Assembly: GCA_035527275.1 (NCBI GenBank) | Contig: DATLBA010000004.1 | Span: forward strand, 1 to 60,718 | Direction: 5' to 3' | DNA: 60,718 nt | Origin: Phycisphaerae bacterium | GTDB lineage: Bacteria > Planctomycetota > Phycisphaerae > FEN-1346 | Part shown: in pieces, positions 1-60,718 of the stretch | How positions within the stretch are numbered: position 1 is the stretch's first letter | Layout of the letters: each line of letters begins with the position of its first letter | The notes under the pieces: model-generated | The model's input: the letters and a program-made list of their open reading frames with translations, nothing else | What the model was told of the DNA's origin: nothing | Databases searched by the model: none | Made by a program: the position numbers and the translations under genes

Positions 1-1
1 T

Positions 2-256
2 CTGGGTGGCGAGACGGCGCCGGCTCAGGAGGCGGCAGCCGCGATTGAGCGCCTCGAAAAGGATGCTGCGCTCATGGCCCGCATCCGCGAAATCAAGGCC
101 GAGCGCGAGGCGAGCGAGTGGCTCGGCCTGGCGATGAATTATCTCGGCGCCGGCCGTCTGGATTTGGCCCGCGAGCAGTGTGAAAAGATCCTCTCGGAGT
201 ATCCTGAGACGTCGGAGGCCGCCGAGGCCGCCCGCCTGCTCGAGGAGATGAAGTAG
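2..256 (+). CDS. 3' end of a hypothetical protein with a C-terminal TPR-like helical hairpin (truncated by window start)
   Basis: Frame is open from base 2 to TAG at 254-256. The C-terminus LAMNYLGAGRLDLAREQCEKILSEYPETSEAAEAARLL has a TPR-like pattern. Confidence 0.7.
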   Translation: MGGETAPAQEAAAAIERLEKDAALMARIREIKAEREASEWLGLAMNYLGAGRLDLAREQCEKILSEYPETSEAAEAARLLEEMK

Positions 257-353
257 TTACATGGTCCCCCCTGCCGCTCGCCACGTCGAGTCGCCCGTGG
301 CGACCCGCGTTAGACTTCCCCCAAGCGTTCTTTCCAGGAGAGGAGATGGCCCG

Positions 354-428
354 ATGATGCGCGATGACGTGCTCGAGACCCTTTGTGACGTTGGAATCGT
401 TCCGGTGGTCCGGGCCGACTCGGCGTAG
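354..428 (+). pseudogene. Probable 5' remnant of a KDPG/KHG aldolase (Eda-like) gene
   Basis: SD (AGGAGAGGAG, 336-345) followed by MMRDDVLETLCDVGIVPVVRADSA-TAG. GIVPVVRADS matches the first beta-strand of KDPG aldolases. No intact continuation. Confidence 0.45.
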
Positions 429-454
429 CCGGGCTTTGCCATGCGCCGGGTGCC

Positions 455-472
455 ATCCCGGCGCGCCGGGAC
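455..472. repeat. Perfect 16-bp palindrome TCCCGGCGCGCCGGGA, copy 1
   Basis: The 18-mer ATCCCGGCGCGCCGGGAC is identical at 455-472 and 5350-5367. A 14-bp partial copy lies at 59836-59849. Confidence 0.7.
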
Positions 473-618
473 TTGCAGTCCGTGCCGCTGGATCGCACGG
501 GTTGACCATCGCCGGGGCCTGTCAGACCTGCCTCCGTGTCGGTGGGAAGACTTGAGATACCGGCCGCGGTATGTCAGAATGCCCTCCGGCAAGACCGCAC
601 AGCCCGCAAGGCTCCGAT

Positions 619-1713
619 ATGAAACGCTACCCCGCTCTCGAACGCACGTCCGCGCCGAACTGGGAAGGCCTCATCGCCAACCTCCGACGCCAGGGCACGC
701 CCGACCGCGCGTATCACCTGGAACTGTTCCAGGATACCGAGATCGCCGACGCCATCGCCGACCGCTACGACCTTCTGGCCGACTTGGACCCGTCGGACCC
801 GTACTACGCCCAGCGCCGCGAGATGGCGATCCAGCGGTTCTGCGGATTCGATTACGTGTGCGCCCGGCTGGGTGGCATGGACTGGGCGCTGCGGTGGCAG
901 ACGGTGCCCGACACGGCCCACCTGGCCCACGACGGCGGCCGCGGGTTCATAGACGAGCACCGCGGGCCCATCGCGAGTTGGGACGATTTTGAGGCGTACC
1001 CATGGCCCGACCCGGCGGTGCCTGCCGCGACACGCGAACTCGAGTGGTACGAGGCCAACCTGCCCGACGACATGTGTGTTCTGGCGCGAGACGTCGGGCA
1101 CTTTGCCGAGCTCCTGTGCTGGCTCATGGGGTATGAGACGCTCTGTTATTCCCTGTACGACGCGCCCGACTTGGTCGAGGCGATCGCCGCGCGGCTGCTG
1201 GAGACCGACCGCGTCCAGACGAGCCGCCTCCTGGAGTTCGACCGCGTCAAGGCCGTCTTTGCGAGCGACGACATGGGTTTCAAGACGGGCCTGCTGATCT
1301 CGCCCGACGACACGCGGCGGTTGGGCCTGGCGAACCACAAGGTCCTGGCCGCCATGGCCCACGCCGCCGGGCGGCCCTACCTGTTGCACTCGTGCGGCAA
1401 CCTTCGGGACATCATCGACGACCTGCTGGACGACGTGCGGATCGATGCGAAGCACAGTTTTGAGGATACCATTGAGGACGTCTGCGAGGTCAAGGCGACG
1501 TACGGCCAACGGATCGCGCTTCTGGGCGGCATCGACGTCGACTTCCTGTGCCGGTCCACCGAGGCCGCCATTCGCCAGCGCGTCCGCCGCACCCTCGACG
1601 TCTGCCAGCCGGGCGGCGGGTATTGCCTGGGCACCGGCAACTCGGTGGCCAACTACGTGCCGCTCGAAAACTACCTCGCGATGCTCGACGAAGGATGGCT
1701 GTATGGACAATGA
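619..1713 (+). CDS. Uroporphyrinogen decarboxylase (URO-D)/MtaA-CmuA family protein
   Basis: Motifs SDDMGFKTGLLISPD, LLHSCGN, LLGGIDVD, GGGYCLGTGNSV. Start moved to ATG 619. Confidence 0.85.
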   Translation: MKRYPALERTSAPNWEGLIANLRRQGTPDRAYHLELFQDTEIADAIADRYDLLADLDPSDPYYAQRREMAIQRFCGFDYVCARLGGMDWALRWQTVPDTAHLAHDGGRGFIDEHRGPIASWDDFEAYPWPDPAVPAATRELEWYEANLPDDMCVLARDVGHFAELLCWLMGYETLCYSLYDAPDLVEAIAARLLETDRVQTSRLLEFDRVKAVFASDDMGFKTGLLISPDDTRRLGLANHKVLAAMAHAAGRPYLLHSCGNLRDIIDDLLDDVRIDAKHSFEDTIEDVCEVKATYGQRIALLGGIDVDFLCRSTEAAIRQRVRRTLDVCQPGGGYCLGTGNSVANYVPLENYLAMLDEGWLYGQ

Positions 1714-1810
1714 GCGATTTCGGATTGCGCGGTCAACACAGCCACCCGCGCGGCGCTCGTGCCCACTAGAATCCCAGCATACCCACGTCCGCTCAGAAGG
1801 GGGCCCTGCC

Positions 1811-2365
1811 ATGAAGCGAGCGCGTTTTTCCGTTCTGCTGACCTGTGTGCTTTCCCTTTGTCTTGTCTCAGCGACGGCTGAGTCGCCTGAGAATCTTCCC
1901 GCGCCGCCCGGCCCGACTGCGTTTTCGGCCATCGTCAGCGGGGTGAGGGACGGGGACACGCTGGAGGTCGTGCGGGAGGGCCAAAAGGTCAGGCTGCGCC
2001 TGTTTGACGTGGCCTGCCCCGAACTCGATGAAAGGAACGGTGAGCGTGCGCGGCAGATTACGGCGAGAACGGTCGGCCAAACGCCCGTCTGGATTTTCCC
2101 CTCCGGGCGACGCGCCACCGACGCTCACGGCAGGATGCTGGTGCGGGTCTGGACGCAGAAGGGCTGGCTCTCTGACGTGCTCATCAAGGCGGGCGCAGCA
2201 ACGCGGTACGTGGATCCCGACGAGCCCACGGTCTATATCACGCGGGCGGGCAGCAAGTACCACCGGGAGAGCTGTGAGCACCTGCGAGAGAGCAGGATTT
2301 CGATCAGCCTGCCGATCGCGAAAGAGCAAGGCTACGAGCCGTGCAGCCGATGCGGACCACCGTAG
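1811..2365 (+). CDS. Secreted thermonuclease (SNase-like) protein with a C-terminal Cys/His metal-binding domain
   Basis: Signal peptide MKRARFSVLLTCVLSLCLVSATA, SNase motifs VRDGDTLEV and GRMLVRV, and C-terminal VYITRAGSKYHRESC...GYEPCSRC. Confidence 0.75.
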   Translation: MKRARFSVLLTCVLSLCLVSATAESPENLPAPPGPTAFSAIVSGVRDGDTLEVVREGQKVRLRLFDVACPELDERNGERARQITARTVGQTPVWIFPSGRRATDAHGRMLVRVWTQKGWLSDVLIKAGAATRYVDPDEPTVYITRAGSKYHRESCEHLRESRISISLPIAKEQGYEPCSRCGPP

Positions 2366-2568
2366 CCTAATGCGTGGCGCTGCTGGACAGCAGCGCGCCG
2401 GGCCCGAGCGACAAGGAGTCGGACGGCCATTCGGAGGCCGAACGAGGGCTTGCGACGTTGCGCCGAGGCGAGTAACATCCATGGAAAAGGCTCGCGACGG
2501 TCGGGGGCAGAATGGCATATGGAAAATCCCGGATGAAAGCGCTCCCGACCGATTCGGGGGGTGACGCC

Positions 2569-3000
2569 GTGGAACAAAGAACTGGAGCGGCATCCTCGAA
2601 AGCGGCTGGTTGGTCCACGGTGGCCTTCGGGGTATCTCTGCTGGCATCAACCGTTGCGGGCACGGTGCTCTTTGATGCGTGCATGATTGACCTGCTTGCC
2701 ATAGTAGTTGTGGTCCTTTCGTTTTACGTCCTTTCTGGCAGCCGGAAAGCCGCCAAGTGGCTTAGCTGGATCATGGTCGCGTACGCCCTTGTGTGGGCAA
2801 TCATGATAGTAGGCAGCTCGTTGACGCCGTGGCGGATCACGGTAGGAGGACGACCGGTTCCGGAACCCGTGTTGCCATGGGCGTTAGGGTTCATAGCCGC
2901 TGTTGGCATTTGGGCTGTCATCAACTTCTTCCTCTTGAGGCGCGCCATCACACAAGCCAGGGAAGCGGGTGTCCCTCCCGAAAACGCTATCCGGCCATGA
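2569..3000 (+). CDS. Hypothetical membrane protein (about 4 TM segments)
   Basis: Four hydrophobic stretches. Start is uncertain (ATG 2512 or GTG 2569). Confidence 0.6.
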   Translation: MEQRTGAASSKAAGWSTVAFGVSLLASTVAGTVLFDACMIDLLAIVVVVLSFYVLSGSRKAAKWLSWIMVAYALVWAIMIVGSSLTPWRITVGGRPVPEPVLPWALGFIAAVGIWAVINFFLLRRAITQAREAGVPPENAIRP

Positions 3001-3252
3001 AACCGATGTGAACGCCCTTGCAGACAAGGGATGTAGGTCCTCGTACAACAAGGCAGACGGCGTCGCCGGTGCGGAAAGTTACCTCGCCGCGTCGGATGCC
3101 TGACCGGTCTGCCGGACCCGGCCGGCGGCGAAAACAAGGCTGTACCTGGCAGGGCTGACGACTCCCTGTCACAGTAGCCGCGGCCTGCTGGTTGACATCC
3201 CCTGGCCTCATCTCTCCACGCGCATACCGGAGATTCCCTGACGGCCCTGTCC

Positions 3253-3357
3253 GGGTGTGACTCTTTTTAATGGCGCGGGCGTACGCCCGCGCTACCGCCC
3301 CGCCCTCCACGGCGGGTCTGCGCTGCGCTCCGACAAGCGGGGCGGCTAACGCCGTGG
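3253..3357. repeat. REP-like intergenic cluster
   Basis: GGGTGTGACTCTTTTT at 3253-3268 (also at 32781-32796), a perfect 20-bp palindrome GCGCGGGCGTACGCCCGCGC at 3273-3292, and the inverted pair CCACGGCG/CGCCGTGG at 3308-3357. Confidence 0.55.
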
Positions 3358-3514
3358 TGGACCCGACACGCAGGGGATAATGTGGTCACCCCCCCCTCCC
3401 CCCCGTCCAGGGGCAATTTATCTTGATGATAGCGGTCTTAAATATCCGATAGGTCTGAAGGACGGCAGGGGGGTCCACTCGTGGATGTCGTCCAGTGTGC
3501 TGGGAGGCCCCGGG

Positions 3515-5350
3515 ATGGCATCCCCAATCACCTGTCGGAAGAACGGGCTTCGGCTCCACTGTTTCGTGGCAGGCGCCGTGCCGATGGCGGCCTATCTGCT
3601 CGATTGGGCTTCCCCTGTCTGGATAGTGATGTGCCTTTCGGCGGCGTCGCTGGTTTCGGTTCGCCTCGCCGTGGTTGCCCGCCTTTACGACTTTTTCAAG
3701 ACACCGAAGAATCGCGCGGACGCGGAGTTTCATTACGGTGTCCATCGGTTCAACGAGGCGGTGCGGGTCGGCCTGCTTGGTTTAGGGTTGGGGCTGCTGC
3801 TGACCGGCTATCCCTTCGGTTGGCTTCCGATTTTGGCGGCGTCGGCCACGGCGCTTCTGGAAGCGGCGACGGGGTTTTCCGTGACGGCGCTCATTTACGC
3901 CGGGGCCATAGCGCTGGTGGGTCGCCTGGCGTCGGCCAAGCCGAAGCCCTTTGAACCCACCGCTGGCCGGTTGAACCCCGATTGCCTCATCTGCCGCGCA
4001 CTCGGCCGCGCCCCGTACCAGCGATGCCGGTGGTGCCGCCTGCCAAGTGTCCGGTGGTGCTGCGGTCTCCAGGCGTCCATGCTCCTGATGCTCCTGCTGG
4101 TGATTGCCTTTCTGCTCGACTCTCCCCTGGGGCCGTTCGTGACCAAGGTGCTGGTTGCGATGAGCATCCTGGCGGTGGTGGCGTTGGGTCTGGCGATTAA
4201 TCGGCAGACGGACGACCTGGTTTCAGCGCTGGACGACTCGTTCGAGAAGGGGGAGCGCAAGGCGAGGCGCTGCGCGTTTCTGAAGCGTTTGGCGGCGGCG
4301 CACTCGGTCGAAGCGGCCGCGCAGACGACCGTGGATTACGTCGGCAAAGCGGTGGGGGCGCGGCGAATCAGTGTGATGATTGCCGAGGAAGGGGTGCTTC
4401 GGATTGTGGCCTCGCGGGGACTTCCGCTGCACATCGCCGAGAAGGTCGAGGTGCCGCTCGATAAACGGATTTGTGGCCGCGTGTTTTCGACCGGCCGAGC
4501 CGTTCTGTTCCACGACGTGATGACCGAGATGCCGGCCCTTGCGTTGGGTCTTGAGGGAGCGGGCGCGTCGGCCTCGCTTCCGCTCATCACGGCGCCCATG
4601 GGCGCCAACGGAGACAAAGTCGGTTGTATCAATGTGACCGATAAGCCCGAGCGGGCGTTCTCCGAATCCGACACCGACGAGATGGAGTTTGTCGCGGAGG
4701 CGACGGCCATCAGCCTGGCGGGCCAGTTGGCGCACCGCCAGTTGGAAAAGGCCAACTATGACACGATCCGGGCGCTGGCGCTGGCGATGGAGGCAAAGGA
4801 CCCGTGCACGCACGGCCACTCGCTTCGGGTCCAGGCCTGGTGCGCGGCCATCGGCCGCGAACTCGGCTTCGGAAAGAAACGCCTGCAGGCCCTGTCCTGT
4901 GCCGCCGAGTTGCACGACATCGGCAAACTGGCCATCCCCGATGGGATTCTTCAGGCCGAACGTCCCTTGACCGACGCCGAGTGGGTCCTCATTCGCCAGC
5001 ATCCGTCCCGCGGCGTCCAACTGATCGAACACATCGGCTTTCTGAAATTGACGAAACCCATCATGCTCTACCACCACGAGCGGATCGACGGCGGCGGGTA
5101 TCCGGAGGGCCGCTCGGGCGATGAGATTCCGCTGGAGTCCAGGATTCTGGCCGTCGTGGACTCCTACGATGCGATGACCAGCGCGCGGCCGTATCGGCCC
5201 GCGCTCACGCACGAGGTGGCGGCGGCGGAACTCAGGCGGTGCGGGGGGGCCCAGTTCGATGCCGGTTGTGTCGAGATGTTCCTGGGGCTGCTGAGCAAGG
5301 AAGACGCCGCGTCGGTCCCGATAAACATCGGGGCCGAACGGCAACCGTGA
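3515..5350 (+). CDS. Membrane-anchored GAF + HD-GYP c-di-GMP phosphodiesterase (copy A, intact)
   Basis: N-terminal TM region, CLIC-x10-CRWC cluster, GAF region (RISVMIAEEG..LRIVASRG, VGCINVTDK, FSESD), and HD-GYP motifs GHSLRV, LHDIGK, HHERIDGGGYP, DSYDAMTSARPYR. Confidence 0.9.
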   Translation: MASPITCRKNGLRLHCFVAGAVPMAAYLLDWASPVWIVMCLSAASLVSVRLAVVARLYDFFKTPKNRADAEFHYGVHRFNEAVRVGLLGLGLGLLLTGYPFGWLPILAASATALLEAATGFSVTALIYAGAIALVGRLASAKPKPFEPTAGRLNPDCLICRALGRAPYQRCRWCRLPSVRWCCGLQASMLLMLLLVIAFLLDSPLGPFVTKVLVAMSILAVVALGLAINRQTDDLVSALDDSFEKGERKARRCAFLKRLAAAHSVEAAAQTTVDYVGKAVGARRISVMIAEEGVLRIVASRGLPLHIAEKVEVPLDKRICGRVFSTGRAVLFHDVMTEMPALALGLEGAGASASLPLITAPMGANGDKVGCINVTDKPERAFSESDTDEMEFVAEATAISLAGQLAHRQLEKANYDTIRALALAMEAKDPCTHGHSLRVQAWCAAIGRELGFGKKRLQALSCAAELHDIGKLAIPDGILQAERPLTDAEWVLIRQHPSRGVQLIEHIGFLKLTKPIMLYHHERIDGGGYPEGRSGDEIPLESRILAVVDSYDAMTSARPYRPALTHEVAAAELRRCGGAQFDAGCVEMFLGLLSKEDAASVPINIGAERQP

Positions 5351-5385
5351 TCCCGGCGCGCCGGGACCGAAGGCAGCCCATGCCA

Positions 5386-5441
5386 TGTCATTCCGACCGA
5401 ATCCCGATAAAATCGGGATGAGTGGAGGAATCTCGCCGTTA
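5386..5441 (+). repeat. Left stem-loop repeat of the GIY-YIG cassette, with a nested ATCCCGAT-AAA-ATCGGGAT hairpin
   Basis: TGTCA-TTCC...GGAA-TCTCGCCGTTA. Its 11-bp end is a perfect inverted repeat of 5829-5839. Confidence 0.75.
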
Positions 5442-5445
5442 ATTT

Positions 5446-5475
5446 TTGCTATTGCCCTCTAGGCCCCTCTACAAT
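5446..5475 (+). promoter_or_regulatory. Putative sigma70 promoter of the GIY-YIG gene
   Basis: TTGCTA-N18-TACAAT, ending 24 bp before GTG 5500. Confidence 0.45.
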
Positions 5476-5499
5476 GGGCGCGCAACGAGGGCCTTTGCC

Positions 5500-5814
5500 G
5501 TGCGCCAATATTATGTCTATATCATGACTAACCGTTCCGGAACGCTTTACACCGGCGTCACCAACAACCTTGAGCGCCGGGTGTATGAACACAAACACGG
5601 CCTGTTGCCCGGCTTCACCAAGAAGTACAACATCGACCGCCTGGTTTACTTTGAAGCGACGCCGGAGGTGACCGCGGCCATCGCCCGGGAGAAGCAGATT
5701 AAGCGGTGGCGGCGCGAGAAAAAGGTGGCCCTCATTGAATCGATGAACCGAAACTGGAAAGACCTCAGCGCCGACTGGTTCGGCGATTCTCGGCTGACTT
5801 CTGAACCGTGGTGA
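5500..5814 (+). CDS. Small standalone GIY-YIG nuclease (Ssn-like)
   Basis: YYVYIMT...LYTGVTNNLERRVYEHK...YNIDRLVYFE...AIAREKQIKRWRREKK is the single-domain GIY-YIG pattern. Confidence 0.9.
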   Translation: MRQYYVYIMTNRSGTLYTGVTNNLERRVYEHKHGLLPGFTKKYNIDRLVYFEATPEVTAAIAREKQIKRWRREKKVALIESMNRNWKDLSADWFGDSRLTSEPW

Positions 5815-5828
5815 GACGTCGGGGATAG

Positions 5829-5864
5829 TAACGGCGAGACCCCTCGACTTCGCTCGGGGTGACA
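5829..5864 (-). repeat. Right stem-loop repeat of the GIY-YIG cassette (inverted)
   Basis: Reverse complement is TGTCA-CCCC-GAGCGAAGTCGA-GGGG-TCTCGCCGTTA. Confidence 0.8.
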
Positions 5865-5889
5865 AAATGGGGGGCTTAATGGACCGAAT

Positions 5890-6074
5890 TCACTGGCCGG
5901 AAGGTGACCCGGTCGCAAAGGGTTTCGCTTTTTCTCTCGACAGGAGGATGTCCGGCGCAACGTAGAACGGCTGCGCCTTGGTCGGCGGGGGGAGGTTGGT
6001 GGTTTTCGGCGCGTAGCCGGGCTTGCCTGCCCTGGCATCGCTGGCGTGGGCCAGTTGCACCACGTCGAAACCTT
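5890..6074 (-). pseudogene. 3' remnant of the lipoprotein gene at 7815..8294
   Basis: 5889-6074 aligns without gaps to 7814-7999 (offset 1925). The signal peptide and 5' half are absent. Confidence 0.85.
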
Positions 6075-6367
6075 TTGGCATACCCTTGCCATAGCGGAAC
6101 GCCACGGCGCGCTATGGAGCCCCGTCCTGATATTTGCCTCCCAATCTGAATAGACGCGGAATTGATTTCACGGCTGGCGGGAAAGGGCCGAACTCGGCCT
6201 CGGATGCAGCCGGCGATTGGCGCTCCTGTCGCAGTTATGAGGGCCGTTCCGGCAAGATTTTATGTGATAAAGGTCGGTTTGCCCAGCCGATAATAGGAAT
6301 GCGCTTAAGAGGATGGAGTAACCGCACCTTTTTCGCACGGCCTCCCCCTTGGCTGAGGAGTGCTGGA

Positions 6368-7777
6368 ATGGCGTCCCCGTTCACCTGTCGGAAGAATGGG
6401 CTTCGGCTCCACTGTTTCGTGGCAGGCGCCGTGCCGATGGCGGCCTATCTGGCCGATTGGGCTTCCCCTGTCTGGATAGCGCTGGGCCTTTCGGCGGCGG
6501 CGTTGGTTTCGGTTCGCCTCGCCGTGGTTGCCCGCCTTTACGACTTTTTCAAGACACCGGAGGACCGTGCGGACGCGGAGTTTCATTACGGTGTCCATCG
6601 GTTCAACGAGGCGGTGCGGGTCGGCCTGCTTGGTTTAGGGTTGGGGCTGCTGCTGACCGGCTATCCCTTCGGGTGGCTTCCGATTCTTGGGGCGTCGGCC
6701 ACGGCGCTTCTGGAAGCGGCGACGGGGTTTTCCGTGACGGCGCTCATGTACGCCGGGGCCATCGTGCTGGCGGGCCGCCAGGCGCCGGCCGAGCCGAAGC
6801 CCTTTGAACCCACCGCTGGCCGGTTAAACCCCGATTGCCTCGTCTGCCGCGCACTCGGCCGCGCCCCGTACCAGCGATGCCGGTGGTGCCACCTGCCAGG
6901 TGTCCGGTGGTGCTACGGTCTCCAGGCGTCCATGCTCCTGATGCTCCTGCTGGTGATTGCCTTTCTACTCGACTCGCCCCTGGGGCCGTTCGCAACCAAG
7001 GCGCTGGTTGCGATGAGCATCCTGGCGGTGGTGGCGTTGGGTTTGGCGATTAATCGGCAGACGGACGACCTGGTCTCAGCGCTTGACAACTCGTTCGAGA
7101 AGGGGGAGCGTGAGGAGTGGCGGTGCGCGTTCCTGAAGCGTTTGGCGATGGCGGACTCGGTCGAAGCGGCCGCACAGGTAGCCATCGATTACGCCGGCGA
7201 AGCGGTGGGGGCGCGGCGAATCAGTGTGAGGATTGCCGAGGAAGGGGCGCTTCGGATCCAGGCTTTGTGCGCGGGCATCGGCCGCGAACTCGGCCTCTCA
7301 GAGGAACGCCTGCAGGCCCTCTCCTGTGCCGCCGAGTTGCACGACATCGGCACACTGGCCATTCCCGATAGGATTCTTCGGGCCGAACGCCCCTTGACCG
7401 ACACCGAGTGGGTCCTTGTGCGCCAGCACCCGTTGTGCGGCATCCAACTGATCGAACACATCAGCTTTCTGAAGTTGGCGAAGCCCATCATGCTCCGCCA
7501 CCACGAGCGGATCGACGGCAGCGGGTATCCGGATGGCTGCTCAGGCGATGAGATTCCGCTGGAGTCCAAGATTCTGGCCGTCGTGGACTCCTACAATGCC
7601 ATGACCAGCGCGCGGCCGTATCGGCCGCCACTCACGCACGAGGCGGCGGTGGCGGAACTCAGGCGCTGTGCAGGCACCCAGTTCGATGTCGATTGTGTCG
7701 AGACGTTCCTGGGGCTGCTGAGCAGGGAAGACGCCGAGTCGGCCCCGATAAGTATCGGGGCCGGGGAAGCCTCCTGA
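6368..7777 (+). CDS. HD-GYP paralog (copy B) with an in-frame 426-bp deletion of the GAF domain and start of the HD domain; probably catalytically impaired
   Basis: Collinear with copy A. Length 1410 vs 1836 bp. Junction GCTTCGGAT at 7249-7257. Lacks EAKD..GHS; has HDIGT and DSYNAM variants. Confidence 0.8.
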   Translation: MASPFTCRKNGLRLHCFVAGAVPMAAYLADWASPVWIALGLSAAALVSVRLAVVARLYDFFKTPEDRADAEFHYGVHRFNEAVRVGLLGLGLGLLLTGYPFGWLPILGASATALLEAATGFSVTALMYAGAIVLAGRQAPAEPKPFEPTAGRLNPDCLVCRALGRAPYQRCRWCHLPGVRWCYGLQASMLLMLLLVIAFLLDSPLGPFATKALVAMSILAVVALGLAINRQTDDLVSALDNSFEKGEREEWRCAFLKRLAMADSVEAAAQVAIDYAGEAVGARRISVRIAEEGALRIQALCAGIGRELGLSEERLQALSCAAELHDIGTLAIPDRILRAERPLTDTEWVLVRQHPLCGIQLIEHISFLKLAKPIMLRHHERIDGSGYPDGCSGDEIPLESKILAVVDSYNAMTSARPYRPPLTHEAAVAELRRCAGTQFDVDCVETFLGLLSREDAESAPISIGAGEAS

Positions 7778-7814
7778 AGCGGAAAACGGCTCGTCCGCCG
7801 GCTGCTCCCATCCT

Positions 7815-8294
7815 TCACTGGCCGGAAGGTGACCCGGTCGCAAAGGGTTTCGCTTTTTCTCTCGACAGGATGATATCCGGCGCAACGTAGAACGGCTGCG
7901 CCTTGGTCGGCGTCGGGAGGTTGGTGGTTTTCGGCGCGTAGCCGGGCTTGCCTGCACTGGCATGGATGGCGTGGGCCAATTGCACCACGTCGAAGCCTTC
8001 CCCCAGTTCGAGTTCGTAGGTTCCATCGGTCTTGGTGATGCCGGCGGTTGCCAGGGACCTCGAGCCGAACGCCGTGGAAATTCCGGCCCGAAGCCAGAGG
8101 TGCGCCCGCGGCAGACCCTCGCCGGTTTCGGCGTCCAGCACGCGGCCGCGCAGGCAATACAGTTGGGGCTTCCGCTCCGCTTGCGGCTGGCATCCGGCCG
8201 CGAGGGCGATCAGACAGACGGCCATCAGCCATCGGGCTTGGGCCAGACGGCGAAGGCCGCTGGGAAAACGGACAGTTCGAGTGGATATAGGCAC
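7815..8294 (-). CDS. Lipoprotein with a carboxypeptidase-regulatory-like beta-sandwich domain
   Basis: Lipobox LAAGC, then LRGRVLDAETGEGLP...GITKTDGTYEL. Start is uncertain (GTG 8321, GTG 8294 or ATG 8225). Confidence 0.7.
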   Translation of the reverse strand: MPISTRTVRFPSGLRRLAQARWLMAVCLIALAAGCQPQAERKPQLYCLRGRVLDAETGEGLPRAHLWLRAGISTAFGSRSLATAGITKTDGTYELELGEGFDVVQLAHAIHASAGKPGYAPKTTNLPTPTKAQPFYVAPDIILSREKAKPFATGSPSGQ

Positions 8295-8388
8295 AACCCG
8301 CCCCCGGTCAGGTCTCCCCACGCTATGCCCTGCATGGTACGAACCGAGCGTCTCGGGTCAAGCGAAAAATGCGGCCCACGGCCACGCG

Positions 8389-9990
8389 TCACTCCGCCCG
8401 CCTGGCGCGATATGCTTCGGGCGTTTCGGCAAACTTCCTCTCGACCTTGTACCGGTACTCCGGTCCCGCGTTGTAGGTGCAGAAGGGGTACAAACGGCCG
8501 TCCGGGGCGGCGTAATGGATGACACATCGCCGCGCGCGGTCCGTCTGGTAATTGTAGCGGTCCTGAAAGTGCATGCCAGCGACCATGAGGCTGCGGAAGG
8601 TCTTCTTGCCGACCTTGCCGCGGCCGACCTTCTTATCGACCATGCCGTTCAGCGTGTGGAGCCACCCGTCGAAGGTCATACCGGCCGGGGCGTGCTCGGG
8701 CCGAAAATGCCGCTTCAGCGCGAGGAAGGATCGGGCCTTTGTGAAAAGTTTGAAGCGGCTCCGCTCACCCTTCCGGGCCAGCCGCCACATCTCGTCGAGC
8801 AATCCCCTCAAGTCGAAAAACTGCGGAATCGGGACCGGCCGCCCGTCCGTGCCAACGAAAAGATAAGTTCCCAGCGAACAGTGCGGGTGACAGGACATGA
8901 TGAGGTTCGCTTCGCCGCGCACCGCCGCCACCAGCCGCGCAAACGGCTGGACGCACGACAGGGGGAACCAGTCCTCGTAGGGGTCGCCGATGCCGGTCTG
9001 ACGGGCCACGTCGTGCGCCAGGTCCGTCAGCGTGTACCGGCGGCGGAGGCGCTCGCGTGCGTCGATACGACCGGTGAACACGACGGGCTGGAAGGAGATG
9101 CCCGCGATCGTCTCGATCCGCTCGAGGGCATACCGCACGATGTCGCCGACCTGATGGTCGTTCACGCCGCGGACGATGGTGGGCACGAGGACGATCTTCA
9201 TGTCGGTGTCGGCGATGCGCTCGATGCACCGTTCCTTCTCCCGCCTGAGCGGCCGGCCGCGGGTCTTTTCCCACACCTCGTCCGTTGTGCCGTCGAACTG
9301 AAGATAGATGTCGTGGAGCCCCGCTTCGGCGCAGCGCTTGGCGAAGTCGGGCTCGCGGGCGAACCTGAGGCCGTTCGTCGCAATCTGTATGTGCGAGAAC
9401 CCCGCGTCGCGTGCCGCGCGTAAACAGTCCAGAAAGCGGGGATGGAGGGTCGGTTCGCCGCCCGAGAACTGGATCGCCCGCGCCGGCGACGGCCGCATCG
9501 CCCGGTATGTCCGCAGCATCCCGACGACCTGCTCGAGCGTCGGCTCATAGACGTAACCGGAGGCGCCCGAGTTCGCAAAGCAGATGGGGCACGCCAGGTC
9601 GCAGCGGTTCGTCAGGTCGATGTTCCCGAGAGCGGTGTTCGACGCGTGGTCCGGACACAGGCCGCATTGGAACGGGCACCGGCTGGTGGCCTCCGCGTTG
9701 GGGTTTTCGAGGCCGTCGCCGTCGGCGTAGTGAAATTCTTCGGCCTTCAGGTAAAGCCGCGCGTCGCCCCAGATAATGTCCTCGAACGGGCCGTGCTCCG
9801 GGCAGGTTTTCTCCATCCAGACCTGGCCGCCCTTTTCGGAAAGCGTGGCGGGAATCAGGCGCATGCACTCGGGACAGACCGACTCGGTTTGTTTCGGCAA
9901 GCCGCGCTTCAAGGGAGGGATGCGGCGGCCGGTCAGCGTGCGTTTCGCTTCATTGGTTTCCGAGAGGTCTTCGCCGATAGCCGGATTCAT
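8389..9990 (-). CDS. tes: Radical SAM protein, tetraether lipid synthase (Tes/GDGT-MAS, MJ0619)-like
   Basis: SVCPEC..EKTCPEHG, CPFQCGLCPDH, IDLTNRCDLACPICFAN, IQFSGGEPT, HIQIATNG, CHPHC, MHFQDRYNYQTDRARRCVIHYAAPDGRLYPFCTYN. SD GAGGAAGG precedes ATG 9990. Confidence 0.85.
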   Translation of the reverse strand: MNPAIGEDLSETNEAKRTLTGRRIPPLKRGLPKQTESVCPECMRLIPATLSEKGGQVWMEKTCPEHGPFEDIIWGDARLYLKAEEFHYADGDGLENPNAEATSRCPFQCGLCPDHASNTALGNIDLTNRCDLACPICFANSGASGYVYEPTLEQVVGMLRTYRAMRPSPARAIQFSGGEPTLHPRFLDCLRAARDAGFSHIQIATNGLRFAREPDFAKRCAEAGLHDIYLQFDGTTDEVWEKTRGRPLRREKERCIERIADTDMKIVLVPTIVRGVNDHQVGDIVRYALERIETIAGISFQPVVFTGRIDARERLRRRYTLTDLAHDVARQTGIGDPYEDWFPLSCVQPFARLVAAVRGEANLIMSCHPHCSLGTYLFVGTDGRPVPIPQFFDLRGLLDEMWRLARKGERSRFKLFTKARSFLALKRHFRPEHAPAGMTFDGWLHTLNGMVDKKVGRGKVGKKTFRSLMVAGMHFQDRYNYQTDRARRCVIHYAAPDGRLYPFCTYNAGPEYRYKVERKFAETPEAYRARRAE

Positions 9991-10081
9991 AAGCCTTCCT
10001 CTTGGAGTTGCCCCATTATAGCGCTCGAACCGGCGACATGCCACCCTATTTATCGAGCACTAGGTATGACAACCGCCCTCA

Positions 10082-10849
10082 CTAGCCGCCGGGAATCAAC
10101 TTCACGACGAGGTTGAAAACAACATGGACGCCCGAGGCGATGCCGAACCCCCGCGTCGCAAACAGCACGGCGAGATAGACTCCCGCCGCCGTGCGGAAGA
10201 GGAACGTCGGCCACGTGAACAACTGGGGGTCGCCCAGCGTGTGGGCTCCCGCGAACAGCCCCGCCGCCACCAACACGCCCGCCACGACCGCGCCGCGGCG
10301 CTCAAGACGGAAGACGTGCTGCATGAGGAACACCAGCCCGCCAATGAGCGCCAAGCGGAAAATGAGTTCCTCGTAGATGCCGGCGCCGATGCTGGTCATG
10401 GCGGCGGCCAGCAGGCCGGAAGGCGCGTCCTCCGCCAACTCCAGCGCGCTTGGCGGGGCCGCCGACTGGAACACCCGCTGAAGCGCCACAAGCGGGACCG
10501 TCAGCATCATCGTCTCCAGCACCATCGCGGGAAGGAGGGCCAGACGGAATCGCCACGGGTCCTTGCGCGCAAGGTGCCAGGCCAATAGCGCGCCGACGAC
10601 GAGGCCGGCCGGCGCGAGCACGCCCGCCAGACCCACAAGCGCGAGCGCGCGGCGAAGCAGGAGGTCCACGCCGGCCGCCAAATCAGGACGCACCCACACC
10701 AGGCCCGCCGTGTAAAAGACCAGGAAGGGTGACAGAAAGACGAGACTCGGCCACGGCCGCGCCGCTTCCGGTGCGAAAAGAAGCCGGCCGTCGTGGCTCC
10801 GGCGACGCGCGGCGGCCGGGCGTCTTCGGGGATGCACCGATCTCACCAT
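10082..10849 (-). CDS. CPBP (CAAX prenyl protease-like/Abi) intramembrane glutamic protease
   Basis: GIYEELIFR (EExxxR), FAGAH (FxxxH) and HVVFN motifs; multi-TM. Start is uncertain. Confidence 0.85.
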   Translation of the reverse strand: MVRSVHPRRRPAAARRRSHDGRLLFAPEAARPWPSLVFLSPFLVFYTAGLVWVRPDLAAGVDLLLRRALALVGLAGVLAPAGLVVGALLAWHLARKDPWRFRLALLPAMVLETMMLTVPLVALQRVFQSAAPPSALELAEDAPSGLLAAAMTSIGAGIYEELIFRLALIGGLVFLMQHVFRLERRGAVVAGVLVAAGLFAGAHTLGDPQLFTWPTFLFRTAAGVYLAVLFATRGFGIASGVHVVFNLVVKLIPGG

Positions 10850-11078
10850 GGCGGGAATCTACCAAACCCGTCGTTCCAACACTAACCCAAAAACGGGCCG
10901 CTGCGTGGCAGGAGGCGCTGCGAATGATCTTGAAAGGGACCACAAAACGGACTACGTTACGCCTGTTGCCGCATGGCGGATTGTCGGAAAGATAGCCCAG
11001 CAGGTTAGGGCAGGTCCTGCTCGTATTAGCGTCACCGAATCGGAGCCGGACACGAGGCCGGGGCCTGAAAGGGACGGT

Positions 11079-11756
11079 GTGCAGACGGGCGAAAAGATCC
11101 GCCGGTTTTACGAGGCGCTCCTTGCGGCCTACGGACCCCAGGGTTGGTGGCCCGCCGACACGCCGTTCGAGGTGGCCGTCGGCGCCGTCCTGACACAGAA
11201 CACCGCCTGGCGAAACGTCGAACGCGCCATCGCCAACCTGCGGCGCGAAGGGCTGCTGTCGCCCGAGGCGCTGGCCCGCGTGGATGCTGAACGCCTGGCC
11301 GCCTGCCTCCGTCCCGCCGGATACTTCCGCATCAAGGCCGGACGCCTGAAGAACTTCATCCGCCTGCTGACCGAGCGGTTCGGCGGCCGCCTGGAGGATT
11401 TGTTCGCCCTTTCGACTTCGGAGTTGCGCGAGACGATTCTCGGGGTTTCCGGAATCGGGCCGGAGACGGCCGACTCGATCGTTTTGTATGCGGCTCATCG
11501 GCCGGTGTTCGTCGTGGATACATACACCGCCCGCGTGCTCCATCGTCACGGTCTGGCGGAGCAGGACGCGACGTATGCGGACCTCCAGGAACTGATGCAG
11601 TCCAGCCTCCCGGACGACGTGGAGGTGTTTCAGGAATATCACGCGCTTCTGGTGGCGGTGGCGAAGCGGCACTGCAAGAAGCGGCGGCCGGTGTGTCCGG
11701 GATGCCCGCTCGAGCCCTTTTTGGAAGAAGGCCAGCCGGTCACCCCCATGTGGTGA
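11079..11756 (+). CDS. Endonuclease III-related HhH-GPD DNA glycosylase
   Basis: GAVLTQNTAWRNVE, HhH motif LGVSGIGPETADSI, VFVVDTY, YHALLV, and CKKRRPVCPGCP (the fourth Fe-S Cys appears absent). Start GTG 11079. Confidence 0.85.
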   Translation: MQTGEKIRRFYEALLAAYGPQGWWPADTPFEVAVGAVLTQNTAWRNVERAIANLRREGLLSPEALARVDAERLAACLRPAGYFRIKAGRLKNFIRLLTERFGGRLEDLFALSTSELRETILGVSGIGPETADSIVLYAAHRPVFVVDTYTARVLHRHGLAEQDATYADLQELMQSSLPDDVEVFQEYHALLVAVAKRHCKKRRPVCPGCPLEPFLEEGQPVTPMW

Positions 11757-11778
11757 CGCGGCCGGTCTTCCTCGCGCC

Positions 11779-12945
11779 CTACGCCTTTTCGGGCGTTTGC
11801 TCGGCCTGGCGGAGGCGGGGGGAGGTCGGCTTCGCCGCACTGCCCACCAGCCGAGCCGCTGCGGCCAGTTCGAGCCGGCTCTTCGGGTCGTCGGCCAGGA
11901 GCGGACGACTCGGCCCGCGCAGTTCCCGACGCACCGCGAAGCGGGTCTCCGGATTAATTTCGTGCCAAGCGCACACACCGTTGCGGCCCCGGCGCTTGGT
12001 CTCGTAGAGCGCCTGGTCCGCCAGGAAAACCAAAAGTTCCGGGCTGACGACCTCGGCATCGTCCGGATACGTTGCTGTGCCCAGACTGAGCGCCACCCGG
12101 ACCGATTTTCCTTTGCACTGGAATCGGTGCTTGCGGCAGGCGGCGAGGACTCGTCGGGCGAGGGCGGCGACCTCCTTGTGGCCGGCCCGCGGACAGACGA
12201 GGGCAAACTCGTCGCCCGCATACCGGGCCACCAGGTCCGACTCGCGGGCGCACTTTTTCAAAATCACCGCCACGTCCTTCAACACCATGTCCCCAAACGG
12301 GTGGCCATACTCATCGTTGATGCGCTTGAAGTAGTCAATGTCTGCAATAAGCATCGAAAGTTGATGGCCGTAGCGCCGGCTGATCTTGAACTCCGTTTTC
12401 AGCCACTCCATCAGATACCGATAGTTGTAGAGCGCCGTCAGGCCGTCCGTGATGCTGCGGACCTTCAGGTCGCGGTTGTCCTCGCGCAGTTGCTTCAAGA
12501 GGGCGTTCTCTCTGGCCAGGGTCTTTTCCAACTCGAGTCGGACCTGGCCGAGTTGATCGTACGCGCTCTTCAGGCGCAGCAGCGCGTGCACGCGGTGGCG
12601 GATGGTTTCCTGGTCGAACGGCGGCCCGAGGACATCGTCAATGTCGTTTTCCCTGAGGGTCAGGCGCTGGCGCGCCGAGGGTGCCTTGGGAGAGACCAGG
12701 AGCACCGGCAGATAGTGATGGCGGTGGAGACTCTTCAGGACCCGGGCCGTTTCAACCGGGTTGAAGTTGCCGCCACACTCGCCGAGGACGGCCAGATCAA
12801 TCTTCTCGCTCTTGACGGCGGCCATGGCCGTCAGGCAATCCTCGGCCGTTTCCACACTCACCCCCAGGGCCTCGAGGATATGGCGGATTTGGGCGACACC
12901 CTCCTCCTCAGCGCCGATTACCAGGACACTGGCTCCAACAGTCAT
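11779..12945 (-). CDS. PleD-like diguanylate cyclase with a degenerate receiver domain
   Basis: TDGLTALYN, DIDYFKRINDEYGHPFGD, I-site RESD, active site RYAGDEF. Confidence 0.9.
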   Translation of the reverse strand: MTVGASVLVIGAEEEGVAQIRHILEALGVSVETAEDCLTAMAAVKSEKIDLAVLGECGGNFNPVETARVLKSLHRHHYLPVLLVSPKAPSARQRLTLRENDIDDVLGPPFDQETIRHRVHALLRLKSAYDQLGQVRLELEKTLARENALLKQLREDNRDLKVRSITDGLTALYNYRYLMEWLKTEFKISRRYGHQLSMLIADIDYFKRINDEYGHPFGDMVLKDVAVILKKCARESDLVARYAGDEFALVCPRAGHKEVAALARRVLAACRKHRFQCKGKSVRVALSLGTATYPDDAEVVSPELLVFLADQALYETKRRGRNGVCAWHEINPETRFAVRRELRGPSRPLLADDPKSRLELAAAARLVGSAAKPTSPRLRQAEQTPEKA

Positions 12946-13058
12946 GTGACCTCCTCTCTTCGGTGCCAGCCCCCTCTCCTGGCCGCTTCCATTAGAAAGA
13001 ATAGGGCCAACGGGGGGCGCGGCAACTGTGGACGATGGGAGGGCGACGTGGAGGCGGT

Positions 13059-13085
13059 CTAAGTGCTTTGTAAATAGGGACTTAG
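13059..13085. promoter_or_regulatory. Dyad CTAAGT-N15-ACTTAG upstream of the diguanylate cyclase gene
   Basis: AT-rich inverted repeat 113 bp upstream of ATG 12945. Its function is inferred only. Confidence 0.35.
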
Positions 13086-13158
13086 GGCCGGATGGGGGGC
13101 CGGGCTGCGCGCGCCGGCGCTTGCGCGCACCGGCCGGAATCCGACCGAAAAAAGACCG

Positions 13159-13752
13159 TCATTCCGCGCCTGCCGCCAGCAGTTTCGAGCCCGTCCGGAT
13201 ATAGCCGAGCCAGGAAACCAGACCGAGGGCGACCGTTACCCCCCAGAGGATTCGCAGGCTCCACCATGTCAGATCCGGCGCCCCCGCCACGAGGTCCGGC
13301 GTCGCGAGCGTAAAGAGAATCGACACGAACTGCATCACGGTCGCCGCTTTGCCGGTCAGGCTTGGCATCGCCTGGAACATGCCTACCAGCAGGAAGACGA
13401 TGACAGTCCCGAGCAGTATGAACAGGTCCCGCGAAACCAGGGCCACGGCCGCCCACGTCGGAACGCCCAGATCCGGATACCGGCTCGAGAGAACGCCCTC
13501 GATGCTCATCGTCACCAGGGCACTGATCATCAGGGCCTTGTCGGCCAGCGGGTCGAGGATCGAGCCGATGCGCGTCACCGACCCTGTCCGCCGCGCGATG
13601 ATTCCGTCCGCCGCGTCGCAAATGCCGATGATTACCGCCAGACCCATCGCGGCATACCGGTAGGCGGGATCGCCTGCCGCGTTCAAGAGAAGCAGAACAA
13701 ACACCGGCACCATCAGCAGGCGAAGCACCGTGATGCGGTTCGGCCACGACAT
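13159..13752 (-). CDS. CDP-alcohol phosphatidyltransferase (PgsA-like)
   Basis: PNRITVLR and DAADGIIARRTGSVTRIGSILDPLADK match the family motif. Start moved to ATG 13752. Confidence 0.9.
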   Translation of the reverse strand: MSWPNRITVLRLLMVPVFVLLLLNAAGDPAYRYAAMGLAVIIGICDAADGIIARRTGSVTRIGSILDPLADKALMISALVTMSIEGVLSSRYPDLGVPTWAAVALVSRDLFILLGTVIVFLLVGMFQAMPSLTGKAATVMQFVSILFTLATPDLVAGAPDLTWWSLRILWGVTVALGLVSWLGYIRTGSKLLAAGAE

Positions 13753-13952
13753 GACGCGCCCCTGAGGAGGATTCCGTAGTGGCAAGATAAAGTTACGTCC
13801 CCCCTCCGGAGGTGTCAACATTTTTGCGCGGGCGGCCTCCGCGTGGTCACACCCGCCCTTTGCCGGCAAAGGTTGAAGGTTGGACATCCCATCCGCGCGG
13901 TGGTAAACTGTTCTTTCGGGGCCGGCGCGACGGACGCATGGGAGGTTCACGA

Positions 13953-15362
13953 ATGGCGGCTACGAAAACCCGTACCGAACGCGACGCGCTTGGGCCGGTC
14001 GAGGTCCCGGCGGACGCCTACTGGGGCGCGCAAACCCAGCGGGCCGTCGGGAACTTCCCCGTCTCCGGTCTGCGGGCGCATCCCGCGCTCATCCGGGCCT
14101 ACTGCATGGTGAAACTCGCCGCCGCCCGCACCAACTGCCGCCTCTCGAAACTCGACTCGAAACTCTCCGCCGCCATCGAAAAGGCGTGCGAGGAAGTCCT
14201 CGCCGGCGCGCTCCTCGACCAGTGGGTCGTGGACGTTTATCAGGCCGGGGCCGGCACCAGTTTCAATATGAACACGAATGAGGTCCTCGCGAACCGCGCG
14301 AACGAAATCCTCGGCGCCCCCCTCGGGTCCTACCAGTTCGTCCACCCCAACGACCACGTTAACATGAGCCAATCAACCAATGACTCTTTTCCCACGGCGA
14401 TGCACGTGGCGGCGCTGCTCGTCGGCGCGGAAGTCGCCGACGAGCTCTGGGGGTTGGCCGACGCGCTTGCCGAAAAGGGCCGCCAGTTCGATTCAATCAT
14501 CAAGAGCGGCCGGACGCACCTTCAGGACGCCGTGCCCGTCCGCCTCGGCCAGGAGTTCGCCGCCTACGGGCTGGCGATTCGCCGCGCAGCAGAGCGGCTC
14601 GCTGAGGCGCTCGGCGCCTGCGGGGAACTTCCCCTTGGCGGCTCCGCCACGGGGACGGGCCTCAACACGCACCCGCAGTATGCCGCCATGGTCGCCGGAG
14701 ACTTGTCGGAAATCTCCGGGTTGGATTTGCGCCCGGCCGAGAACCTGCACTTGGCGATGCAGTCGATGGCCCCGGTCGCCGGCGTCAGCGCTGCGCTTCG
14801 GAACCTGGCGCTGGAACTTGTGCGCATCGCGAACGACCTGCGCTTGCTCTCGAGCGGCCCTCGGACGGGCCTCGCCGAAATCCGCCTCCCGGCCGTCCAG
14901 CCCGGCTCCAGCATCATGCCCGGCAAAGTCAACCCCGTCATGGCGGAGTGCTTGAATATGATCGCCATGCAGGTCATCGGCAACGACACCGCCGTGGCGC
15001 TGGCGGTGCAGGCGGGCCAGTTGGAACTGAACGTGATGATGCCCCTCATGGCCCACAACGTCCTGGGGAGCATGGAAATCTTGAAAAACTTTCTGCCGGT
15101 CTTCACGGAGCGGTGCGTCAAGGGAATCGAAGCCGACGCCGACCGATGCCGGGCGTACTTCGAATCGTCGGTCGGTCTGGCGACGATCCTTAATCAGCAC
15201 GTCGGCTACGAGAAGGCGGCCGAGGCGGCCAAGGAGGCCGCCGCGACCGGAAAAACCCTCCGAGAACTCATCTTGGAGCGGGGCCTGATGACGGCGGCCG
15301 AACTCGACGCCGCCCTCGACCCGCGCCGCGTGACCGAACCGAACGACCCGACGCAAGCCTGA
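13953..15362 (+). CDS. aspA: Aspartate ammonia-lyase / class II fumarase family protein
   Basis: RTERDALG..YWGAQT, HPNDHVNMSQSTND, GSSIMPGKVNP. AspA is favoured over FumC but not certain. SD GGAGG precedes ATG 13953. Confidence 0.85.
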   Translation: MAATKTRTERDALGPVEVPADAYWGAQTQRAVGNFPVSGLRAHPALIRAYCMVKLAAARTNCRLSKLDSKLSAAIEKACEEVLAGALLDQWVVDVYQAGAGTSFNMNTNEVLANRANEILGAPLGSYQFVHPNDHVNMSQSTNDSFPTAMHVAALLVGAEVADELWGLADALAEKGRQFDSIIKSGRTHLQDAVPVRLGQEFAAYGLAIRRAAERLAEALGACGELPLGGSATGTGLNTHPQYAAMVAGDLSEISGLDLRPAENLHLAMQSMAPVAGVSAALRNLALELVRIANDLRLLSSGPRTGLAEIRLPAVQPGSSIMPGKVNPVMAECLNMIAMQVIGNDTAVALAVQAGQLELNVMMPLMAHNVLGSMEILKNFLPVFTERCVKGIEADADRCRAYFESSVGLATILNQHVGYEKAAEAAKEAAATGKTLRELILERGLMTAAELDAALDPRRVTEPNDPTQA

Positions 15363-15429
15363 GCGCGGGGCAGGGCGGCTTGAAGGCACTGCGACTTCAT
15401 TATTCTGGGTACGCACATATCTCAAGGGG

Positions 15430-16308
15430 ATGGCCATGCTCGTTCGCGAACCGATTGTGGCCGGCCAGTTCTATCCGGCCGGCCGCGACGCCTGCGTTGA
15501 AATGATCGAGTCGCTCCGCCCAGGGAAACTACCCGAAGACCTGCCCGATCGTCCTGTGGCCGGCGTTGTGCCTCACGCCGGCTGGGTCTTCTCCGGCGCG
15601 ACGGCGCTGGCCGTGCTTGAGGCGATCCGGCAAGGCCGAACTCCGAAAACGTTCGTCCTCTTCGGGGCGGTCCACGGGCCGATTCGCGCAAGCGCCGTCT
15701 TCAGTTCAGGCGGGTGGCGGACGCCGCTCGGCCTGGCCGAGGTGGACGAGCGCCTCGCCGGCGAGGTCCTCGCACGGAGCGAGGGACTTGTGGCCGACGC
15801 GCCGCACGCCCACGAGGCGGAACACAGCATCGAGGTCCAGGTGCCGTTCATCCAGTACCTCTTTCCTGAAGCGCGAATCCTTCCGATTGCCGTCCTGCCG
15901 GACGAGCACGCCACCGAAATCGGCCGCATCGTCGGCCGGACTGTCGGCAGCCTGGACGCCGACGCCGTCTGCCTCGGCTCGACGGACCTGACGCATTACG
16001 GCCCGGCGTACGGGTTCACGCCGAAGGGTCTGGGCGAGGAGGCGCTTCGGTGGATGCGCGAAGAAAACGACCGCCGCATGGTGGACCTGATGCTGCGGCT
16101 CGACGCCGAGGCCGCGGTGCCGGAAGCCGAGACCCGCGCCAACGCCTGCGGCGCGGGCGCCGTTGCGGCCACCCTGGCTGCCGCGCGCGAACTTGGCGCT
16201 TCCTGTGGCCGCCTCGTCCACTACACCACGTCGTGCGACGTGATGCGCGAACGGATGGGCTCTCAAGGGATGGACGCCGCCGTCGGCTATGCCGGCGTCG
16301 TCTTTTAA
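15430..16308 (+). CDS. MEMO1-family protein (AmmeMemoRadiSam protein B)
   Basis: VAGQFYP, VPHAGWVFSG, EHSIEVQVPFIQ, STDLTHYG, CGAGAV, VGYAG. Confidence 0.9.
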   Translation: MAMLVREPIVAGQFYPAGRDACVEMIESLRPGKLPEDLPDRPVAGVVPHAGWVFSGATALAVLEAIRQGRTPKTFVLFGAVHGPIRASAVFSSGGWRTPLGLAEVDERLAGEVLARSEGLVADAPHAHEAEHSIEVQVPFIQYLFPEARILPIAVLPDEHATEIGRIVGRTVGSLDADAVCLGSTDLTHYGPAYGFTPKGLGEEALRWMREENDRRMVDLMLRLDAEAAVPEAETRANACGAGAVAATLAAARELGASCGRLVHYTTSCDVMRERMGSQGMDAAVGYAGVVF

Positions 16309-16552
16309 TCCGGCCCAGGGGCGGGGCACTTAAAGGCACTCTGAAAATCGCCGAAGGGGTGAACTTGGGGCCCACAAACTTCCGTGATAATCAATTTGGT
16401 CTCCTCATACTAAAGGCCTGCTTTGCAAAGCAAGGTGGGTGGGAAAAGACGGCTTCCTCTGTTGCTAGGGAGAAGGGGGCGGTTTACTTGGGGAGTGGTC
16501 TTGAAATGATCCACTGGCTCTCCGGGGTTTATGAGACAGTGGGGAGGGCGCA

Positions 16553-16789
16553 ATGAAACCTGGTACGAAACTGGGCTTGGCCGGGGTACTGCTCTGCCTA
16601 AGCTGGTGAGCCCTGGCTGTCCTGTGGGATCACTATTGGTGGACATGCGATTTGCTGAGTCTTGGGGCGTGTGCCTCAGCCGGTTGGTGCTTCTTCTCCA
16701 GGGATGCCTCGGCACCGGAAAGGGTTCTGAGCGCCATCTTGTTTGGGTTTGGGATCTTGCAGATGGTGGCCGTCTCAGTCCGGTGGTGA
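16553..16789 (+). pseudogene. Small 3-TM membrane protein interrupted by an in-frame TGA (16607-16609)
   Basis: SD GGGGAGGG then MKPGTKLGLAGVLLCLSW*ALAVLWDHYWWTCDLLSLGACASAGWCFFSRDASAPERVLSAILFGFGILQMVAVSVRW*. Lies in an AT-richer islet. Confidence 0.35.
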
Positions 16790-16936
16790 AATGCCGCACG
16801 TTCCGTTTGCTCAACCGCGAAGTTTTCCTGGACGGCATCGACGGAACCGTTATACTTGAGGCACTGTTCCAGCGCCTAACCACTACCCTTCCCCTTTCCC
16901 GAGGCCGCTCACAGCGCGGCTGCTGATGAGGGTAAA

Positions 16937-18058
16937 ATGGCAACCGCCAAAGACGACAGCGCGTGCGGCGTGCTGGAACTGCACGAGCGGGGCTACGGAT
17001 TCTTGCGGGATCCCAAACGTGATTTCCGCCCCACCCAAAACGACGTTTTCGTCCCACCGGGGCTGGTCAAGCAATATGGCCTGAAAGAGGGCCTCGCGCT
17101 CGAAGGCCCGACCCGCCCGGACAGAAAGGGGCGCGGCCTGCAACTGGCCGACGTGACGACCATTTGCGGACAACCGCCGGACCTCTACGCCCCGCTTGCG
17201 TCATTCGGGCGGCTCACCGTCATCGATCCCGACGAAGCCCTCTGGCTCGAAACAGGGCCGGAGCCGCTCACCACCCGCGTCCTGGACCTCCTCGCGCCGA
17301 TCGGCAAAGGCCAGCGGGGCCTCATCGTCTCGCCGCCGCGCGCCGGGAAGACCATCCTCCTCGAACACATGGCGCAGGCCGTCCATACCAACTACCCGGA
17401 CGTGTGCCTCATGATGGTTCTGGTGGACGAGCGGCCGGAGGAGGTCACGCACTTCCGCCGGACGACCGGTGGCTTGGTCCTGGCATCCTCGAACGATCAG
17501 GATGTCGAGCAGCACGTGAGACTTGCGCGCCTGGCGTTCGCCCAGGCCAAGGCCGAAGTCGAGTTCGGCCGCGACGTCGTCCTCTTCATGGACAGCCTCA
17601 CGCGCCTCGGCCGCACGTTCAACAAAGCCGTCCCGTCCAGCGGCCGCACGATGTCCGGCGGCATGGACATCCGGGCCCTGGAGGAACCCAAGCGCATGTT
17701 CGGCGCTGCCCGCAACATCGAAGGCGGAGGGAGCCTGACCGTCGTCGCCACCTGCCTCATCGAAACCGGCAGCCGCATGGACGAACTCATCTTCCAGGAA
17801 TTCAAAGGCACGGGCAATATGGAGTGCGTCCTCGCGCGCGACCTGGCCGAGCGTCGGCTCTTCCCGGCGGTTGACATCCTCGCCTCCGGCACGCGCAAGG
17901 AAGAACGCTTCGTCAGCCCCGAGGAACTAAGGAAGCGCCATCTGATTCGCCGCCGCCTCGCCGACACCAAGCCCCACGAAGCCCTCGAGAGCCTGCTCTC
18001 GGCGCTTGCGTCCTATCCTTCGAATCGCGACCTGCTGGACGCGCTCTCGGCCGCCTAA
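16937..18058 (+). CDS. rho: Transcription termination factor Rho (short form)
   Basis: GVLELHERGYGFLR (RNA-binding OB fold), GKGQRGLIVSPPRAGKT, DERPEEV, DSLTRL, IFQEFKGTGNME, SGTRKEE. Confidence 0.93.
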   Translation: MATAKDDSACGVLELHERGYGFLRDPKRDFRPTQNDVFVPPGLVKQYGLKEGLALEGPTRPDRKGRGLQLADVTTICGQPPDLYAPLASFGRLTVIDPDEALWLETGPEPLTTRVLDLLAPIGKGQRGLIVSPPRAGKTILLEHMAQAVHTNYPDVCLMMVLVDERPEEVTHFRRTTGGLVLASSNDQDVEQHVRLARLAFAQAKAEVEFGRDVVLFMDSLTRLGRTFNKAVPSSGRTMSGGMDIRALEEPKRMFGAARNIEGGGSLTVVATCLIETGSRMDELIFQEFKGTGNMECVLARDLAERRLFPAVDILASGTRKEERFVSPEELRKRHLIRRRLADTKPHEALESLLSALASYPSNRDLLDALSAA

Positions 18059-19188
18059 TGGTCCAACTCCATGACGCGCTTGCGGTAATGCCTGTAGTTG
18101 GACAGTGAAACGTCGGAGGGCACGGCGTGGTCGCAACTGGGGATGTAACGGCCGCGATCGACCATCGTCGGAACGATATATTCCAGCATCCGGTCGATGG
18201 CGTCGGGCCCCTTGGCCAGGACCCGCTTGTCGATACCCCCGCGCATGTGCATGTCGGGATAGCGCCGGCCGATCTCGACGACGTCGCACCCGCTCGCGAC
18301 TTCGAACGGACTCATCGCATCCACGTCCACCTCGCGGTACACGTCGATGACGGGGCGGCAGTCGCCGTCCGTGTCGATCTCGAAGTGAAGCGTCTCGGTC
18401 TGACCACCTTTCAGTTCCTCATATAGTTCGCGATAGCAGGGCAGCAGAAACTCGCGCATCATCTTCGGCGAGATCAGCGGCCCGTGGTTGTAGCAGATGT
18501 CCTCGGCCAGGAACAATCTGAAAAACGGCCCCGTGTCTGTCTGACACCGCTTCAGGCCGAACACCGCGAGGTCGCGCCACGTCTCCATGAGCGAACGGAC
18601 CAGGTCCGGCGCATCGTAGAAGGCGTACAGCAGGTCCTCCGGCCCGATCAGGCTCCGAAGGTACATATACCCGCCGATGACGCTGGCCGTGTGCAGGCAC
18701 TCGCCGCGCCCGAGCCGCGCCCGGTTCCGCTCCACCTTCTCCTCGTAGCCTTCCCACCGCGCGGGCGTCTCGGGATCGAGCCGCGGCCGCACGTCGTTCT
18801 CCCAGTCCTTCCGCGACGCCACCGCGTGCTTCAGATACGTCGGCATGACCTGTTCCCGCTGGCCTTTGGGATAGCGTTTGACGCGGCCCACCCAGTCCCG
18901 AACGATTTCGTGCCGGCCCTCGACTTTGAGCACTTTCTCCTCATATCGCGGCTCCAGCGGCGCTTCGCACCAGCCGAGGTCCACGGCCTGCCCCATCCAA
19001 ACGCCCGGGTCGAACCCGAAGTATTCGTTGAACCGGGAACCCGCCTTGCCGTCCTTGACCACGTCCGGGGGGATGCCCTCGCGCTCCCACCGCGCGAAGG
19101 TCTGGGGAAAGAAACCGAACGGGGTGCGCACGAGGTGGTCCACCGGTCCGCCCTCAAAACTTCGCCGCATTCTCTCGACTGGACCCAT
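18055..19188 (-). CDS. URO-D/MtaA-CmuA family protein
   Basis: FLAEDICYNHGPLISP, IDTDGD, MSPFEVASG, RGGIDK, YIPSCDH. Start ATG 19188. Confidence 0.85.
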   Translation of the reverse strand: MGPVERMRRSFEGGPVDHLVRTPFGFFPQTFARWEREGIPPDVVKDGKAGSRFNEYFGFDPGVWMGQAVDLGWCEAPLEPRYEEKVLKVEGRHEIVRDWVGRVKRYPKGQREQVMPTYLKHAVASRKDWENDVRPRLDPETPARWEGYEEKVERNRARLGRGECLHTASVIGGYMYLRSLIGPEDLLYAFYDAPDLVRSLMETWRDLAVFGLKRCQTDTGPFFRLFLAEDICYNHGPLISPKMMREFLLPCYRELYEELKGGQTETLHFEIDTDGDCRPVIDVYREVDVDAMSPFEVASGCDVVEIGRRYPDMHMRGGIDKRVLAKGPDAIDRMLEYIVPTMVDRGRYIPSCDHAVPSDVSLSNYRHYRKRVMELDH

Positions 19189-19364
19189 CGCGTGCCCTCC
19201 CAACAAAAATACGCGGCCAGGGTGCCCATCGGCCCTCCAGCCGCCGTCAAGATATCGTTGACTACGCCCTAGTCCCCAACAGAAAGAACCTGACGCCTGC
19301 TAACTCAGTTCGGCGCGGAAGGCGCAGCACGCTCGTCAGTCTTACCGAACGGTAGAAGCCCAGA

Positions 19365-20717
19365 CTACTGGGCCTTGCGGAGCATGGCGGCCTTTTCCAA
19401 ATCTGCCGACCCTTCCGCCACCCATTCCTCATCCGCCAGTTCGCCCCACCGGCAGGCGTAACGGTCCAGCCCGTCGGCCGCCTTCGTCAGAATCGCTTCG
19501 CCCCCCTCATACGTCGGCCGCGCGCCCGACTCCCGCACCACCTCCCGCAGGACGTGCGGGTGATCGATAATCATGCACGGCCGCAGATAGTCGTCCGAAT
19601 AGGGCTGCCGGGCGCGGATGCGGCGGAAGAACGGGCTGTCCAGAACGTCATGAAGCGACTTGTCCCGGATGTTATCCACCGCGAACTGGGCGAAAACGCA
19701 CGGCTCGACATCGCCATGCACGTTGATATGAATATAGTATCGCCCGCCCGCCATGCAACCGCCGACCAAGGCCCCGTCGTTCCAGAAATCCATCAGAAGC
19801 ATCGGCAGCCGTTCCCTGAGTTCCCGCACCCGCCTCCGCCGACACAGGCGCTGCTCCGGCGTCGGCATCCGGTCAAGGTCAGGCTCGCGCCCGATGGGAA
19901 TGTAATTGAAGTACCACCCCAGGGCGCACCCCTGCTCCCGCCAGAACTCCACAAACTCGTCGCTAACGAGGAGATCGTTGTTCTCCCGCGTCGCCGTCGC
20001 ACTGAAGCCGAAGAAGACGCCGCGCTCACGCAGGTTCCTCATCGCCGCCAGGATCCGGTCGAACGTCCCTTTCCCGCGGCGAGCGTCGGTCTCCTCCTTG
20101 AACCCCTCGACGCTGATGCAGGGCACCACGTGCCCCATCTCCGCCAACCGGTCCGCCAACGAAGAGTCAATCAGCATCCCATTCGTGTACACCTGAAAGT
20201 AAACGTCGTCGTGGGTCGCGAAAAGATCCATTAGGTCTTTGCGAAAGAACGGCTCCCCGCCGCTTATCGTGATAAAATAAATGCCCATCGCCTTCGCTTC
20301 CCGCAAAATCCGGTCCACCAGGCCGAAGGACATCTCCGCGCGCTTCGCATACGCGGCGGCATAGCACCCCACGCACCGCAGGTTGCACCGCATCGTCGGG
20401 CTGATAACGAGGGAGTATGGCGGCTGAAGACCCGTCCGGTGATGATACTGAATCCGCTGCCGCTTGCCCGTGATGGCGTTCACCATCAGGTTGTCGAGCA
20501 CCTTGGTCCGGCATTGCGGGCACCCTTTGGCGAGGATCTCCTTGCCGAATCGGAGCATCTGATTCGTAAAAATCCGCCCCTGCGGGAAGGTAATCGACTG
20601 GGCCGCTTCTTGGGCAAAGGCAAACAAACGCCTCTCAAACCACTGCGGCGCCACCCGCACCGCACCCCGAAGCGCCTGCAATTGAACGTATCCCACGGCC
20701 GACGTGAGTGGATTCAC
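19365..20717 (-). CDS. Radical SAM protein with a SPASM/twitch-like C-terminus
   Basis: ISPTMRCNLRCVGCY, SGGEPF, YTNG, GCMAGGRYYIHINVHGDVEPCVF, LRPCMIID. Confidence 0.88.
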   Translation of the reverse strand: MNPLTSAVGYVQLQALRGAVRVAPQWFERRLFAFAQEAAQSITFPQGRIFTNQMLRFGKEILAKGCPQCRTKVLDNLMVNAITGKRQRIQYHHRTGLQPPYSLVISPTMRCNLRCVGCYAAAYAKRAEMSFGLVDRILREAKAMGIYFITISGGEPFFRKDLMDLFATHDDVYFQVYTNGMLIDSSLADRLAEMGHVVPCISVEGFKEETDARRGKGTFDRILAAMRNLRERGVFFGFSATATRENNDLLVSDEFVEFWREQGCALGWYFNYIPIGREPDLDRMPTPEQRLCRRRRVRELRERLPMLLMDFWNDGALVGGCMAGGRYYIHINVHGDVEPCVFAQFAVDNIRDKSLHDVLDSPFFRRIRARQPYSDDYLRPCMIIDHPHVLREVVRESGARPTYEGGEAILTKAADGLDRYACRWGELADEEWVAEGSADLEKAAMLRKAQ

Positions 20718-20831
20718 GGCCCTCCCCCTTTCGTGTATCTCTCCTGCCGATCACACGCCTTGGCCTCCTCGCATACAGGTGCGCACACAGGCAGCCGGGT
20801 GGCCACACCACCGATCCGATGTGCCTATTCT

Positions 20832-20860
20832 AATCTAGCACGGCAGACTCGCAGGGTCAA
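20832..20860 (-). promoter_or_regulatory. Putative sigma70 promoter of the radical SAM gene 19365..20717
   Basis: TTGACC-N17-TAGATT on the minus strand. Confidence 0.5.
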
Positions 20861-20979
20861 GCGCGAGAAAATTCCTCCGTCATGCCGCGACCGTCCAAGC
20901 GACACGTGGGGTCGGGACTAGCCGCGAGCGACCAAGCGAGCGGTCGATGCATGAGGGAAAAACCGGTCGGTTCGTGGTC

Positions 20980-22992
20980 TCAGGACCGCAACTCGGCCCC
21001 GAGGCGAGCCTTCAGGCTTCCGAGAATCTTCGCCTGGACCGCGTCGGCCTGGCTGTGGGTCAGCGTCTCCGAGCCGCTCCGCAGCACCAGATGCAGGGCC
21101 ACGCTTTTCTTCCCGGCGGGGACCTGCTCGCCACGATAAACGTCCAGCGGCTCCAGTGATTCGACCTCCGTCGCCTCGGCCGAGGCGATGGCCTTTTCGA
21201 TCTCGGCCCACGCGACCGCCTCGTCCACGACGATGGCCAGGTCGCGCACGATGGCCGGATACGGAGGCACCGGCTCGTAGGCCCGCTCCAGCGCCGCCGC
21301 ATCCACCAGCCGCCCATACAGCACCTCCGCGACGGTGGGCGGCTCGTCCAGATCGAACGCCGCGGCGGTCGGTTGCGCCACCTGTCCGACCATGCCGAGG
21401 GGCTCGCCGTCGAGCAGCACCTCGGCCGCCTGGCCCGGTTCCAGGTCGGCGTACCGGTCGGTCGGCGCGAAGCCCACGCGCTCGCCGATTCCCAGGCGCT
21501 CAAACAGGGCCTCCAGAACCCCCTTGACGTCCTGGAAATCATCCGGTGAGGCGAGGGCCAGCATCGGGTCTTCCTGGGGTAATTCGCGGCCCTCGACGGG
21601 CACGAACCGGTGGGCAATCTCAAAGAGCCGCGCGTCCGCCTCGCCGGCGTTTCGGTTGATTCGCAGCGACTCCAGCAGCCCCGGCAGCACCGACTCGCGC
21701 AGGACCAGCGCTGTGCCGCGAAGGGCGAGCGGTTCGCCCTCCAGGTCGGCCGGCCGGAACCGCCCCGCCTCCTCGCCGCTCGTGAACGAGAACGTCACCG
21801 CCTCGAAGTATCCCGCGGCGGTCAGGACCTCGGCCGTCGCCTCGCGGACACGTTCGGGCCGGGCGGGCGCAGCATAGGTGACGCGAATGTCGGCTCGCTC
21901 GGGAATCTTGTCATACCCGTGGTGCCGCGCCACCTCTTCCACGAGGTCGATCTCTCGCTCCAGGTCCGCGCGCCAGGAAGGAATGCGGACGCGGATGCGC
22001 TCCGGACCGGCCTCCAGGATTTCCAGGCCGAGCCGCCGCAGGATGTCGGCGGCGGTTTCGGGAGCGATGGCGATGCCGAGGATCGTTTCGATGCGGCCGA
22101 CGCGAAGAGTGATTTCGTGCGGCTCCGGCAGGGGCTTGCCCACCGTGCATACGCCGCGCGCCACCTTCCCGCCTGCGACCTGGGTCACGAGCGCGCAGGC
22201 CCGTCGGCTGGCCCAGTCGGTGCCGCACGGGTCCACACGCCGCTCGAAGCGGAAACTGGATTCGCTCGCCAGGGCGAGCGCGCGGCCGGTCGCGCGGATG
22301 CTCAGCGGGTTGAAGACGGCGGCTTCGAGCAGAATGTCGGTCGTGGCGTCGGAAATTTCGGTCTCAGCGCCGCCCATGACGCCGGCCAGGGCCACCGCCC
22401 GCCGCGCGTCGGCAATCACCAGCCGCTCAGGAGTCAGGGTGTGCTCGGAGTGGTCGATGGTGACGAATCGCTCGCCGCTGCGCGCGCGGCGAACGACGAT
22501 GCGCCGCTCCTGGAGGCGGGCGAAATCGAAGGCGTGAAGCGGTTGGCCGCACTCCATCATCACGTAGTTCGTCACGTCCACGACGTTGTTCACCGGCCGC
22601 ACGCCGACCGCTTCCAGCCGCTTGCGGAGCCAGTCGGGGCTCGGGCCCATCTTGACGCCGCGAATCACCCGGGCCGTGTAGAGCGGGCAGAGGTCAAGGT
22701 CCTCGACTTCGATGCTCGTCAGGTTCTCACACGCCTCGTCCGATTCGGGATAGGCGGCGTCCGGCAGCGCGAGTTCCGCATCCAGCGCTGCCGCCAGTTC
22801 CCGCGCGACGCCGATGTGGCCCAGGCAATCGGGCCGGTTGGCGGTGACTTCGACGTCCAGACACGCGTCGCCGTCGGGCAGGGGCTGGATGCCGTCCACG
22901 TTCAGGCCGACGCGCGTAAGCGTCTCGGCGACCTCGTCGGGCGCTAGATCCGTCGGGACGTATTCGCGGAGCCAGTTGTAAGTTACGTTCAT
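20980..22992 (-). CDS. pheT: Phenylalanine-tRNA ligase beta subunit
   Basis: MNVTYNWLREY, EVTANRPDCLGHIGVARE, NNVVDVTNYVM, SSFRFER, DLEREIDLVEEVAR, and a C-terminal FDX-ACB domain (YPAIVRDLA, DVYRG, KKSVA). Confidence 0.95.
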   Translation of the reverse strand: MNVTYNWLREYVPTDLAPDEVAETLTRVGLNVDGIQPLPDGDACLDVEVTANRPDCLGHIGVARELAAALDAELALPDAAYPESDEACENLTSIEVEDLDLCPLYTARVIRGVKMGPSPDWLRKRLEAVGVRPVNNVVDVTNYVMMECGQPLHAFDFARLQERRIVVRRARSGERFVTIDHSEHTLTPERLVIADARRAVALAGVMGGAETEISDATTDILLEAAVFNPLSIRATGRALALASESSFRFERRVDPCGTDWASRRACALVTQVAGGKVARGVCTVGKPLPEPHEITLRVGRIETILGIAIAPETAADILRRLGLEILEAGPERIRVRIPSWRADLEREIDLVEEVARHHGYDKIPERADIRVTYAAPARPERVREATAEVLTAAGYFEAVTFSFTSGEEAGRFRPADLEGEPLALRGTALVLRESVLPGLLESLRINRNAGEADARLFEIAHRFVPVEGRELPQEDPMLALASPDDFQDVKGVLEALFERLGIGERVGFAPTDRYADLEPGQAAEVLLDGEPLGMVGQVAQPTAAAFDLDEPPTVAEVLYGRLVDAAALERAYEPVPPYPAIVRDLAIVVDEAVAWAEIEKAIASAEATEVESLEPLDVYRGEQVPAGKKSVALHLVLRSGSETLTHSQADAVQAKILGSLKARLGAELRS

Positions 22993-23121
22993 GGCGCGGT
23001 TTCCGCCGGTGTCGTGGCGTTCGCGGCAGCGGCTCAGTCCGCCTGAGGCGGACGGCCGCAACCGCCTCCGTCGGAGTCCCGATGTGCATCGGGACGGCGG
23101 CCGGACGCTGCCGGAAAGCGG

Positions 23122-23149
23122 ATTATAGACCGCCTTCCCCAACGGTCAA
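23122..23149 (-). promoter_or_regulatory. Putative sigma70 promoter of pheT
   Basis: TTGACC-N16-TATAAT on the minus strand, 130 bp upstream of the pheT ATG. Confidence 0.6.
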
Positions 23150-23305
23150 GCGAAACCGGTGGGGGGGCGAGGCCGGGGAGTGTTTGATTCCACTTGCTGG
23201 AGGGGCCGGGGGCAGATGGAGGTGAGGCTTTCCGAGTCATCGAGAAACGCCGGCGCGACTTTCGTAGGCTCTTAGGGGGCCGCAATTCCGCATCGCCCAC
23301 CCTCC

Positions 23306-23347
23306 AAAAACAGGAGCGGGGACAGTAGCAGCCTACTGTCCCCACTC
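23306..23347 (-). terminator. Intrinsic terminator after tRNA-fMet
   Basis: 11-bp perfect stem GGGGACAGTAG/CTACTGTCCCC (23318-23343), followed on the minus strand by CTGTTTTT. Confidence 0.6.
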
Positions 23348-23357
23348 ATCTTATGTG

Positions 23358-23434
<77 letters not shown>

Positions 23435-23446
23435 ATCCGTACCCAT

Positions 23447-23474
23447 ATCCTATCGGCCGTCTGCTGCGCGTCAA
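23447..23474 (-). promoter_or_regulatory. Putative promoter of tRNA-fMet
   Basis: TTGACG-N16-TAGGAT on the minus strand, 12 bp before the tRNA 5' end. Confidence 0.5.
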
Positions 23475-23498
23475 GCCCATTTATTTCAGCCCGCAAGG

Positions 23499-24392
23499 TC
23501 AGGCGCCGGCGGCCTCGCGCAAGACCTCGCGAATCCGCTCGCACACGGCCTCGATGATCCAGTGCGGCGTGGAGGCGCCGGCGGCGATGCCGATGCGCCG
23601 ACCACCGCAGAGGTGCTCGCGCTTTACTTCGCCGGCGTGCTCGAGATGGTGCGTCTCGACACCGCGCCCGGCGCACGACTCGGCCAGCCGGTTCGTGTTG
23701 GCGCTGTTTCGTCCGCCCAGGACGAACATGACATCGACGCGGTCGGCCAGTTCGGCCGCGGCCCGTTGGCACTCCACGGTGGCAGTGCAGATGGTGTTGA
23801 CGATGCGGACGTCCGGCAAATCGCGCCGGACCAGCGCCTCCGCCATCTTGTGAAACCGGACCGGCGAGAACGTCGTCTGGGCCGCCAGTGCCACCGGCCC
23901 TTCGAGCGCGATGCTGTGGACCTCTTCCGCGCTTCCGACCACTTCGGCGGTCGGGGCGTGGCCCAGAATCGCGCGGACTTCAGGATGGGCCGCTTCGCCC
24001 GCCACGACGACCTGGTATCCGTTGTCGGCGAGTTCAACGGCCAGCGTCTGGACTCGGCGCACGAGCGGGCACGTCGCGTCCACGATCGCGAGGCCTCGGC
24101 GCTGCGCCTCTTCGACCACGGACGGCTGCAGGCCGTGACTGCGAATCAACAGGATGCCGCCTTCGGCCGCCTCGTCCAGCGATTCAATCACGCACAAACC
24201 TTTCTCCGCCAGGCGGGCCATCTCCTGCGGATTGTGGATGAGCGAGCCGAGGCAATAGACGGTCTGGCTCTCGGCGAGCGCTTCGGTGGCCAAGCGGATG
24301 GCGCGGCGGACGCCGAAGCATACGCCGCTTCCGGCAGCCACTTCGATCGTGGGTTCGTCCGGTTTGGCACCCCGCTTCGGTTGCCTGGCCAC
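23499..24392 (-). CDS. ispH: 4-hydroxy-3-methylbut-2-enyl diphosphate reductase
   Basis: GVCFGVRRA, IHNPQE, IRSHG, DATCPLV, AQTT, NTICTAT, SANT, AAGASTP. Start GTG 24392. Confidence 0.93.
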   Translation of the reverse strand: MARQPKRGAKPDEPTIEVAAGSGVCFGVRRAIRLATEALAESQTVYCLGSLIHNPQEMARLAEKGLCVIESLDEAAEGGILLIRSHGLQPSVVEEAQRRGLAIVDATCPLVRRVQTLAVELADNGYQVVVAGEAAHPEVRAILGHAPTAEVVGSAEEVHSIALEGPVALAAQTTFSPVRFHKMAEALVRRDLPDVRIVNTICTATVECQRAAAELADRVDVMFVLGGRNSANTNRLAESCAGRGVETHHLEHAGEVKREHLCGGRRIGIAAGASTPHWIIEAVCERIREVLREAAGA

Positions 24393-24409
24393 CGTTTTTC
24401 CTCTCCGTC

Positions 24410-25048
24410 TCAAGCCCCGGCGCGAAGGCGGCGCCGAAGTTCCTTCTGAATGTCCACCATCTGGCGCCGCACGGCCGCCATCGTCTCTTTGGGGTCCGTC
24501 ACGGTGATGTTCTCCACCCGGACCGCTTTGCCGTAGGCGACGCGGATAGGATGGGGCTGCGGCAGCAGGCGAGTGCGCGGCCAGGCCTGGAACGCCCCCT
24601 CGATGACCATGGGCAGAATCGGCACGCCGGCGCGGGCCGCAATCGTCGCCGGGCCGCCTTGCAACGGCCCGATGGACCCGTCGCGCGTCCGCGTCGCCTC
24701 CGGAAACATCAGGACCACCGCTCCTTTTCTGAGGCGCCGCAGCGTCCCGCGGACGGCATTCAGGTCGGCCGTTCCGCGCCGGACCGGAAAGGCCCCCAGG
24801 CTTCGTATCAACCACCGAAACGGCGCAAGTCGAAACAGCGAGTCCCGCGCCATCGGATGGAAAGGTCGCGGCAAGCCGACAGCCACCAGGATCGGGTCCA
24901 GGAAACTTTGGTGATTCGCCACCACCAGGACGCCGCCCTTCTTCGGAAAACGGTCCCTGTGCTCCACGCGCAGACCGAACGCCAGGATGCACACCACCCG
25001 CGCGACTTGCTGAACGAGAGTGTACCAGACGCGCTGCAGGCCGTTCAC
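24410..25048 (-). CDS. plsC: 1-acyl-sn-glycerol-3-phosphate acyltransferase
   Basis: ANHQSFLDP (HxxxxD), FPVRRG, FPEATRT. Lies in the cmk-plsC-ispH cluster. Confidence 0.88.
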   Translation of the reverse strand: MNGLQRVWYTLVQQVARVVCILAFGLRVEHRDRFPKKGGVLVVANHQSFLDPILVAVGLPRPFHPMARDSLFRLAPFRWLIRSLGAFPVRRGTADLNAVRGTLRRLRKGAVVLMFPEATRTRDGSIGPLQGGPATIAARAGVPILPMVIEGAFQAWPRTRLLPQPHPIRVAYGKAVRVENITVTDPKETMAAVRRQMVDIQKELRRRLRAGA

Positions 25049-25719
25049 GTCGCCTCCTTGCGCCGGCGGCGCACCTCGGCGAGCAGCGTCTCAATCATCT
25101 CGTCGATGGTCATCTTCGTGGTATCGACCTGAATGGCGTCGTCCGCGGGCCTCAAAGGTGATGCCTGGCGGGTCGAGTCGCACCGGTCGCGCTCCTGAAT
25201 CTCTTGCAGGACGTCGCGGTAGGAGCGGTGGTCGCCTCGCTCGGAAAGTTCGAGTTGGCGACGGCGCGCCCGCACCGCCGGGTCGGCATCCAGAAAGAAC
25301 TTCACAGGAGCGTCCGGGAAGACCACGGTTCCCTGGTCGCGCCCCTCGGCGACGACGTGCTCGGCGCGGGTGGCGAAGGCGTGCTGCTTTTCGACCATGA
25401 CCCGCCGCACGCCGGGCGTCCGCGCCACGTAATGGGAGTGCGTGCTCACGCGGCTCTCGCGGATGGCCTCGGTCACGTCGCGGCCGTCGAGACGCACGCG
25501 CTGTTCGCCCGCCGCCCCGTCGAGTTCGATGTTGCTGCTTTGCGCCAGCGACTCGAGGGTGCCCGCGTCTTCGAGGTCGGTTCCGGTTTCGAGGGCCTCG
25601 AGCGTCAGGGCTCGATACATGGCGCCGGTGTCGAGGTGGTCGGCGCCGAGGTGTTTCGCCAGGCCGGCGGCGGCTGTGGTCTTTCCACTTCCCGCGGTGC
25701 CGTCAATCGTGATAATCAT
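25045..25719 (-). CDS. cmk: Cytidylate kinase
   Basis: IITIDGTAGSGKTT, LDTGAMYR, AEGRDQGTVVFP, RDRCDSTRQASPL. Start ATG 25719. Confidence 0.95.
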   Translation of the reverse strand: MIITIDGTAGSGKTTAAAGLAKHLGADHLDTGAMYRALTLEALETGTDLEDAGTLESLAQSSNIELDGAAGEQRVRLDGRDVTEAIRESRVSTHSHYVARTPGVRRVMVEKQHAFATRAEHVVAEGRDQGTVVFPDAPVKFFLDADPAVRARRRQLELSERGDHRSYRDVLQEIQERDRCDSTRQASPLRPADDAIQVDTTKMTIDEMIETLLAEVRRRRKEAT

Positions 25720-25789
25720 GGCGGCCGCATTATATCGCCGCCGCGCGGGGCCGAAAAGACTGGAAATCGCGTGGCGTCCGGCCGACAAT

Positions 25790-26725
25790 ATGGCCATGAG
25801 CACGTTTCGGGGGCGTGTCAGACTGCTTCGTCTTCCGCTTTTTGTCACGGCCGTCGCCGACGCCGCGGCCGGCTACACCGTGGCGCTCCTGTCGGTGGGC
25901 AATCTCGCCGCATTCGACTGGGGGCTCGTGGGGGTTATCGCCGGCACGTCCACCGGCCTATACCTGTTCGGCATGGTGGAAAACGACCTGGTGGACGTGA
26001 GCCGGGATCGTCTCCTCGGCGCTGCGCGCCCCCTTGTGACAGGCGAAGCCGGAGTCGGCACCGCCGTGTTCTTCCTGGTCTTGACGCTGGTTTTAGCGGG
26101 CGCTTGCACCCTGTATCTGCCCGGTCCGGCGATCCTTTTGGCCATCGCGACCTTCGCCGCCATCAACTTTTACAACATGGGTGGGAAGCGCGGGCCTGCT
26201 TATGTCGCGATGATTGTCATGGGTCTGTGCCGTTTGCTGAACTTCGGGATCGGCGTCGCTGCTGCGGTCGGTATCCCCCGCGGCCGGATCGATTGGGAAC
26301 TGATGCTGCCGACCGGGCCGCTGTGGATCCGGCACGGGCTGGTGCTGTTCTTCGCGGCGGCGATGGTCACCGGCTACAGCATCGCGTCAAGGCGCGGCTA
26401 CAGGGTTTCCAGCCGGCCGTGGCAGGCCGTGTTGGTCTTGACCCTGGTGGGGGGTGTGGGTTTATGGGTCTGTGCCCCGATGCTCGCGTCGCTTGCCCAG
26501 GTTCCCGGCGATGGGTCCGTCGGCGCGGGCGTGCACGTCGTGCCTCCTTTGGCGCGGGTCTTGGCGCTGCTGGTCTTGGTGGCTCTGTGGCCGGGAAGGT
26601 TGTGGTCCGCCGCCGGACCCGAGCGCAAACCCGCCGAGTATTCCCCGTTCATCGAACGGACGCTCTACTGGCTGATCCTGCTGGATGTTGCTTTTGTTCT
26701 CGATGGACTGCTGATGCAGGGCTAG
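25790..26725 (+). CDS. UbiA-family prenyltransferase
   Basis: YLFGMVENDLVDVSRDRLLGAARPLVTG (NDxxDxxxD + RP), YNMGGK (YxxxxK), MGLCRLLN; multi-TM. Confidence 0.8.
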   Translation: MAMSTFRGRVRLLRLPLFVTAVADAAAGYTVALLSVGNLAAFDWGLVGVIAGTSTGLYLFGMVENDLVDVSRDRLLGAARPLVTGEAGVGTAVFFLVLTLVLAGACTLYLPGPAILLAIATFAAINFYNMGGKRGPAYVAMIVMGLCRLLNFGIGVAAAVGIPRGRIDWELMLPTGPLWIRHGLVLFFAAAMVTGYSIASRRGYRVSSRPWQAVLVLTLVGGVGLWVCAPMLASLAQVPGDGSVGAGVHVVPPLARVLALLVLVALWPGRLWSAAGPERKPAEYSPFIERTLYWLILLDVAFVLDGLLMQG

Positions 26726-28023
26726 GGCGCCGACGGCGTCTCGTGCGAAAACTCATACAGGCGCACCAGCGGCAGTCTGAGAACCACCTCCCACTGGCCA
26801 TCCTCGGTCAGGCGGCTGAGTGTCGTCTCGGCGCTCCGCAGAAAGGTCCGGACGTCTTCCTTGAACGCGGGATCTTTCAAGGCGCGCCGGCGAACGGTTT
26901 GCCCGTCGTCGAGTGTGACCTGGTCGAGGCGTTTGGCGAGTTCGGCTGCCGCCCGTGCCTTGGCCGACCGCGCAGCCAGGAGGCGCGCCTGACCTTCATC
27001 TTCAAGTTGCTCAGGCGGCCGCACTACGCCGCGCGCTTCCAGGACGCCGGCCGCCCAATCGGGCAAGGGAGCCGGGGCGGTCTGCTCCGCAGGACGCACA
27101 AACATCGGCGCCGGCACGCCGTAACCTGTCACCGTCACGCAATCCGTCTTCAAGCGAACGGACAGGCCGTCGATGTTCTCCTCGCGCCAGCCCTCGTCCC
27201 CCGGGCCCATGGTGCAAGTCTCCTTAAGCATCTCAATTATGTCGCGGACCAGCGTCGCCACCCGGACTTCACAAATGCCGTCCGGCATCATGCGGGGCGG
27301 ACCGGCCGGCGGCAGGTGGCGAACGAAGATGTCCAGGCGGGCACGCCGCTCGGAATCCGTCCCAATCAGATCGCCAATTGTGTGGGCCGGGGTCACACGA
27401 ATGGCCTCCAGCCGCGCTCGCATCGCGCCGTAGGCCCGGATGCGGGCGTCGCGCGCGGCCTGGATGCGGCCCGAGGCCCGCACGCGTTCCCATCCCACGG
27501 GAAACATCTCGGGAAGGGTGTCCGGCATCGCGGCTTCGATCCGCCCGACCGCCTCGGGCGACAGGCCTTCCGGCGCACGGCCGCGCCCACTGACACGCAG
27601 GCGCCCGTCCACGGCCCGGTCGCGCAAATCCTCGAGCGCGAAGGGCTCGCCTTCCGGATGCGGGCAGAGGGTGTTCACAGTCCGGATGAGCGCTTCAACG
27701 GAAATCTCAAGGTCCACCTCCGTCACGCCGTCGGAGTAGCATCGCGGCTCGCCGACCGGCCGGGCCGAGCGAAGGAAAAGGCGGAGTTGGATGGACCCCT
27801 CGGCCGTCCGCTCGAGGGCCTCAGCAACTGTCACGTTCTCAGAAAGGCAGGCCGCGCGCACCAGGTCGGCCAGGCGGTTCAGCGCGTCAACCTGAGCCAC
27901 GCGAAAGGAGACGATCTTTTTCTGCCCCTCGGTGTATTCCTGGGCTGGCGCCTGAGTGGAGACCAGCACAACGGCCGCCGACATCGCCAGGAAAAGGAGA
28001 CAGTGTCTGCTCACGTATCTCAT
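26722..28023 (-). CDS. Exported protein with three LPP20-like repeats
   Basis: Signal peptide, then three segments A(Q)xxA..xL followed by beta-strand VxL/V motifs. Start ATG 28023. Confidence 0.65.
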   Translation of the reverse strand: MRYVSRHCLLFLAMSAAVVLVSTQAPAQEYTEGQKKIVSFRVAQVDALNRLADLVRAACLSENVTVAEALERTAEGSIQLRLFLRSARPVGEPRCYSDGVTEVDLEISVEALIRTVNTLCPHPEGEPFALEDLRDRAVDGRLRVSGRGRAPEGLSPEAVGRIEAAMPDTLPEMFPVGWERVRASGRIQAARDARIRAYGAMRARLEAIRVTPAHTIGDLIGTDSERRARLDIFVRHLPPAGPPRMMPDGICEVRVATLVRDIIEMLKETCTMGPGDEGWREENIDGLSVRLKTDCVTVTGYGVPAPMFVRPAEQTAPAPLPDWAAGVLEARGVVRPPEQLEDEGQARLLAARSAKARAAAELAKRLDQVTLDDGQTVRRRALKDPAFKEDVRTFLRSAETTLSRLTEDGQWEVVLRLPLVRLYEFSHETPSAP

Positions 28024-28119
28024 CGCAGGGCCTCTTTCTGATGGTCGCCTCCGGGTCCTTGGGGCTCGGTCATTGCCCGAATGGCTCCGGCATGAATTTC
28101 CCTTAGGCGGCATTTTACA

Positions 28120-29241
28120 TCAGGCTTTTTTCCGGGGGCGCCTTTTCTGTTTTGCGGCCTTGGGGCTCGGCTCGGTCTTCAACTTGACCTCAGCGCCACC
28201 CTTTGCGTGTGAGCGGTAAATGCCGTCCAGGATCGCCGTGACCTGCAGCGTCTCCTCCGGCGGAACGGGGACGGGCTTGTTTTTTTCGATGGCCTCGATG
28301 AAAGCGATGATCGCCGCACCGTGGGCCTTCGGTTTCTCGAAGTCCTCGAGTTGGCTGACCCGGATGATTCCGTGCTCTTGGGTCATGACCTTGCCCTCCT
28401 GGACGTCGACGCCGCCCCGCGTGCCGCAGATCATCACCTTGTGGATGTCGCCCTCGACCATATTAAGGAGAAACGACGTCTCCAGGACCAGCACGGCGCC
28501 ATTTTCGAAGCGAACGAGGCCGACAGCGAAGTCTTCGACATTGAACTCCTTGCCGTCGCGCTTCCAGTTGCCCCAGCCGGGCTGATTGGCGACGTGCTTG
28601 AGGTTCGCAAGTTTCGTCGGCGCCGTGCCGCAGACCGACACCGGCGTCGGAAACCCCATCATCCAAAGCGTCAGGTCGAGGACGTGGACGCCGAGGTCGA
28701 TGAGCGGCCCGCCGCCGGAGAGTTCCTTCTTGAGGAACCCGCCCCATCCGGGGGCGCCGCGCCGGCGGAGCATGCTGGCCCGGGCGTAATAAAAGTCGCC
28801 GAGCATCCCGGCGTCGATATATCTCTTGAGCGCCTGGTTCTTGCCCTCGAAGCGCATGTGCTGGCCGGTCATGAGTTTTTTGCCGGCTTTGTCGCGAGCC
28901 TCAATGAGTTGGCGCACCGCACCGGGGGTCGGCGCAAGCGGTTTCTCGCAATAGACGTGGCAGCCGGCCTTGAATCCTGCGAGGGCGGCCGGGGCGTGAA
29001 ACATGTTTGGCGTCGCGACGTCCACGACGTCGAGGTCCACCGCCCGGAACATCTTCCTGTAGTCCTCGAAGACGTTCGGGATGCCCTGCTCCTCGGCCAG
29101 GCTCTCGGCCGCCTCGCGGCGGATGTCGCACGCGGCGACCAGTTCCACACGCCCCTGGTCCCGCAGGGCGGTCCACCCGTTCATGTGGGCCCAGCGCATG
29201 ATGCCCCCGGTTCCAATCAGCCCGATTCGAAACGGCCTCAC
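28120..29241 (-). CDS. Gfo/Idh/MocA family oxidoreductase
   Basis: RIGLIGTGGI, VATPNMFHAP, YCEKP, GGGPLIDLGVHVLD. SD GGAAAGGGG precedes GTG 29241. Confidence 0.92.
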   Translation of the reverse strand: MRPFRIGLIGTGGIMRWAHMNGWTALRDQGRVELVAACDIRREAAESLAEEQGIPNVFEDYRKMFRAVDLDVVDVATPNMFHAPAALAGFKAGCHVYCEKPLAPTPGAVRQLIEARDKAGKKLMTGQHMRFEGKNQALKRYIDAGMLGDFYYARASMLRRRGAPGWGGFLKKELSGGGPLIDLGVHVLDLTLWMMGFPTPVSVCGTAPTKLANLKHVANQPGWGNWKRDGKEFNVEDFAVGLVRFENGAVLVLETSFLLNMVEGDIHKVMICGTRGGVDVQEGKVMTQEHGIIRVSQLEDFEKPKAHGAAIIAFIEAIEKNKPVPVPPEETLQVTAILDGIYRSHAKGGAEVKLKTEPSPKAAKQKRRPRKKA

Positions 29242-29258
29242 AGCGTCCCCTTTCCGTG

Positions 29259-29499
29259 TCACGTGACGTCGAGGGTGCCGACGAGGTCGCGCGGGCTCCC
29301 GCAGCCCAACCTCCGAAGCGCCTCACCCAACCCCTCGACCAGTTCTCTTCCTGTTTCCGGATTGATGAAGTTCACCGTTCCGACGGCGACGCAGGTCGCC
29401 CCCGCGCGGAGGAACTCCAAGACGTCCTCGACGAACTGGATGCCGCCGAGACCCATGATCGCGATGCCGCGCGGCCCCGCGACCTCTTCCCACACGCGG
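29259..29499 (-). pseudogene. 3' remnant of pyrD (direct repeat)
   Basis: 29272-29499 aligns without gaps to 30749-30976 (offset 1477). Confidence 0.88.
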
Positions 29500-29577
29500 T
29501 TAACATACCTCATCGCGACGATCTCCCGCGCGTCTCGACACGGGACCGGCGTCGGCCACCGTTTCATCGTGCGCGGC

Positions 29578-30657
29578 TCACACTGCGCCCTGGATGGCCG
29601 CCTCCAGGTCCTCAAGTTCCTCCGTCCCGAGGTGAACGCGGATCGTCACACCCGCCTCGAACGATTCGCCCGGCGCCAGCAGCGGCATCAGGCCTCGCTT
29701 GCGAAGTTCGGCTCGCGGCAGCAAGGGCGCGTTACACGGCTCAATGCCCAGGACGTAGGTCCCCTGGCCTATCATCTTCCATTGGGTTAGATAGCCAAGA
29801 GTCGCCTTGGGCCACTCGAGCGAGATAGCGAAGCCGGCGTCGAGTCCCGGATTCACCAAGGCCGCGCGGCACAGGCCGTCGGCCCCCGCAATCGGCTCGA
29901 TTCCGTACACCTGCTCCTTGAAGCCAGGCGTCGGCGGGCCCATTCGGGTATGGCTGTCGAGCCCAGAGGCGGCGTGGTCGGTAAGCGGCGTCACCGATTC
30001 GGCGTGGACCAGCATGCGGCTCTCCTCAGACACCAAAGGCCAGCCCAGGTTCACGTGATACAAGAGCATCGCCGTGCTCTCTTCGTATCCGACGTTGGTG
30101 ACGCGATCGGCGATGGCAATGGCCCGCGACCCCATCACGGTCGAGATCGTCCGTTCCAGGACAAGGGTCGGCTTGAAGACCTGGGCCTCCGTCATTCGGC
30201 CGCGGATACGGATACGGTACTCGTCGCCTTCCCAGTGGCGCTCGACCCCCCCTTCGGTCGCCGAGAGGTGGGCCGCCCGCCCGTGCAGGCCCCACGACTC
30301 GTCCGCCTCGGTGTCCGGGAACCCAAAATGCCGCAGCCCGCACGTCGTCAGGAGCCCCGCGTAGAACGACCGCAGCCAACCCAGCCCGTCCGGCTCATAG
30401 CGCTCCGGCCGCACAGGCCCCGTGCTGGATTCCCAAGCGAACGCGCGCCCCGCAAACCGAGCGGCGCCGATATCCAGACACCGGTCTGGAAGAACCGTGA
30501 ACTGAAGGCCCGAACCGGTCCAGACGTCGATGCCGCGCATCCCGCGCGCGGGGCCGTCGTCGAAGACAAACGCCCGCGCGCCGGCCACCTGATCCATCCG
30601 ACCGACGCGCTCCGTCAACTCGGCACGACTTAGCGACCGGCCAAAAAGATTTGCCAT
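29578..30657 (-). CDS. DUF4432 / aldose 1-epimerase-like (galactose mutarotase fold) protein
   Basis: GLQFTVLPDRCLDIG, LLTTCGLRHFG, GLHGR, LLYHVNLG, YVLGIEP. Confidence 0.85.
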   Translation of the reverse strand: MANLFGRSLSRAELTERVGRMDQVAGARAFVFDDGPARGMRGIDVWTGSGLQFTVLPDRCLDIGAARFAGRAFAWESSTGPVRPERYEPDGLGWLRSFYAGLLTTCGLRHFGFPDTEADESWGLHGRAAHLSATEGGVERHWEGDEYRIRIRGRMTEAQVFKPTLVLERTISTVMGSRAIAIADRVTNVGYEESTAMLLYHVNLGWPLVSEESRMLVHAESVTPLTDHAASGLDSHTRMGPPTPGFKEQVYGIEPIAGADGLCRAALVNPGLDAGFAISLEWPKATLGYLTQWKMIGQGTYVLGIEPCNAPLLPRAELRKRGLMPLLAPGESFEAGVTIRVHLGTEELEDLEAAIQGAV

Positions 30658-30726
30658 CGCCATACTCCCATCCTCGGTCCATGTCGGCCTGCTGGGCCAG
30701 GGGGGACCGCTAACGCGGTCACCCGC

Positions 30727-31674
30727 CTACGTCTTTCCCCCGGCCTCCAGGGCGCCGACGAGGTCGCGCGGGCTGCGGCAGCCCAGCTTCCGAAGCGCCT
30801 CACCCAGCCCCTCGACCAGTTCTCTTCCTGTTTCCGGATTGATGAAGTTCGCCGTTCCGACGGCGACGCAGGTCGCCCCCGCGCGGAGGAACTCCAAGAC
30901 GTCCTCGACGAACTGGATGCCGCCGAGACCCATGATCGCGACGCCGCGCGGCCCCGCGACCTCTTCCCACACGCGGCGAACCATGTAGAGGGCAACCGGC
31001 TTAATGGCCGGGCCCGACAGGCCGCCCGTCACGTTGGTCAGCACCGGGCGCCCGGTCCACGGATCAACCGCGAGCCCGCGCAGCGTGTTGATGAGGCTGA
31101 GGGCGTCGGCGCCCGCGTCCACTGCCGCGCGGGCCATGGACGCAATATCCGTCACGTTCGGGCTAAGTTTCACGATGAGCGTGGCGCGCGAGACCTCCTG
31201 CCGCGCCGCTTCCACGAGCCCGGCCAGAAGGCGGGCGTCCACGCCGAATTCCATCCCACCCTTTTCGACGTTCGGGCACGAGACGTTCAGTTCAATCCCG
31301 GCGACGTCCGTAGCGGCGTCCAGCGCGCGGGCCGCCTCCACGTATTCTTCCTGCGTCGAGCCGGCTACGCTGACAATCACCGGGACGTCGTATTGTGCGA
31401 GGGCCGGCAGTTTTTCGTTCAGGAACGCTTCCAGGCCGACGTTCGCCAGGCCGATGGCGTTGAGCATCCCGGCCCGCGTTTCCGCCAGTCGCGGAGGCGG
31501 GTGGCCCTCACAGGGCGCGAGGGTGATGGATTTTGTGACAATCGCCCCCAGAATCGACGGGTCGAAGAACGCCGCAAGTTCCTCGCCATACCCCGAGCAG
31601 CCGGAGGCCGTCGCAATCGGATTCTTCATCCGAATCCTGCCGACCGTCACGCTGAGGTCCACCTTATCGCTCAT
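30727..31674 (-). CDS. pyrD: Dihydroorotate dehydrogenase (family 1B) catalytic subunit
   Basis: KNPIATASG, TKSIT, GMLNAIGLAN, IELNVSCPN, VKLSPN, GGLSGPAIKP, GLGGI, VGTANF. Confidence 0.95.
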   Translation of the reverse strand: MSDKVDLSVTVGRIRMKNPIATASGCSGYGEELAAFFDPSILGAIVTKSITLAPCEGHPPPRLAETRAGMLNAIGLANVGLEAFLNEKLPALAQYDVPVIVSVAGSTQEEYVEAARALDAATDVAGIELNVSCPNVEKGGMEFGVDARLLAGLVEAARQEVSRATLIVKLSPNVTDIASMARAAVDAGADALSLINTLRGLAVDPWTGRPVLTNVTGGLSGPAIKPVALYMVRRVWEEVAGPRGVAIMGLGGIQFVEDVLEFLRAGATCVAVGTANFINPETGRELVEGLGEALRKLGCRSPRDLVGALEAGGKT

Positions 31675-32669
31675 GTTTCGTCCCAGATCATTTCGCGTGC
31701 GTCCACCACAGGTCCGTCGCGGCAGGTAAGAAAGTAAGTCCATCCCTTGTTGCTCGCGGGGTCACGCCGCTTGGCCACACAGGACAGGCACACGCCGACA
31801 CCGCAGCCCATGTATCGCTCGAGCGAAACTTGGCAGGGCAGGTCATGGGCCTCGGCCAGTTTCGCCAGGGCCTTCAGCATCGGCTCCGGCCCACAGCCGT
31901 ACAGGGCCGGCGGCCGGCCGTTCCACCCCTCGCCAAGCCAAGTCTCGAGTGCCGCCGTCACCGGCCCGCCAAACCCCGCGCTGCCGTCGTCGGTCGCAAG
32001 AACGGTCGGAATGCCGGCGGCGGCGAATTCCTCGATGGCCTCGGTCGCTTCCGGCCGGTCGCGCGTGGCGGCCGGCGGCGTGCGAAAGGTGACCGGCATA
32101 GCCGCGGCAGTCGGGCAACCGAAAAACGATAGGCATGGTTTGCCGAGGGCCGCCAGGCGGTCGGCCAGGCCGAGAATCGGCGCAAGGCCGCATCCGCCGC
32201 TCACGAGCACGCATAGCCGCTCGTCCGTCGGCGGCGTAAAGTAAGTACCCAGCGGCCCGACGACGTCCAGCGCAGCGCCGACCGGCTGCTCCTGTAGGAA
32301 TCGCGAGCCCGCGCCCCGGCGCTGAACCAGCAAAATCAGCCGCACCCGGTCGCCTTCTCGCCGTATGCGCGAGATGCTATAAGGGCGGCGCACAATCGGA
32401 CCCGGCTGGGCAAGTTCCAGGCCTTCCGTCCGCGGCCAGACGCTTTCGCCGTCGAGGACGCGGCCGTCCGTAGCGGCGGGTGCGTGCTCGTCAGGCATGC
32501 AAAGGACGTTGACGAACTGGCCGGGCAGACTTCGCCAGTCGGCGGGAGCCTCCAGGGTCAGCCAGACGAACTCACGTCCCGCGTGGCGGCGGTCCAAAAC
32601 CGGCAACTTGAGCCGCCGCGCCGGCAAGACGTTCACGTTACCTGTGGCCGCATCGGCCTTCATGCGCAC
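31671..32669 (-). CDS. pyrK: Dihydroorotate dehydrogenase electron-transfer subunit
   Basis: PGQFVN, RRPYS, VGPLG, GGCGLAP, YGCGP, MGCGVGVCLSC, CRDGPV. Confidence 0.9.
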   Translation of the reverse strand: MRMKADAATGNVNVLPARRLKLPVLDRRHAGREFVWLTLEAPADWRSLPGQFVNVLCMPDEHAPAATDGRVLDGESVWPRTEGLELAQPGPIVRRPYSISRIRREGDRVRLILLVQRRGAGSRFLQEQPVGAALDVVGPLGTYFTPPTDERLCVLVSGGCGLAPILGLADRLAALGKPCLSFFGCPTAAAMPVTFRTPPAATRDRPEATEAIEEFAAAGIPTVLATDDGSAGFGGPVTAALETWLGEGWNGRPPALYGCGPEPMLKALAKLAEAHDLPCQVSLERYMGCGVGVCLSCVAKRRDPASNKGWTYFLTCRDGPVVDAREMIWDET

Positions 32670-32780
32670 TTACCTTAACACCGCCCTGGCACTTGTGCGC
32701 ACGGATTATGCGTTGCGTGGCGGGCGATTCAAGCCTTTTCCCCGTGGAGCCGCGAATCGCACAGGCGCGGTGGCCCGTAT

Positions 32781-33015
32781 GGGTGTGACTCTTTTTCTGG
32801 CGGCGATCTGCCGTCACTGGTTTGAGGCGGCTTCCAGCCGCCTTGCCGCCGCGGAGCGGCGAATAGGCCGGGGCCTTTGGCCCCGGCTTTTCGGGGCGAG
32901 AGACCCGTCTTCTTTTTTCCCGCCGTGGCCCGCCTGCGGCGGGCAAAGGCCCATAAAATGGGCCTCAGCAAGCCTGCCATAATCCGTGGTCACACCGACC
33001 GGATGGTGTGTGACC
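32781..33015. repeat. Array of short perfect hairpins between divergent pyrK and rimO
   Basis: AGGCGGCT-TCC-AGCCGCCT (32825-43), GCCGGGGCC-TTT-GGCCCCGGC+TTTT (32867-91), GCCCGCC-TGC-GGCGGGC (32928-44), AGGCCCAT-AAA-ATGGGCCT (32947-65), GGTCACAC-N12-GTGTGACC (32988-33015). Confidence 0.65.
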
Positions 33016-33060
33016 GTTTCTGCTTTACAGTTATGTGTCAGCGGGCTAGATTGCGTCGCC

Positions 33061-34434
33061 ATGAATGCGCCGGACCAGCCGACGGTCGCGCTTGTCAGCC
33101 TCGGATGCCCGAAGAATCTCGTGGACTCCGAGCGGATGTTGGCCGCCCTTGCGCTCGACGGTTTTATCGTGACCGACTCGCCGGACGGCGCGGACGTGGC
33201 GGTGGTCAACACGTGCGCGTTTATCGACCTAGCCCGGGCGGAAACGGATGCCTGCGTTGACGAACTCGAGGCGCTCAAGCGTGCTGGCCGCCTGAAGCGC
33301 ATCATCGTGGCGGGGTGCATGGCCCAGCGATACGGCGCGGAGGTTCTCGAACGGCATCCGAGGGTGGATGCGGTGGTCGGTCTTGCGGAGCGAGATCGTT
33401 TGGCGGCGGCGGTGCGGGCAGCACTGGGGCGCCGGGGCCGGAAAGGGCCCCTCGTTCGCGTCGGACCGCACGCTCCGACGGCGCCCGACGACCGCGAACG
33501 CCTGCGCCTGACGCCGCGCCATTATGCCTATTTGCGCATCAGCGAGGGGTGCGACAACCGCTGCGCCTACTGTGCGATTCCGGACATCCGCGGGCCGCTG
33601 CGGAGCAAGCCGCCGGAAGCGGTCCTGGCCGAGGCGCAGGAACTCGTGGCCGACGGGGCCAAGGAACTCATCCTCATCGGCCAGGACACGACGGCCTACG
33701 GGCGCGACCTTCCGGGTGGCTGGACGCTGGCGCGGCTTCTCGCGGAACTGCGCGACCGTGCGGGCGCCGAGTGGATTCGCCTCATGTACACGCATCCGGC
33801 GTCGTTCAGCGAAGAGGTTATCGCGGAACTGGGGCGCGGCCTGCCGGTGGCGCCATACGTGGACCTGCCGCTTCAGCACGTCAACTCGGCGATTCTTCGG
33901 AGCATGGGCCGGGGCGTGGCACGACCCGAGATCGAGCGGCTCATTGGGAGGCTCCGCGAAGCCGCACCGGACCTTGCGATCCGCACGACGTTCATCGTCG
34001 GCTATCCTGGAGAGACGGAGGAAGCGTTTGAGGAACTCGTCTCGTTTGTCGAGAAAGTTCGCTTTGACCACGTGGGGGTATTTTTGTACAGTCCTGAGGC
34101 CGGGACGCGGGCGGCCGAGTTGCCGCATCAGGTGCCGCAGTCCGGCCGGCGGGCGCGGTGGGAGCGACTGATGTGCGTGTGCGAGCGACTGGCGCACGAT
34201 GCGGCCGCGAGAGACGTGGGCCGCACCATGCGCGTCCGTGTGGACGGACGGGCCCCCGTGCCCGGTCGCCTGGCGGCAAGGCACGCGGGGCTTGCGCCCG
34301 AGGTGGACCCTGTGGTCCTGCTACCGGAGGGGGCAGCGGCAGTGGGCGAGACGGTGACGGTCCGAATCGTCGCCGCGGAAGGATACGATACGGTGGGCGA
34401 GGTGATTAGAGCCCCGAGCGGGGCGCAAGGTTAG
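33061..34434 (+). CDS. rimO: Ribosomal protein S12 methylthiotransferase
   Basis: SLGCPKNLVDSE, VNTCAFI, AGCMAQRY, ISEGCDNRCAYCAIP, DLPLQH, C-terminal TRAM domain (APEVD). Start ATG 33061. Confidence 0.95.
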   Translation: MNAPDQPTVALVSLGCPKNLVDSERMLAALALDGFIVTDSPDGADVAVVNTCAFIDLARAETDACVDELEALKRAGRLKRIIVAGCMAQRYGAEVLERHPRVDAVVGLAERDRLAAAVRAALGRRGRKGPLVRVGPHAPTAPDDRERLRLTPRHYAYLRISEGCDNRCAYCAIPDIRGPLRSKPPEAVLAEAQELVADGAKELILIGQDTTAYGRDLPGGWTLARLLAELRDRAGAEWIRLMYTHPASFSEEVIAELGRGLPVAPYVDLPLQHVNSAILRSMGRGVARPEIERLIGRLREAAPDLAIRTTFIVGYPGETEEAFEELVSFVEKVRFDHVGVFLYSPEAGTRAAELPHQVPQSGRRARWERLMCVCERLAHDAAARDVGRTMRVRVDGRAPVPGRLAARHAGLAPEVDPVVLLPEGAAAVGETVTVRIVAAEGYDTVGEVIRAPSGAQG

Positions 34435-34435
34435 G

Positions 34436-35065
34436 ATGAGCCGATACATTCCCAACCTGCTGACGGTCGGCCGGTTCTTCATGGCGATCGGCTTTTTCGT
34501 CGTGCTCGCCTTCTACGACGCCGAGGAGGCGGCCGGGTGGCCCGTGCTGGACATCGCCACCGTCATTTTTCTCGTGGCGGTGTTAACGGACGTGGTGGAT
34601 GGGTATCTTGCGCGGCGGCTGGGCCACGTGACGGCGTTCGGTCGGATCGCCGACCCCTTTGTGGACAAGATTATTATCTGCGGGGCGCTCGCCTACTTTA
34701 TCGGCGGCCAGTTCGTCCGCGTAGGGGAGGGCGGGGCGGCCGAGAATCTGACCGGCTGGGAACCGTGGATGGTCGTCGTGGTGCTGGCCCGGGAACTCCT
34801 GGTGACGGGGATGCGGAGTTTCAGCGAGTCGCACAAGGTCCCCTTTGCCGCCACGCTCAGCGGCAAGGTCAAGATGTTCATCCAGTGCGTGGCCGTGACG
34901 TGGGTCCTTGTCTATGTGGGCCATTACGCGGGCGACGCGAACCCGCCCACCTGGATGGTCGTCGGTCGGGACATCTCGATCTGGGCGGCCACGCTTTTCA
35001 CGGCCCTAAGCGGCCTCGTGTATATCAAGCGGGGCTACCACCTGCTGCGCATGGTGCCAGGCTAA
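34436..35065 (+). CDS. pgsA: CDP-diacylglycerol--glycerol-3-phosphate 3-phosphatidyltransferase
   Basis: PNLLTVGR, TDVVDGYLARRLGHVTAFGRIADPFVDK, GKVKM. rimO-pgsA synteny. Confidence 0.88.
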   Translation: MSRYIPNLLTVGRFFMAIGFFVVLAFYDAEEAAGWPVLDIATVIFLVAVLTDVVDGYLARRLGHVTAFGRIADPFVDKIIICGALAYFIGGQFVRVGEGGAAENLTGWEPWMVVVVLARELLVTGMRSFSESHKVPFAATLSGKVKMFIQCVAVTWVLVYVGHYAGDANPPTWMVVGRDISIWAATLFTALSGLVYIKRGYHLLRMVPG

Positions 35066-35096
35066 TCACGAATCCTGCGGATCGAAGGGCGGGAGG

Positions 35097-36116
35097 TCAG
35101 AACGGGGGCTCGGCTTCCTGGTCCCCTGCTACGGCGCCGGCGCCCTGGTAATCGTCCGTGGGCACAGAGGTGAGGGCCTCGCGCGGGGAGGCGGGCGTAA
35201 AGCGCGTGTATTTCCACAGCCAGGTCAGCGGAATTCTTCCGACCGGGCCGTTTCGTTGTTTGGCGATGATGAGGTCGGCCTTTCCTTTCACCTTTTCGTA
35301 GGTTTCGGAGCCCTGCGGGTGGCGCATTTCCTCGCGGTGGAGAATCAGGACGACGTCGGCGTCCTCCTCAAGGGTGCCTGAGTCCCTGAGATCCGCGAGT
35401 CTCGGGCGCATAGATTCTTCGATGGGACGGCGCAATTGTGCAACAGCAATGATTGGGACGGCAAGTGACCTCGCAAGGGACTTCAGGCAGTGACTTATGC
35501 GGCTCATTTTGTAGTAAGGCGTCTCATCGCTTGCGGGCTCCAGCAGATGCACGTAATCAATGACTATAAGATTTGCTTGTCCGCTTTCTACCATGTGTCG
35601 GCATTTTTCGATCAACTGCTCCAGCGAGAGGGCGGGCGTGTCGTCGATGTAGAGAGGCGCCTCAAAGAGCTGCAACGCCGCCAGCTGAACCTTCTGGACC
35701 TCGGCGTTTGAGAGGGTCCCTTTGCGCAGCCGCTGGCCGTCCACGCTTGCGCGCGACGACAGGAGCCGCAGGGCGAGAGCCTCGCGGCTCATTTCGATGC
35801 TGAAGAAGGCGACGGGCTTTTTGAGGTCCACGGCGATGTGCTCGGCGATGTTCAGGACCAGCGCGCTTTTGCCGAAGCTCGGCCGGGACGCCAGGACGAT
35901 CATCTCGCCCGCCTGGAGCCCGCGCGTCATGTCGTCCAGTTCGTAGAACCCGGTTTCGAGCCCCGTGACCGCCCGTCCACCCTGCAAGTCGAGGTCCTGC
36001 AGGATATGACTACAGACAACCTTGATTGTGACAGCCTCTGCGGGTTGGTCGCCTAAGCGAGAAAACCAGTTCTTCTGTTGCTGGGAGTCCGCAGAGGAAA
36101 TGGATGATTCAGGCAT
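35097..36116 (-). CDS. DnaB helicase C-terminal-domain-only paralog (mosaic)
   Basis: SD AAGGGAG precedes ATG 36116. Walker A SRPSFGKS, FSIEMS, IVIDY, QLRR, LRDSGTLEEDAD, KQRNG. No DnaB N-terminal domain. Two blocks are near-identical to the neighbouring dnaB. Confidence 0.85.
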   Translation of the reverse strand: MPESSISSADSQQQKNWFSRLGDQPAEAVTIKVVCSHILQDLDLQGGRAVTGLETGFYELDDMTRGLQAGEMIVLASRPSFGKSALVLNIAEHIAVDLKKPVAFFSIEMSREALALRLLSSRASVDGQRLRKGTLSNAEVQKVQLAALQLFEAPLYIDDTPALSLEQLIEKCRHMVESGQANLIVIDYVHLLEPASDETPYYKMSRISHCLKSLARSLAVPIIAVAQLRRPIEESMRPRLADLRDSGTLEEDADVVLILHREEMRHPQGSETYEKVKGKADLIIAKQRNGPVGRIPLTWLWKYTRFTPASPREALTSVPTDDYQGAGAVAGDQEAEPPF

Positions 36117-36149
36117 TGTATTCTCCCTTGGCATCAATAACGAATTTCC

Positions 36150-37577
36150 TTAAAATGGAATCTCCTCCTTGTCGCCCTCCGCTTCGCCTGCCACGGCGCC
36201 GGCGCCCTGGTAATCGTCCGTGGGCGCCGGGGTGAGGGCCTCGCGCGGGGAGGCGGGCTTGAAGCGCGTGTATGACCACTGCCAAGTCAGCGGAATGGTT
36301 CCGACGGGGCCGTTTCGCTGTTTTTCGATGATGAGGTCGGCCTTGCCTTTTTCCTGCGTGTAATTATCGCTCTTCGGGTCCATGTACATGGACGCACGAT
36401 GAAGGAGCATGACGACGTCGGCGTCCTGCTCGATGGCACCGGATTCGCGGAGGTCGCTCAATCGCGGTCGGCTGCGTTCCTCGCTTTCGCGCCGGAGTTG
36501 GGAGACGGCCAGGACCGGCACGTTCAGTTCGCGCGCCAGCGACTTGAGGCCCCGGCTGATGCCGGCCACTTCGACCTGGCGGTTCTCTTCGCGCCGGCCG
36601 CTGGTCATCAGTTGAAGGTAATCGACGATGATGAGTTTGATGTCGTGGCGGGCCAGCAGCCGCCGCGCCTTCGCCCGGAGACCAATGATGCGCAGGCCCG
36701 GCGTGTCGTCGATGTAGAGCGGCGCCTGGTAGAGGACGTTCGCCGCCTGCTGAACCTTCTGGACCTCGGCGTTTGAGAGGATGCCTTTGCGCAGCCGCTG
36801 GCCATCCACTTGCGCGCGTGAGGACAGGAGCCTGAGGGCGAGGGCCTCGCGGCTCATTTCGATGCTGAAGAAGGCGACGGGCTTTTCGAGGTCCACGGCG
36901 ATGTGCTCGGCGATGTTCAGGACCAGCGCGCTTTTGCCGACGCTCGGCCGGGACGCCAGGACGATCATCTCGCCCGCCTGGAGCCCGCGCATCATGTCGT
37001 CCAGTTCGTAGAACCCGGTTTCGAGCCCCGTGACGGCGCGGCCGCCCTGAAGGTCCAGCGCCTTCATCACCTGGCTGAGGATGGCGCGCACGTCCACCGC
37101 CTGCCCCACAATCTGGCGCTCGGTGACCTCGAAGATTCGTTTCTCGCACCGGTCGAGCACGTCATCAACCGAGTCGCCGGAGGCGTGCGCGTCGCGGATG
37201 ATTTCGCCCGCCGCCTGAATCAGCCCCCGCAAAAGCGCCTTGTCCTTGACCACGCGGGCGTAGTATTCGGCGTTGGCGGCCGAGGCGACGCTGTTATAGA
37301 CGTCCACGATGTATTCCCGGCCTCCGATCTCCTCCAGTTTGCCGGCATCGCGGAGGGCCTGCTCCAGCAGCACGCCGTCAAGCGGCTTATTCTCCTCGAA
37401 ACTTTTCTTCAGGAACTGGAAGATCGTGCGATGTTCCTGCCGGAAGAAGCAATCCTCATCGACCAATTCAAGACACAGCCCGAGCGCCTCGGGATTCATC
37501 ATCATGGAGCCCAGCGCAGCCATTTCGGCCTCAAGGCTGTGAGGGGGGACCTTGTCGAGTAACGTGTCGTCCGGCAT
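36150..37577 (-). CDS. dnaB: Replicative DNA helicase
   Basis: PPHSLEAE, SRPSVGKS, IVDYLQL, LRESGAIEQDAD, KQRNGP. Follows rplI. Confidence 0.96.
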   Translation of the reverse strand: MPDDTLLDKVPPHSLEAEMAALGSMMMNPEALGLCLELVDEDCFFRQEHRTIFQFLKKSFEENKPLDGVLLEQALRDAGKLEEIGGREYIVDVYNSVASAANAEYYARVVKDKALLRGLIQAAGEIIRDAHASGDSVDDVLDRCEKRIFEVTERQIVGQAVDVRAILSQVMKALDLQGGRAVTGLETGFYELDDMMRGLQAGEMIVLASRPSVGKSALVLNIAEHIAVDLEKPVAFFSIEMSREALALRLLSSRAQVDGQRLRKGILSNAEVQKVQQAANVLYQAPLYIDDTPGLRIIGLRAKARRLLARHDIKLIIVDYLQLMTSGRREENRQVEVAGISRGLKSLARELNVPVLAVSQLRRESEERSRPRLSDLRESGAIEQDADVVMLLHRASMYMDPKSDNYTQEKGKADLIIEKQRNGPVGTIPLTWQWSYTRFKPASPREALTPAPTDDYQGAGAVAGEAEGDKEEIPF

Positions 37578-37637
37578 CGCACACCCGGTTGCCAATAGCC
37601 GACGCGAAGGTGCCTCGCGGTTCGGCCATGGAGACTG

Positions 37638-37666
37638 TCTATACCCGACCGGCGTCCGGCTTGCAA
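37638..37666 (-). promoter_or_regulatory. Putative sigma70 promoter of dnaB
   Basis: TTGCAA-N17-TATAGA on the minus strand. Confidence 0.45.
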
Positions 37667-37752
37667 GGGATTTGAGGGGCCCGCCGCGGCCGCGCGGCCA
37701 AAAAGGGGGAGGGACCTCGCGCCGCTGCGGCTTCCGATCCCTTTTCTTCGCC

Positions 37753-38196
37753 TTACACGGGCACGACCCAGACGTCTATTTCCGCCTCTACGCCGGGAGC
37801 CAGATGGATCGGGACGCGGAACTTGTCCAGCGTTCGAATCGGCGCCGCCAGCGCCACCTGCTCCGGCCGGATGTCATACCCTTCGGCCGCCAGCGCATCG
37901 ACGATGTGCTTTTCGGTGACCGAACCGAACAGGTGGCCCAATTCATTCGCCTTGGCCTTGATGGTCACGGACGCGCTGCTCAATCGCGCGGCCGTTTGCT
38001 TGAGGCTTCCCAGGTGCTCCTTCTCGCGCTGTTCGCGCTCGAGGCGTTCTTTTTCGATGCGCTTCAGATTCGCAAGATTCGGTTCGACGGCCAGTTGTTT
38101 CGGCAAAAGGTGATTTCTCGCATACCCGTCGGGCACCTCGACCGTGTCGCCGATCGACCCCAGGTCGCGCACGTCCTGTCGCAGCAAGACTTTCAT
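37753..38196 (-). CDS. rplI: 50S ribosomal protein L9
   Basis: MKVLLRQDVRDLGSIGDTVEVPDGYARNHLLP, LFGSV. Confidence 0.96.
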   Translation of the reverse strand: MKVLLRQDVRDLGSIGDTVEVPDGYARNHLLPKQLAVEPNLANLKRIEKERLEREQREKEHLGSLKQTAARLSSASVTIKAKANELGHLFGSVTEKHIVDALAAEGYDIRPEQVALAAPIRTLDKFRVPIHLAPGVEAEIDVWVVPV

Positions 38197-38240
38197 CGTC
38201 GCATCTCCCGTAGCGGGGGGCGCCGGCGCCCCCGTGCCCA

Positions 38241-38492
38241 TCAACTCGTGTACGGCAGCAGGCCCAGGAACCGGGCCCGCTTCAGCGCCCGCTTCGCGAC
38301 GCGCTGGTGGCGGGCGCAGTTGCCGCTCCGCTTGCGGCTCAGCATTTTGCCCCGCGTGGTGATTAGTTTCTGGAGCGTCTGCGTGTCCTTGTAATCGATG
38401 TGGGTGACCTTCTCACGGCAGAATCGGCACTTCGCCCGCTCGCGGAAACCCACGAACTTCCGCCGCTTTCCTTCTTTCCTTATCTGAGCCAC
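38241..38492 (-). CDS. rpsR: 30S ribosomal protein S18
   Basis: CRFC..IDYKD..GKMLSRKRSGNCARHQR..KRARFLGLLPY (Zn-binding form). Confidence 0.96.
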   Translation of the reverse strand: MAQIRKEGKRRKFVGFRERAKCRFCREKVTHIDYKDTQTLQKLITTRGKMLSRKRSGNCARHQRVAKRALKRARFLGLLPYTS

Positions 38493-38537
38493 TCCTACCT
38501 CCTTCGCCCCCGCCTGCCAGGATTTGGCGGGCAGGGC

Positions 38538-39011
38538 CTAGAACGGGATCGTGTCGTCCTCAACGTCCTCACTGTAATCGTAACCGCTTTCAGCGGTCTG
38601 GTCCTCGGCTCCGGCCGCTTCCTGTCGCTGAACGTCCTTGCCCGCCGTGGCGGGCGTGCTGCGCGGCCCGGTTTGGTCGCCGGCCCGGCCGAGAAACTGG
38701 AACCGCTCCACCGTCACCTCGAGTTTGCTGCGCTTCTTGCCGTCGGGCCCGTCCCACGTGCGGAAGGTCAGGCGACCCTCGACGAACAGGGGTCGGCCTT
38801 TGGTCATATATTTGGCAAGCGTCTCGGCGCTTCGCGCCCACGCCGTGCAATCGACGAAACAGACCTCTTCCCTTTTTTGGCCGTCCTGGCCGGCCCACTG
38901 CCGGTTGACGGCCATGCCGAAATCGCAAACGGCGACCTGGTTCGGCGTGTACCGCAGTTGCGGGTCGCGCGTCAGGTTTCCGATTAAAAGGACGCGATTA
39001 AAATTGGCCAT
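38538..39011 (-). CDS. ssb: Single-stranded DNA-binding protein
   Basis: NRVLLIGNLTRDPQLRYTP, KGRPLFVEGRL, acidic DDTIPF tail. Confidence 0.96.
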   Translation of the reverse strand: MANFNRVLLIGNLTRDPQLRYTPNQVAVCDFGMAVNRQWAGQDGQKREEVCFVDCTAWARSAETLAKYMTKGRPLFVEGRLTFRTWDGPDGKKRSKLEVTVERFQFLGRAGDQTGPRSTPATAGKDVQRQEAAGAEDQTAESGYDYSEDVEDDTIPF

Positions 39012-39086
39012 TTCAGTACTCCTTTGGCTGGGGCCGCTCCCGATTCATCGGGACTAGTCCGCCTCCATCCGCCTGCGGGCAGAAGC

Positions 39087-39566
39087 CTACGGCGGAGGCC
39101 CGTCGGCTTCGTCGGGCGCCGCGGCCTGGGGCTCGTCGGCTTCGTCGGGCGCCGCGGCCTGGGGCTCGTCGGCCGGTTTCTCATCGAGTGCGGCCGCCAG
39201 TTTTTGGGCGACCTCCTCGTGGACGTCCTCGCCCAACTGCATCCGCATATCCGCCACCGTGAAGTGGGAGGCTCGGAGGACGATCGCCCGCAGCACCTTC
39301 TCCGACAGTTGGCAGTCGCGCTCGATCTCCACCACGGCGCTGCCGTCCGTCAGGCAGAAGAAACTCAACACATACGTGCCGCGCTTCCGCTTTCCGATCG
39401 GGTAGGCCAGTTTTCGCTCGTCCCACCGGGTAATGCCGACCACCTCGGCGCCGTGGCGCGTCAGAATCCCCGTCAGATGTTTCGAGAGGTCGTCCCAGGC
39501 GGCGGCGTCGCCGGGGTCCACAAGAAACATCGCCTCATACACGCGAATCTCGCTCTCGTTCGCCAT
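39087..39566 (-). CDS. rpsF: 30S ribosomal protein S6
   Basis: YEAMFLVDP, WDERKLAYPI, G.Y, VLRAIVLR. rpsF-ssb-rpsR order. Confidence 0.93.
   Translation of the reverse strand: MANESEIRVYEAMFLVDPGDAAAWDDLSKHLTGILTRHGAEVVGITRWDERKLAYPIGKRKRGTYVLSFFCLTDGSAVVEIERDCQLSEKVLRAIVLRASHFTVADMRMQLGEDVHEEVAQKLAAALDEKPADEPQAAAPDEADEPQAAAPDEADGPPP
39101..39173. repeat. 33-bp tandem repeat (2.2 copies) in the rpsF tail
   Basis: CGTCGGCTTCGTCGGGCGCCGCGGCCTGGGGCT x2 + CGTCGGC; encodes ADEPQAAAPDE x2. Confidence 0.9.
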
Positions 39567-39593
39567 ACGTTTCCTGGTTGCCTCCAATGTCTG

Positions 39594-40193
39594 CTAGGCT
39601 TCGCTTGCCGGGTTGAACCGGTTCATGGCCGCTTCAAGACCCTCGGTTATCCAGCATTCCACCGCGTCGGCCGCTCGGGCCACCGCCTCGGCGACCGCCG
39701 GCCTCTCTTCCTGTGTGAACGGCGACAGCACGAACTCGGCGTGCTTGCCCGCCATGGCGGGCTGTTCGGCAGCCGGGGCCGGCCCGACGCCCACCCGAAG
39801 CCGCGAAAACGCTTCGTGGCCCAGGTGCTCGATCACCGAGGCCAGTCCGTTGTGCCCGCCGTCGGACCCGCTCCCGCGGATCCGAATCCGACCCAACTCC
39901 AGGTTCAGGTCGTCCACCAGGACCAGCAGGTCCTCGTTTTCGACCTTCCAGAAGTCCACCAGTTGCCGCACCGCCACGCCGGACCGGTTCATGTAGGTCA
40001 AGGGCCGGGCTAGAACGACCTTCCGCCGGTCCAGTCCCGACTTGTCGGGATCGGCCACCTCGGCGTCGAATTTCTGTTTCCAGGGTCCGGCGCCGACCCG
40101 GTCGGCCAGTTCGTCCGCGATGCGCCAGCCGATGTTGTGCCGCGTCTCGGCGTATCGGACCTCCGGATTACCCAATCCCACGATCAGTTTCAT
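39594..40193 (-). CDS. pth: Peptidyl-tRNA hydrolase
   Basis: LIVGLGNP, TRHNIG, PLTYMNRSG, VDDLNL, GSDGGHNGLAS. Confidence 0.96.
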   Translation of the reverse strand: MKLIVGLGNPEVRYAETRHNIGWRIADELADRVGAGPWKQKFDAEVADPDKSGLDRRKVVLARPLTYMNRSGVAVRQLVDFWKVENEDLLVLVDDLNLELGRIRIRGSGSDGGHNGLASVIEHLGHEAFSRLRVGVGPAPAAEQPAMAGKHAEFVLSPFTQEERPAVAEAVARAADAVECWITEGLEAAMNRFNPASEA

Positions 40194-40222
40194 CGGAGCA
40201 GGTCTGCCCGCGATTCAGGGGC

Positions 40223-40915
40223 CTACTGACCCCGCTTGCGGGCCGAAGCCTTCGGCGGAGGGCCCCGTTCCTCTTCGGGTTCCTCGGCCTCCTCCTTCTC
40301 CTTTCGCCCGACGAGTTCGGGCTCCTCGGCCTCGGCGGCCGGTGCCGCTTCCTCTTCCACGGCGGCCTCGGCTGCCGCCGCTGTCAGCGCTGCCACAATC
40401 GTCTCCGGGTCCGTCAGCACCTTGACGCCTTCCAGCGCATCGAGGTCCGAGACGTGCACCGTGTCGCCCATTTCCATGTCGGCCGTCTGGGCGATGATCT
40501 CCTCGGGGATGTCGCCCGGCAGGCACTCGACCTCGACGGCGCCGAGCGTTTGCTGGAGGACGGCGTGCTCCACCTTCGGTTTACCCTTCAGCGTAATCGG
40601 GACCTCGAGGGTCAGTTTCTCGTCCATCGCGACGCGCTGGAAGTCGGCGTGGACGATCTGGGTCCCCAGAGCGTCGTACTGGACCTCTTTGAGGAGCACC
40701 GGTTCTTTCTTGTGCCCGATGTTGAGTTCGAACATGCGGCCGTGATGGCGCAAGGCCCCTTCGAGTTCTTCGTAAGAGACCTGAACAGCCTCCGTTTTTT
40801 CCTTGTGGCCATAAAGGACCGCGGGCACTTCGCCTTCGGCTCTCAGGCGGCGGCAGGCCCGGGTTCCGTTCGCTTTCCGTTTCTTTGCGTGGAACGTTTT
40901 GCTGGCGGTCGGCAC
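40223..40915 (-). CDS. rplY: 50S ribosomal protein L25 (Ctc)
   Basis: RRLRAEGEVPAVLYG, VLLKEVQYD, HADFQRV, ECLPGDIPE. Confidence 0.93.
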   Translation of the reverse strand: MPTASKTFHAKKRKANGTRACRRLRAEGEVPAVLYGHKEKTEAVQVSYEELEGALRHHGRMFELNIGHKKEPVLLKEVQYDALGTQIVHADFQRVAMDEKLTLEVPITLKGKPKVEHAVLQQTLGAVEVECLPGDIPEEIIAQTADMEMGDTVHVSDLDALEGVKVLTDPETIVAALTAAAAEAAVEEEAAPAAEAEEPELVGRKEKEEAEEPEEERGPPPKASARKRGQ

Positions 40916-40931
40916 GTCCGGCTCCTTTCCG

Positions 40932-41900
40932 TCACGCCTTTTCGGCGCGTTCCGGTTTCACTGTGTCAAACAATTCGCTCACGGACCGGTGCTGGTGAAT
41001 GCGCTGAATGGCTTCGCCCAACAGTTCCGCGATGCTGAGCACGTGGATATTGTCGAGTTTCTTCGCCCGCTCGCAGAGCGGAATGGAGTCGGTCACCGCA
41101 ATGGCGCGGATCGGCGCCTTGGCGAGACGCTTGACCGACCCCTCGCAGAAAACCGGATGGGTCGCGGCCACGTAAATGTCGCGGGCGCCGTACTCTTTCA
41201 GAAGCACCGATGCTTCCGACACCGTCGAACCGCTCGCAATCATGTCGTCCACCATCAGGACGTTGCGTCCTTCGACCGACCCGATCAGCGCGGCCGCCCG
41301 CACCGACTGTCCCGACAGGCGCTCTTTGTCGACGATCGCGAGGTCTCCGCCGAGAATCTGCGCGTACACGCGGGCGATCTTCACGTTTCCCACGTCCGGC
41401 GACACCACCGTCAGGTCCGCGACCCCGAGGCTCCGGTAATGCCTGGCAAAGACGGGTTCGGCCAGCAGGTGGTCGAGCGGAATGTCGAAGAAACCCTGGA
41501 TCTGATAGGCGTGCAGGTCCACCGTCAGGATGCGGTCGGCCCCGGCCGCCTCGAGCATGTTTGCCACGAGTTTCGCGCTGATGGGCACGCGCCCCTCGTC
41601 CTTGCGATCCTGCCGCGCGTAGCCGTAGTAGGGAATCACCGCCGTCACGCGCTCGGCGCTGGCCCGGTGGGCCGCGTCGATCATCAAAAGCAGTTCCATC
41701 AGATTGTCGTTCTGCGGCGCGCAGGTCGGCTGGACGATGAAGATGTCCCGCCCGCGAATGTCCTCGTCAATCTTGACGAATGATTCGCCGTCCGGAAAAT
41801 GGGTGACGGGCGCCTTGCCGAGCGGCTTGCCGAGGTAGGCAGCGATGGCTTCCGCCAGCGGCCGGTTCGCGCTTCCCGAAAAGATCTTTAGTTCGTCCAT
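40932..41900 (-). CDS. prs: Ribose-phosphate pyrophosphokinase
   Basis: FPDGES, DIRGRD, PYYGYARQDRK, DLHAYQIQGFFD, SPDVG, VDDMIASGST. Confidence 0.97.
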   Translation of the reverse strand: MDELKIFSGSANRPLAEAIAAYLGKPLGKAPVTHFPDGESFVKIDEDIRGRDIFIVQPTCAPQNDNLMELLLMIDAAHRASAERVTAVIPYYGYARQDRKDEGRVPISAKLVANMLEAAGADRILTVDLHAYQIQGFFDIPLDHLLAEPVFARHYRSLGVADLTVVSPDVGNVKIARVYAQILGGDLAIVDKERLSGQSVRAAALIGSVEGRNVLMVDDMIASGSTVSEASVLLKEYGARDIYVAATHPVFCEGSVKRLAKAPIRAIAVTDSIPLCERAKKLDNIHVLSIAELLGEAIQRIHQHRSVSELFDTVKPERAEKA

Positions 41901-43180
41901 TACTCGGTCTCCCGCGGCTTGGGCTCATAGGGCCGGGCAGGCACGCCGACGTAGGTCGCGCCCGGCGGAACGGGATGGGCCCGCGTGACGACGCTGCCGG
42001 CCCCCGTCCGCCCACCGTCGCCTACCGACGTGGGGGCCACCAGGATCGTCCCGGCCCCGATGGAGGCGTCCGCGCCGATCTTGATCTTATATTTCTCCCC
42101 GCCGTCCGAGTGGGCTGTCAGCACCCCCGCCCCGATGTTCGTCCGCGCACCGACCTCGCAGTCGCCCAAGTACACATGGTGCCGCGCGCAAACGTCCGGT
42201 CCCAGATGAGCGTTCTTCGTCTCCACGTAGGCGCCGACCTCGACGCCCTCTTCGAGCACCGTTCCGGGCCGAAGGTGCGCCAACGGCCCGATGCGGCAGC
42301 GGGGGCCGATGCGCGTCGGCCCTTCAATCACCGTTCCTGCGCGGATGACCGTATCCGCGCCGATGGTCACGTCGTGATCGACGTGGATGCCGGCAGGGGC
42401 TTCGATCGTCACGCCCTCGTCCATCAGGTGCTTCAGGATGCGCCGGCGCATCAGGTCGGTCACCAGAGCCAGGTCCTCGCGGCTGTTGACGGCCTGGACC
42501 TCGTCGGGCATCGCGGCGGCGACGGCGGTGGCCTCGGCGCCGCCTTGAATCAGCAGTTCGATGGCGTCCGTCAGATAATATTCGCCCTTCGCGTTCTCGT
42601 TCGTGATGCGGTCCAGGGTCGCATCGAGCGCCGGCCACCGGAACGCGTAGAACGACGGGTTCACCTCCCGGATGGCCCGTTCCTCTTCGCCGGCGTCTCC
42701 GGCTTCGACGATACGCTCGACGTTCCCTTCGGCGTCGCGGACGATGCGGCCGAACCATTTCGGATCGTCCAGCATCGCCGTCACAAGCGTCACGTCGGCG
42801 CTTTCCCGGCGGTGAGTTTCAAGCAGAATGGTCAACGTTTCGGCCCGGAGCATCGGCGCGTCGCCGACCAGGACAACCAGGTCACCGTCGAAGCCCTCCA
42901 GAGACTCGCGCGCGACCATAACGGCGTGGGCCGTGCCTTGCTGCGGTTCCTGGACGACCCAAGTGATGTCCTCCGCGTCGGCGAAGGCTTCCATGACCTG
43001 GTCGCGCGCGTGGCCGACGACGACGAGAAGGTCACCGATCCCGGCCTCGCGGCAGGCGTCGAGGACATAGGCCAGCATCGGCTTGCCGCACACCTCGTGC
43101 AGCACCTTCGAGCGCGCCGACTTCATCCGCGTGCTCATCCCCGCGGCCAGAATCAGGGCTTTGGTCGGTCGTTGTGCCAT
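41900..43180 (-). CDS. glmU: Bifunctional UDP-GlcNAc pyrophosphorylase / acetyltransferase (shortened LbH domain)
   Basis: LAAGMSTRMKS..KVLH, QGTAHAV, GDAPML, EYYLTD, hexapeptide repeats (IGPLAHLRPG, NIGAG). Confidence 0.9.
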   Translation of the reverse strand: MAQRPTKALILAAGMSTRMKSARSKVLHEVCGKPMLAYVLDACREAGIGDLLVVVGHARDQVMEAFADAEDITWVVQEPQQGTAHAVMVARESLEGFDGDLVVLVGDAPMLRAETLTILLETHRRESADVTLVTAMLDDPKWFGRIVRDAEGNVERIVEAGDAGEEERAIREVNPSFYAFRWPALDATLDRITNENAKGEYYLTDAIELLIQGGAEATAVAAAMPDEVQAVNSREDLALVTDLMRRRILKHLMDEGVTIEAPAGIHVDHDVTIGADTVIRAGTVIEGPTRIGPRCRIGPLAHLRPGTVLEEGVEVGAYVETKNAHLGPDVCARHHVYLGDCEVGARTNIGAGVLTAHSDGGEKYKIKIGADASIGAGTILVAPTSVGDGGRTGAGSVVTRAHPVPPGATYVGVPARPYEPKPRETE

Positions 43181-43222
43181 TCGCGTTTGCGTCCGCGCCG
43201 AACAAGCTCGGCGGCTAACTGG

Positions 43223-43297
43223 TGGCTACCCGGCCAGGATTTGAACCTGGAATGGGAGGACCAAAACCTCCTGTGTTACCAATTACACCACCGGGTA
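43223..43297 (-). tRNA. tRNA-Gln (anticodon TTG)
   Basis: TACCCGGTGGTGTAATTGGTAACACAGGAGGTTTTGGTCCTCCCATTCCAGGTTCAAATCCTGGCCGGGTAGCCA. Usual position upstream of glmU-prs. Confidence 0.96.
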
Positions 43298-43310
43298 AGG
43301 TTAATTTCCT

Positions 43311-45002
43311 TTACCGCTCGCTTCGGCGCTCGCGGCTAGTGAGAATCGCTCCCGTGCTCGCGCTGGTGACCATGTGGGCGTAGCGGGCGAGGTAGCCCGT
43401 CTTAATCCTCGGCTCCGGCTTTTTCCATGCCGCACGCCGTTTCTTGAGTTCCGCCTCGTCCACCTCCAGTTCCAGGAGGCGTTTACTGAGGTCCACGTGA
43501 ATCTCGTCGCCGTCCTGGACGAGGGCAATCGGCCCGCCTTCGATTGCCTCGGGGCTGACGTGGCCGATACACGGCCCACGGGTGCCTCCGCTAAACCTCC
43601 CGTCGGTCGCCAGGTACACCGAATCCATCATACCGAGGCCCTTTAGCGCCGCCGTGGCGGTTAGCATCTCGCGCATGCCGGGCCCGCCGGCGGGGCCTTC
43701 GTAACGGATGACCACGAAGTCGCCCGCCTTGATTTTCTTATCGAGAATCGCCTTGTTGGCCGCCTCCTCGCTGTCGAAGACGCGAGCCTTTCCGGTGAAC
43801 TTTCGCATCGAATCCGGCACAGCCGATTGTTTAACGACCGCTCCGTCCGGACAAAGGTTGCCGCGAAGGACCGCGACGCCGCCCTCGGCGTGATACGCCC
43901 GGTCGAGCGGGCGAATCAGGTCGTCGCTGTGGACGGCGGCCGCGTCGGCGATTCTGTGCGTCGTCAGGCCGCTTACCGTCGGGCAGTCGTTCAGGCGGTC
44001 CTTGAGCCGCTTCAGCACCGCCGGGATGCCGCCAGCGTGGTCCAAATCCTCCATCATCATGTCGCCGTCGGGGCGGAAGTTCGTCAGGTGCGGCGTGCGG
44101 CGGCTGATCTCGTCGAAGGTTTCGAGTTCCAACTTCACCCCCGCCTCGTTCGCGATGGCCATCAGGTGGAGAACGGTGTTTGTCGAGCCGCCCAGAGCCA
44201 TGTCCACCGCGATGCCGTTCGCCATCGCTTCGGGGGTCAGGATTCTACGCGTCGTGACGCCTTCCTCGACCAGTTCGACGATTCGCTTGCCCGAAGCGTA
44301 GGCGATGCGGTCCTTCTTGGCCGAGTCGCAGAGCGCCGCGGCACAGTAGGACAGGCTCATGCCCATCGCCTCGGTGACGCACGCCATCGTGTTGGCCGTA
44401 AAGAGGCCCTGACACGATCCGCCGCCCGGACAGGCCTCACATTCCAGCGCCCGGAGGTCCTCCTCGGTGATTTCGCCCGCCTTGTAGCGACCGACGGCCT
44501 CGAACGTGTCGTGGACCAGGTCCAGGCGCTCCATCTTGTAGTTGCCCGAGTGCATCGGTCCGGCCGTGACGACGATGGCGGGAACGTCGAGCCTCGCGGC
44601 CGCCATCAGCATCCCGGGCGTAATCTTGTCGCAATTCGTCAGCAGCACAAGCCCGTCGAGCCGGTGGGCCCGGGTGATGGTTTCGACCATGTCGGCGATG
44701 AGTTCGCGGCTGGGGAGGCTGTAGTGCATCCCGGAGTGGCCCATGGCGATGCCGTCGCAGATGCCGGGCACGCTGAACAGCCACGCCACGCCGCCGCCGG
44801 CGAAGATGCCATGCTCGATTTTGCGCTCCAGACGCCGCATGTGCGCGTGGCCGGGAATCAGGTCCGTGAAACTCGAAACCAGGCCGATGAACGGTTTGTC
44901 CATGTCCTCCGGCGACACCGTGCCGGTCGCGTACATCAGCGCGCGGGCCGGCATACCGGTCAACGGTTCACTAAACCAGTCGGACACCAGTTGCTTCGCC
45001 AT
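43311..45002 (-). CDS. ilvD: Dihydroxy-acid dehydratase
   Basis: [80 protein letters not shown]. Start ATG 45002. Confidence 0.96.
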
Positions 45003-45357
45003 GGCATGTGCCTTTGCCCTCGACCGCCGCGCCGCCGCTTTCACTCGCGGTTTTTGGATCGCGGCCACCCCGCACACGCTTTTTGTGCCGTCGGATAGGC
45101 GCGGCGTCGGTTTCGACATTGACGTTTCCGAGGCTTGGACTCAGCGGCCGCTTCGCCGGAGCCCCATCCCGCCGACCATCGGCGGGCTGGCTACCCCCTA
45201 GGAAACGCATCATCCTGGTCAGGCGGCGGGAGTGTAGCAGAGCAGGGCGGGGCTGTCAAGGGCGCGCTGAGAGGGCCGGCAGGCGGGGATCGCCCCTTTC
45301 TTCTTCAGAATCGCCTCAAACCCGCCAAAAAGTCAGTCAACTTGAGATTGCAGTATA

Positions 45358-46008
45358 TTAAGCCGGCCCTTTTCCCAATGTTTTCAGGATCGCTGCGCGG
45401 ATAACTATTCGCACCTTGTCGGCGCCCTCCCTGGCGGCGGCGAGAATGTCGTCCTCGGCGAGGCGCTCGAAGAGGCGGCGGCGGACCTGGGGCGAAAGGT
45501 TTCGGGCCTTCAGTTCCTCGCGCACCTCTTTCATGACAGCCAGGTACGTTTCGTATTCCGGCCCGAACTCTTTTTCGAGCCGCTCGCGGATGCGGCGTGC
45601 CAGCGCCGGCGCCGCCCCGCCCGTCGTGATCGCAATCCGAAGCAGGCCCCGCTCGATCTGCGCGGGAACAATAAAGTCGCAAAGCGCCGGCCGGTCCACG
45701 ACGTTCACCAGGACGCCCGCCTCCCGCGCGTCGGCGGCAACGCGGGCATTGACCTCTTCATCGTCCGTCGCCGCAACCGCCAGCAGGCAACCCTCCAAGT
45801 GGCGCTTCCCGTACGTCTCCTCGGCGAGGTCGAAGCGCCCGTCGCTCCGGAACGCCGCAGCCAGTGCCGGCGCGACGACGCGGACGGACGCTCCCGCGCC
45901 CGCCAGTGCCCGGGCCTTTCGAAGCGCCACGTCCCCGCCTCCGACCACAAGCGCCCGTTGGCCGACCACGTTCAGGCAAACAGGATAGGCGAACCGCGCT
46001 TTGCTCAT
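45358..46008 (-). CDS. Precorrin-2 dehydrogenase / sirohydrochlorin ferrochelatase (SirC/Met8-like)
   Basis: LVVGGGDVALRKA, AATDD..N, VNVVDRPALCDF, IAITTGGAAPALARRIR. Confidence 0.9.
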   Translation of the reverse strand: MSKARFAYPVCLNVVGQRALVVGGGDVALRKARALAGAGASVRVVAPALAAAFRSDGRFDLAEETYGKRHLEGCLLAVAATDDEEVNARVAADAREAGVLVNVVDRPALCDFIVPAQIERGLLRIAITTGGAAPALARRIRERLEKEFGPEYETYLAVMKEVREELKARNLSPQVRRRLFERLAEDDILAAAREGADKVRIVIRAAILKTLGKGPA

Positions 46009-46250
46009 CGGCGCCCAGTATAACGCCGCCTCCGCCGGCCCACAACGTGCGAATCACACCGCCGTGTCTCCGGACCGAGCCAAAAGGTTCTCCAGAATTG
46101 CAGCAAGTCCCTGGAACCGCCGGCCAGCGGGGATTATGATACTCACAGCGTGCAAGGGGACGCTTTTCGAGCCGACCGCGCGAGCGGTCGAATGTTCTGT
46201 GCCGCGCTGAAGCGCAGGCAAATCGAAATCGCCCGCAACGGGGTTCATGC

Positions 46251-46457
46251 ATGCGACAGGCGACGAAACAGTGGCTGTTTCTCCTCTTCCTGGTCCTGAG
46301 CCTCCTGGCGATGATCGCACTTGCGCTCCGGCAGATGGTGAAGGCCCGGCGCGAGGCGCCGCCGTCAAGCCCGGGACGGCAAGACGCTTCCGTGAGCGTG
46401 GCGCTCATCACACCAGCCAGCCAGCCGGAGCTTGAACCCGCCCCTTCCCGCCTGTAA
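46251..46457 (+). CDS. Small single-TM hypothetical protein
   Basis: One strong TM helix (WLFLLFLVLSLLAMIALAL) then a Pro-rich tail. Fills the gap before the DUF362 gene. Confidence 0.45.
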   Translation: MRQATKQWLFLLFLVLSLLAMIALALRQMVKARREAPPSSPGRQDASVSVALITPASQPELEPAPSRL

Positions 46458-46507
46458 TGTAACCACCCGTTCAGGCTAGGCGCGAGGAATGTCCAGACAG
46501 GAGGTGT

Positions 46508-47659
46508 GTGGCTGTGGCGAAGAAAAGCACTAAGCGCAAAACGAAACGGTCGAAATCCGCCGGATTTAAAAGTGCCTCAACGGTCCGGTTCGCCTCGGCG
46601 GACGTCGAGCGCCTGGAGGCTGAGGCGAGCCTCCCGGCGAAATTCCTACGGACGCTTGACCGGCTGCCGATGAAGCGCGTCTGCCGGGACGCGACGGTCG
46701 CCGTCAAGATGCACATCGGCGGCCACCTGGGGTACACGACGATCCCGCCGCTGTTCGTCCGCCTGCTTGTCGAAAGAATCAAGGAGGCCGGCGCGAGCAA
46801 AGTTTTCGTCACCGACGGCTCGTCCTCCATCCATCAGGCGGCGGCCCGCGGTTACACGGAAGAGGTGCTGGGGGCGCCGCTCGTCGGGGCCGGTGGCGTC
46901 AACGACCGGTATTTCTACACGCACAAGGTCCGCTACAAGACGCTCCGCGAAATCGAGGTGTGCGGCAACATCGAGGACACCGAGGCGCTGGTCAACCTCA
47001 GTCACCTAAAGGGCCACGGCGACTGCGCCTACGGCGGGGCGTGCAAGAACCTGGCGATGGGGTGCGTCACGACCAACACGCGCGGCGCGCTGCACCACCT
47101 GGAAGGCGGCCTCGTCTGGGACCCGGAACTCTGTATCGCGTGCAAGAAATGCGTCGAGGCGTGCGAGCGCGGCGCCGCCCAATGGAAAAACGACCGGCTT
47201 GAGATCTTCTACCACAACTGCGTCTATTGCCGCCATTGCGTGATCGTCTGCCCAAAAGACGCCATCAAGATCAAAGGCGGCGGATTTGTCCCCTTTCAGC
47301 ACGGCCTGGCCCTGGCCGCCAAGGAAGTCCTCCGCACCTTCGACCCCGAAAGAACCCTCCACATCAACTTTCTGACGAGCATCACGATGCTGTGCGACTG
47401 CTGGGGCTTTTCGATGCGACCGATGATTCCGGACGTGGGGATTTTGGCGTCGGAGAACATCGTTGCCGTCGAGAAGGCGAGCCTGGACCTGACGCGCGAC
47501 GGGGAGCCGCTCCGGGGGAGCCTGCCGAAGGGGCGAAAACTCGTCGAAGGGCGGCACCTGTTCGAGCGCGTCCACGGGAAAGACCCGTATATTCAGATCG
47601 AGCGGCTGGAAGCGGTCGGCCTGGGCACGGCGGCGTACCATTTACGGAAGGTCAACTGA
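46508..47659 (+). CDS. DUF362 Fe-S protein with a 2x[4Fe-4S] ferredoxin domain
   Basis: VAVKMHIG, SHLKGH..YGGACKNLAMGC, CIACKKCVEAC, CVYCRHCVIVCP, LCDCW. Confidence 0.88.
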   Translation: MAVAKKSTKRKTKRSKSAGFKSASTVRFASADVERLEAEASLPAKFLRTLDRLPMKRVCRDATVAVKMHIGGHLGYTTIPPLFVRLLVERIKEAGASKVFVTDGSSSIHQAAARGYTEEVLGAPLVGAGGVNDRYFYTHKVRYKTLREIEVCGNIEDTEALVNLSHLKGHGDCAYGGACKNLAMGCVTTNTRGALHHLEGGLVWDPELCIACKKCVEACERGAAQWKNDRLEIFYHNCVYCRHCVIVCPKDAIKIKGGGFVPFQHGLALAAKEVLRTFDPERTLHINFLTSITMLCDCWGFSMRPMIPDVGILASENIVAVEKASLDLTRDGEPLRGSLPKGRKLVEGRHLFERVHGKDPYIQIERLEAVGLGTAAYHLRKVN

Positions 47660-47718
47660 GGCTCGCACGGGTGGGTGCCGGTCCCGCTGGGAACCAACCA
47701 AAGCAAAAGGAGAAGCGG

Positions 47719-48972
47719 ATGTTTCGTTTGTCCCGTCGGCCCACTTGTCTTGTGCGTATGTTCGCCGTGCTGCTAGCCGTCGGGACGTTGGTGGCGCCCG
47801 TCATCCTTCGAGCCCCACAGGCCGGTGCCGCCCAGAAACGGCTTCTCAACAAGGGCGACCGCGTCGCCATCGTCGGCGACTCGATCACCGAGCAGAAACA
47901 GTACTCCCGATTCATCGAGATGTACCTGACCGTCTGCGTGCCGGAACTGGACCTTCGGACCATCCAGTTAGGCTGTGACGATGAGACCGCCAGCGGGTTC
48001 CACCGTCGCATGAATCGGGACCTCATCCCGTTCAGACCCGACGTGGTGACCACCTGCTACGGCATGAACGACGGCAGGTACCAGGCCTACAACGAGGACA
48101 TCGGCAAGAGTTACCGCGAGCCGATGCAGGCCATCGTCGCGGACCTCAAAAAGGCGGGCGTAACCGTCGTCGTGGGGTCGCCGGGTTGCGTGGACATCGA
48201 CTACTGGCCCAGACCGTCCGACGTGTACAACCAGACCCTCGCTCACCTTCGCGACATCGCGCGCGACGTGGCCGCCGCCGAGGGCATGCCCTTCGCCAAC
48301 ATCCACGATGAGATGATGGCAGTCATGAAGAAGGCCAAGGCCGCCTACGGCAGGGGCTACCACGTCTGCGGCGTCGACGGGCTCCACCCGTCCGCCAACG
48401 GGCAGTTGATCATGGCCTACGTCTTTCTGAAAGCCATGGGCCTTGACGGCAACATCGGCACCATCACCATCGACATGGCCGGAAAGGCAACCGCCACCGA
48501 CGGCCACACGGTCCTGTCGTGTAGCGGCGGCAATGTGGAACTCGAGAGCGTTCGTTACCCGTTCTGCCTGTTCGGCGACGAGAAGTCGCCCAACTCGCAA
48601 CGGAGCATCCTCCCGTTTCTCCCGTTCAACAACGACCTCAACCGCCTGATGCTCGTCGTCACAGGCCTCAAGAGCGCCAGGGCCAAAGTCACCTGGGGCA
48701 AGGCGTCGAAGACCTTCACGCGAGCACAACTCGAGGAAGGAATCAACCTGTCCGATGAGTTCTTTGACAATCCGTTCTCGGACACCTTCCGGAAGGTGGA
48801 TGGACTGGTCGCCCAGAAACAGAACTACGAGACCTGGCTCATCAGGGAATCCAACCTCGCGGCCGTCACGGTCCTGAAGGCCGAACTCCTGGCCAGGTAC
48901 CACGCAGTCGTCAAGGCCATCCGCAAGGCGTTCGTGCCGGTCAGGCACAAGATCACGATCGAGACGGAGTAG
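47719..48972 (+). CDS. Secreted SGNH/GDSL hydrolase
   Basis: Signal peptide, GDSIT, CYGMND, DGLHP. SD AAGGAG precedes ATG 47719. Confidence 0.88.
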   Translation: MFRLSRRPTCLVRMFAVLLAVGTLVAPVILRAPQAGAAQKRLLNKGDRVAIVGDSITEQKQYSRFIEMYLTVCVPELDLRTIQLGCDDETASGFHRRMNRDLIPFRPDVVTTCYGMNDGRYQAYNEDIGKSYREPMQAIVADLKKAGVTVVVGSPGCVDIDYWPRPSDVYNQTLAHLRDIARDVAAAEGMPFANIHDEMMAVMKKAKAAYGRGYHVCGVDGLHPSANGQLIMAYVFLKAMGLDGNIGTITIDMAGKATATDGHTVLSCSGGNVELESVRYPFCLFGDEKSPNSQRSILPFLPFNNDLNRLMLVVTGLKSARAKVTWGKASKTFTRAQLEEGINLSDEFFDNPFSDTFRKVDGLVAQKQNYETWLIRESNLAAVTVLKAELLARYHAVVKAIRKAFVPVRHKITIETE

Positions 48973-49128
48973 GACGCCAGGAACCTCCGGGAGTCAGCGG
49001 GTCGGACGGAACAAGATTACTGCACCCCACGCGGTTCGGTCCGCGCGCCAAGTCCACTGCCGATGCCCCGCATTCCATCGGAACGGCCCCTGCTTCCTCG
49101 TGCTCTCGCCTCGCTTCGCTTGTGCCGC

Positions 49129-50043
49129 TCAGTGATCGCCGGGGTAATACGGCTCGATGTGCACCGTGACGTGGGAGACGCTGGAGACGTCGCGGCAGAT
49201 GGCGCGGGTCACTTTGGTGGCGATTTCGTGGGCTTTACCGACCGGCATGCCGGGGTCCACCTCGACGTGGAGTTCGGCGTGGGTTTCGAGGCCGCTTCTG
49301 CGGCTGATTAGTTTCTCGGTCCCCAGAACGCCGTCCACCGTCAGGGCCGCGCGCCGGATGGCTTCAAGCGTCTGAGCATCGGCGGCTTCGTCCATGAGGG
49401 CCGAGCCCGTGCGGAAGAGCGCTTTTACGCCCACGCCGAGAATAATCAGCACGATCATCAGGGCGGCGATGGGGTCGAGGATCCGCCACTCGTGGCCGAG
49501 CACCAGGGCCGCCGAGATGCCGGCCATGGCGCAGGCGCTCGAGAACGCGTCGCTGCGATGGTGCCAGGCGTCGGCCAACAGGCTCTCGGACCTGAGCCGT
49601 CGCCCCAGCCGGGACTTGTACTGGTACATCCCTTCCTTGATCAGGATGCTGGCCAGCACAAACCACAGGGCGAACGTCTTGGGGAAGTCTTCGGGCGGCG
49701 GGTTGAGGATCTTGGCAATCGCCCGATAACCGAGCACGATGGCGAGGAGGACAAGCATGACGGCCACGGTTCGGCCGGCCATAAACTCCGCTTTGCCGTG
49801 ACCGAAGGGGTGCTTCTCATCGGCAGGCCGGCGAGCCCGCCTCAGGCCCCAGAGGACGACAATGCTCGAAATGCTGTCGCTCAGGCTGTGGGCTGCATCC
49901 GCCACCAGCGCACTGCTCGTGCCGAGGATGCCGCCAACGAGTTTCGCCGCGCCGAGGAAGACGTTGCCGACAATGCCGACCCACGCGCCCAAGGCGGCTT
50001 GGCGGTAGGCCGCCGCTTGTGGTGTCGCTACATCAGGTTCCAT
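49129..50043 (-). CDS. Cation diffusion facilitator family transporter (FieF-like)
   Basis: SSALVADAAHSLSD, HPFGHGKAE, DAWHHRSD, LDP, HVEVDP, HIEP. Confidence 0.93.
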   Translation of the reverse strand: MEPDVATPQAAAYRQAALGAWVGIVGNVFLGAAKLVGGILGTSSALVADAAHSLSDSISSIVVLWGLRRARRPADEKHPFGHGKAEFMAGRTVAVMLVLLAIVLGYRAIAKILNPPPEDFPKTFALWFVLASILIKEGMYQYKSRLGRRLRSESLLADAWHHRSDAFSSACAMAGISAALVLGHEWRILDPIAALMIVLIILGVGVKALFRTGSALMDEAADAQTLEAIRRAALTVDGVLGTEKLISRRSGLETHAELHVEVDPGMPVGKAHEIATKVTRAICRDVSSVSHVTVHIEPYYPGDH

Positions 50044-50078
50044 GCCGACATTCTAACGCGGGGCGGATAGGAGACTAC

Positions 50079-51500
50079 CTAAAAACCTCCTCGCGAAAAA
50101 TGGGGGTCAGACCCCATTTGTTGGCGGTGAAGGAGGGCCCAGTAGGCGCCGTCGTGGTCGGGGCTCGGCAAGATCAGTTCTCGGCGGCGCAGGACCCAAT
50201 CCGCGCGCTCTCCGAGAAAGCCCCGGATCACATCGTCGTTTTCCTCGGACTCGAGGCTGCAGGTGGAATAGATGAGCCGACCGCCGGGACGAACCTGTTC
50301 GGCGGCGCGGGCGAGCAGTTCCGACTGCCGCCGGGGGAGTTCCTCCAGGTCCGCCGGCCGAAGCCGCCACCTCGCCTCGACCCGCCGCGCCAGCACACCC
50401 GTATTCGAGCACGGCACATCCACGATGGCGGCATCGAAGCCGTCTTTAGGCGTCACTTCATCAAGTCGGCCGGACAGGCAGACCGCCACACTCTTAAGGC
50501 AGCGCTGTGTCACAACGTCGCGGAGTGGCCGGAGTTTCTCTTCGCTGCGGTCGCAGGCGATTACGCAGCCCTGGTCGCCCATCGCCTCGGCCATCTGCGT
50601 CGTCTTCGTGCCAGGCGAGGCGCACAAATCAAGCACTGCCTCGCCCGCGGCCGGCGCGAGCGCCTCGACGGCAGCCATCGCCGACGGGTCCTGGACGGTC
50701 AGTACCCCCTCTCGGACGAGGGCTCCCAGGCGGGCCGCCGGCAGGTCAGAGACATCGAGGCTGCCCGCGCGTGGGCCAGGGTGGACGCTGGGCGCCTCGG
50801 CCTGAAGCGCCCGCAGCAATTCCTCAGCATCGTGCCGCATCGGGTTGACGCGTGCAAAGGTGCGCGGGCGGCGGTTGTTCCAGCGGCAGACGCTTTCCGC
50901 CTCGTCCACAAACGCCTTGAGCCATCGCGCCACGAGCCAGTCGGGATAGGAGTAGGCCGCGCCGAGAAAAGCCGGTCGGCCGTCGGCCGGATCGGGAAGA
51001 ACCGCCGCCTTGAGCCGCACGATGCCGCCGTCGGGATGAGGGACGGCATTGCGGGCGGGACGGCCTGCGGGGTCGCGGTGGTCCACGAGGCGTTCCAGGC
51101 TTCGGAGCATCGCGTTGACGAATGCGGCGGTGCGGTCGGCGCGGCGACCGCGCACGGTCGCCCGAGCGGCCTCGACGGCCTCGTTCACCGCCGCATAGGC
51201 GGGAACCCGATCCAAAAAAGTGAGTTGAAAGGCGCCGAGTTCGAGAATGGCGAGGAGCACCGGCTGGATGGCTGAAGCGCGCTTGCGCCTGCCGCGGAGG
51301 TGACTCAGAATCAGCCGCAACGTCCGACGGTGCCGCACCACACCGGTCGCCAACTGGGTCGCCAGGGCGCGGTCACGCTCCGGCAGGCCCGTTTCGTCGA
51401 AAACCGAGTGGAGCGCATCGCGGAGAAACCCCTTGCCTCGCTCGGCGCGGCACAAGGCTTCGAGCGCGGCGGCGCGGGCGGAGGAACCGAAGCCGCTCAC
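50079..51500 (-). CDS. rsmB: 16S rRNA m5C967 methyltransferase (NusB-like domain + MTase)
   Basis: TGVVRHRRTL, ELGAFQL, VNEAV, FVNAMLR, VQDPS, DLCASPGTKT, DVPCSNTGV, YSTCSLESEEN. GTG 51500 overlaps the DUF116 stop. Confidence 0.92.
   Translation of the reverse strand: MSGFGSSARAAALEALCRAERGKGFLRDALHSVFDETGLPERDRALATQLATGVVRHRRTLRLILSHLRGRRKRASAIQPVLLAILELGAFQLTFLDRVPAYAAVNEAVEAARATVRGRRADRTAAFVNAMLRSLERLVDHRDPAGRPARNAVPHPDGGIVRLKAAVLPDPADGRPAFLGAAYSYPDWLVARWLKAFVDEAESVCRWNNRRPRTFARVNPMRHDAEELLRALQAEAPSVHPGPRAGSLDVSDLPAARLGALVREGVLTVQDPSAMAAVEALAPAAGEAVLDLCASPGTKTTQMAEAMGDQGCVIACDRSEEKLRPLRDVVTQRCLKSVAVCLSGRLDEVTPKDGFDAAIVDVPCSNTGVLARRVEARWRLRPADLEELPRRQSELLARAAEQVRPGGRLIYSTCSLESEENDDVIRGFLGERADWVLRRRELILPSPDHDGAYWALLHRQQMGSDPHFSRGGF
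50098..50119. repeat. REP-like palindrome AAAT(G)GGGGTC-A-GACCCCATTT within the rsmB 3' end
   Basis: Near-perfect dyad; translates as QMGSDPHF at the RsmB C-terminus. Confidence 0.65.
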
Positions 51501-51934
51501 CTCAGAAACCACCGGACGGCCTCCTCGACGCGGTCGAACTCGACCGTTGTATCCTTGCAGGGCCCGCAAGGCCACTGGATGGTCTGGGCGAGGACGGCTT
51601 TGGGCAGGGAAGCGAAAAGCCCCGCGCGAAGTTCCTTGTCACAAGCGACAGCAACGATGGCCTTGACGGAGGGGTGGGCGGCGCGGCGTGCGGCCTCTCG
51701 GCCGCCGGTTGCCACGCATACCCGGACGCCGCACTTTTCGCCCAGTTCAACAAACTGCCTCACCACACACTTGCCGCATCGCCGACAATTCGCCGGGTCC
51801 TCGACGACCTTCTGGTCGCAGGTGGACCGCTGGAGGCATCGCGAAAATAGGACGAGCATCCCCTCGGGCCTGCAGCGTGTCCGCCGAAGGCGAACGGCCC
51901 AGTTATTCAGCGCAATGAGGGTGCGATTGATCAC
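51497..51934 (-). CDS. DUF116 family Cys-rich protein
   Basis: LVLFSRCLQRSTC, NCRRCGKC, VATGG, AIVAVACDKEL, GPCKDT. Start is uncertain (ORF open to 52021). Confidence 0.8.
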   Translation of the reverse strand: MINRTLIALNNWAVRLRRTRCRPEGMLVLFSRCLQRSTCDQKVVEDPANCRRCGKCVVRQFVELGEKCGVRVCVATGGREAARRAAHPSVKAIVAVACDKELRAGLFASLPKAVLAQTIQWPCGPCKDTTVEFDRVEEAVRWFLR

Positions 51935-51945
51935 AAGACGCCGTG

Positions 51946-52905
51946 CTATCCAGCCCCCACCAGTTGCGCGCCCGCCCGCAGCGCGTAACCGTTCAGGAAA
52001 TCCGCTGCGCTCATCTTGCATTTTCCGGCCGGCGTCAGTTCGAGGATGCGTACCGCCCCCGTAGCGGCGGCCACGTCAATCCCGCCCGCCTGGGCGGCCA
52101 GGATGGTTCCGGGTTTGGCCTCGCCGGCGCGTGTCTCCGTCCGGCTCACCCGATTGATGACCAGGCGCAGCGGTCCCTTGGGGGACCGTCGCCGCCAATG
52201 GGTATAGGCCCCCGGCCACAGTGTTGTGCCGCGGATTTGATTGTAAACGTCGGCGGCCGGGCGGTCCCAGTCAATCCGGCCGTCGGTTTTCTTCAGCCGC
52301 GGGGCGAAAGTGGCCTGGGTTTCATTCTGGTGGCGCAGATGGATTTCGTCGAGCACTAATTCCCGCACGACTTCCGTAACCAGCCTCGCCCCCAGCCTCG
52401 CCAGGCGATCGTGCAGTTCCCCGGCCGTCTCGTTCGGGCTGATCTGGGTGGCGTGCTGGCCGAGGATGTCGCCGGCGTCCATGCGGTCGGTCATCCGAAT
52501 GACGGTCAGGCCGGTCTCGGCCTCGCCGTTGATAATAGCCCAGTTGACGGGGGCGGCGCCGCGGTATTTCGGCAGGAGGGAGGCGTGGAGGTTGACGGCC
52601 CCGTAGCGGGGGCGTTTCAGGATTGTGTTTCCGATCTTCTGACCGAACGCAATCACCAGAAGCAGGTCGGGCCGTGCGTCGCGGATGCGGCGGACGGCGG
52701 GGCGGGAATTAATGTCTTCGGGCTGAAAGAACCGAATGCCCCGATCGCGCGCGAATCGCTTGACAGGCCCGACTCGGACGGCCCGGCCCCGCCCGGCCGG
52801 GCGGTCGGGTTGGGTGGCCGCCAGAACGATTTCCTGGCCGCCCTCGACCAGGGCGCCGAGCGTGGGCAGTCCGAAGGTTCCCGATCCTGCAAAGACGATT
52901 CGCAT
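51946..52905 (-). CDS. fmt: Methionyl-tRNA formyltransferase
   Basis: MRIVFAGSGTFG, TQPDRPAGRG, AFGQKI, NLHASLLPKYRGAAP, MDAGD. Confidence 0.96.
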   Translation of the reverse strand: MRIVFAGSGTFGLPTLGALVEGGQEIVLAATQPDRPAGRGRAVRVGPVKRFARDRGIRFFQPEDINSRPAVRRIRDARPDLLLVIAFGQKIGNTILKRPRYGAVNLHASLLPKYRGAAPVNWAIINGEAETGLTVIRMTDRMDAGDILGQHATQISPNETAGELHDRLARLGARLVTEVVRELVLDEIHLRHQNETQATFAPRLKKTDGRIDWDRPAADVYNQIRGTTLWPGAYTHWRRRSPKGPLRLVINRVSRTETRAGEAKPGTILAAQAGGIDVAAATGAVRILELTPAGKCKMSAADFLNGYALRAGAQLVGAG

Positions 52906-52919
52906 GGGCCTTCCCGATG

Positions 52920-53450
52920 CTAGCCCGCCGAACGGGTTTCCGCCTGAGCGAGTCGCCGCTCGTACCGAAGGGTAAGTTCACGAAGCCTTCTGCGATTGGC
53001 CATCCGCTGAACCTGCGACATGCGGTCCACGAGCAGCCGGCCGTCCAGGTGGTCCACTTCGTGCTCGATGGCGCGTGCCAGAAGGCCTTCGGCTTCCATC
53101 TCGTGCGCCTCCCCCGCCACGTCTTGGTAGCGGACCACGACCCGGGCATGGCGATTGACCTTGACGTAAATGCCCGGGAAACTGAGACACCCTTCGTCGG
53201 CCCTCTCGGAGCCTTCCGAATGGACAATCTCGGGGTTGATGAGAACGGCCTCGCGGCCGGGCCCGCCGTCCGGCGAGACGACAACCAGCCGCCTCAGCAC
53301 ACCGACCTGGGGCGCCGCGAGGCCGAGCCCGTGATTTTCGAGCATCAGGCGGGTCATCTCCACGGCCAGACGGGCGAGGTCCTCGTCGAACGCCTCAACG
53401 CGCACCGAGCGTTCGCGGAGCACCGGACCGGGATACAAGCGGATTCTCAT
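52920..53450 (-). CDS. def: Peptide deformylase
   Basis: GLGLAAPQVG, EGCLSFPG, IEHEVDHLDG. Start ATG 53450. Confidence 0.96.
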   Translation of the reverse strand: MRIRLYPGPVLRERSVRVEAFDEDLARLAVEMTRLMLENHGLGLAAPQVGVLRRLVVVSPDGGPGREAVLINPEIVHSEGSERADEGCLSFPGIYVKVNRHARVVVRYQDVAGEAHEMEAEGLLARAIEHEVDHLDGRLLVDRMSQVQRMANRRRLRELTLRYERRLAQAETRSAG

Positions 53451-53647
53451 CACAGGCCTCCCGGGCACCGCCGCCGATGCGCGGCGCCACGTCACAATCT
53501 CTTATTATAAGGCTTGCCGACGCCCTCTACAAGGCCGCTTTTGGGTTGACACACCGGTCTGAAAGCATACACTGGAACATTCCTGCAAGGAGATGCTCGC
53601 GCCGGGCCGCAAAGGCGGCGAGAGAGCACCAAAAGGAGACGCGCAAG

Positions 53648-55153
53648 GTGGCGGAGCCGGAGAAAGGCGGCAGAGAGCCCGAGGAAAAGGCGCCGGAGAC
53701 GGACGCCTCCGCCCAGGGTGCGGCCCCGGAAGAGGCAGAAGCGGTCGAACTTGCCCCCGAGGTGCGTAAAATGGCGGAGGGATGCTTCGACCGCGCCGAG
53801 CAGACGACGAATCGCGGCAACTACGATTACGCGATCGCCCTGTACCTGGAAGGGCTCCGATACAATCCGCTGGATATTGAACGTGGCCATCGCGGCCTGA
53901 GGGAGGCGGCCCTGCGCCGCCGAAGCGCCGGCAAGGGGGCCGGGCTCGGCCGCGTCTTCAGCCAGTGGAAGGCCGCCTTCTCCCAGATGCTCGGACGCAA
54001 CAAGGACGCGATGCTCTCACTGGAAGCGGCGCTCGCCCGCGACCCGCAGAACATCCTGCTCCTGACACAAATGATGCAGGTGGCGCGGCGTCAGAATTAC
54101 ACGGATATGGCAATCTGGTTCGGTGAACTGGCCGCCGAAGAAACCCTTCACACCAAAAAACCGCAGAAGCAGATCTTCACCACCCTGGCCGACCTGTATG
54201 AGAGCCACAAGCGCTACCAGGACGCCGTCAACACCCTCAATCAGGCCATCAGAATCGACCCGTCGGACCGGATGCTCGACAAACGCGCCCGGGACCTGGC
54301 GGCAGCGGCCAGCATCGAGGAAGGAAAACTCGAATCCGTCTCGGATTTCCACGAGATGATCCGCGACCGGCGCACCGCCACCGCCAGCGCGACCCAACAG
54401 GTGGTCCGCACCAAAGAGCAACTCGACGCCCAGTACGAGGAACTCAAGGCCGCGCTCGACGCCGACGCCGAGAACCCCGTCAAGATGCAGGCGCTGGCCG
54501 ATTGCCAGGCTCATCGCGGCAACATCGACGACGCCATGTCGCTGCTGAAGAGGGCCCTGGCCGTCTCGGGCGAGTATCGCTACAAAGCCCGAATGGACGA
54601 GATCCACATGGCCCAGCACCGGCAAAGGGTACGCGACCTGGACAGCCGGATCGAAGCCGAGCCGGACCGGGCCGACCTGAAGGCCGAGCACAAAAAAATC
54701 GCGGGTGAACGCGATGCGTTCGAACTGGAGATTTACACGGAGCGGCAGAAGCAGTACCCGACGGACCTGGGTATCCGTTTCGAGTTGGGCTTGCGTCAGT
54801 ATCGCACCGGCCGCCACGACGAGGCCATCGTGTCGTTCCAGCAGGCCCTTCGCGACCCCAAGCGGGCCGTCCAGGCCCTGAACATGCTGGGCAAGTGTTT
54901 CTTTGCCAAGGAACTTTACTCCGAAGCGCAGAACCAGTTTCACACCGCCCTTCAGAGATACGAACTGTCGGGCGACGCGCTGGCCAAGGAACTGCAATAC
55001 AATCTGGGCTTGACCCTGGAGAAGCAGGGAAAACTGGCCGAAGCCACCGAATCCTACAGCCGCATCGTCCAGCAGGACTATCAATACCTCGACGCTGCCG
55101 AGCGCCTCGGGTCGCTTCGCCGTAAAGTGGAGGCCGACGAGGCCCAGCAGTAG
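53648..55153 (+). CDS. TPR-repeat protein
   Basis: Multiple TPR-like repeats (YDYAIALY, RYQDAVNTL, RHDEAIVSFQQA, LQYNLGLTLEKQG). SD AAGGAG precedes GTG 53648. Confidence 0.8.
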   Translation: MAEPEKGGREPEEKAPETDASAQGAAPEEAEAVELAPEVRKMAEGCFDRAEQTTNRGNYDYAIALYLEGLRYNPLDIERGHRGLREAALRRRSAGKGAGLGRVFSQWKAAFSQMLGRNKDAMLSLEAALARDPQNILLLTQMMQVARRQNYTDMAIWFGELAAEETLHTKKPQKQIFTTLADLYESHKRYQDAVNTLNQAIRIDPSDRMLDKRARDLAAAASIEEGKLESVSDFHEMIRDRRTATASATQQVVRTKEQLDAQYEELKAALDADAENPVKMQALADCQAHRGNIDDAMSLLKRALAVSGEYRYKARMDEIHMAQHRQRVRDLDSRIEAEPDRADLKAEHKKIAGERDAFELEIYTERQKQYPTDLGIRFELGLRQYRTGRHDEAIVSFQQALRDPKRAVQALNMLGKCFFAKELYSEAQNQFHTALQRYELSGDALAKELQYNLGLTLEKQGKLAEATESYSRIVQQDYQYLDAAERLGSLRRKVEADEAQQ

Positions 55154-55183
55154 TCGCAACAACCAGGAAGGAGACGCACCCCG

Positions 55184-55459
55184 ATGGCGCACTCGCTATC
55201 CGCCAAAAAACGCGCGCGACAGAACACCTGTCTCCGCACGCGAAACCGTACGATCAAGAGCCGCATTCAGACCGCGCGGCGATCGTTTCTCGAGTCGGTC
55301 GAAGCCCGCAATCTGGAAGCGGCGCGCGCGGCGCTGCGCCGGTGCGAAAAACTCTTGCACCGCGCGGCCGACAACGGCCCGCTCCATCGGAATACGGTGG
55401 GACGCGTAATCAGCCGCCTCCGCCGCCGCCTCGCCGACCTCGAACGCGCCGCGGGTTGA
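55184..55459 (+). CDS. rpsT: 30S ribosomal protein S20
   Basis: MAHSLSAKKRARQ...RNRTIKSRIQT...LHRNTVGRVISRL. Confidence 0.93.
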   Translation: MAHSLSAKKRARQNTCLRTRNRTIKSRIQTARRSFLESVEARNLEAARAALRRCEKLLHRAADNGPLHRNTVGRVISRLRRRLADLERAAG

Positions 55460-55570
55460 CCATCGGAACACGAAGGCCGGCGCGAAGCCATGCGGCCCCG
55501 CCGACCTTCTGATTTCTCGCGCGAAACGTTTCGGCCTCAAACGCCAGAGGAGACGCGAAAGGAAGCAGCG

Positions 55571-57055
55571 GTGCTCTGCGTCAGTCTCATGCCGGAGACG
55601 ACGGACCGGGCCCGTGAAGGGCTCATCCGGGCGGCGCGAGCGGCCGAGCCTTCGGGACGGGCCGGCCGGGTTCTGGCGGAAATCCGCCTCGACGCCATGT
55701 GCGAGTTCGACCTCGCGCGCCTTCTGGCCGACTCGCCATGCCCCGTCATCGTCACTTACCGGCCGCGGCGCGAAGGCGGCTTATACGATGGGCCCGAAGG
55801 AAAACGCCTGGAAACCCTTCGCCAGGCCGCGCGGCTCGGCGCCCGCTACATCGACGTCGAGCACGACGCGCTCCGGTCGCTCGGCGACGTGCCCCCCGAC
55901 CGCGTCATCGTCTCCTACCACAACTTCGAGCGCACCCCCGAGGACCTGGCGGTGATTCACGCCCGGCTCGCCAAAATGGGCGCCGCCGTCGTCAAGGTGG
56001 CCGTGACGGCCAACCATATTCTGGACACCGTCCCCGTGCTGCGGCTCTTGAAGGAGGCGACGGTCCCGACGATTGCCCTCTCGATGGGCGAGCGAGGAAT
56101 CCTCACCCGAATCCTCGCACCGAAGTTCGGAGGGTTCCTGACCTACGCAGCGGACAACGGCGGACGAGAGGCCGGCCCAGGCCAGGTGACCGTCGGCGAG
56201 ATGTGCAACCTGTATCGCGTCGGCCGCATCGGGCCGGGCACGCAAGTTTACGGGGTCATCGCGGACCCGGTGGGCCACAGCCTGAGCCCGCGCATCCACA
56301 ACGCCGCGTTTGCCGAGACGGACCTCGACGCCGTTTACCTGCCCCTGTGGGTGGAAGGGGACGCCGCCAAGTTCGTCTCAGGCGTCCGCGAGTTCGACTT
56401 CGACGGCTACAGCGTCACGATTCCCCACAAGCAGAGCGTCATGCGGGCGATGGACGAGATTAATCCCCTTGCTTGCCGCATCGGGGCCATGAACACGGTG
56501 CAGCGGCGGACCGACGGCTCGCTCTTCGGAACCAACACTGATATCACCGCGGGCATCGCCGCCATCGAAGCGGTCGTCGGCAAAGGCTGGCTCAAGGGCA
56601 AGCGCGCCCTCATGATCGGCGCAGGCGGCGTGGGACGGGCCATGGCATTCGGCCTCGCCGACGCCGGCGCCGAGGTCACCATCACCGACATCGACCCGAA
56701 GCGCGCCGAGAGCCTTGCGCGGGACGCGGGGGCCTCAACCTGCCCGATCGACGCCACCCAGGACCAGCCGTGCGACATCCTTCTTAATTGCACGCCCGTC
56801 GGCATGCACCCCAACACAGACGCCTCGCCGGTTCCAAAGAAAATGCTGCGGGAAGAGTTGGTGGTGTACGACGCCGTTTATAATCCGGCCGAGACGCGGC
56901 TCCTTCGGGAAGCGCGCGCGGCCGGCTGCCGCACCGTCGCAGGAATCAACCACTTCATCCGCCAGGCCGTCGAACAATTCGAGTTGTGGACGGGGCAATC
57001 CGCGCCGGTGCAGATGATGCGCGAAACCGTCCTCTCCGCCCTTGCCACGGCGTAG
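55571..57055 (+). CDS. aroE: Fused type I 3-dehydroquinate dehydratase / shikimate dehydrogenase
   Basis: EIRLD, YIDVE, SYHNF, VKVA, MGERG, then GHSLSPRIHN, SVTIPHK, GAMNT, NTD, GAGGVGRA, NCTPVGM. Start GTG 55571 (or ATG 55490). Confidence 0.9.
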   Translation: MLCVSLMPETTDRAREGLIRAARAAEPSGRAGRVLAEIRLDAMCEFDLARLLADSPCPVIVTYRPRREGGLYDGPEGKRLETLRQAARLGARYIDVEHDALRSLGDVPPDRVIVSYHNFERTPEDLAVIHARLAKMGAAVVKVAVTANHILDTVPVLRLLKEATVPTIALSMGERGILTRILAPKFGGFLTYAADNGGREAGPGQVTVGEMCNLYRVGRIGPGTQVYGVIADPVGHSLSPRIHNAAFAETDLDAVYLPLWVEGDAAKFVSGVREFDFDGYSVTIPHKQSVMRAMDEINPLACRIGAMNTVQRRTDGSLFGTNTDITAGIAAIEAVVGKGWLKGKRALMIGAGGVGRAMAFGLADAGAEVTITDIDPKRAESLARDAGASTCPIDATQDQPCDILLNCTPVGMHPNTDASPVPKKMLREELVVYDAVYNPAETRLLREARAAGCRTVAGINHFIRQAVEQFELWTGQSAPVQMMRETVLSALATA

Positions 57056-57190
57056 TCCCGCCTCTTGGGACGGAGCCGGGCCCGCCGAAACCATGCGCCA
57101 AGTCGTGACCGGAGCGCTCAACGCATAGCCTTGTTCACCCCGAGCATGGTCGAAGGGCCGGTTTCCGGGCTCCGGGTTCACACGATTCCC

Positions 57191-59485
57191 TCAAACGGAA
57201 ATGAGGTCAAGCGTCCGCCTGGCGAACGCCCGGAGGGTACTGTCGTCGATAGGGGCCTTCTCTGCCTGCCCGGGGTTAGTGTCGTGGTGATATTCCTTCG
57301 AGAAAGTGTTAATGTCCTCAAGTTCCTGGAGATGCTCTTTCCAGCCAGCTAGTTTGTCGCCAGGGCGCGCGCCCCGGATTTTCTTGATGAAATCGCCCAG
57401 CCACTCATTTGCTTTGAACTTAGGGGGGAAACGCATGCGCAGGTTCGCCTCGAGGAGTGGCCGTATGCGCCGGGCAGTGCTACGGAGATCGTCCTGTGTT
57501 CCCTCCTCCAAGTATTTAGAAAGGGCGAAGTAGTTCTGGAAGTAATGGCTTTGCGTTGCTTGCTCGATATCCCACAGTCCGAGGTTGCTGTTGTTGACTC
57601 CCTCCCTGAATATCCAAAGTGTCTTCGTCCGCGATTTATCCGACTCCCCCCAAAACTGTTGGAGAAAATATGGGTCGTGGGACATTACCACTACTTGGTT
57701 GACGCGCGAAAGAACGCGTAGAACTTCGCACCTCGTCTGGGCTTTTCGCTGACGGTCCAGGCTGCATATCGGGTCGTCGAAAACCACAATCTTACCGGCC
57801 GCGTCCGGCTCTTTTTCGAGCCGCGCGAGGAAGAAAGCGAAGGCCAACGTGCCCTTGTCTCCGGCGCTCAGCGTGTTTCTGAAAGACGGCGTTCCATCCC
57901 AGCTGTTGGGGTCGCCCAGCTCGATGGACTCGCCGTTGATTTTGAGGCAGTAATTTGAACTGGCGCGGCCCCCAGCATAACTGCCCTGCATCTTGCAAAT
58001 GCGGAAATCTGCGCCGAAGCGATCCAGTAGCGCGTTGATCTCTCCCTCGTAGCCCGGAAGCATCTTCTGAGTGAGTGCGCGAAGTTCTTCTTCCTTCCGC
58101 TGTTTCTCGGTCTGAAGCGACTTCCAGTCGGCCATGACGCGGCGATAATTAGTGCAGAGAGTATCAAGATGTGGGTTATACCGGACCTTGATGTTTTCAA
58201 GGCGCGCAAGGCGATTCTTCTCTTCCGCGAGGTTGCCTGACGCAGTCCGCTGCTTTTCGGCTTCGATGAGTCCGTTTACCTTCCGAACGTGCCCGTTGTA
58301 GTCCCCAATCAGACCGCATACCCGCCAATATTCGGCCTTGGCGTTTGTGAAAGCCTCGGCCACCTCGACCACTTCCAAAGGAGTCTGTGCCTTTTGGGAA
58401 AGGTGTGCGCGAACCTGTGGTCCTAATTCGTCGCACGCGTCTTGAATCCCTTCGAAATCAAGCGTCGGGAAGTAGGATGCTATCTTTAGACCGCCCCAAA
58501 AACGTGCCAACTCCTTGTTGTTTTGAACGGTTTTCCCAATTTTCCGTAGGGCGAACTCAGAAAGCTGTTCTGAAAGGGTTTTCTGCGCTCTTTTAATCTC
58601 CTCTTTGAAATCCTGATATGACTCCCTGAAGTAATCGCGATAGGCAGAGACTAGCTCGTTCCCTTTGACGGATTGCCCACAGAACGGGCATGCCTCGTCC
58701 TTGACGTAGTGCAGCCCTTTGCTCAGCCATGCCTCCCCATCTCGATCCATACATTGCTGCACCTGCTGCTTCACTCGTTCTTCGGCGTCTCTCGCTACGT
58801 CCTCAAGCGTCTTGCGTAGAAGTTTCTCGGTAGGGCCGGTAGGATCTTCCGGAGCAGGGAGTTCAGAAAGTGCGGGTTTTGAGCTTATTTCGCTGGCTTT
58901 TTCCAGACGCGCCACTTTCTGTTTTTGCGCGGCTATCTTGCGCTCGATTTGGTTATCAGGAGAGAGGCCGATGAACGTGTCGGCCCTCATGTCGCCAAGA
59001 ATTCTGTCCTTAATCTGCTCCTCCAAGCGTCGGCCTTCTTTCCTCTTTTCTCGGCTTTCTCGGTCGATCGCCTCGATTCTCCGGGCAATCTGCACGCCCC
59101 TTTCGCCAATGGCGAAGGTGCACAGGTTCTTCTTGTGCTCGTGATGGACATGGCGTCCAGAATAGACATTGTTCTCAATGAAATCAGAATCAAATATGGC
59201 TAGCTGGGGCAGCGTCGCGCTCCAGGTTCCATTTTTATAGGTCGCATTGCCAAACCCCAACCGGATGTACGCTTCGGGCGGCCCTGCCTGGCCGAGCGTA
59301 CGGCGTTCCTCAATGTACTTGCTTTCGCCCGTCTTCAGGGAGCGCAGGATAGCCGAAAGGGTTGTCTTACCCCTACCATTTTCGGAGTAGACAAGGGTCA
59401 GCTTCCGGAGTTCCACATCCCCTGCCGGGGTACAGTCGGCAAGCCGCCCAATGTTCTTCACCTTGATGATCTTCTTTATCATCAT
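57191..59485 (-). CDS. RloC-like (AAA_13) ABC/SMC-type ATPase with a C-terminal HEPN-like domain
   Basis: Walker A YSENGRGKT, coiled coils with zinc hook CPFCG, signature LSAGDK, Walker B/D-loop VVFDDPICSLD, H-loop SHD, C-terminal RPLLEANL...NTFSKEYHH. AT-richer than the flanks. Confidence 0.8.
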   Translation of the reverse strand: MMIKKIIKVKNIGRLADCTPAGDVELRKLTLVYSENGRGKTTLSAILRSLKTGESKYIEERRTLGQAGPPEAYIRLGFGNATYKNGTWSATLPQLAIFDSDFIENNVYSGRHVHHEHKKNLCTFAIGERGVQIARRIEAIDRESREKRKEGRRLEEQIKDRILGDMRADTFIGLSPDNQIERKIAAQKQKVARLEKASEISSKPALSELPAPEDPTGPTEKLLRKTLEDVARDAEERVKQQVQQCMDRDGEAWLSKGLHYVKDEACPFCGQSVKGNELVSAYRDYFRESYQDFKEEIKRAQKTLSEQLSEFALRKIGKTVQNNKELARFWGGLKIASYFPTLDFEGIQDACDELGPQVRAHLSQKAQTPLEVVEVAEAFTNAKAEYWRVCGLIGDYNGHVRKVNGLIEAEKQRTASGNLAEEKNRLARLENIKVRYNPHLDTLCTNYRRVMADWKSLQTEKQRKEEELRALTQKMLPGYEGEINALLDRFGADFRICKMQGSYAGGRASSNYCLKINGESIELGDPNSWDGTPSFRNTLSAGDKGTLAFAFFLARLEKEPDAAGKIVVFDDPICSLDRQRKAQTRCEVLRVLSRVNQVVVMSHDPYFLQQFWGESDKSRTKTLWIFREGVNNSNLGLWDIEQATQSHYFQNYFALSKYLEEGTQDDLRSTARRIRPLLEANLRMRFPPKFKANEWLGDFIKKIRGARPGDKLAGWKEHLQELEDINTFSKEYHHDTNPGQAEKAPIDDSTLRAFARRTLDLISV

Positions 59486-60018
59486 CCACCTCCTCTTCTC
59501 CCGCTCAGGGCGCGTAGGCGAGCGGGTAAAGGACCTTCGGCAGATGGCTCCGCTCCTAGGGACATCCGTATCGCATTATATAGGTAAGGATACAGGGGAC
59601 CGGCGTTGAATTCAAGTGAAATAAGCGTGAGCTGCCACGTTGGGTGAGATACAGCCTGACGCGTGGTCCGCTTCCGAACCCACCGGCCGAGTCGCTGCCG
59701 TTACCCAATCCGCGCCGTTCTCTACGGTCTCGGCGGTCTTCGCGGTTACAGACTACCGATCCTCGCGGTCCCAGTCGCAAGGGATTTCGTCCGTGCGGGC
59801 GGGGAGGTGATATTCGCCCGGCCCCATCACGATAGCGGCGCGCCGGGACGACGCCGGGTTGCCGTCCGCCCTTAAATCCGCAATCCGACTTCTCCATGTT
59901 CCTTCGTAGGAGCCCTTCGGGCCGCAATCACTCTCTCCCCCTGCCCGGCGAATTCGGTTGACACGGCCTTCGGCCAGAGTAGCATCAACCTCACGAACAC
60001 GGAAATGTTTATTGCAAC

Positions 60019-60046
60019 TTGACAGGCGGCCGATATGGTGTATAAT
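60019..60046 (+). promoter_or_regulatory. Consensus sigma70 promoter upstream of the NYN gene
   Basis: TTGACA-N16-TATAAT. Confidence 0.8.
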
Positions 60047-60098
60047 AACAAAGGATTACCACCCCGTCGGCTCTCAGAGCAGGCGGGTCTATGACCTC

Positions 60099-60129
60099 CC
60101 GAGGGCTGCTCCGCAGCCCTCGGTTGTTT
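60099..60129 (+). terminator. Terminator-like hairpin in the NYN leader
   Basis: CCGAGGGCTGC-TCC-GCAGCCCTCGG followed by TTGTTT, ending immediately before ATG 60131. Confidence 0.5.
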
Positions 60130-60130
60130 C

Positions 60131-60658
60131 ATGGAATCCAAAATGGACCGAGTAAGCATCTTCATCGACGGCAGCAACCTGTATCACGGCCTCAAGGGCG
60201 AGTCCGGGCGATCCGACCTGGATTTCAACCGCTTCATCGAGCGGCTGGTCGATGGTCGCCGCCTGATTCGGACCTACTACTACAACGCACCTGTCCCAGC
60301 CAGCCAGAATCCTGAACAGGCCCGCAACCAGCAAAGGTTCTTCGACGGTCTTCGCCGGATACCCTACCTGGCCATCCGACTTGGACGCCTGGAGCCGCGC
60401 GACAAAACCTTTGTCGAGAAGGGCATTGATATTGCAATCGCCGTCGATATGCTTTCGATGGCATTCCACGACGCCTATGACACAGCCGTCCTGGTGTCCA
60501 GCGACGGCGATTTCGTCAAGGTTATCGAGGCCGTCCGCGATCTCGGCAAGCATGTCGAGGTTGCCTGTTCCCGCAAGGCATACCATGTCAAACAGGCGGC
60601 CGACAAGGTCATTGAACTGAACCAAGCCTTCCTTGCCCCGCTCTGGATGAAGCGATAG
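60131..60658 (+). CDS. NYN domain (LabA/DUF88, PIN-like) ribonuclease
   Basis: IFIDGSNL, YYY, EKGIDIAIAVDM, VLVSSDGDF, GKHV, ADKVI. Start is 60131 or 60143. Confidence 0.92.
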   Translation: MESKMDRVSIFIDGSNLYHGLKGESGRSDLDFNRFIERLVDGRRLIRTYYYNAPVPASQNPEQARNQQRFFDGLRRIPYLAIRLGRLEPRDKTFVEKGIDIAIAVDMLSMAFHDAYDTAVLVSSDGDFVKVIEAVRDLGKHVEVACSRKAYHVKQAADKVIELNQAFLAPLWMKR

Positions 60659-60718
60659 CGCCGCTGCAGCCTTGCCTTGTGGATTTCGGGGGACTCCATT
60701 CTGCTTTCGGTTTTCCGA

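Follow-up and report, generated by a model that had tools for sequence, protein, structure and literature searches.

A Tes-family radical SAM gene of Phycisphaerae belongs to a clade that stands apart from the ger/gms gene cassette

Introduction

Does a Phycisphaerae bacterium that carries an intact relative of the archaeal tetraether lipid synthase use it to make membrane-spanning lipids and, if so, from which lipid precursors? The question is raised by a gene in a 60,718-nucleotide stretch of contig DATLBA010000004.1 (GenBank assembly GCA_035527275.1), here called the window and analyzed as a whole. An earlier note, made from the sequence alone, had recognized in this gene a bacterial counterpart of Tes/GDGT-MAS (MJ0619 of M. 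jannaschii) and had suggested that its host makes membrane-spanning lipids. The brGDGTs underlie widely used paleotemperature and pH proxies, and their producers beyond a few Acidobacteria are unknown, notably in anoxic waters and sediments rich in Phycisphaerae. A Tes that is functional in Phycisphaerae would, if true, add one more source group of these lipids.

The earlier note overrated the novelty of such a gene. A set of 456 bacterial Tes homologs was described in 2022, together with a proposed role in brGDGT synthesis (Zeng et al.; PMC8941075), and a pathway model running from PlsAR through Tes to Grs has been put forward by Halamka et al. (PMC10087280). A Black Sea study of 2025 detected Tes homologs in 110 of 684 Planctomycetota MAGs, found Tes and GrsA homologs specifically in Phycisphaerae, and stressed that their function is unconfirmed (PMC11868695). 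In sediments of the East China Sea, brGDGTs correlate with the abundance of Phycisphaerae (PMC12383918). The Phycisphaerae Tes homologs and the brGDGT hypothesis were thus already published between 2022 and 2025, and the gene in the window is a further, good candidate.

Among bacteria, Mss is the only membrane-spanning lipid synthase to have been confirmed by experiment (Sahonero-Canavesi et al.; PMC13159169). According to the same work, most producers of iso-diabolic acid lack Tes homologs: these are missing from the tested producers of DA and iso-DA outside the Acidobacteria and occur in only 3 of 14 iso-DA-producing acidobacterial genomes. As relayed by another publication (PMC13023045), S. 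usitatus has Tes homologs and brGDGTs, and K. versatilis has a Tes homolog only and tetraesters; the correlation relayed there is that tetraesters are made by an acidobacterium that has Tes and lacks Ger, and brGDGTs by one that has both. A 2026 review reports no test of a bacterial Tes homolog (PMC13459092), and a search of the literature found neither a genetic or biochemical test of one nor lipid data for the organisms of the clade described below.

Results

An intact gene with a complete set of cofactor sites

The tes homolog is intact, and its product comprises four domains: a rubredoxin-like zinc ribbon, an N-terminal [4Fe-4S] domain, a radical SAM core, and a C-terminal [4Fe-4S]/lipid-pocket domain. 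The coordinates of the gene, its flanking signals, and its neighbors are given in Table 1. A longer open reading frame of 551 aa, starting at an upstream in-frame GTG (10044), was set aside because close homologs are about 533 aa long, a Shine-Dalgarno-like GAGGAAGG lies immediately 5' of the ATG, and the ATG is also the start in the public gene calls for identical contigs. The promoter match in Table 1 comes from a consensus scan that returned 3 sites, compared with 0.2 expected in shuffled sequences, and is a consensus match only; terminator-like hairpins such as the one that abuts the stop codon are not enriched over shuffles. The scans suggest a promoter of its own for tes, and the hairpin suggests that the gene may be monocistronic.

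Table 1. Coordinates of the tes homolog and of adjacent features in the window
Feature	Coordinates	Strand	Description
tes homolog	8389..9990	-	Intact gene, 533 aa from ATG 9990; N-terminus MNPAIG
Sigma-70-like promoter match	10015..10044	-	GTGGCA-18-TATAAT, 10/12; between the start of tes and the upstream CPBP gene
Terminator-like element (GC hairpin, then T-run)	8371..8385	-	Abuts the tes stop codon; consensus match only
Rce1-like/CPBP intramembrane protease gene	10082..10849	-	Pfam PF02517; directly upstream of tes, same strand
Small predicted lipoprotein gene	7815..8321	-	LAAGC lipobox; 136 aa in the public gene call; lies downstream of tes

The metal ligands and contact residues published for MJ0619 (PMC9433317) were mapped by alignment onto the window protein. 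All of the motifs listed in the earlier note are present, and each falls on crystallographic ligands of MJ0619. The SVCPEC and KTCPEH motifs supply C39, C42, C63, and H66 of the rubredoxin-like Fe site (CX2C...CX2H). CPFQCGLCPDH supplies C105, C109, C112, and H115, which align with C73, C77, C80, and H83 of MJ0619, the CX3CX2CX2H site of the N-terminal [4Fe-4S] cluster, and CDLACPIC supplies the CX3CX2C of the radical SAM cluster (C130, C134, and C137). Within CHPHC, only the second cysteine, C371 (C338 in MJ0619), corresponds to a ligand; it belongs to the C-terminal [4Fe-4S] cluster, along with C489, C504, and the labile M473 (M439 in MJ0619). The RCVIHY...PFC segment contributes C489 and C504 as well as Y493, the equivalent of Tyr459, which is strictly conserved across 1000 archaeal homologs (PMC9433317). 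In total, 15 of the 15 metal ligands of MJ0619 are kept. The residues in contact with 5'-dA, Met, or structural water are kept as well (F138, G178, Y229, D233, R244, V269, T271, Q301, T306, and R308), the sole change being Val304 in place of Ser271, a backbone contact in MJ0619. The cofactor and SAM sites of the window protein are, as judged from this alignment, intact.

Assignment to the Tes family

The full set of metal ligands that the earlier note had emphasized does not by itself identify a Tes. TrsS and other relatives carry an identical ligand pattern, so these motifs mark the wider superfamily rather than Tes specifically, and the ligand set was rejected as proof of Tes identity. The resemblance to TrsS extends to the zinc ribbon/rubredoxin and N-terminal cluster domains, the radical SAM core, and the Cys/Met ligand positions of the C-terminal part. 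However, TrsS proteins are shorter (about 440 to 480 aa, with a model architecture of about 441 aa), and their C-terminal domain is both shorter and divergent. In a family comparison of 128 representatives, a clade of such ~440- to 480-aa proteins possesses the Cys, His, and Met positions of Tes but mostly Val at the position of Tyr459. Of four members of this clade that were scored against the TrsS model, three pass, and the fourth falls just below the cutoff of 490, at 454.6 bits. Tyr versus Val at the Tyr459 position tells Tes from most TrsS.

Membership of the window protein in Tes follows from its complete C-terminal domain, Tyr493, and its position in the tree, in agreement with the identification made in the earlier note. 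The protein scores 545.7 bits (E = 8.7e-164) against NCBIfam NF045702, the curated equivalog for the tetraether lipid synthase Tes, with a cutoff of 450; its score against the TrsS model NF045646 is 355.5 bits, under the cutoff of 490, and that match is limited to residues 52 to 353, the N-terminal two-thirds. Pfam domains PF23545 (HMPTM/Tes zinc ribbon; E = 1.9e-21) and PF04055 (radical SAM core) were also detected. In a PDB search, the sole strong match was the GDGT-MAS structure 7TOL/7TOM (E = 9.3e-126 for 7TOL), spanning residues 46 to 545 of the 551-aa translation, that is, 28 to 527 in the 533-aa numbering. The alignment with the M. jannaschii enzyme runs from end to end, with 41% identity over ~490 residues. 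In neighbor-joining (distance-based) trees, in which MJ0619 is the one characterized sequence, the window protein groups with MJ0619, Thermoplasmata Tes, and bacterial Tes, and this group is split from TrsS and its relatives in 98 of 100 bootstraps. The gene in the window, which is intact, is a bacterial representative of the Tes/GDGT-MAS radical SAM family.

An AlphaFold2 model built with 41 homologs (pLDDT 86.5; pTM 0.89) most closely matched 7TOM and 7TOL in a Foldseek search (TM-score 0.84 by query and 0.89 to 0.90 by target; rmsd 2.5 A; ~504 columns), and the next match was MoaA, with a TM-score of 0.34. The predicted structure thus matches, at the level of fold, the four-domain arrangement of 7TOL, down to the lipid-pocket domain at the C-terminus. 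In sequence, the helices of the second lipid pocket (residues 388 to 455, the amphipathic-helix region) are only 15% identical to those of MJ0619. The same region is 38 to 46% identical to other bacterial homologs, and it shows two changes specific to the clade of the window protein, L398 and L425, where others carry Phe.

Relatives and host

Homologs of the window protein form 623 clusters at 50% identity (E <= 1e-30) and are widespread among Planctomycetota MAGs (GTDB species representatives). Nine loci with 73 to 97% identity (L001 to L008 and L084) form with the window protein a clade that is recovered in 100 of 100 bootstraps and sits on a long branch. Beyond this clade, the window protein is 46 to 50% identical to the main Planctomycetota Tes clade; 49 to 57% identical to homologs from Acidobacteriota, Myxococcota, and Desulfobacterota; and 45 to 47% identical to the archaeal Thermoplasmata Tes. 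The Acidobacteriota proteins (of the type found in "Ca. Solibacter usitatus" and "Ca. Koribacter versatilis") and the main Planctomycetota Tes (46 to 57% identity taken together) belong to the same NCBIfam equivalog as the window protein and share its hypothesized role in the synthesis of iso-diabolic-type membrane-spanning lipids and brGDGTs (PMC8941075, PMC10087280).

The planctomycete-like host proposed in the earlier note was borne out. Identical or near-identical proteins, as well as the Rho protein of the window, occur in NCBI MAGs named Phycisphaerae bacterium, where the Tes-family proteins are annotated only as "radical SAM protein." Among the matches listed (80 loci, with 72 matches beyond them), no second Tes locus was found in 8 genomes of the clade. 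The composition of tes is native (GC 0.65; GC3 0.83) and uniform around the gene; the uniform composition gives no sign of recent transfer, and recent horizontal transfer was set aside because no compositional anomaly was found.

A clade without the cassette neighbors

The genomic context of tes was compared across 80 loci, which are those of the matches listed, with 72 further matches beyond. Within this sample, a Gms-like radical SAM/SPASM gene encoding ~500 aa lies directly 3' of tes in 42 of the 80 loci, in line with the clustering of tes and gms that has already been described (PMC11214058). Directly 5' of tes, a DUF2229-like open reading frame of ~440 aa is found in 37 of the 80 listed loci, or in 43 when scored by similarity to the copy in locus L018. 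A protein of ~1070 aa, with two BcrAD_BadFG activase domains and DUF2229, is encoded near tes in 11 of the 80; this combination of domains is the "BBD" core of Ger/PlsA (PMC13159169). At the level of the family, the predicted functions of these neighbors tie bacterial Tes to ether and membrane-spanning lipid metabolism.

The clade of the window protein differs from most Planctomycetota homologs in that tes is flanked by neither Ger/PlsA-like, DUF2229-like, nor Gms-like genes but lies in a housekeeping neighborhood behind the CPBP gene. The gene order of the clade is fumC, (Memo), CDP-alcohol phosphatidyltransferase, GGDEF regulator, EndoIII-like, CPBP/Rce1-like protease, tes, small lipoprotein, and URO-D-like. 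No Gms-like radical SAM/SPASM gene adjoins tes in the window, in L001 to L008, or in L084, and no Ger/PlsA, ElbD-like, or Grs genes were found within 10 kb in ten related loci. What is modestly new here is the separation of this clade from the ger/gms cassette.

The partner genes that the earlier note had in mind (Ger, Mss, and Grs) likewise did not turn up: Pfam scans of the open reading frames and tblastn with the Ger-like protein of L018 detected no Ger/PlsA, Mss, Grs (B12-dependent radical SAM), or Gms in the 60.7-kb window. The archaeal lipid genes for G1P dehydrogenase, GGGP/DGGGP synthase, and geranylgeranyl reductase were also not detected by Pfam scans of the window open reading frames. 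The window does encode a PlsC-type acyltransferase and PgsA-type genes, which are predicted to serve bacterial-type phospholipids, and its remaining genes are housekeeping genes. With neither cassette neighbors in the clade nor Ger, Mss, Grs, or archaeal lipid genes in the window, the product could be either ether or ester linked. The window's only other radical SAM/SPASM gene (positions 19365 to 20717) was considered as a Gms or Mss partner and was not counted as part of a lipid system: its product shares only 26% identity with the Gms-like protein of the cassette, a value that Tes itself roughly equals, and it matches no curated family above cutoff.

Discussion

The window protein is probably a catalytically competent Tes/GDGT-MAS-family radical SAM enzyme of a Phycisphaerae host that couples the tails of bacterial glycerolipids; we infer activity, substrate, and product by analogy with the archaeal enzyme. 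Most likely, it would use SAM to join the tails of bacterial glycerolipids end to end through a C-C bond, yielding membrane-spanning lipids. Because none of the cofactor sites is impaired, chemistry of the MJ0619 type is the expectation with the best support. Under the mechanism borrowed from the M. jannaschii enzyme, SAM would be cleaved at the CX3CX2C [4Fe-4S] cluster, and the resulting 5'-deoxyadenosyl radical would take a hydrogen from a glycerolipid tail, at its terminal carbon, while the tail lies in a hydrophobic tunnel. The substrate radical would then be stored on the C-terminal [4Fe-4S] cluster (Cys371, Cys489, Cys504, and the labile Met473) in the form of a C-S bond, until another tail, activated by a second SAM, attacks the stored carbon to form the tail-to-tail C-C bond, at a cost of two SAM per bond. 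Electrons would presumably be relayed by the rubredoxin-like Fe at the surface and the N-terminal cluster. The same type of reaction, radical SAM tail-to-tail C-C coupling of glycerolipids, is proposed for Mss of Thermotoga and Thermoanaerobacter (PMC13159169, PMC13459092), although Mss and Tes are no more than distant relatives (PMC13159169).

Homology is no guide to the substrate, given the low identity of the pocket helices to MJ0619. The window protein shares with MJ0619 (PDB 7TOL and 7TOM) the four domains, the ligands of the rubredoxin-like Fe and of the three [4Fe-4S] clusters, the labile Met, Tyr459, and the SAM/5'-dA contacts; it differs in its bacterial host, the pocket helices, Val304 for Ser271, a 30-residue disordered N-terminal extension and, probably, a substrate that is not of the archaeol type. 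MJ0619 itself binds diacyl phosphatidic acid of E. coli, although non-specifically (PMC9433317), and this binding, together with the bacterial-type lipid genes of the window, favors the coupling of bacterial acyl or alkyl chains. The substrates would most likely be the usual glycerolipids of bacteria, whose chains are methyl-branched (iso) or straight, and the product would then be a membrane-spanning lipid of the iso-diabolic acid type. Whether its linkage is of the ether (brGDGT) or ester kind would be set by an enzyme of the Ger/PlsA/ElbD type, should one be encoded elsewhere.

Other readings of the same evidence have to be weighed. The window enzyme could be the organism's own brGDGT (tetraether) synthase, coupling iso-C15 dialkyl glycerol diethers from a Ger/PlsAR-type reductase encoded elsewhere, which is the strong form of the idea in the earlier note. 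The S. usitatus pathway model, from PlsAR via Tes to Grs (PMC10087280), the Phycisphaerae MAGs reported to contain Tes, GrsA, Ger, and Mss homologs (PMC11868695), and the sister-clade Planctomycetota whose Tes genes adjoin Ger/PlsA-like genes all point in this direction. Nevertheless, the 60-kb window and the 10-kb flanks in ten related loci lack Ger/PlsA, ElbD-like, and Grs genes, and a Tes homolog unaccompanied by Ger goes together with tetraesters only (Chen et al. 2025, as relayed by PMC13023045), which makes this reading unlikely. Production of an archaeal-type isoprenoid GDGT or macrocyclic archaeol, by a bacterium that also possesses an archaeal-like ether lipid pathway, would fit the overall identity to MJ0619 with its identical active-site inventory, Tyr459 included, the Thermoplasmata Tes, which is about as close to the window protein as the main Planctomycetota clade, and the "archaeal-like lipids with rings" raised for Phycisphaerae (PMC11868695). 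It is, however, highly improbable: the archaeal lipid genes are absent from the Pfam scans of the window while PlsC and PgsA-type genes are present, the protein is nested among bacterial homologs outside the archaeal group, the composition of the gene is native, and isoprenoid GDGTs are known from no bacterium (PMC8941075).

The protein might also be a Tes-like paralog with another substrate, that is, an enzyme with a TrsS-like function, a "pterin methylase" (HMPTM) as in the older annotation, or a catalyst of some other C-C or C-S bond reaction on a non-membrane molecule. The ligand set common to the whole superfamily would permit this, as would the long branch, the genomic isolation, and the clade-specific L398, L425, and V304; moreover, JGI calls some homologs 7,8-dihydro-6-hydroxymethylpterin dimethyltransferase. 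We give such a paralog only a slim chance, since the TrsS score falls below its cutoff while the Tes model passes, the C-terminal domain is full length with Met473 and Tyr493, the split from TrsS-like clades is well supported, and the pterin-methylase assignment of MJ0619 has been dismissed on structural grounds (PMC9433317). Coupling of bacterial glycerolipid tails by a Tes-family enzyme is therefore the reading that we favor. A more specific proposal, doubtful at present, is that Planctomycetota possess two functionally distinct Tes lineages: one, encoded in the cassette with Ger/PlsA-like and Gms-like genes, would make ether-linked bridged tetraethers, and the other, stand-alone and monocistronic behind the CPBP protease, would convert diacyl phospholipids to tetraester (iso)diabolic-type lipids or, given the changes in the pocket helices, to a product not yet described.

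Because the stand-alone clade lacks linked ether-forming genes, a functional Tes there would help settle whether coupling takes place on ester or ether lipids; the window locus is no better a test of this question than the published Planctomycetota and Acidobacteriota homologs. The CPBP protease gene is found upstream of tes in L001 to L006, L008, and L081 to L085 as well. This synteny was not accepted as functional linkage, since its conservation is confined to one closely related clade and common descent accounts for it equally well. Finally, some members of the clade retain the gene of the small predicted lipoprotein on the other side of tes; its product falls into no known family, and the gene is probably transcribed from its own promoter.

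Tes family assignment and the SAM-gating loop

Representatives of the TrsS clade (P0205 to P0270), a related radical SAM family, have all the metal-ligand positions in common with Tes at the family level, and therefore the two families cannot be separated by ligand motifs alone. They differ in the C-terminal domain, which is shorter in TrsS, and at the position of Tyr459 in MJ0619, the crystallized Tes of Methanocaldococcus jannaschii, which is occupied by Val in most of the TrsS clade. In the window Tes, Val304 (codon at 9079-9081) matches MJ0619 Ser271, in the SAM-gating loop; it is the sole Val at this position among the window protein and 80 aligned homologs, the others having Ser, Ala, or Cys. 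The effect of this change is probably small because the contact at Ser271 goes through the backbone.

Gene neighborhoods of tes

For most of the other Tes homologs in Planctomycetota, the gene lies in a cassette in which a Ger/PlsA-like "BBD" protein (two BcrAD_BadFG domains plus DUF2229) is followed by a DUF2229-like ORF of ∼440 aa, Tes, and a Gms-like rSAM/SPASM protein of ∼500 aa. None of these three partners was found in the Tes neighborhood within the window's clade (the window, L001 to L008, and L084), throughout which the URO-D/MtaA-like gene near tes is syntenic. Five members of this clade (L002, L004, and L006 to L008) are TPA MAG records labeled "uncultured Anaerolineales bacterium"; the same syntenic locus in NCBI MAGs is labeled Phycisphaerae or Planctomycetota, so that the labels conflict.

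Features of the window and an example of the Tes cassette
Feature	Location	Strand
URO-D/MtaA-like gene near tes	571-1713	+
Two paralogous HD-GYP proteins, DUF4395 membrane N-termini	3380-5350; 6134-7777	+
Memo (AmmeMemoRadiSam system protein B)	15430-16308	+
450-aa radical SAM/SPASM gene, then another URO-D/MtaA-like gene	18055-20717	-
Two adjacent DnaB-like genes	35097-37595	-
764-aa AAA_13 ATPase and NYN-domain protein	within 57191-60718	
Tes cassette (also L017, L019, L028, L037, L043, L051, and others)	L018:5108-13551	

Other genes of the window

The 450-aa radical SAM/SPASM gene matched none of the curated families searched above the cutoff, and the Memo gene is adjoined by neither AMMECR1 nor a radical SAM partner. 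L082, one of the public contigs, carries a tes gene identical to that of the window but is missing the second HD-GYP copy, and this copy-number difference indicates strain-level variation. One DnaB-like protein is full length (481 aa; DnaB and DnaB_C), and the other (346 aa) contains DnaB_C only. Finally, GC content falls to 0.56 at the 3' end of the window, where the region encoding the ATPase and the NYN-domain protein may be a defense or mobile island.

Follow-up and report, generated by a model that had tools for sequence, protein, structure and literature searches.

The gene lying immediately downstream of dnaB in the stretch of Phycisphaerae DNA analyzed here (60,718 nt, hereafter the window) is a genuine gene, kept intact by purifying selection, that encodes a motor-only paralog of the replicative helicase and is referred to below as dnaB'. 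Judged from its sequence, dnaB' belongs to a separate low-GC lineage derived from DnaB, and its mosaic relationship to the neighboring dnaB appears to be the product of gene conversion. The best explanation, and one that we consider probable, is that a selected DnaB-derived lineage entered dnaB by cassette insertion, was reshaped by conversion and encodes an accessory ring ATPase. The replicative helicase gene is normally single-copy, essential and vertically inherited. Here, an essential dnaB would be trading sequence with an apparently imported accessory paralog, and the present dnaB looks chimeric both in the window and in a relative.

The window DnaB is matched by Pfam over both its N-terminal domain and DnaB_C and scores 495.8 bits against TIGR00665 (cutoff, 385); its gene, for which the L001 gene table is in agreement, closes the housekeeping run rpsF-ssb-rpsR-rplI-dnaB [Table 1]. 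The dnaB' gene begins 33 nt after the dnaB stop codon. It had been described as an intact 339-codon open reading frame with its own SD, which was borne out by two independent gene callers agreeing on its start codon and by a GGGAG located 7 nt 5′ of the ATG. No terminator-like site was found in the dnaB/dnaB' spacer on the minus strand and, given this absence and the shortness of the spacer, dnaB' is probably transcribed together with dnaB. A search of RNA-seq data yielded no usable run containing the gene. The spacer sits in a ~125-nt stretch that is ~97% identical to the species represented by L005 and L029, and a search of this conserved start region for an RNA element yielded a fold z-score of -1.5 and no Rfam match. 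Within the window, no mobile-element genes were found beside dnaB'.

Pfam returned a single domain for DnaB', DnaB_C (PF03796, 1.9e-83, model positions 1-254 of 255); PF00772, the N-terminal DnaB domain which the neighboring DnaB matches at 1.2e-28, was absent from it in the same search. In DnaB, the N-terminal domain forms a trimer-of-dimers collar and binds primase. As first described, Walker A, Walker B and the KQRNG finger are retained, and so are the other motifs, the set comprising Walker A (GKS), the catalytic Glu (IEMS), Walker B (IDY), AQL, DLRDSG and KQRNG; GKS, IEMS, IDY, AQL and KQRNG align to K216, E241, D320, Q362 and K418/R420 of Bst DnaB. An AF2 monomer model (pLDDT 83.5) consists of a linker helix and a RecA-like core, with parts of the N-terminal peptide modeled at low confidence (pLDDT < 50), and the best Foldseek and PDB matches of DnaB' are DnaB chains. 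Of the about 40 N-terminal codons that had been thought unrelated to DnaB, only ~26 are so, codons 31-44 encoding a diverged but homologous linker helix. DnaB' is composed of a RecA-like motor preceded by a linker helix and by a short N-terminal peptide unique to it, and lacks the N-terminal collar domain. Its whole-protein TIGR00665 score (305.9 bits) falls below the curated cutoff of 385.25, as do its scores against RadA/Sms (TIGR00416; 18.6 bits, cutoff 403) and the KaiC-type RecA-like ATPases (PF06745; 23.5, cutoff 26.6) relative to theirs. The DnaB' protein includes the segments MPESSISSADSQQQK and ...DETPYYK.

Table 1 Coordinates of dnaB, dnaB' and their constituent parts in the window
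Feature	Position	Strand	Description
dnaB, full-length replicative helicase	36150..37577	-	475 aa from ATG 37577; upstream TTG at 37595 also open
Atypical dnaB patch	36353..36410	-	18 codons, HRASMYMDPKSDNYTQE, GC 0.50
dnaB/dnaB' spacer	36117..36149	-	Carries SD GGGAG
dnaB' (motor-only DnaB paralog)	35097-36116	-	339 codons/339 aa, intact ORF
DnaB'-specific N-terminal peptide	36039..36116	-	~26 aa, MPESSISSADSQQQKNWFSR..., low GC, unrelated to DnaB
Diverged linker helix	35985..36026	-	DnaB' residues 31-44 (AF2 helix 31-44); homologous to DnaB residues about 166-180
Block L	35642..35992	-	Walker A, catalytic Glu, first half of docking (DH) helix; 91% identical to dnaB, offset 1065
DnaB'-specific central block	35345..35641	-	Outer helix, Walker B, remodelled ssDNA loop I (ETPYYKM), motif H3, H4 loop
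Shared 16-nt stretch	35349..35364	-	GGACGCCGACGTCGTC, DADVV codons; same sequence in dnaB at 36411-36426
3′ part of dnaB'	35100..35344	-	Block M, block R with arginine-finger hairpin KQRNG, acidic tail ending PPF; clade-typical DnaB 3′ end

Four further contigs, originating from one JGI and three ENA samples, carry the same tandem with an identical protein; they are 99.93-99.99% identical to the window across 6.5-21 kb. Logan contigs of run X5, produced by another assembler, tile positions 35684-36432 and thereby cover the unique junction. The concern that the pair might be misassembled was thus answered by assemblies spanning both copies. It is extremely improbable that the second copy arose in assembly by the joining of dnaB reads of co-occurring strains into a chimera or duplicate, even though close strains with a single dnaB exist, the k31 Logan contigs of runs X1-X4 are interrupted at the repeats and leave 35897-36150 uncovered (being too fragmented to inform on linkage), and one X5 contig joins 36748 to 35684 via a shared 32-mer, a joint for which graph ambiguity or the co-occurrence of another strain is the best explanation. 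Against such a mis-join, five assemblies from two pipelines agree base for base on the tandem, the longest exact run common to dnaB and dnaB' is 53 nt, two other species carry the same tandem in their own sequence, and codon-level conservation is coherent in the unique parts.

Overall, DnaB' is 68% identical to the neighboring DnaB. Two near-identical blocks had been reported at offsets 1065 and 1062; both offsets hold, but the second block ends near 35293 and not at 35400. The core of block L (35780-35970) is 97-99% identical to dnaB, and block R (35130-35290, offset 1062) is 89% identical. The central block is indeed AT-richer and strongly diverged, as had been noted, with 56% identity to dnaB, a GC content of 0.545 versus 0.667, saturated synonymous sites (dS about 1.46-1.47) and a dN/dS of 0.33. 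The most diverged stretch relative to dnaB is the block M region (35291-35344; 44% identity). By Fisher test, the contrast in identity was significant both between block L and the central block (p = 1e-23) and between block R and block M (p = 4e-8). In the pair formed by 35291-35344 and 36353-36410, the odd member is dnaB rather than dnaB', all the clade's remaining DnaBs and all DnaB' being of the HREEMRH type at this position, and we interpret the dnaB patch as a putative cassette-derived counterpart of block M.

To gauge how widely the family occurs, species-representative genomes were scanned, metagenomes were screened with two peptide patterns, and the top 150 of a representative library were considered. 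The order rpsF-ssb-rpsR-rplI-dnaB-dnaB' recurs in a related Phycisphaerae species, in L005 and in the MAG L029; their DnaB' proteins are 78% identical to that of the window at the amino acid level and share its N-terminus, and the SD, start codon and N-terminal peptide are conserved. A third species with dnaB' is represented by L027. The 305-aa P0004, considered as a further motor-only paralog, was rejected in that it lies on a 986-nt contig with no upstream stop and is a 5′-cut ordinary DnaB.

Quartet sites within the N-terminus and linker helix supported orthology over concerted evolution by 58 to 1, and those of the central block by 79 to 4 (137 versus 5 when pooled). Sites of the flanks supported concerted evolution, by 19:5 in block L, 8:0 in block M and 18:0 in block R, yielding a pooled 45 versus 5 in favor of grouping by genome. 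The window block L is closer to L005 dnaB (87-92%) than to L005 dnaB' (63-80%), and L005 and L027 have a different, common DnaB'-type block L. Since the other two species keep the lineage's own block L, that of the window would have been overwritten by dnaB, and the proposal of a foreign DnaB-like gene partly overwritten by conversion from its neighbor, which had been one of two put forward in the preliminary description, gains from this finding as it does from the low-GC lineage to which the gene belongs. The converted tracts are not the same in the window and L005 lineages. In L005, an in-frame relic (...KDIPF, then stop) just 3′ of the present dnaB stop shows that the 3′ end of dnaB was overwritten, which supports conversion at the 3′ end having also run in the opposite direction, or reciprocally. 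A reading of the L005 3′ conversion as dnaB' to dnaB was abandoned, since it took HREEMRH for the DnaB' type whereas DnaBs of this clade normally have it. Between the window and L005, the central block displays a dS of 0.51 and a dN/dS of 0.177, compared to 0.178 for the dnaB orthologues; a dN/dS near 1 accompanied by pseudogenised orthologs was not seen, all orthologues being intact.

The DnaB' lineage is defined here as comprising the proteins of the window, L005/L029 and L027, and P0002. Its members share the absence of the N-terminal domain, a linker helix followed by the motor, and a one-residue deletion after Walker B. Six positions, each 86-99% conserved in a set of 186 DnaBs, are altered in all of them (ordinary DnaBs deviate at no more than three), the DnaB' residues at Bst 323, 335, 338, 352 and 388 being H/N, P, K/R, S/T and E. 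The loop-I contacts to ssDNA, N-R-Q in DnaB, are T/P-P-Y in DnaB' (NRQ to TPY in the window), while the ATPase residues are kept. The loop-I motif (E/D)(N/S)R-x-x-E, which is flanked by ssDNA-contacting residues and whose Arg and Glu are 96% and 86% conserved in the 186 DnaBs, is absent from all DnaB', which have Pro and Lys/Arg instead. In VcDnaB, ssDNA is contacted by N353, T355, N383, R384, R400, E401 and G403 (bioRxiv 10.1101/2024.11.09.622779), and these contacts map to our alignment at a constant offset. The Arg of ARPS-GK is additionally lost in the DnaB' of L005 and L027. Such loss of invariant DnaB residues could mean loss of helicase activity.

The central block of DnaB' is ~50% identical to every DnaB compared, with no special affinity to its neighbor. 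DnaB' has the short H4 loop and QLRR motif of planctomycete DnaBs, and this common possession suggests that its ultimate origin may be a DnaB of the broad planctomycete-type group. The most distant member, P0002, resides away from any dnaB in a 1.9-kb islet whose GC is 0.545, against about 0.68 for the surrounding genome region. Its neighbor there is a DCD-like membrane protein with a dCTP-deaminase/dUTPase fold, a coiled coil and a transmembrane helix. The central block of P0002 is only 42% identical, and its membership is by way of shared derived residues; the six lineage columns were picked with P0002 included, and P0002 deviates at 6/7 columns when column selection is restricted to the three close members. 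The gene dnaB' is patchily distributed: of the relatives whose DnaB is 76-80% identical, most have a single dnaB.

A single-copy form is also found in L035, a close relative whose only dnaB corresponds to the 5′ part of dnaB joined to the 3′ part of dnaB', an exact difference of 1062 nt. The L035 gene resembles the window dnaB (93-100% identity) as far as the DADVV codons and dnaB' (95-100%) beyond them, the switch from dnaB-like to dnaB'-like falling inside the 16-nt stretch, which thus appears to be the recombination point separating the tandem from the single-copy form. Downstream of it lies the same pgsA-like gene as in the window, and the junction is present in three runs from two studies. 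Given this single-copy form, dnaB' would not be essential in the L035 relative, and it appears dispensable in at least one close relative.

A scenario accommodating these observations starts with a lineage that is low in GC and looks horizontally mobile. In an ancestor, a ~1.06-kb cassette with a dnaB'-type gene would have recombined into dnaB at the DADVV codons, yielding two reciprocal chimeras: a dnaB ending in the 3′ end of the cassette (the RASMYMDP... patch and the ...EEIPF tail) and a dnaB' ending in the native dnaB 3′ end. Tracts would afterwards have been exchanged by gene conversion separately in each lineage, with selection holding the N-terminus, linker helix and central block distinct, and recombination at the same 16-nt identity would excise the cassette exactly to yield the single-copy form seen in L035. 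Cassette insertion is hard to tell apart from an old tandem duplication followed by exchanges, and L035 may represent either loss or an ancestral empty site.

A recent tandem duplication of the 3′ two-thirds of dnaB, the central patch of which would then have diverged under positive selection, would account for the tandem position, the two constant offsets, the near identity over the Walker A region and the H4 loop and QLRR motif common to planctomycete DnaBs. We nevertheless regard it as very unlikely, and the related proposal of a duplicated dnaB with a swapped patch, the other of the two made initially, is disfavored on much the same grounds: synonymous sites of the central block are saturated and its dN/dS does not point to positive selection, L005, L029 and L027 conserve this diverged block, which is equally far from every DnaB, the diverged parts are low in GC, a distant member sits at another locus, and block L is DnaB'-specific in the other species so that its high identity in the window would be secondary. 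It is also unlikely that dnaB' is a neutral relic, that is, the leftover helicase gene of a mobile element repaired only by conversion from dnaB. Its patchy distribution and absence from L035, a low GC content suggestive of foreign origin, the loss of near-invariant DnaB residues and the occurrence of CTD-only DnaB-like helicases in phages (phrog_243) would all fit a relic; against it, the conversion-free block evolves under the same constraint as the essential dnaB at equal divergence (dN/dS 0.18), the reading frame is intact in four lineages including the unlinked P0002, the translation start and N-terminal peptide are conserved, and the flanks are free of mobile-element genes.

Two further readings concern what a selected DnaB' might do. 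The preliminary description had already raised the poisoning or modulation of hexamers, and a decoy role toward phage helicase loaders, as candidate functions. As a decoy or sensor in phage defense, DnaB' would mimic the motor tier, draw phage loaders or inhibitors and either titrate them or trigger an effector. Accessory defense genes are usually strain-variable, low in GC and dispensable, as is dnaB'; P0002 and the DCD-like protein form a two-gene low-GC islet; and the LH-DH module of the DnaB motor tier is the common docking site of loaders from different families (PMC9912922). This role is nonetheless doubtful, in that DnaB', DnaB and the DCD-like protein match no model of PADLOC-DB 2.0 and P0002 only has a weak P-loop match (mad8, 5.7e-06), no effector gene lies beside dnaB' in the window or in L005/L029, where the setting is a ribosomal-protein/dnaB operon, and the linker helix and half of the docking helix differ from those of DnaB, a poor fit to a mimic. 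More generally, DnaB' might be a dedicated helicase partner, be it a motor-tier mimic that tunes or arrests replication by inserting into DnaB rings, capping them or occupying the helicase loader, or a guard or decoy against phage proteins that hijack DnaB, a possibility that we hold to be slight but worth stating; were it true, conversion would keep the mimic matched to its target and the cassette would be an accessory module spread and lost by recombination inside an essential gene. A literature search on truncated DnaB paralogs and SSB-like DnaB tails found nothing relevant.

Returning to the accessory ring ATPase that we favor, the retention of all catalytic residues and of the arginine finger suggests that DnaB' binds and hydrolyses ATP at ring interfaces, and the replacement of the loop-I N-R-Q suggests that it grips nucleic acid in another way. 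It would assemble via its own linker helix, more probably into a ring of its own than into DnaB rings. DnaB' may accordingly be pictured as an accessory, strain-variable ring ATPase that acts on the replicative-helicase system or alongside it, rather than as a second replicative helicase, with a predicted linker-helix/docking-helix interface orthogonal to that of DnaB. The DH helix is marked by Trp294 in EcDnaB (PMC9912922). Assignment of the central block as the loader-binding DH helix proved wrong, the DH helix lying just before the central block and only its second half being DnaB'-specific.

The pair offers a natural system in which to ask what can be exchanged within the DnaB motor and what has to remain different if two ring ATPases are to coexist; loop I, the Walker B region, the linker helix and one half of the docking helix are the candidates for the latter. 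A further question is whether a DnaB protein reduced to its motor serves to regulate the helicase, to back it up or to protect it. Because close populations differ exactly by the presence or absence of these 1062 nt, the question can be addressed in metagenomes or, should a relative be cultured, by genetics.

Compared to bacterial DnaB (TIGR00665; 4ESV, 2R6A, 6QEL, 9DLS), DnaB' has the RecA-like C-terminal domain, linker helix, Walker A/B, catalytic Glu, Gln sensor, R-x-x-G H4 loop and K-Q-R arginine-finger hairpin, and is 36% identical to Bst DnaB. It differs in its missing collar, its score below the TIGR00665 cutoff, its replaced loop-I contacts and five other near-invariant residues, and its apparent dispensability in a close relative. 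In consisting of linker and motor, it resembles the C-terminal fragments of DnaB (E. coli 33-kDa; H. pylori CTD 4A1F; E. coli 6KZA), which keep ATPase activity, DNA binding and oligomerisation and lose most helicase activity; these are laboratory truncations of cellular DnaB, whereas DnaB' is encoded by a natural gene of its own and has an N-terminal peptide and substitutions peculiar to it. Phage and plasmid helicases that consist solely or mostly of the DnaB-type motor (phrog_243; the SPP1 G40P ATPase domain 3BH0; RSF1010 RepA) likewise are stand-alone RecA-type ring motors with no collar. The viral DnaB-like proteins examined also read LEEDAD and are devoid of the NR..E motif. Identity of DnaB' to the phage and plasmid types is 29-45%, no better than to any DnaB (the best phage matches being 38-46% identical), its score against phrog_243 (135.7 bits) is lower than that against the cellular-type phrog_19 (215.7 bits), and, unlike mobile-element helicases, it resides in a housekeeping operon.

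Concerted evolution of bacterial paralogs by gene conversion is exemplified by tufA/tufB of enterobacteria, with which dnaB/dnaB' share tract homogenisation, a within-genome identity exceeding that between orthologues, and tracts that vary by lineage. Unlike tufA/tufB, the present pair joins an essential dnaB to a truncated accessory paralog, is only partially homogenised, retains resistant blocks, and displays reciprocal chimeras along with an exact presence/absence polymorphism.

The motor-only paralog dnaB' follows the full-length dnaB gene on the same strand (see table). As first described, dnaB' is a 339-codon open reading frame with its own Shine-Dalgarno site; the site is a GGGAG motif in the 33-nt spacer behind dnaB. 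Given this spacer and the lack of a terminator-like site on the coding strand between the two genes, dnaB' is likely to be transcribed together with dnaB. On the forward strand, the spacer region (36128-36156) carries a promoter-like match (TTGGCA-17-TAAAAT, 10/12) directed antisense into the 3' end of dnaB, with a terminator-like hairpin (36288-36320; 15 pairs and a T-run) 130 nt beyond it; the pair is probably due to chance since shuffles yielded similar counts of terminator-like sites. A stretch of about 125 nt (about 36040-36165) spans the start of dnaB', from the last part of the dnaB tail across the spacer with the Shine-Dalgarno site to the first ~20 dnaB' codons, and is ~97% identical to a related Phycisphaerae species represented by loci L005 (3400-3530) and L029, the flanking genes differing by ~19%. 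Neither an RNA-structure signal nor an Rfam match was found in this stretch.

Coordinates of dnaB', its neighborhood, its segments and related loci. Identities are to window dnaB, from the codon alignment; quartet sites are those supporting orthology / within-genome (concerted) grouping.
Feature	Coordinates	Strand	Details	Quartet sites
rpsF	39087-39587	-		
ssb	38538-39011	-		
rpsR	38241-38492	-		
rplI	37753-38244	-		
dnaB	36150-37577	-		
dnaB'	35097-36116	-	339-codon ORF	
CDP-alcohol phosphatidyltransferase gene	34436-35065		convergent, after dnaB'	
dnaB' N-terminus + linker helix				58 / 1
dnaB' block L	35642-35992		91% nt (97-99% in 35780-35970); offset 1065	5 / 19
dnaB' central block	35345-35641		56% nt; GC 0.545 vs 0.667; dS 1.46	79 / 4
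dnaB' block M	35291-35344		44% nt; most diverged stretch	0 / 8
dnaB' block R	35130-35290		89% nt; offset 1062	0 / 18
L005 dnaB	1986-3401			
L005 dnaB'	3450-4457		78% aa identity to window DnaB', same N-terminal peptide	
L024 dCTP-deaminase/dUTPase-fold (DCD-like) gene	980-1822		coiled coil, C-terminal transmembrane helix; P0002 islet	
L024 P0002 gene	1866-2834		low-GC islet	

The tandem is not an assembly artefact, a concern raised in the preliminary description. Four other contigs encode an identical 339-residue DnaB' in the same arrangement; they derive from ENA (three samples) and JGI (one sample) and match the window at 99.93-99.99% across 6.5-21 kb. Because the longest exact run common to dnaB and dnaB' is 53 nt, assembly at k = 141 is unambiguous. 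The Logan contigs (k = 31) of public sequencing runs X1-X4 were broken up at the repeats; in run X5, an overlapping set of three contigs covers 35819-36432, crossing the junction from block L through the dnaB' N-terminus and the spacer into the 3' end of dnaB.

The mosaic relationship of the two genes is equally real, differences being distributed far more unevenly than expected by chance (Fisher, p = 1e-23 for block L versus the central block and p = 4e-8 for block R versus block M). Both near-identical blocks reported initially were recovered at their respective offsets, as was the AT-richer, strongly diverged center; the sharp change between R and M, however, places the end of the second block near 35293 rather than at 35400. 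In a four-way codon alignment of dnaB and dnaB' from the window and L005, quartet-informative sites revealed that the genes evolve in concert with some blocks resisting, and the converted tracts differ between the two lineages. The Walker A region of window dnaB' is 97-99% identical to its own dnaB, 87-92% to L005 dnaB and 63-80% to L005 dnaB'. Since L005 and the third species, L027, have in common a different, dnaB'-type block L (QPEDLIVIASWPSVGKST), that of the window was overwritten by dnaB, bearing out the earlier proposal of partial conversion from the neighbor. In L005, blocks M and R are instead 96-99% identical between dnaB and dnaB'. Signs that would have spoken against a functional gene, namely a dN/dS of about 1 and pseudogenised orthologues, were not encountered: every dnaB' copy seen is intact, and between window and L005 the central block is under purifying selection (dS 0.51, dN 0.091, dN/dS 0.177) to the same degree as the dnaB orthologues over the same columns (dS 0.492, dN 0.087, dN/dS 0.178). 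The unique N-terminus yielded a dN/dS of 0.34 (28 codons).

The tandem is polymorphic. L035, a locus from a close relative (amino acid identities of 99% for rpsR, 97% for rplI and 98% for the DnaB N-terminal domain), has one dnaB followed directly by a pgsA-like gene. Its dnaB is 93-100% identical in nucleotides to window dnaB through the central block, switches inside a 16-nt stretch, GGACGCCGACGTCGTC (window 36411-36426 and 35349-35364), and from there on matches the 3' end of window dnaB' and the downstream DNA at 95-100%; a single 1062-nt unit is thus the exact difference between the two forms. The single-copy junction is spanned by contigs of three runs belonging to two studies. Window dnaB harbors 18 codons past the switch point (HRASMYMDPKSDNYTQE, GC 0.50) that occur in no other DnaB fetched from the clade, all of which, together with all dnaB', read HREEMRH... 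at this patch. The usual acidic tail of the clade, ending in PY or PF, is carried by DnaB', and window DnaB ends in ...GDKEEIPF. An in-frame relic (...EGNKDIPF-stop) 12 codons past the present dnaB stop of L005 shows that this gene formerly ended like window dnaB and was later overwritten.

One model accommodates all of these observations. Circularly permuted, the 1062-nt unit (35365-36426) would form a complete low-GC motor-only gene, and the DADVV codons of an L035-like dnaB would be the point at which it was inserted; an old tandem with exchanged 3' ends would be an equivalent description. L035 might represent the empty site preceding such a gain. The more distant L005 species also has the tandem, making loss from the L035 lineage, through recombination at the short stretch of identity, the more parsimonious explanation.

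At the protein level, Pfam recognized the DnaB C-terminal domain alone in DnaB' (1.9e-83) and both DnaB domains in its neighbor; its NCBIfam TIGR00665 score, 305.9 bits, falls short of the 385.25 cutoff, which DnaB passes at 495.8. BLASTP aligned the two proteins at 68% identity over 318 residues from DnaB residue 164, so that of the ~40 N-terminal codons originally deemed unrelated only ~26 are, the remainder encoding a diverged linker helix. The AlphaFold2 model (pLDDT 83.5) comprises a helix at residues 31-44 and a RecA-like core predicted with confidence, the acidic tail being disordered, and the closest PDB matches by Foldseek and sequence are DnaB chains. Contacts of VcDnaB with ssDNA involve N353, T355, N383, R384, R400, E401 and G403 (bioRxiv 10.1101/2024.11.09.622779), in a numbering equal to that of Bst DnaB plus 19. 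Mapped to Bst DnaB, DnaB' retains K216, E241, D320, Q362, R365, R381, G384, K418 and R420, whereas loop-I contacts N334 and Q336 with the intervening Arg are replaced by T/P/A-P-Y. Six central-block positions conserved in 86-99% of 186 DnaBs are changed in every dnaB' (R307 to H/N/G, Q323 to H/N, R335 to P, E338 to K/R, E352 to S/T and Q388 to E); ordinary DnaBs deviate at three of the six at most. The kept and replaced residues indicate that the ATPase site and arginine finger are retained and that one of three DNA-contact elements is remodelled. DnaB' would be expected to assemble into rings in an ATP-dependent manner and to grip nucleic acid differently.

The blocks resisting homogenisation, namely the linker helix, the second half of the docking helix (LFEAP vs LYQAP) and the Walker B/loop-I/H3/H4 segment, suggest that selection keeps DnaB' from acting as a DnaB subunit. 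For this reason we tentatively favor a separate DnaB' ring over rings mixed with DnaB.

DnaB-type helicases reduced to the motor have been described in phages and plasmids and as laboratory fragments, and gene conversion between bacterial paralogs is likewise known; our literature search returned no description of a conserved motor-only DnaB lineage that is chromosomal, stands in tandem with the essential dnaB and recombines with it. DnaB' was no closer to its phage matches than to any DnaB, and no PADLOC model matched it. A scan of one genome per species revealed a single other genome with dnaB', the Phycisphaerae MAG of L005, the remaining 18 loci each having one ordinary dnaB. Scanning metagenomes with the dnaB'-specific block recovered the L005 species again and L027; L029 displays the full operon rpsF-ssb-rpsR-rplI-dnaB-dnaB', which includes the rplI-dnaB-dnaB' arrangement that the preliminary description had proposed to look for. 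dnaB' was absent from the fetched sequence of relatives with 76-80% identical DnaB (L038, L041, L044, L047 and others). In L005, whose dnaB' 3' end diverges after PREA, a tRNA-Met and tyrosine-integrase island (4515-6107) directly follows, beyond which lie genes resembling a DNA methyltransferase and ParB; the window counterpart of this tRNA lies 11.6 kb away (23358-23434).

An exhaustive search of representatives yielded best matches of only ~52% identity, among them P0002 (322 residues), which lacks the N-terminal domain and has dnaB'-type residues. The lineage is defined by only two to three close species and this distant member. P0002 sits after lexA in a 1.9-kb islet (L024 900-2850; GC about 0.545, surroundings about 0.68) with no dnaB nearby. 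PADLOC found no match for the DCD-like islet protein and, for P0002, a weak P-loop-region match alone (mad8, 5.7e-06). The islet may be a two-gene accessory module, and the position of P0002 beside lexA and the DCD-like membrane protein may point to a stress or defence role. Another representative, P0005 (573 residues), consists of two fused tandem DnaB C-terminal domains without the N-terminal domain, the second with a degenerate Walker A (GERS).

DnaBs of the Planctomycetota and Phycisphaerae loci fetched (L006-L049) terminate in x-P-F or x-P-Y preceded by a run of acidic residues (e.g. ...KEEIPF, ...DEDEAPY, ...GGEPF), resembling the C-terminal tip of SSB, which in the window ends in ...EDDTIPF (tails: DnaB 36150-36185, DnaB' 35100-35130, SSB 38538-38560); a literature search found no paper on SSB-like DnaB tails. 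Elsewhere in the window, a 236-nt direct repeat of normal GC (29269-29504 and 30746-30981, 95-96% identical) reflects duplication of the pyrD (30727-31743, -) 3' end downstream of a DUF4432 gene (29578-30663, -), leaving a pyrD-fragment ORF of 84-118 residues; the layout matches that at dnaB/dnaB', in that the 3' end of the upstream gene occurs twice and flanks an insert. On the forward strand lie two tandem paralogs (3380-5350 and 6134-7777; 656 and 547 residues). By eye, each has an N-terminus with multiple membrane passes and an HD-GYP-like C-terminus, the second lacking the middle GAF-like part; they have mosaic blocks of 89-95% nucleotide identity in common, suggesting that concerted evolution has acted at this second place in the window as well.
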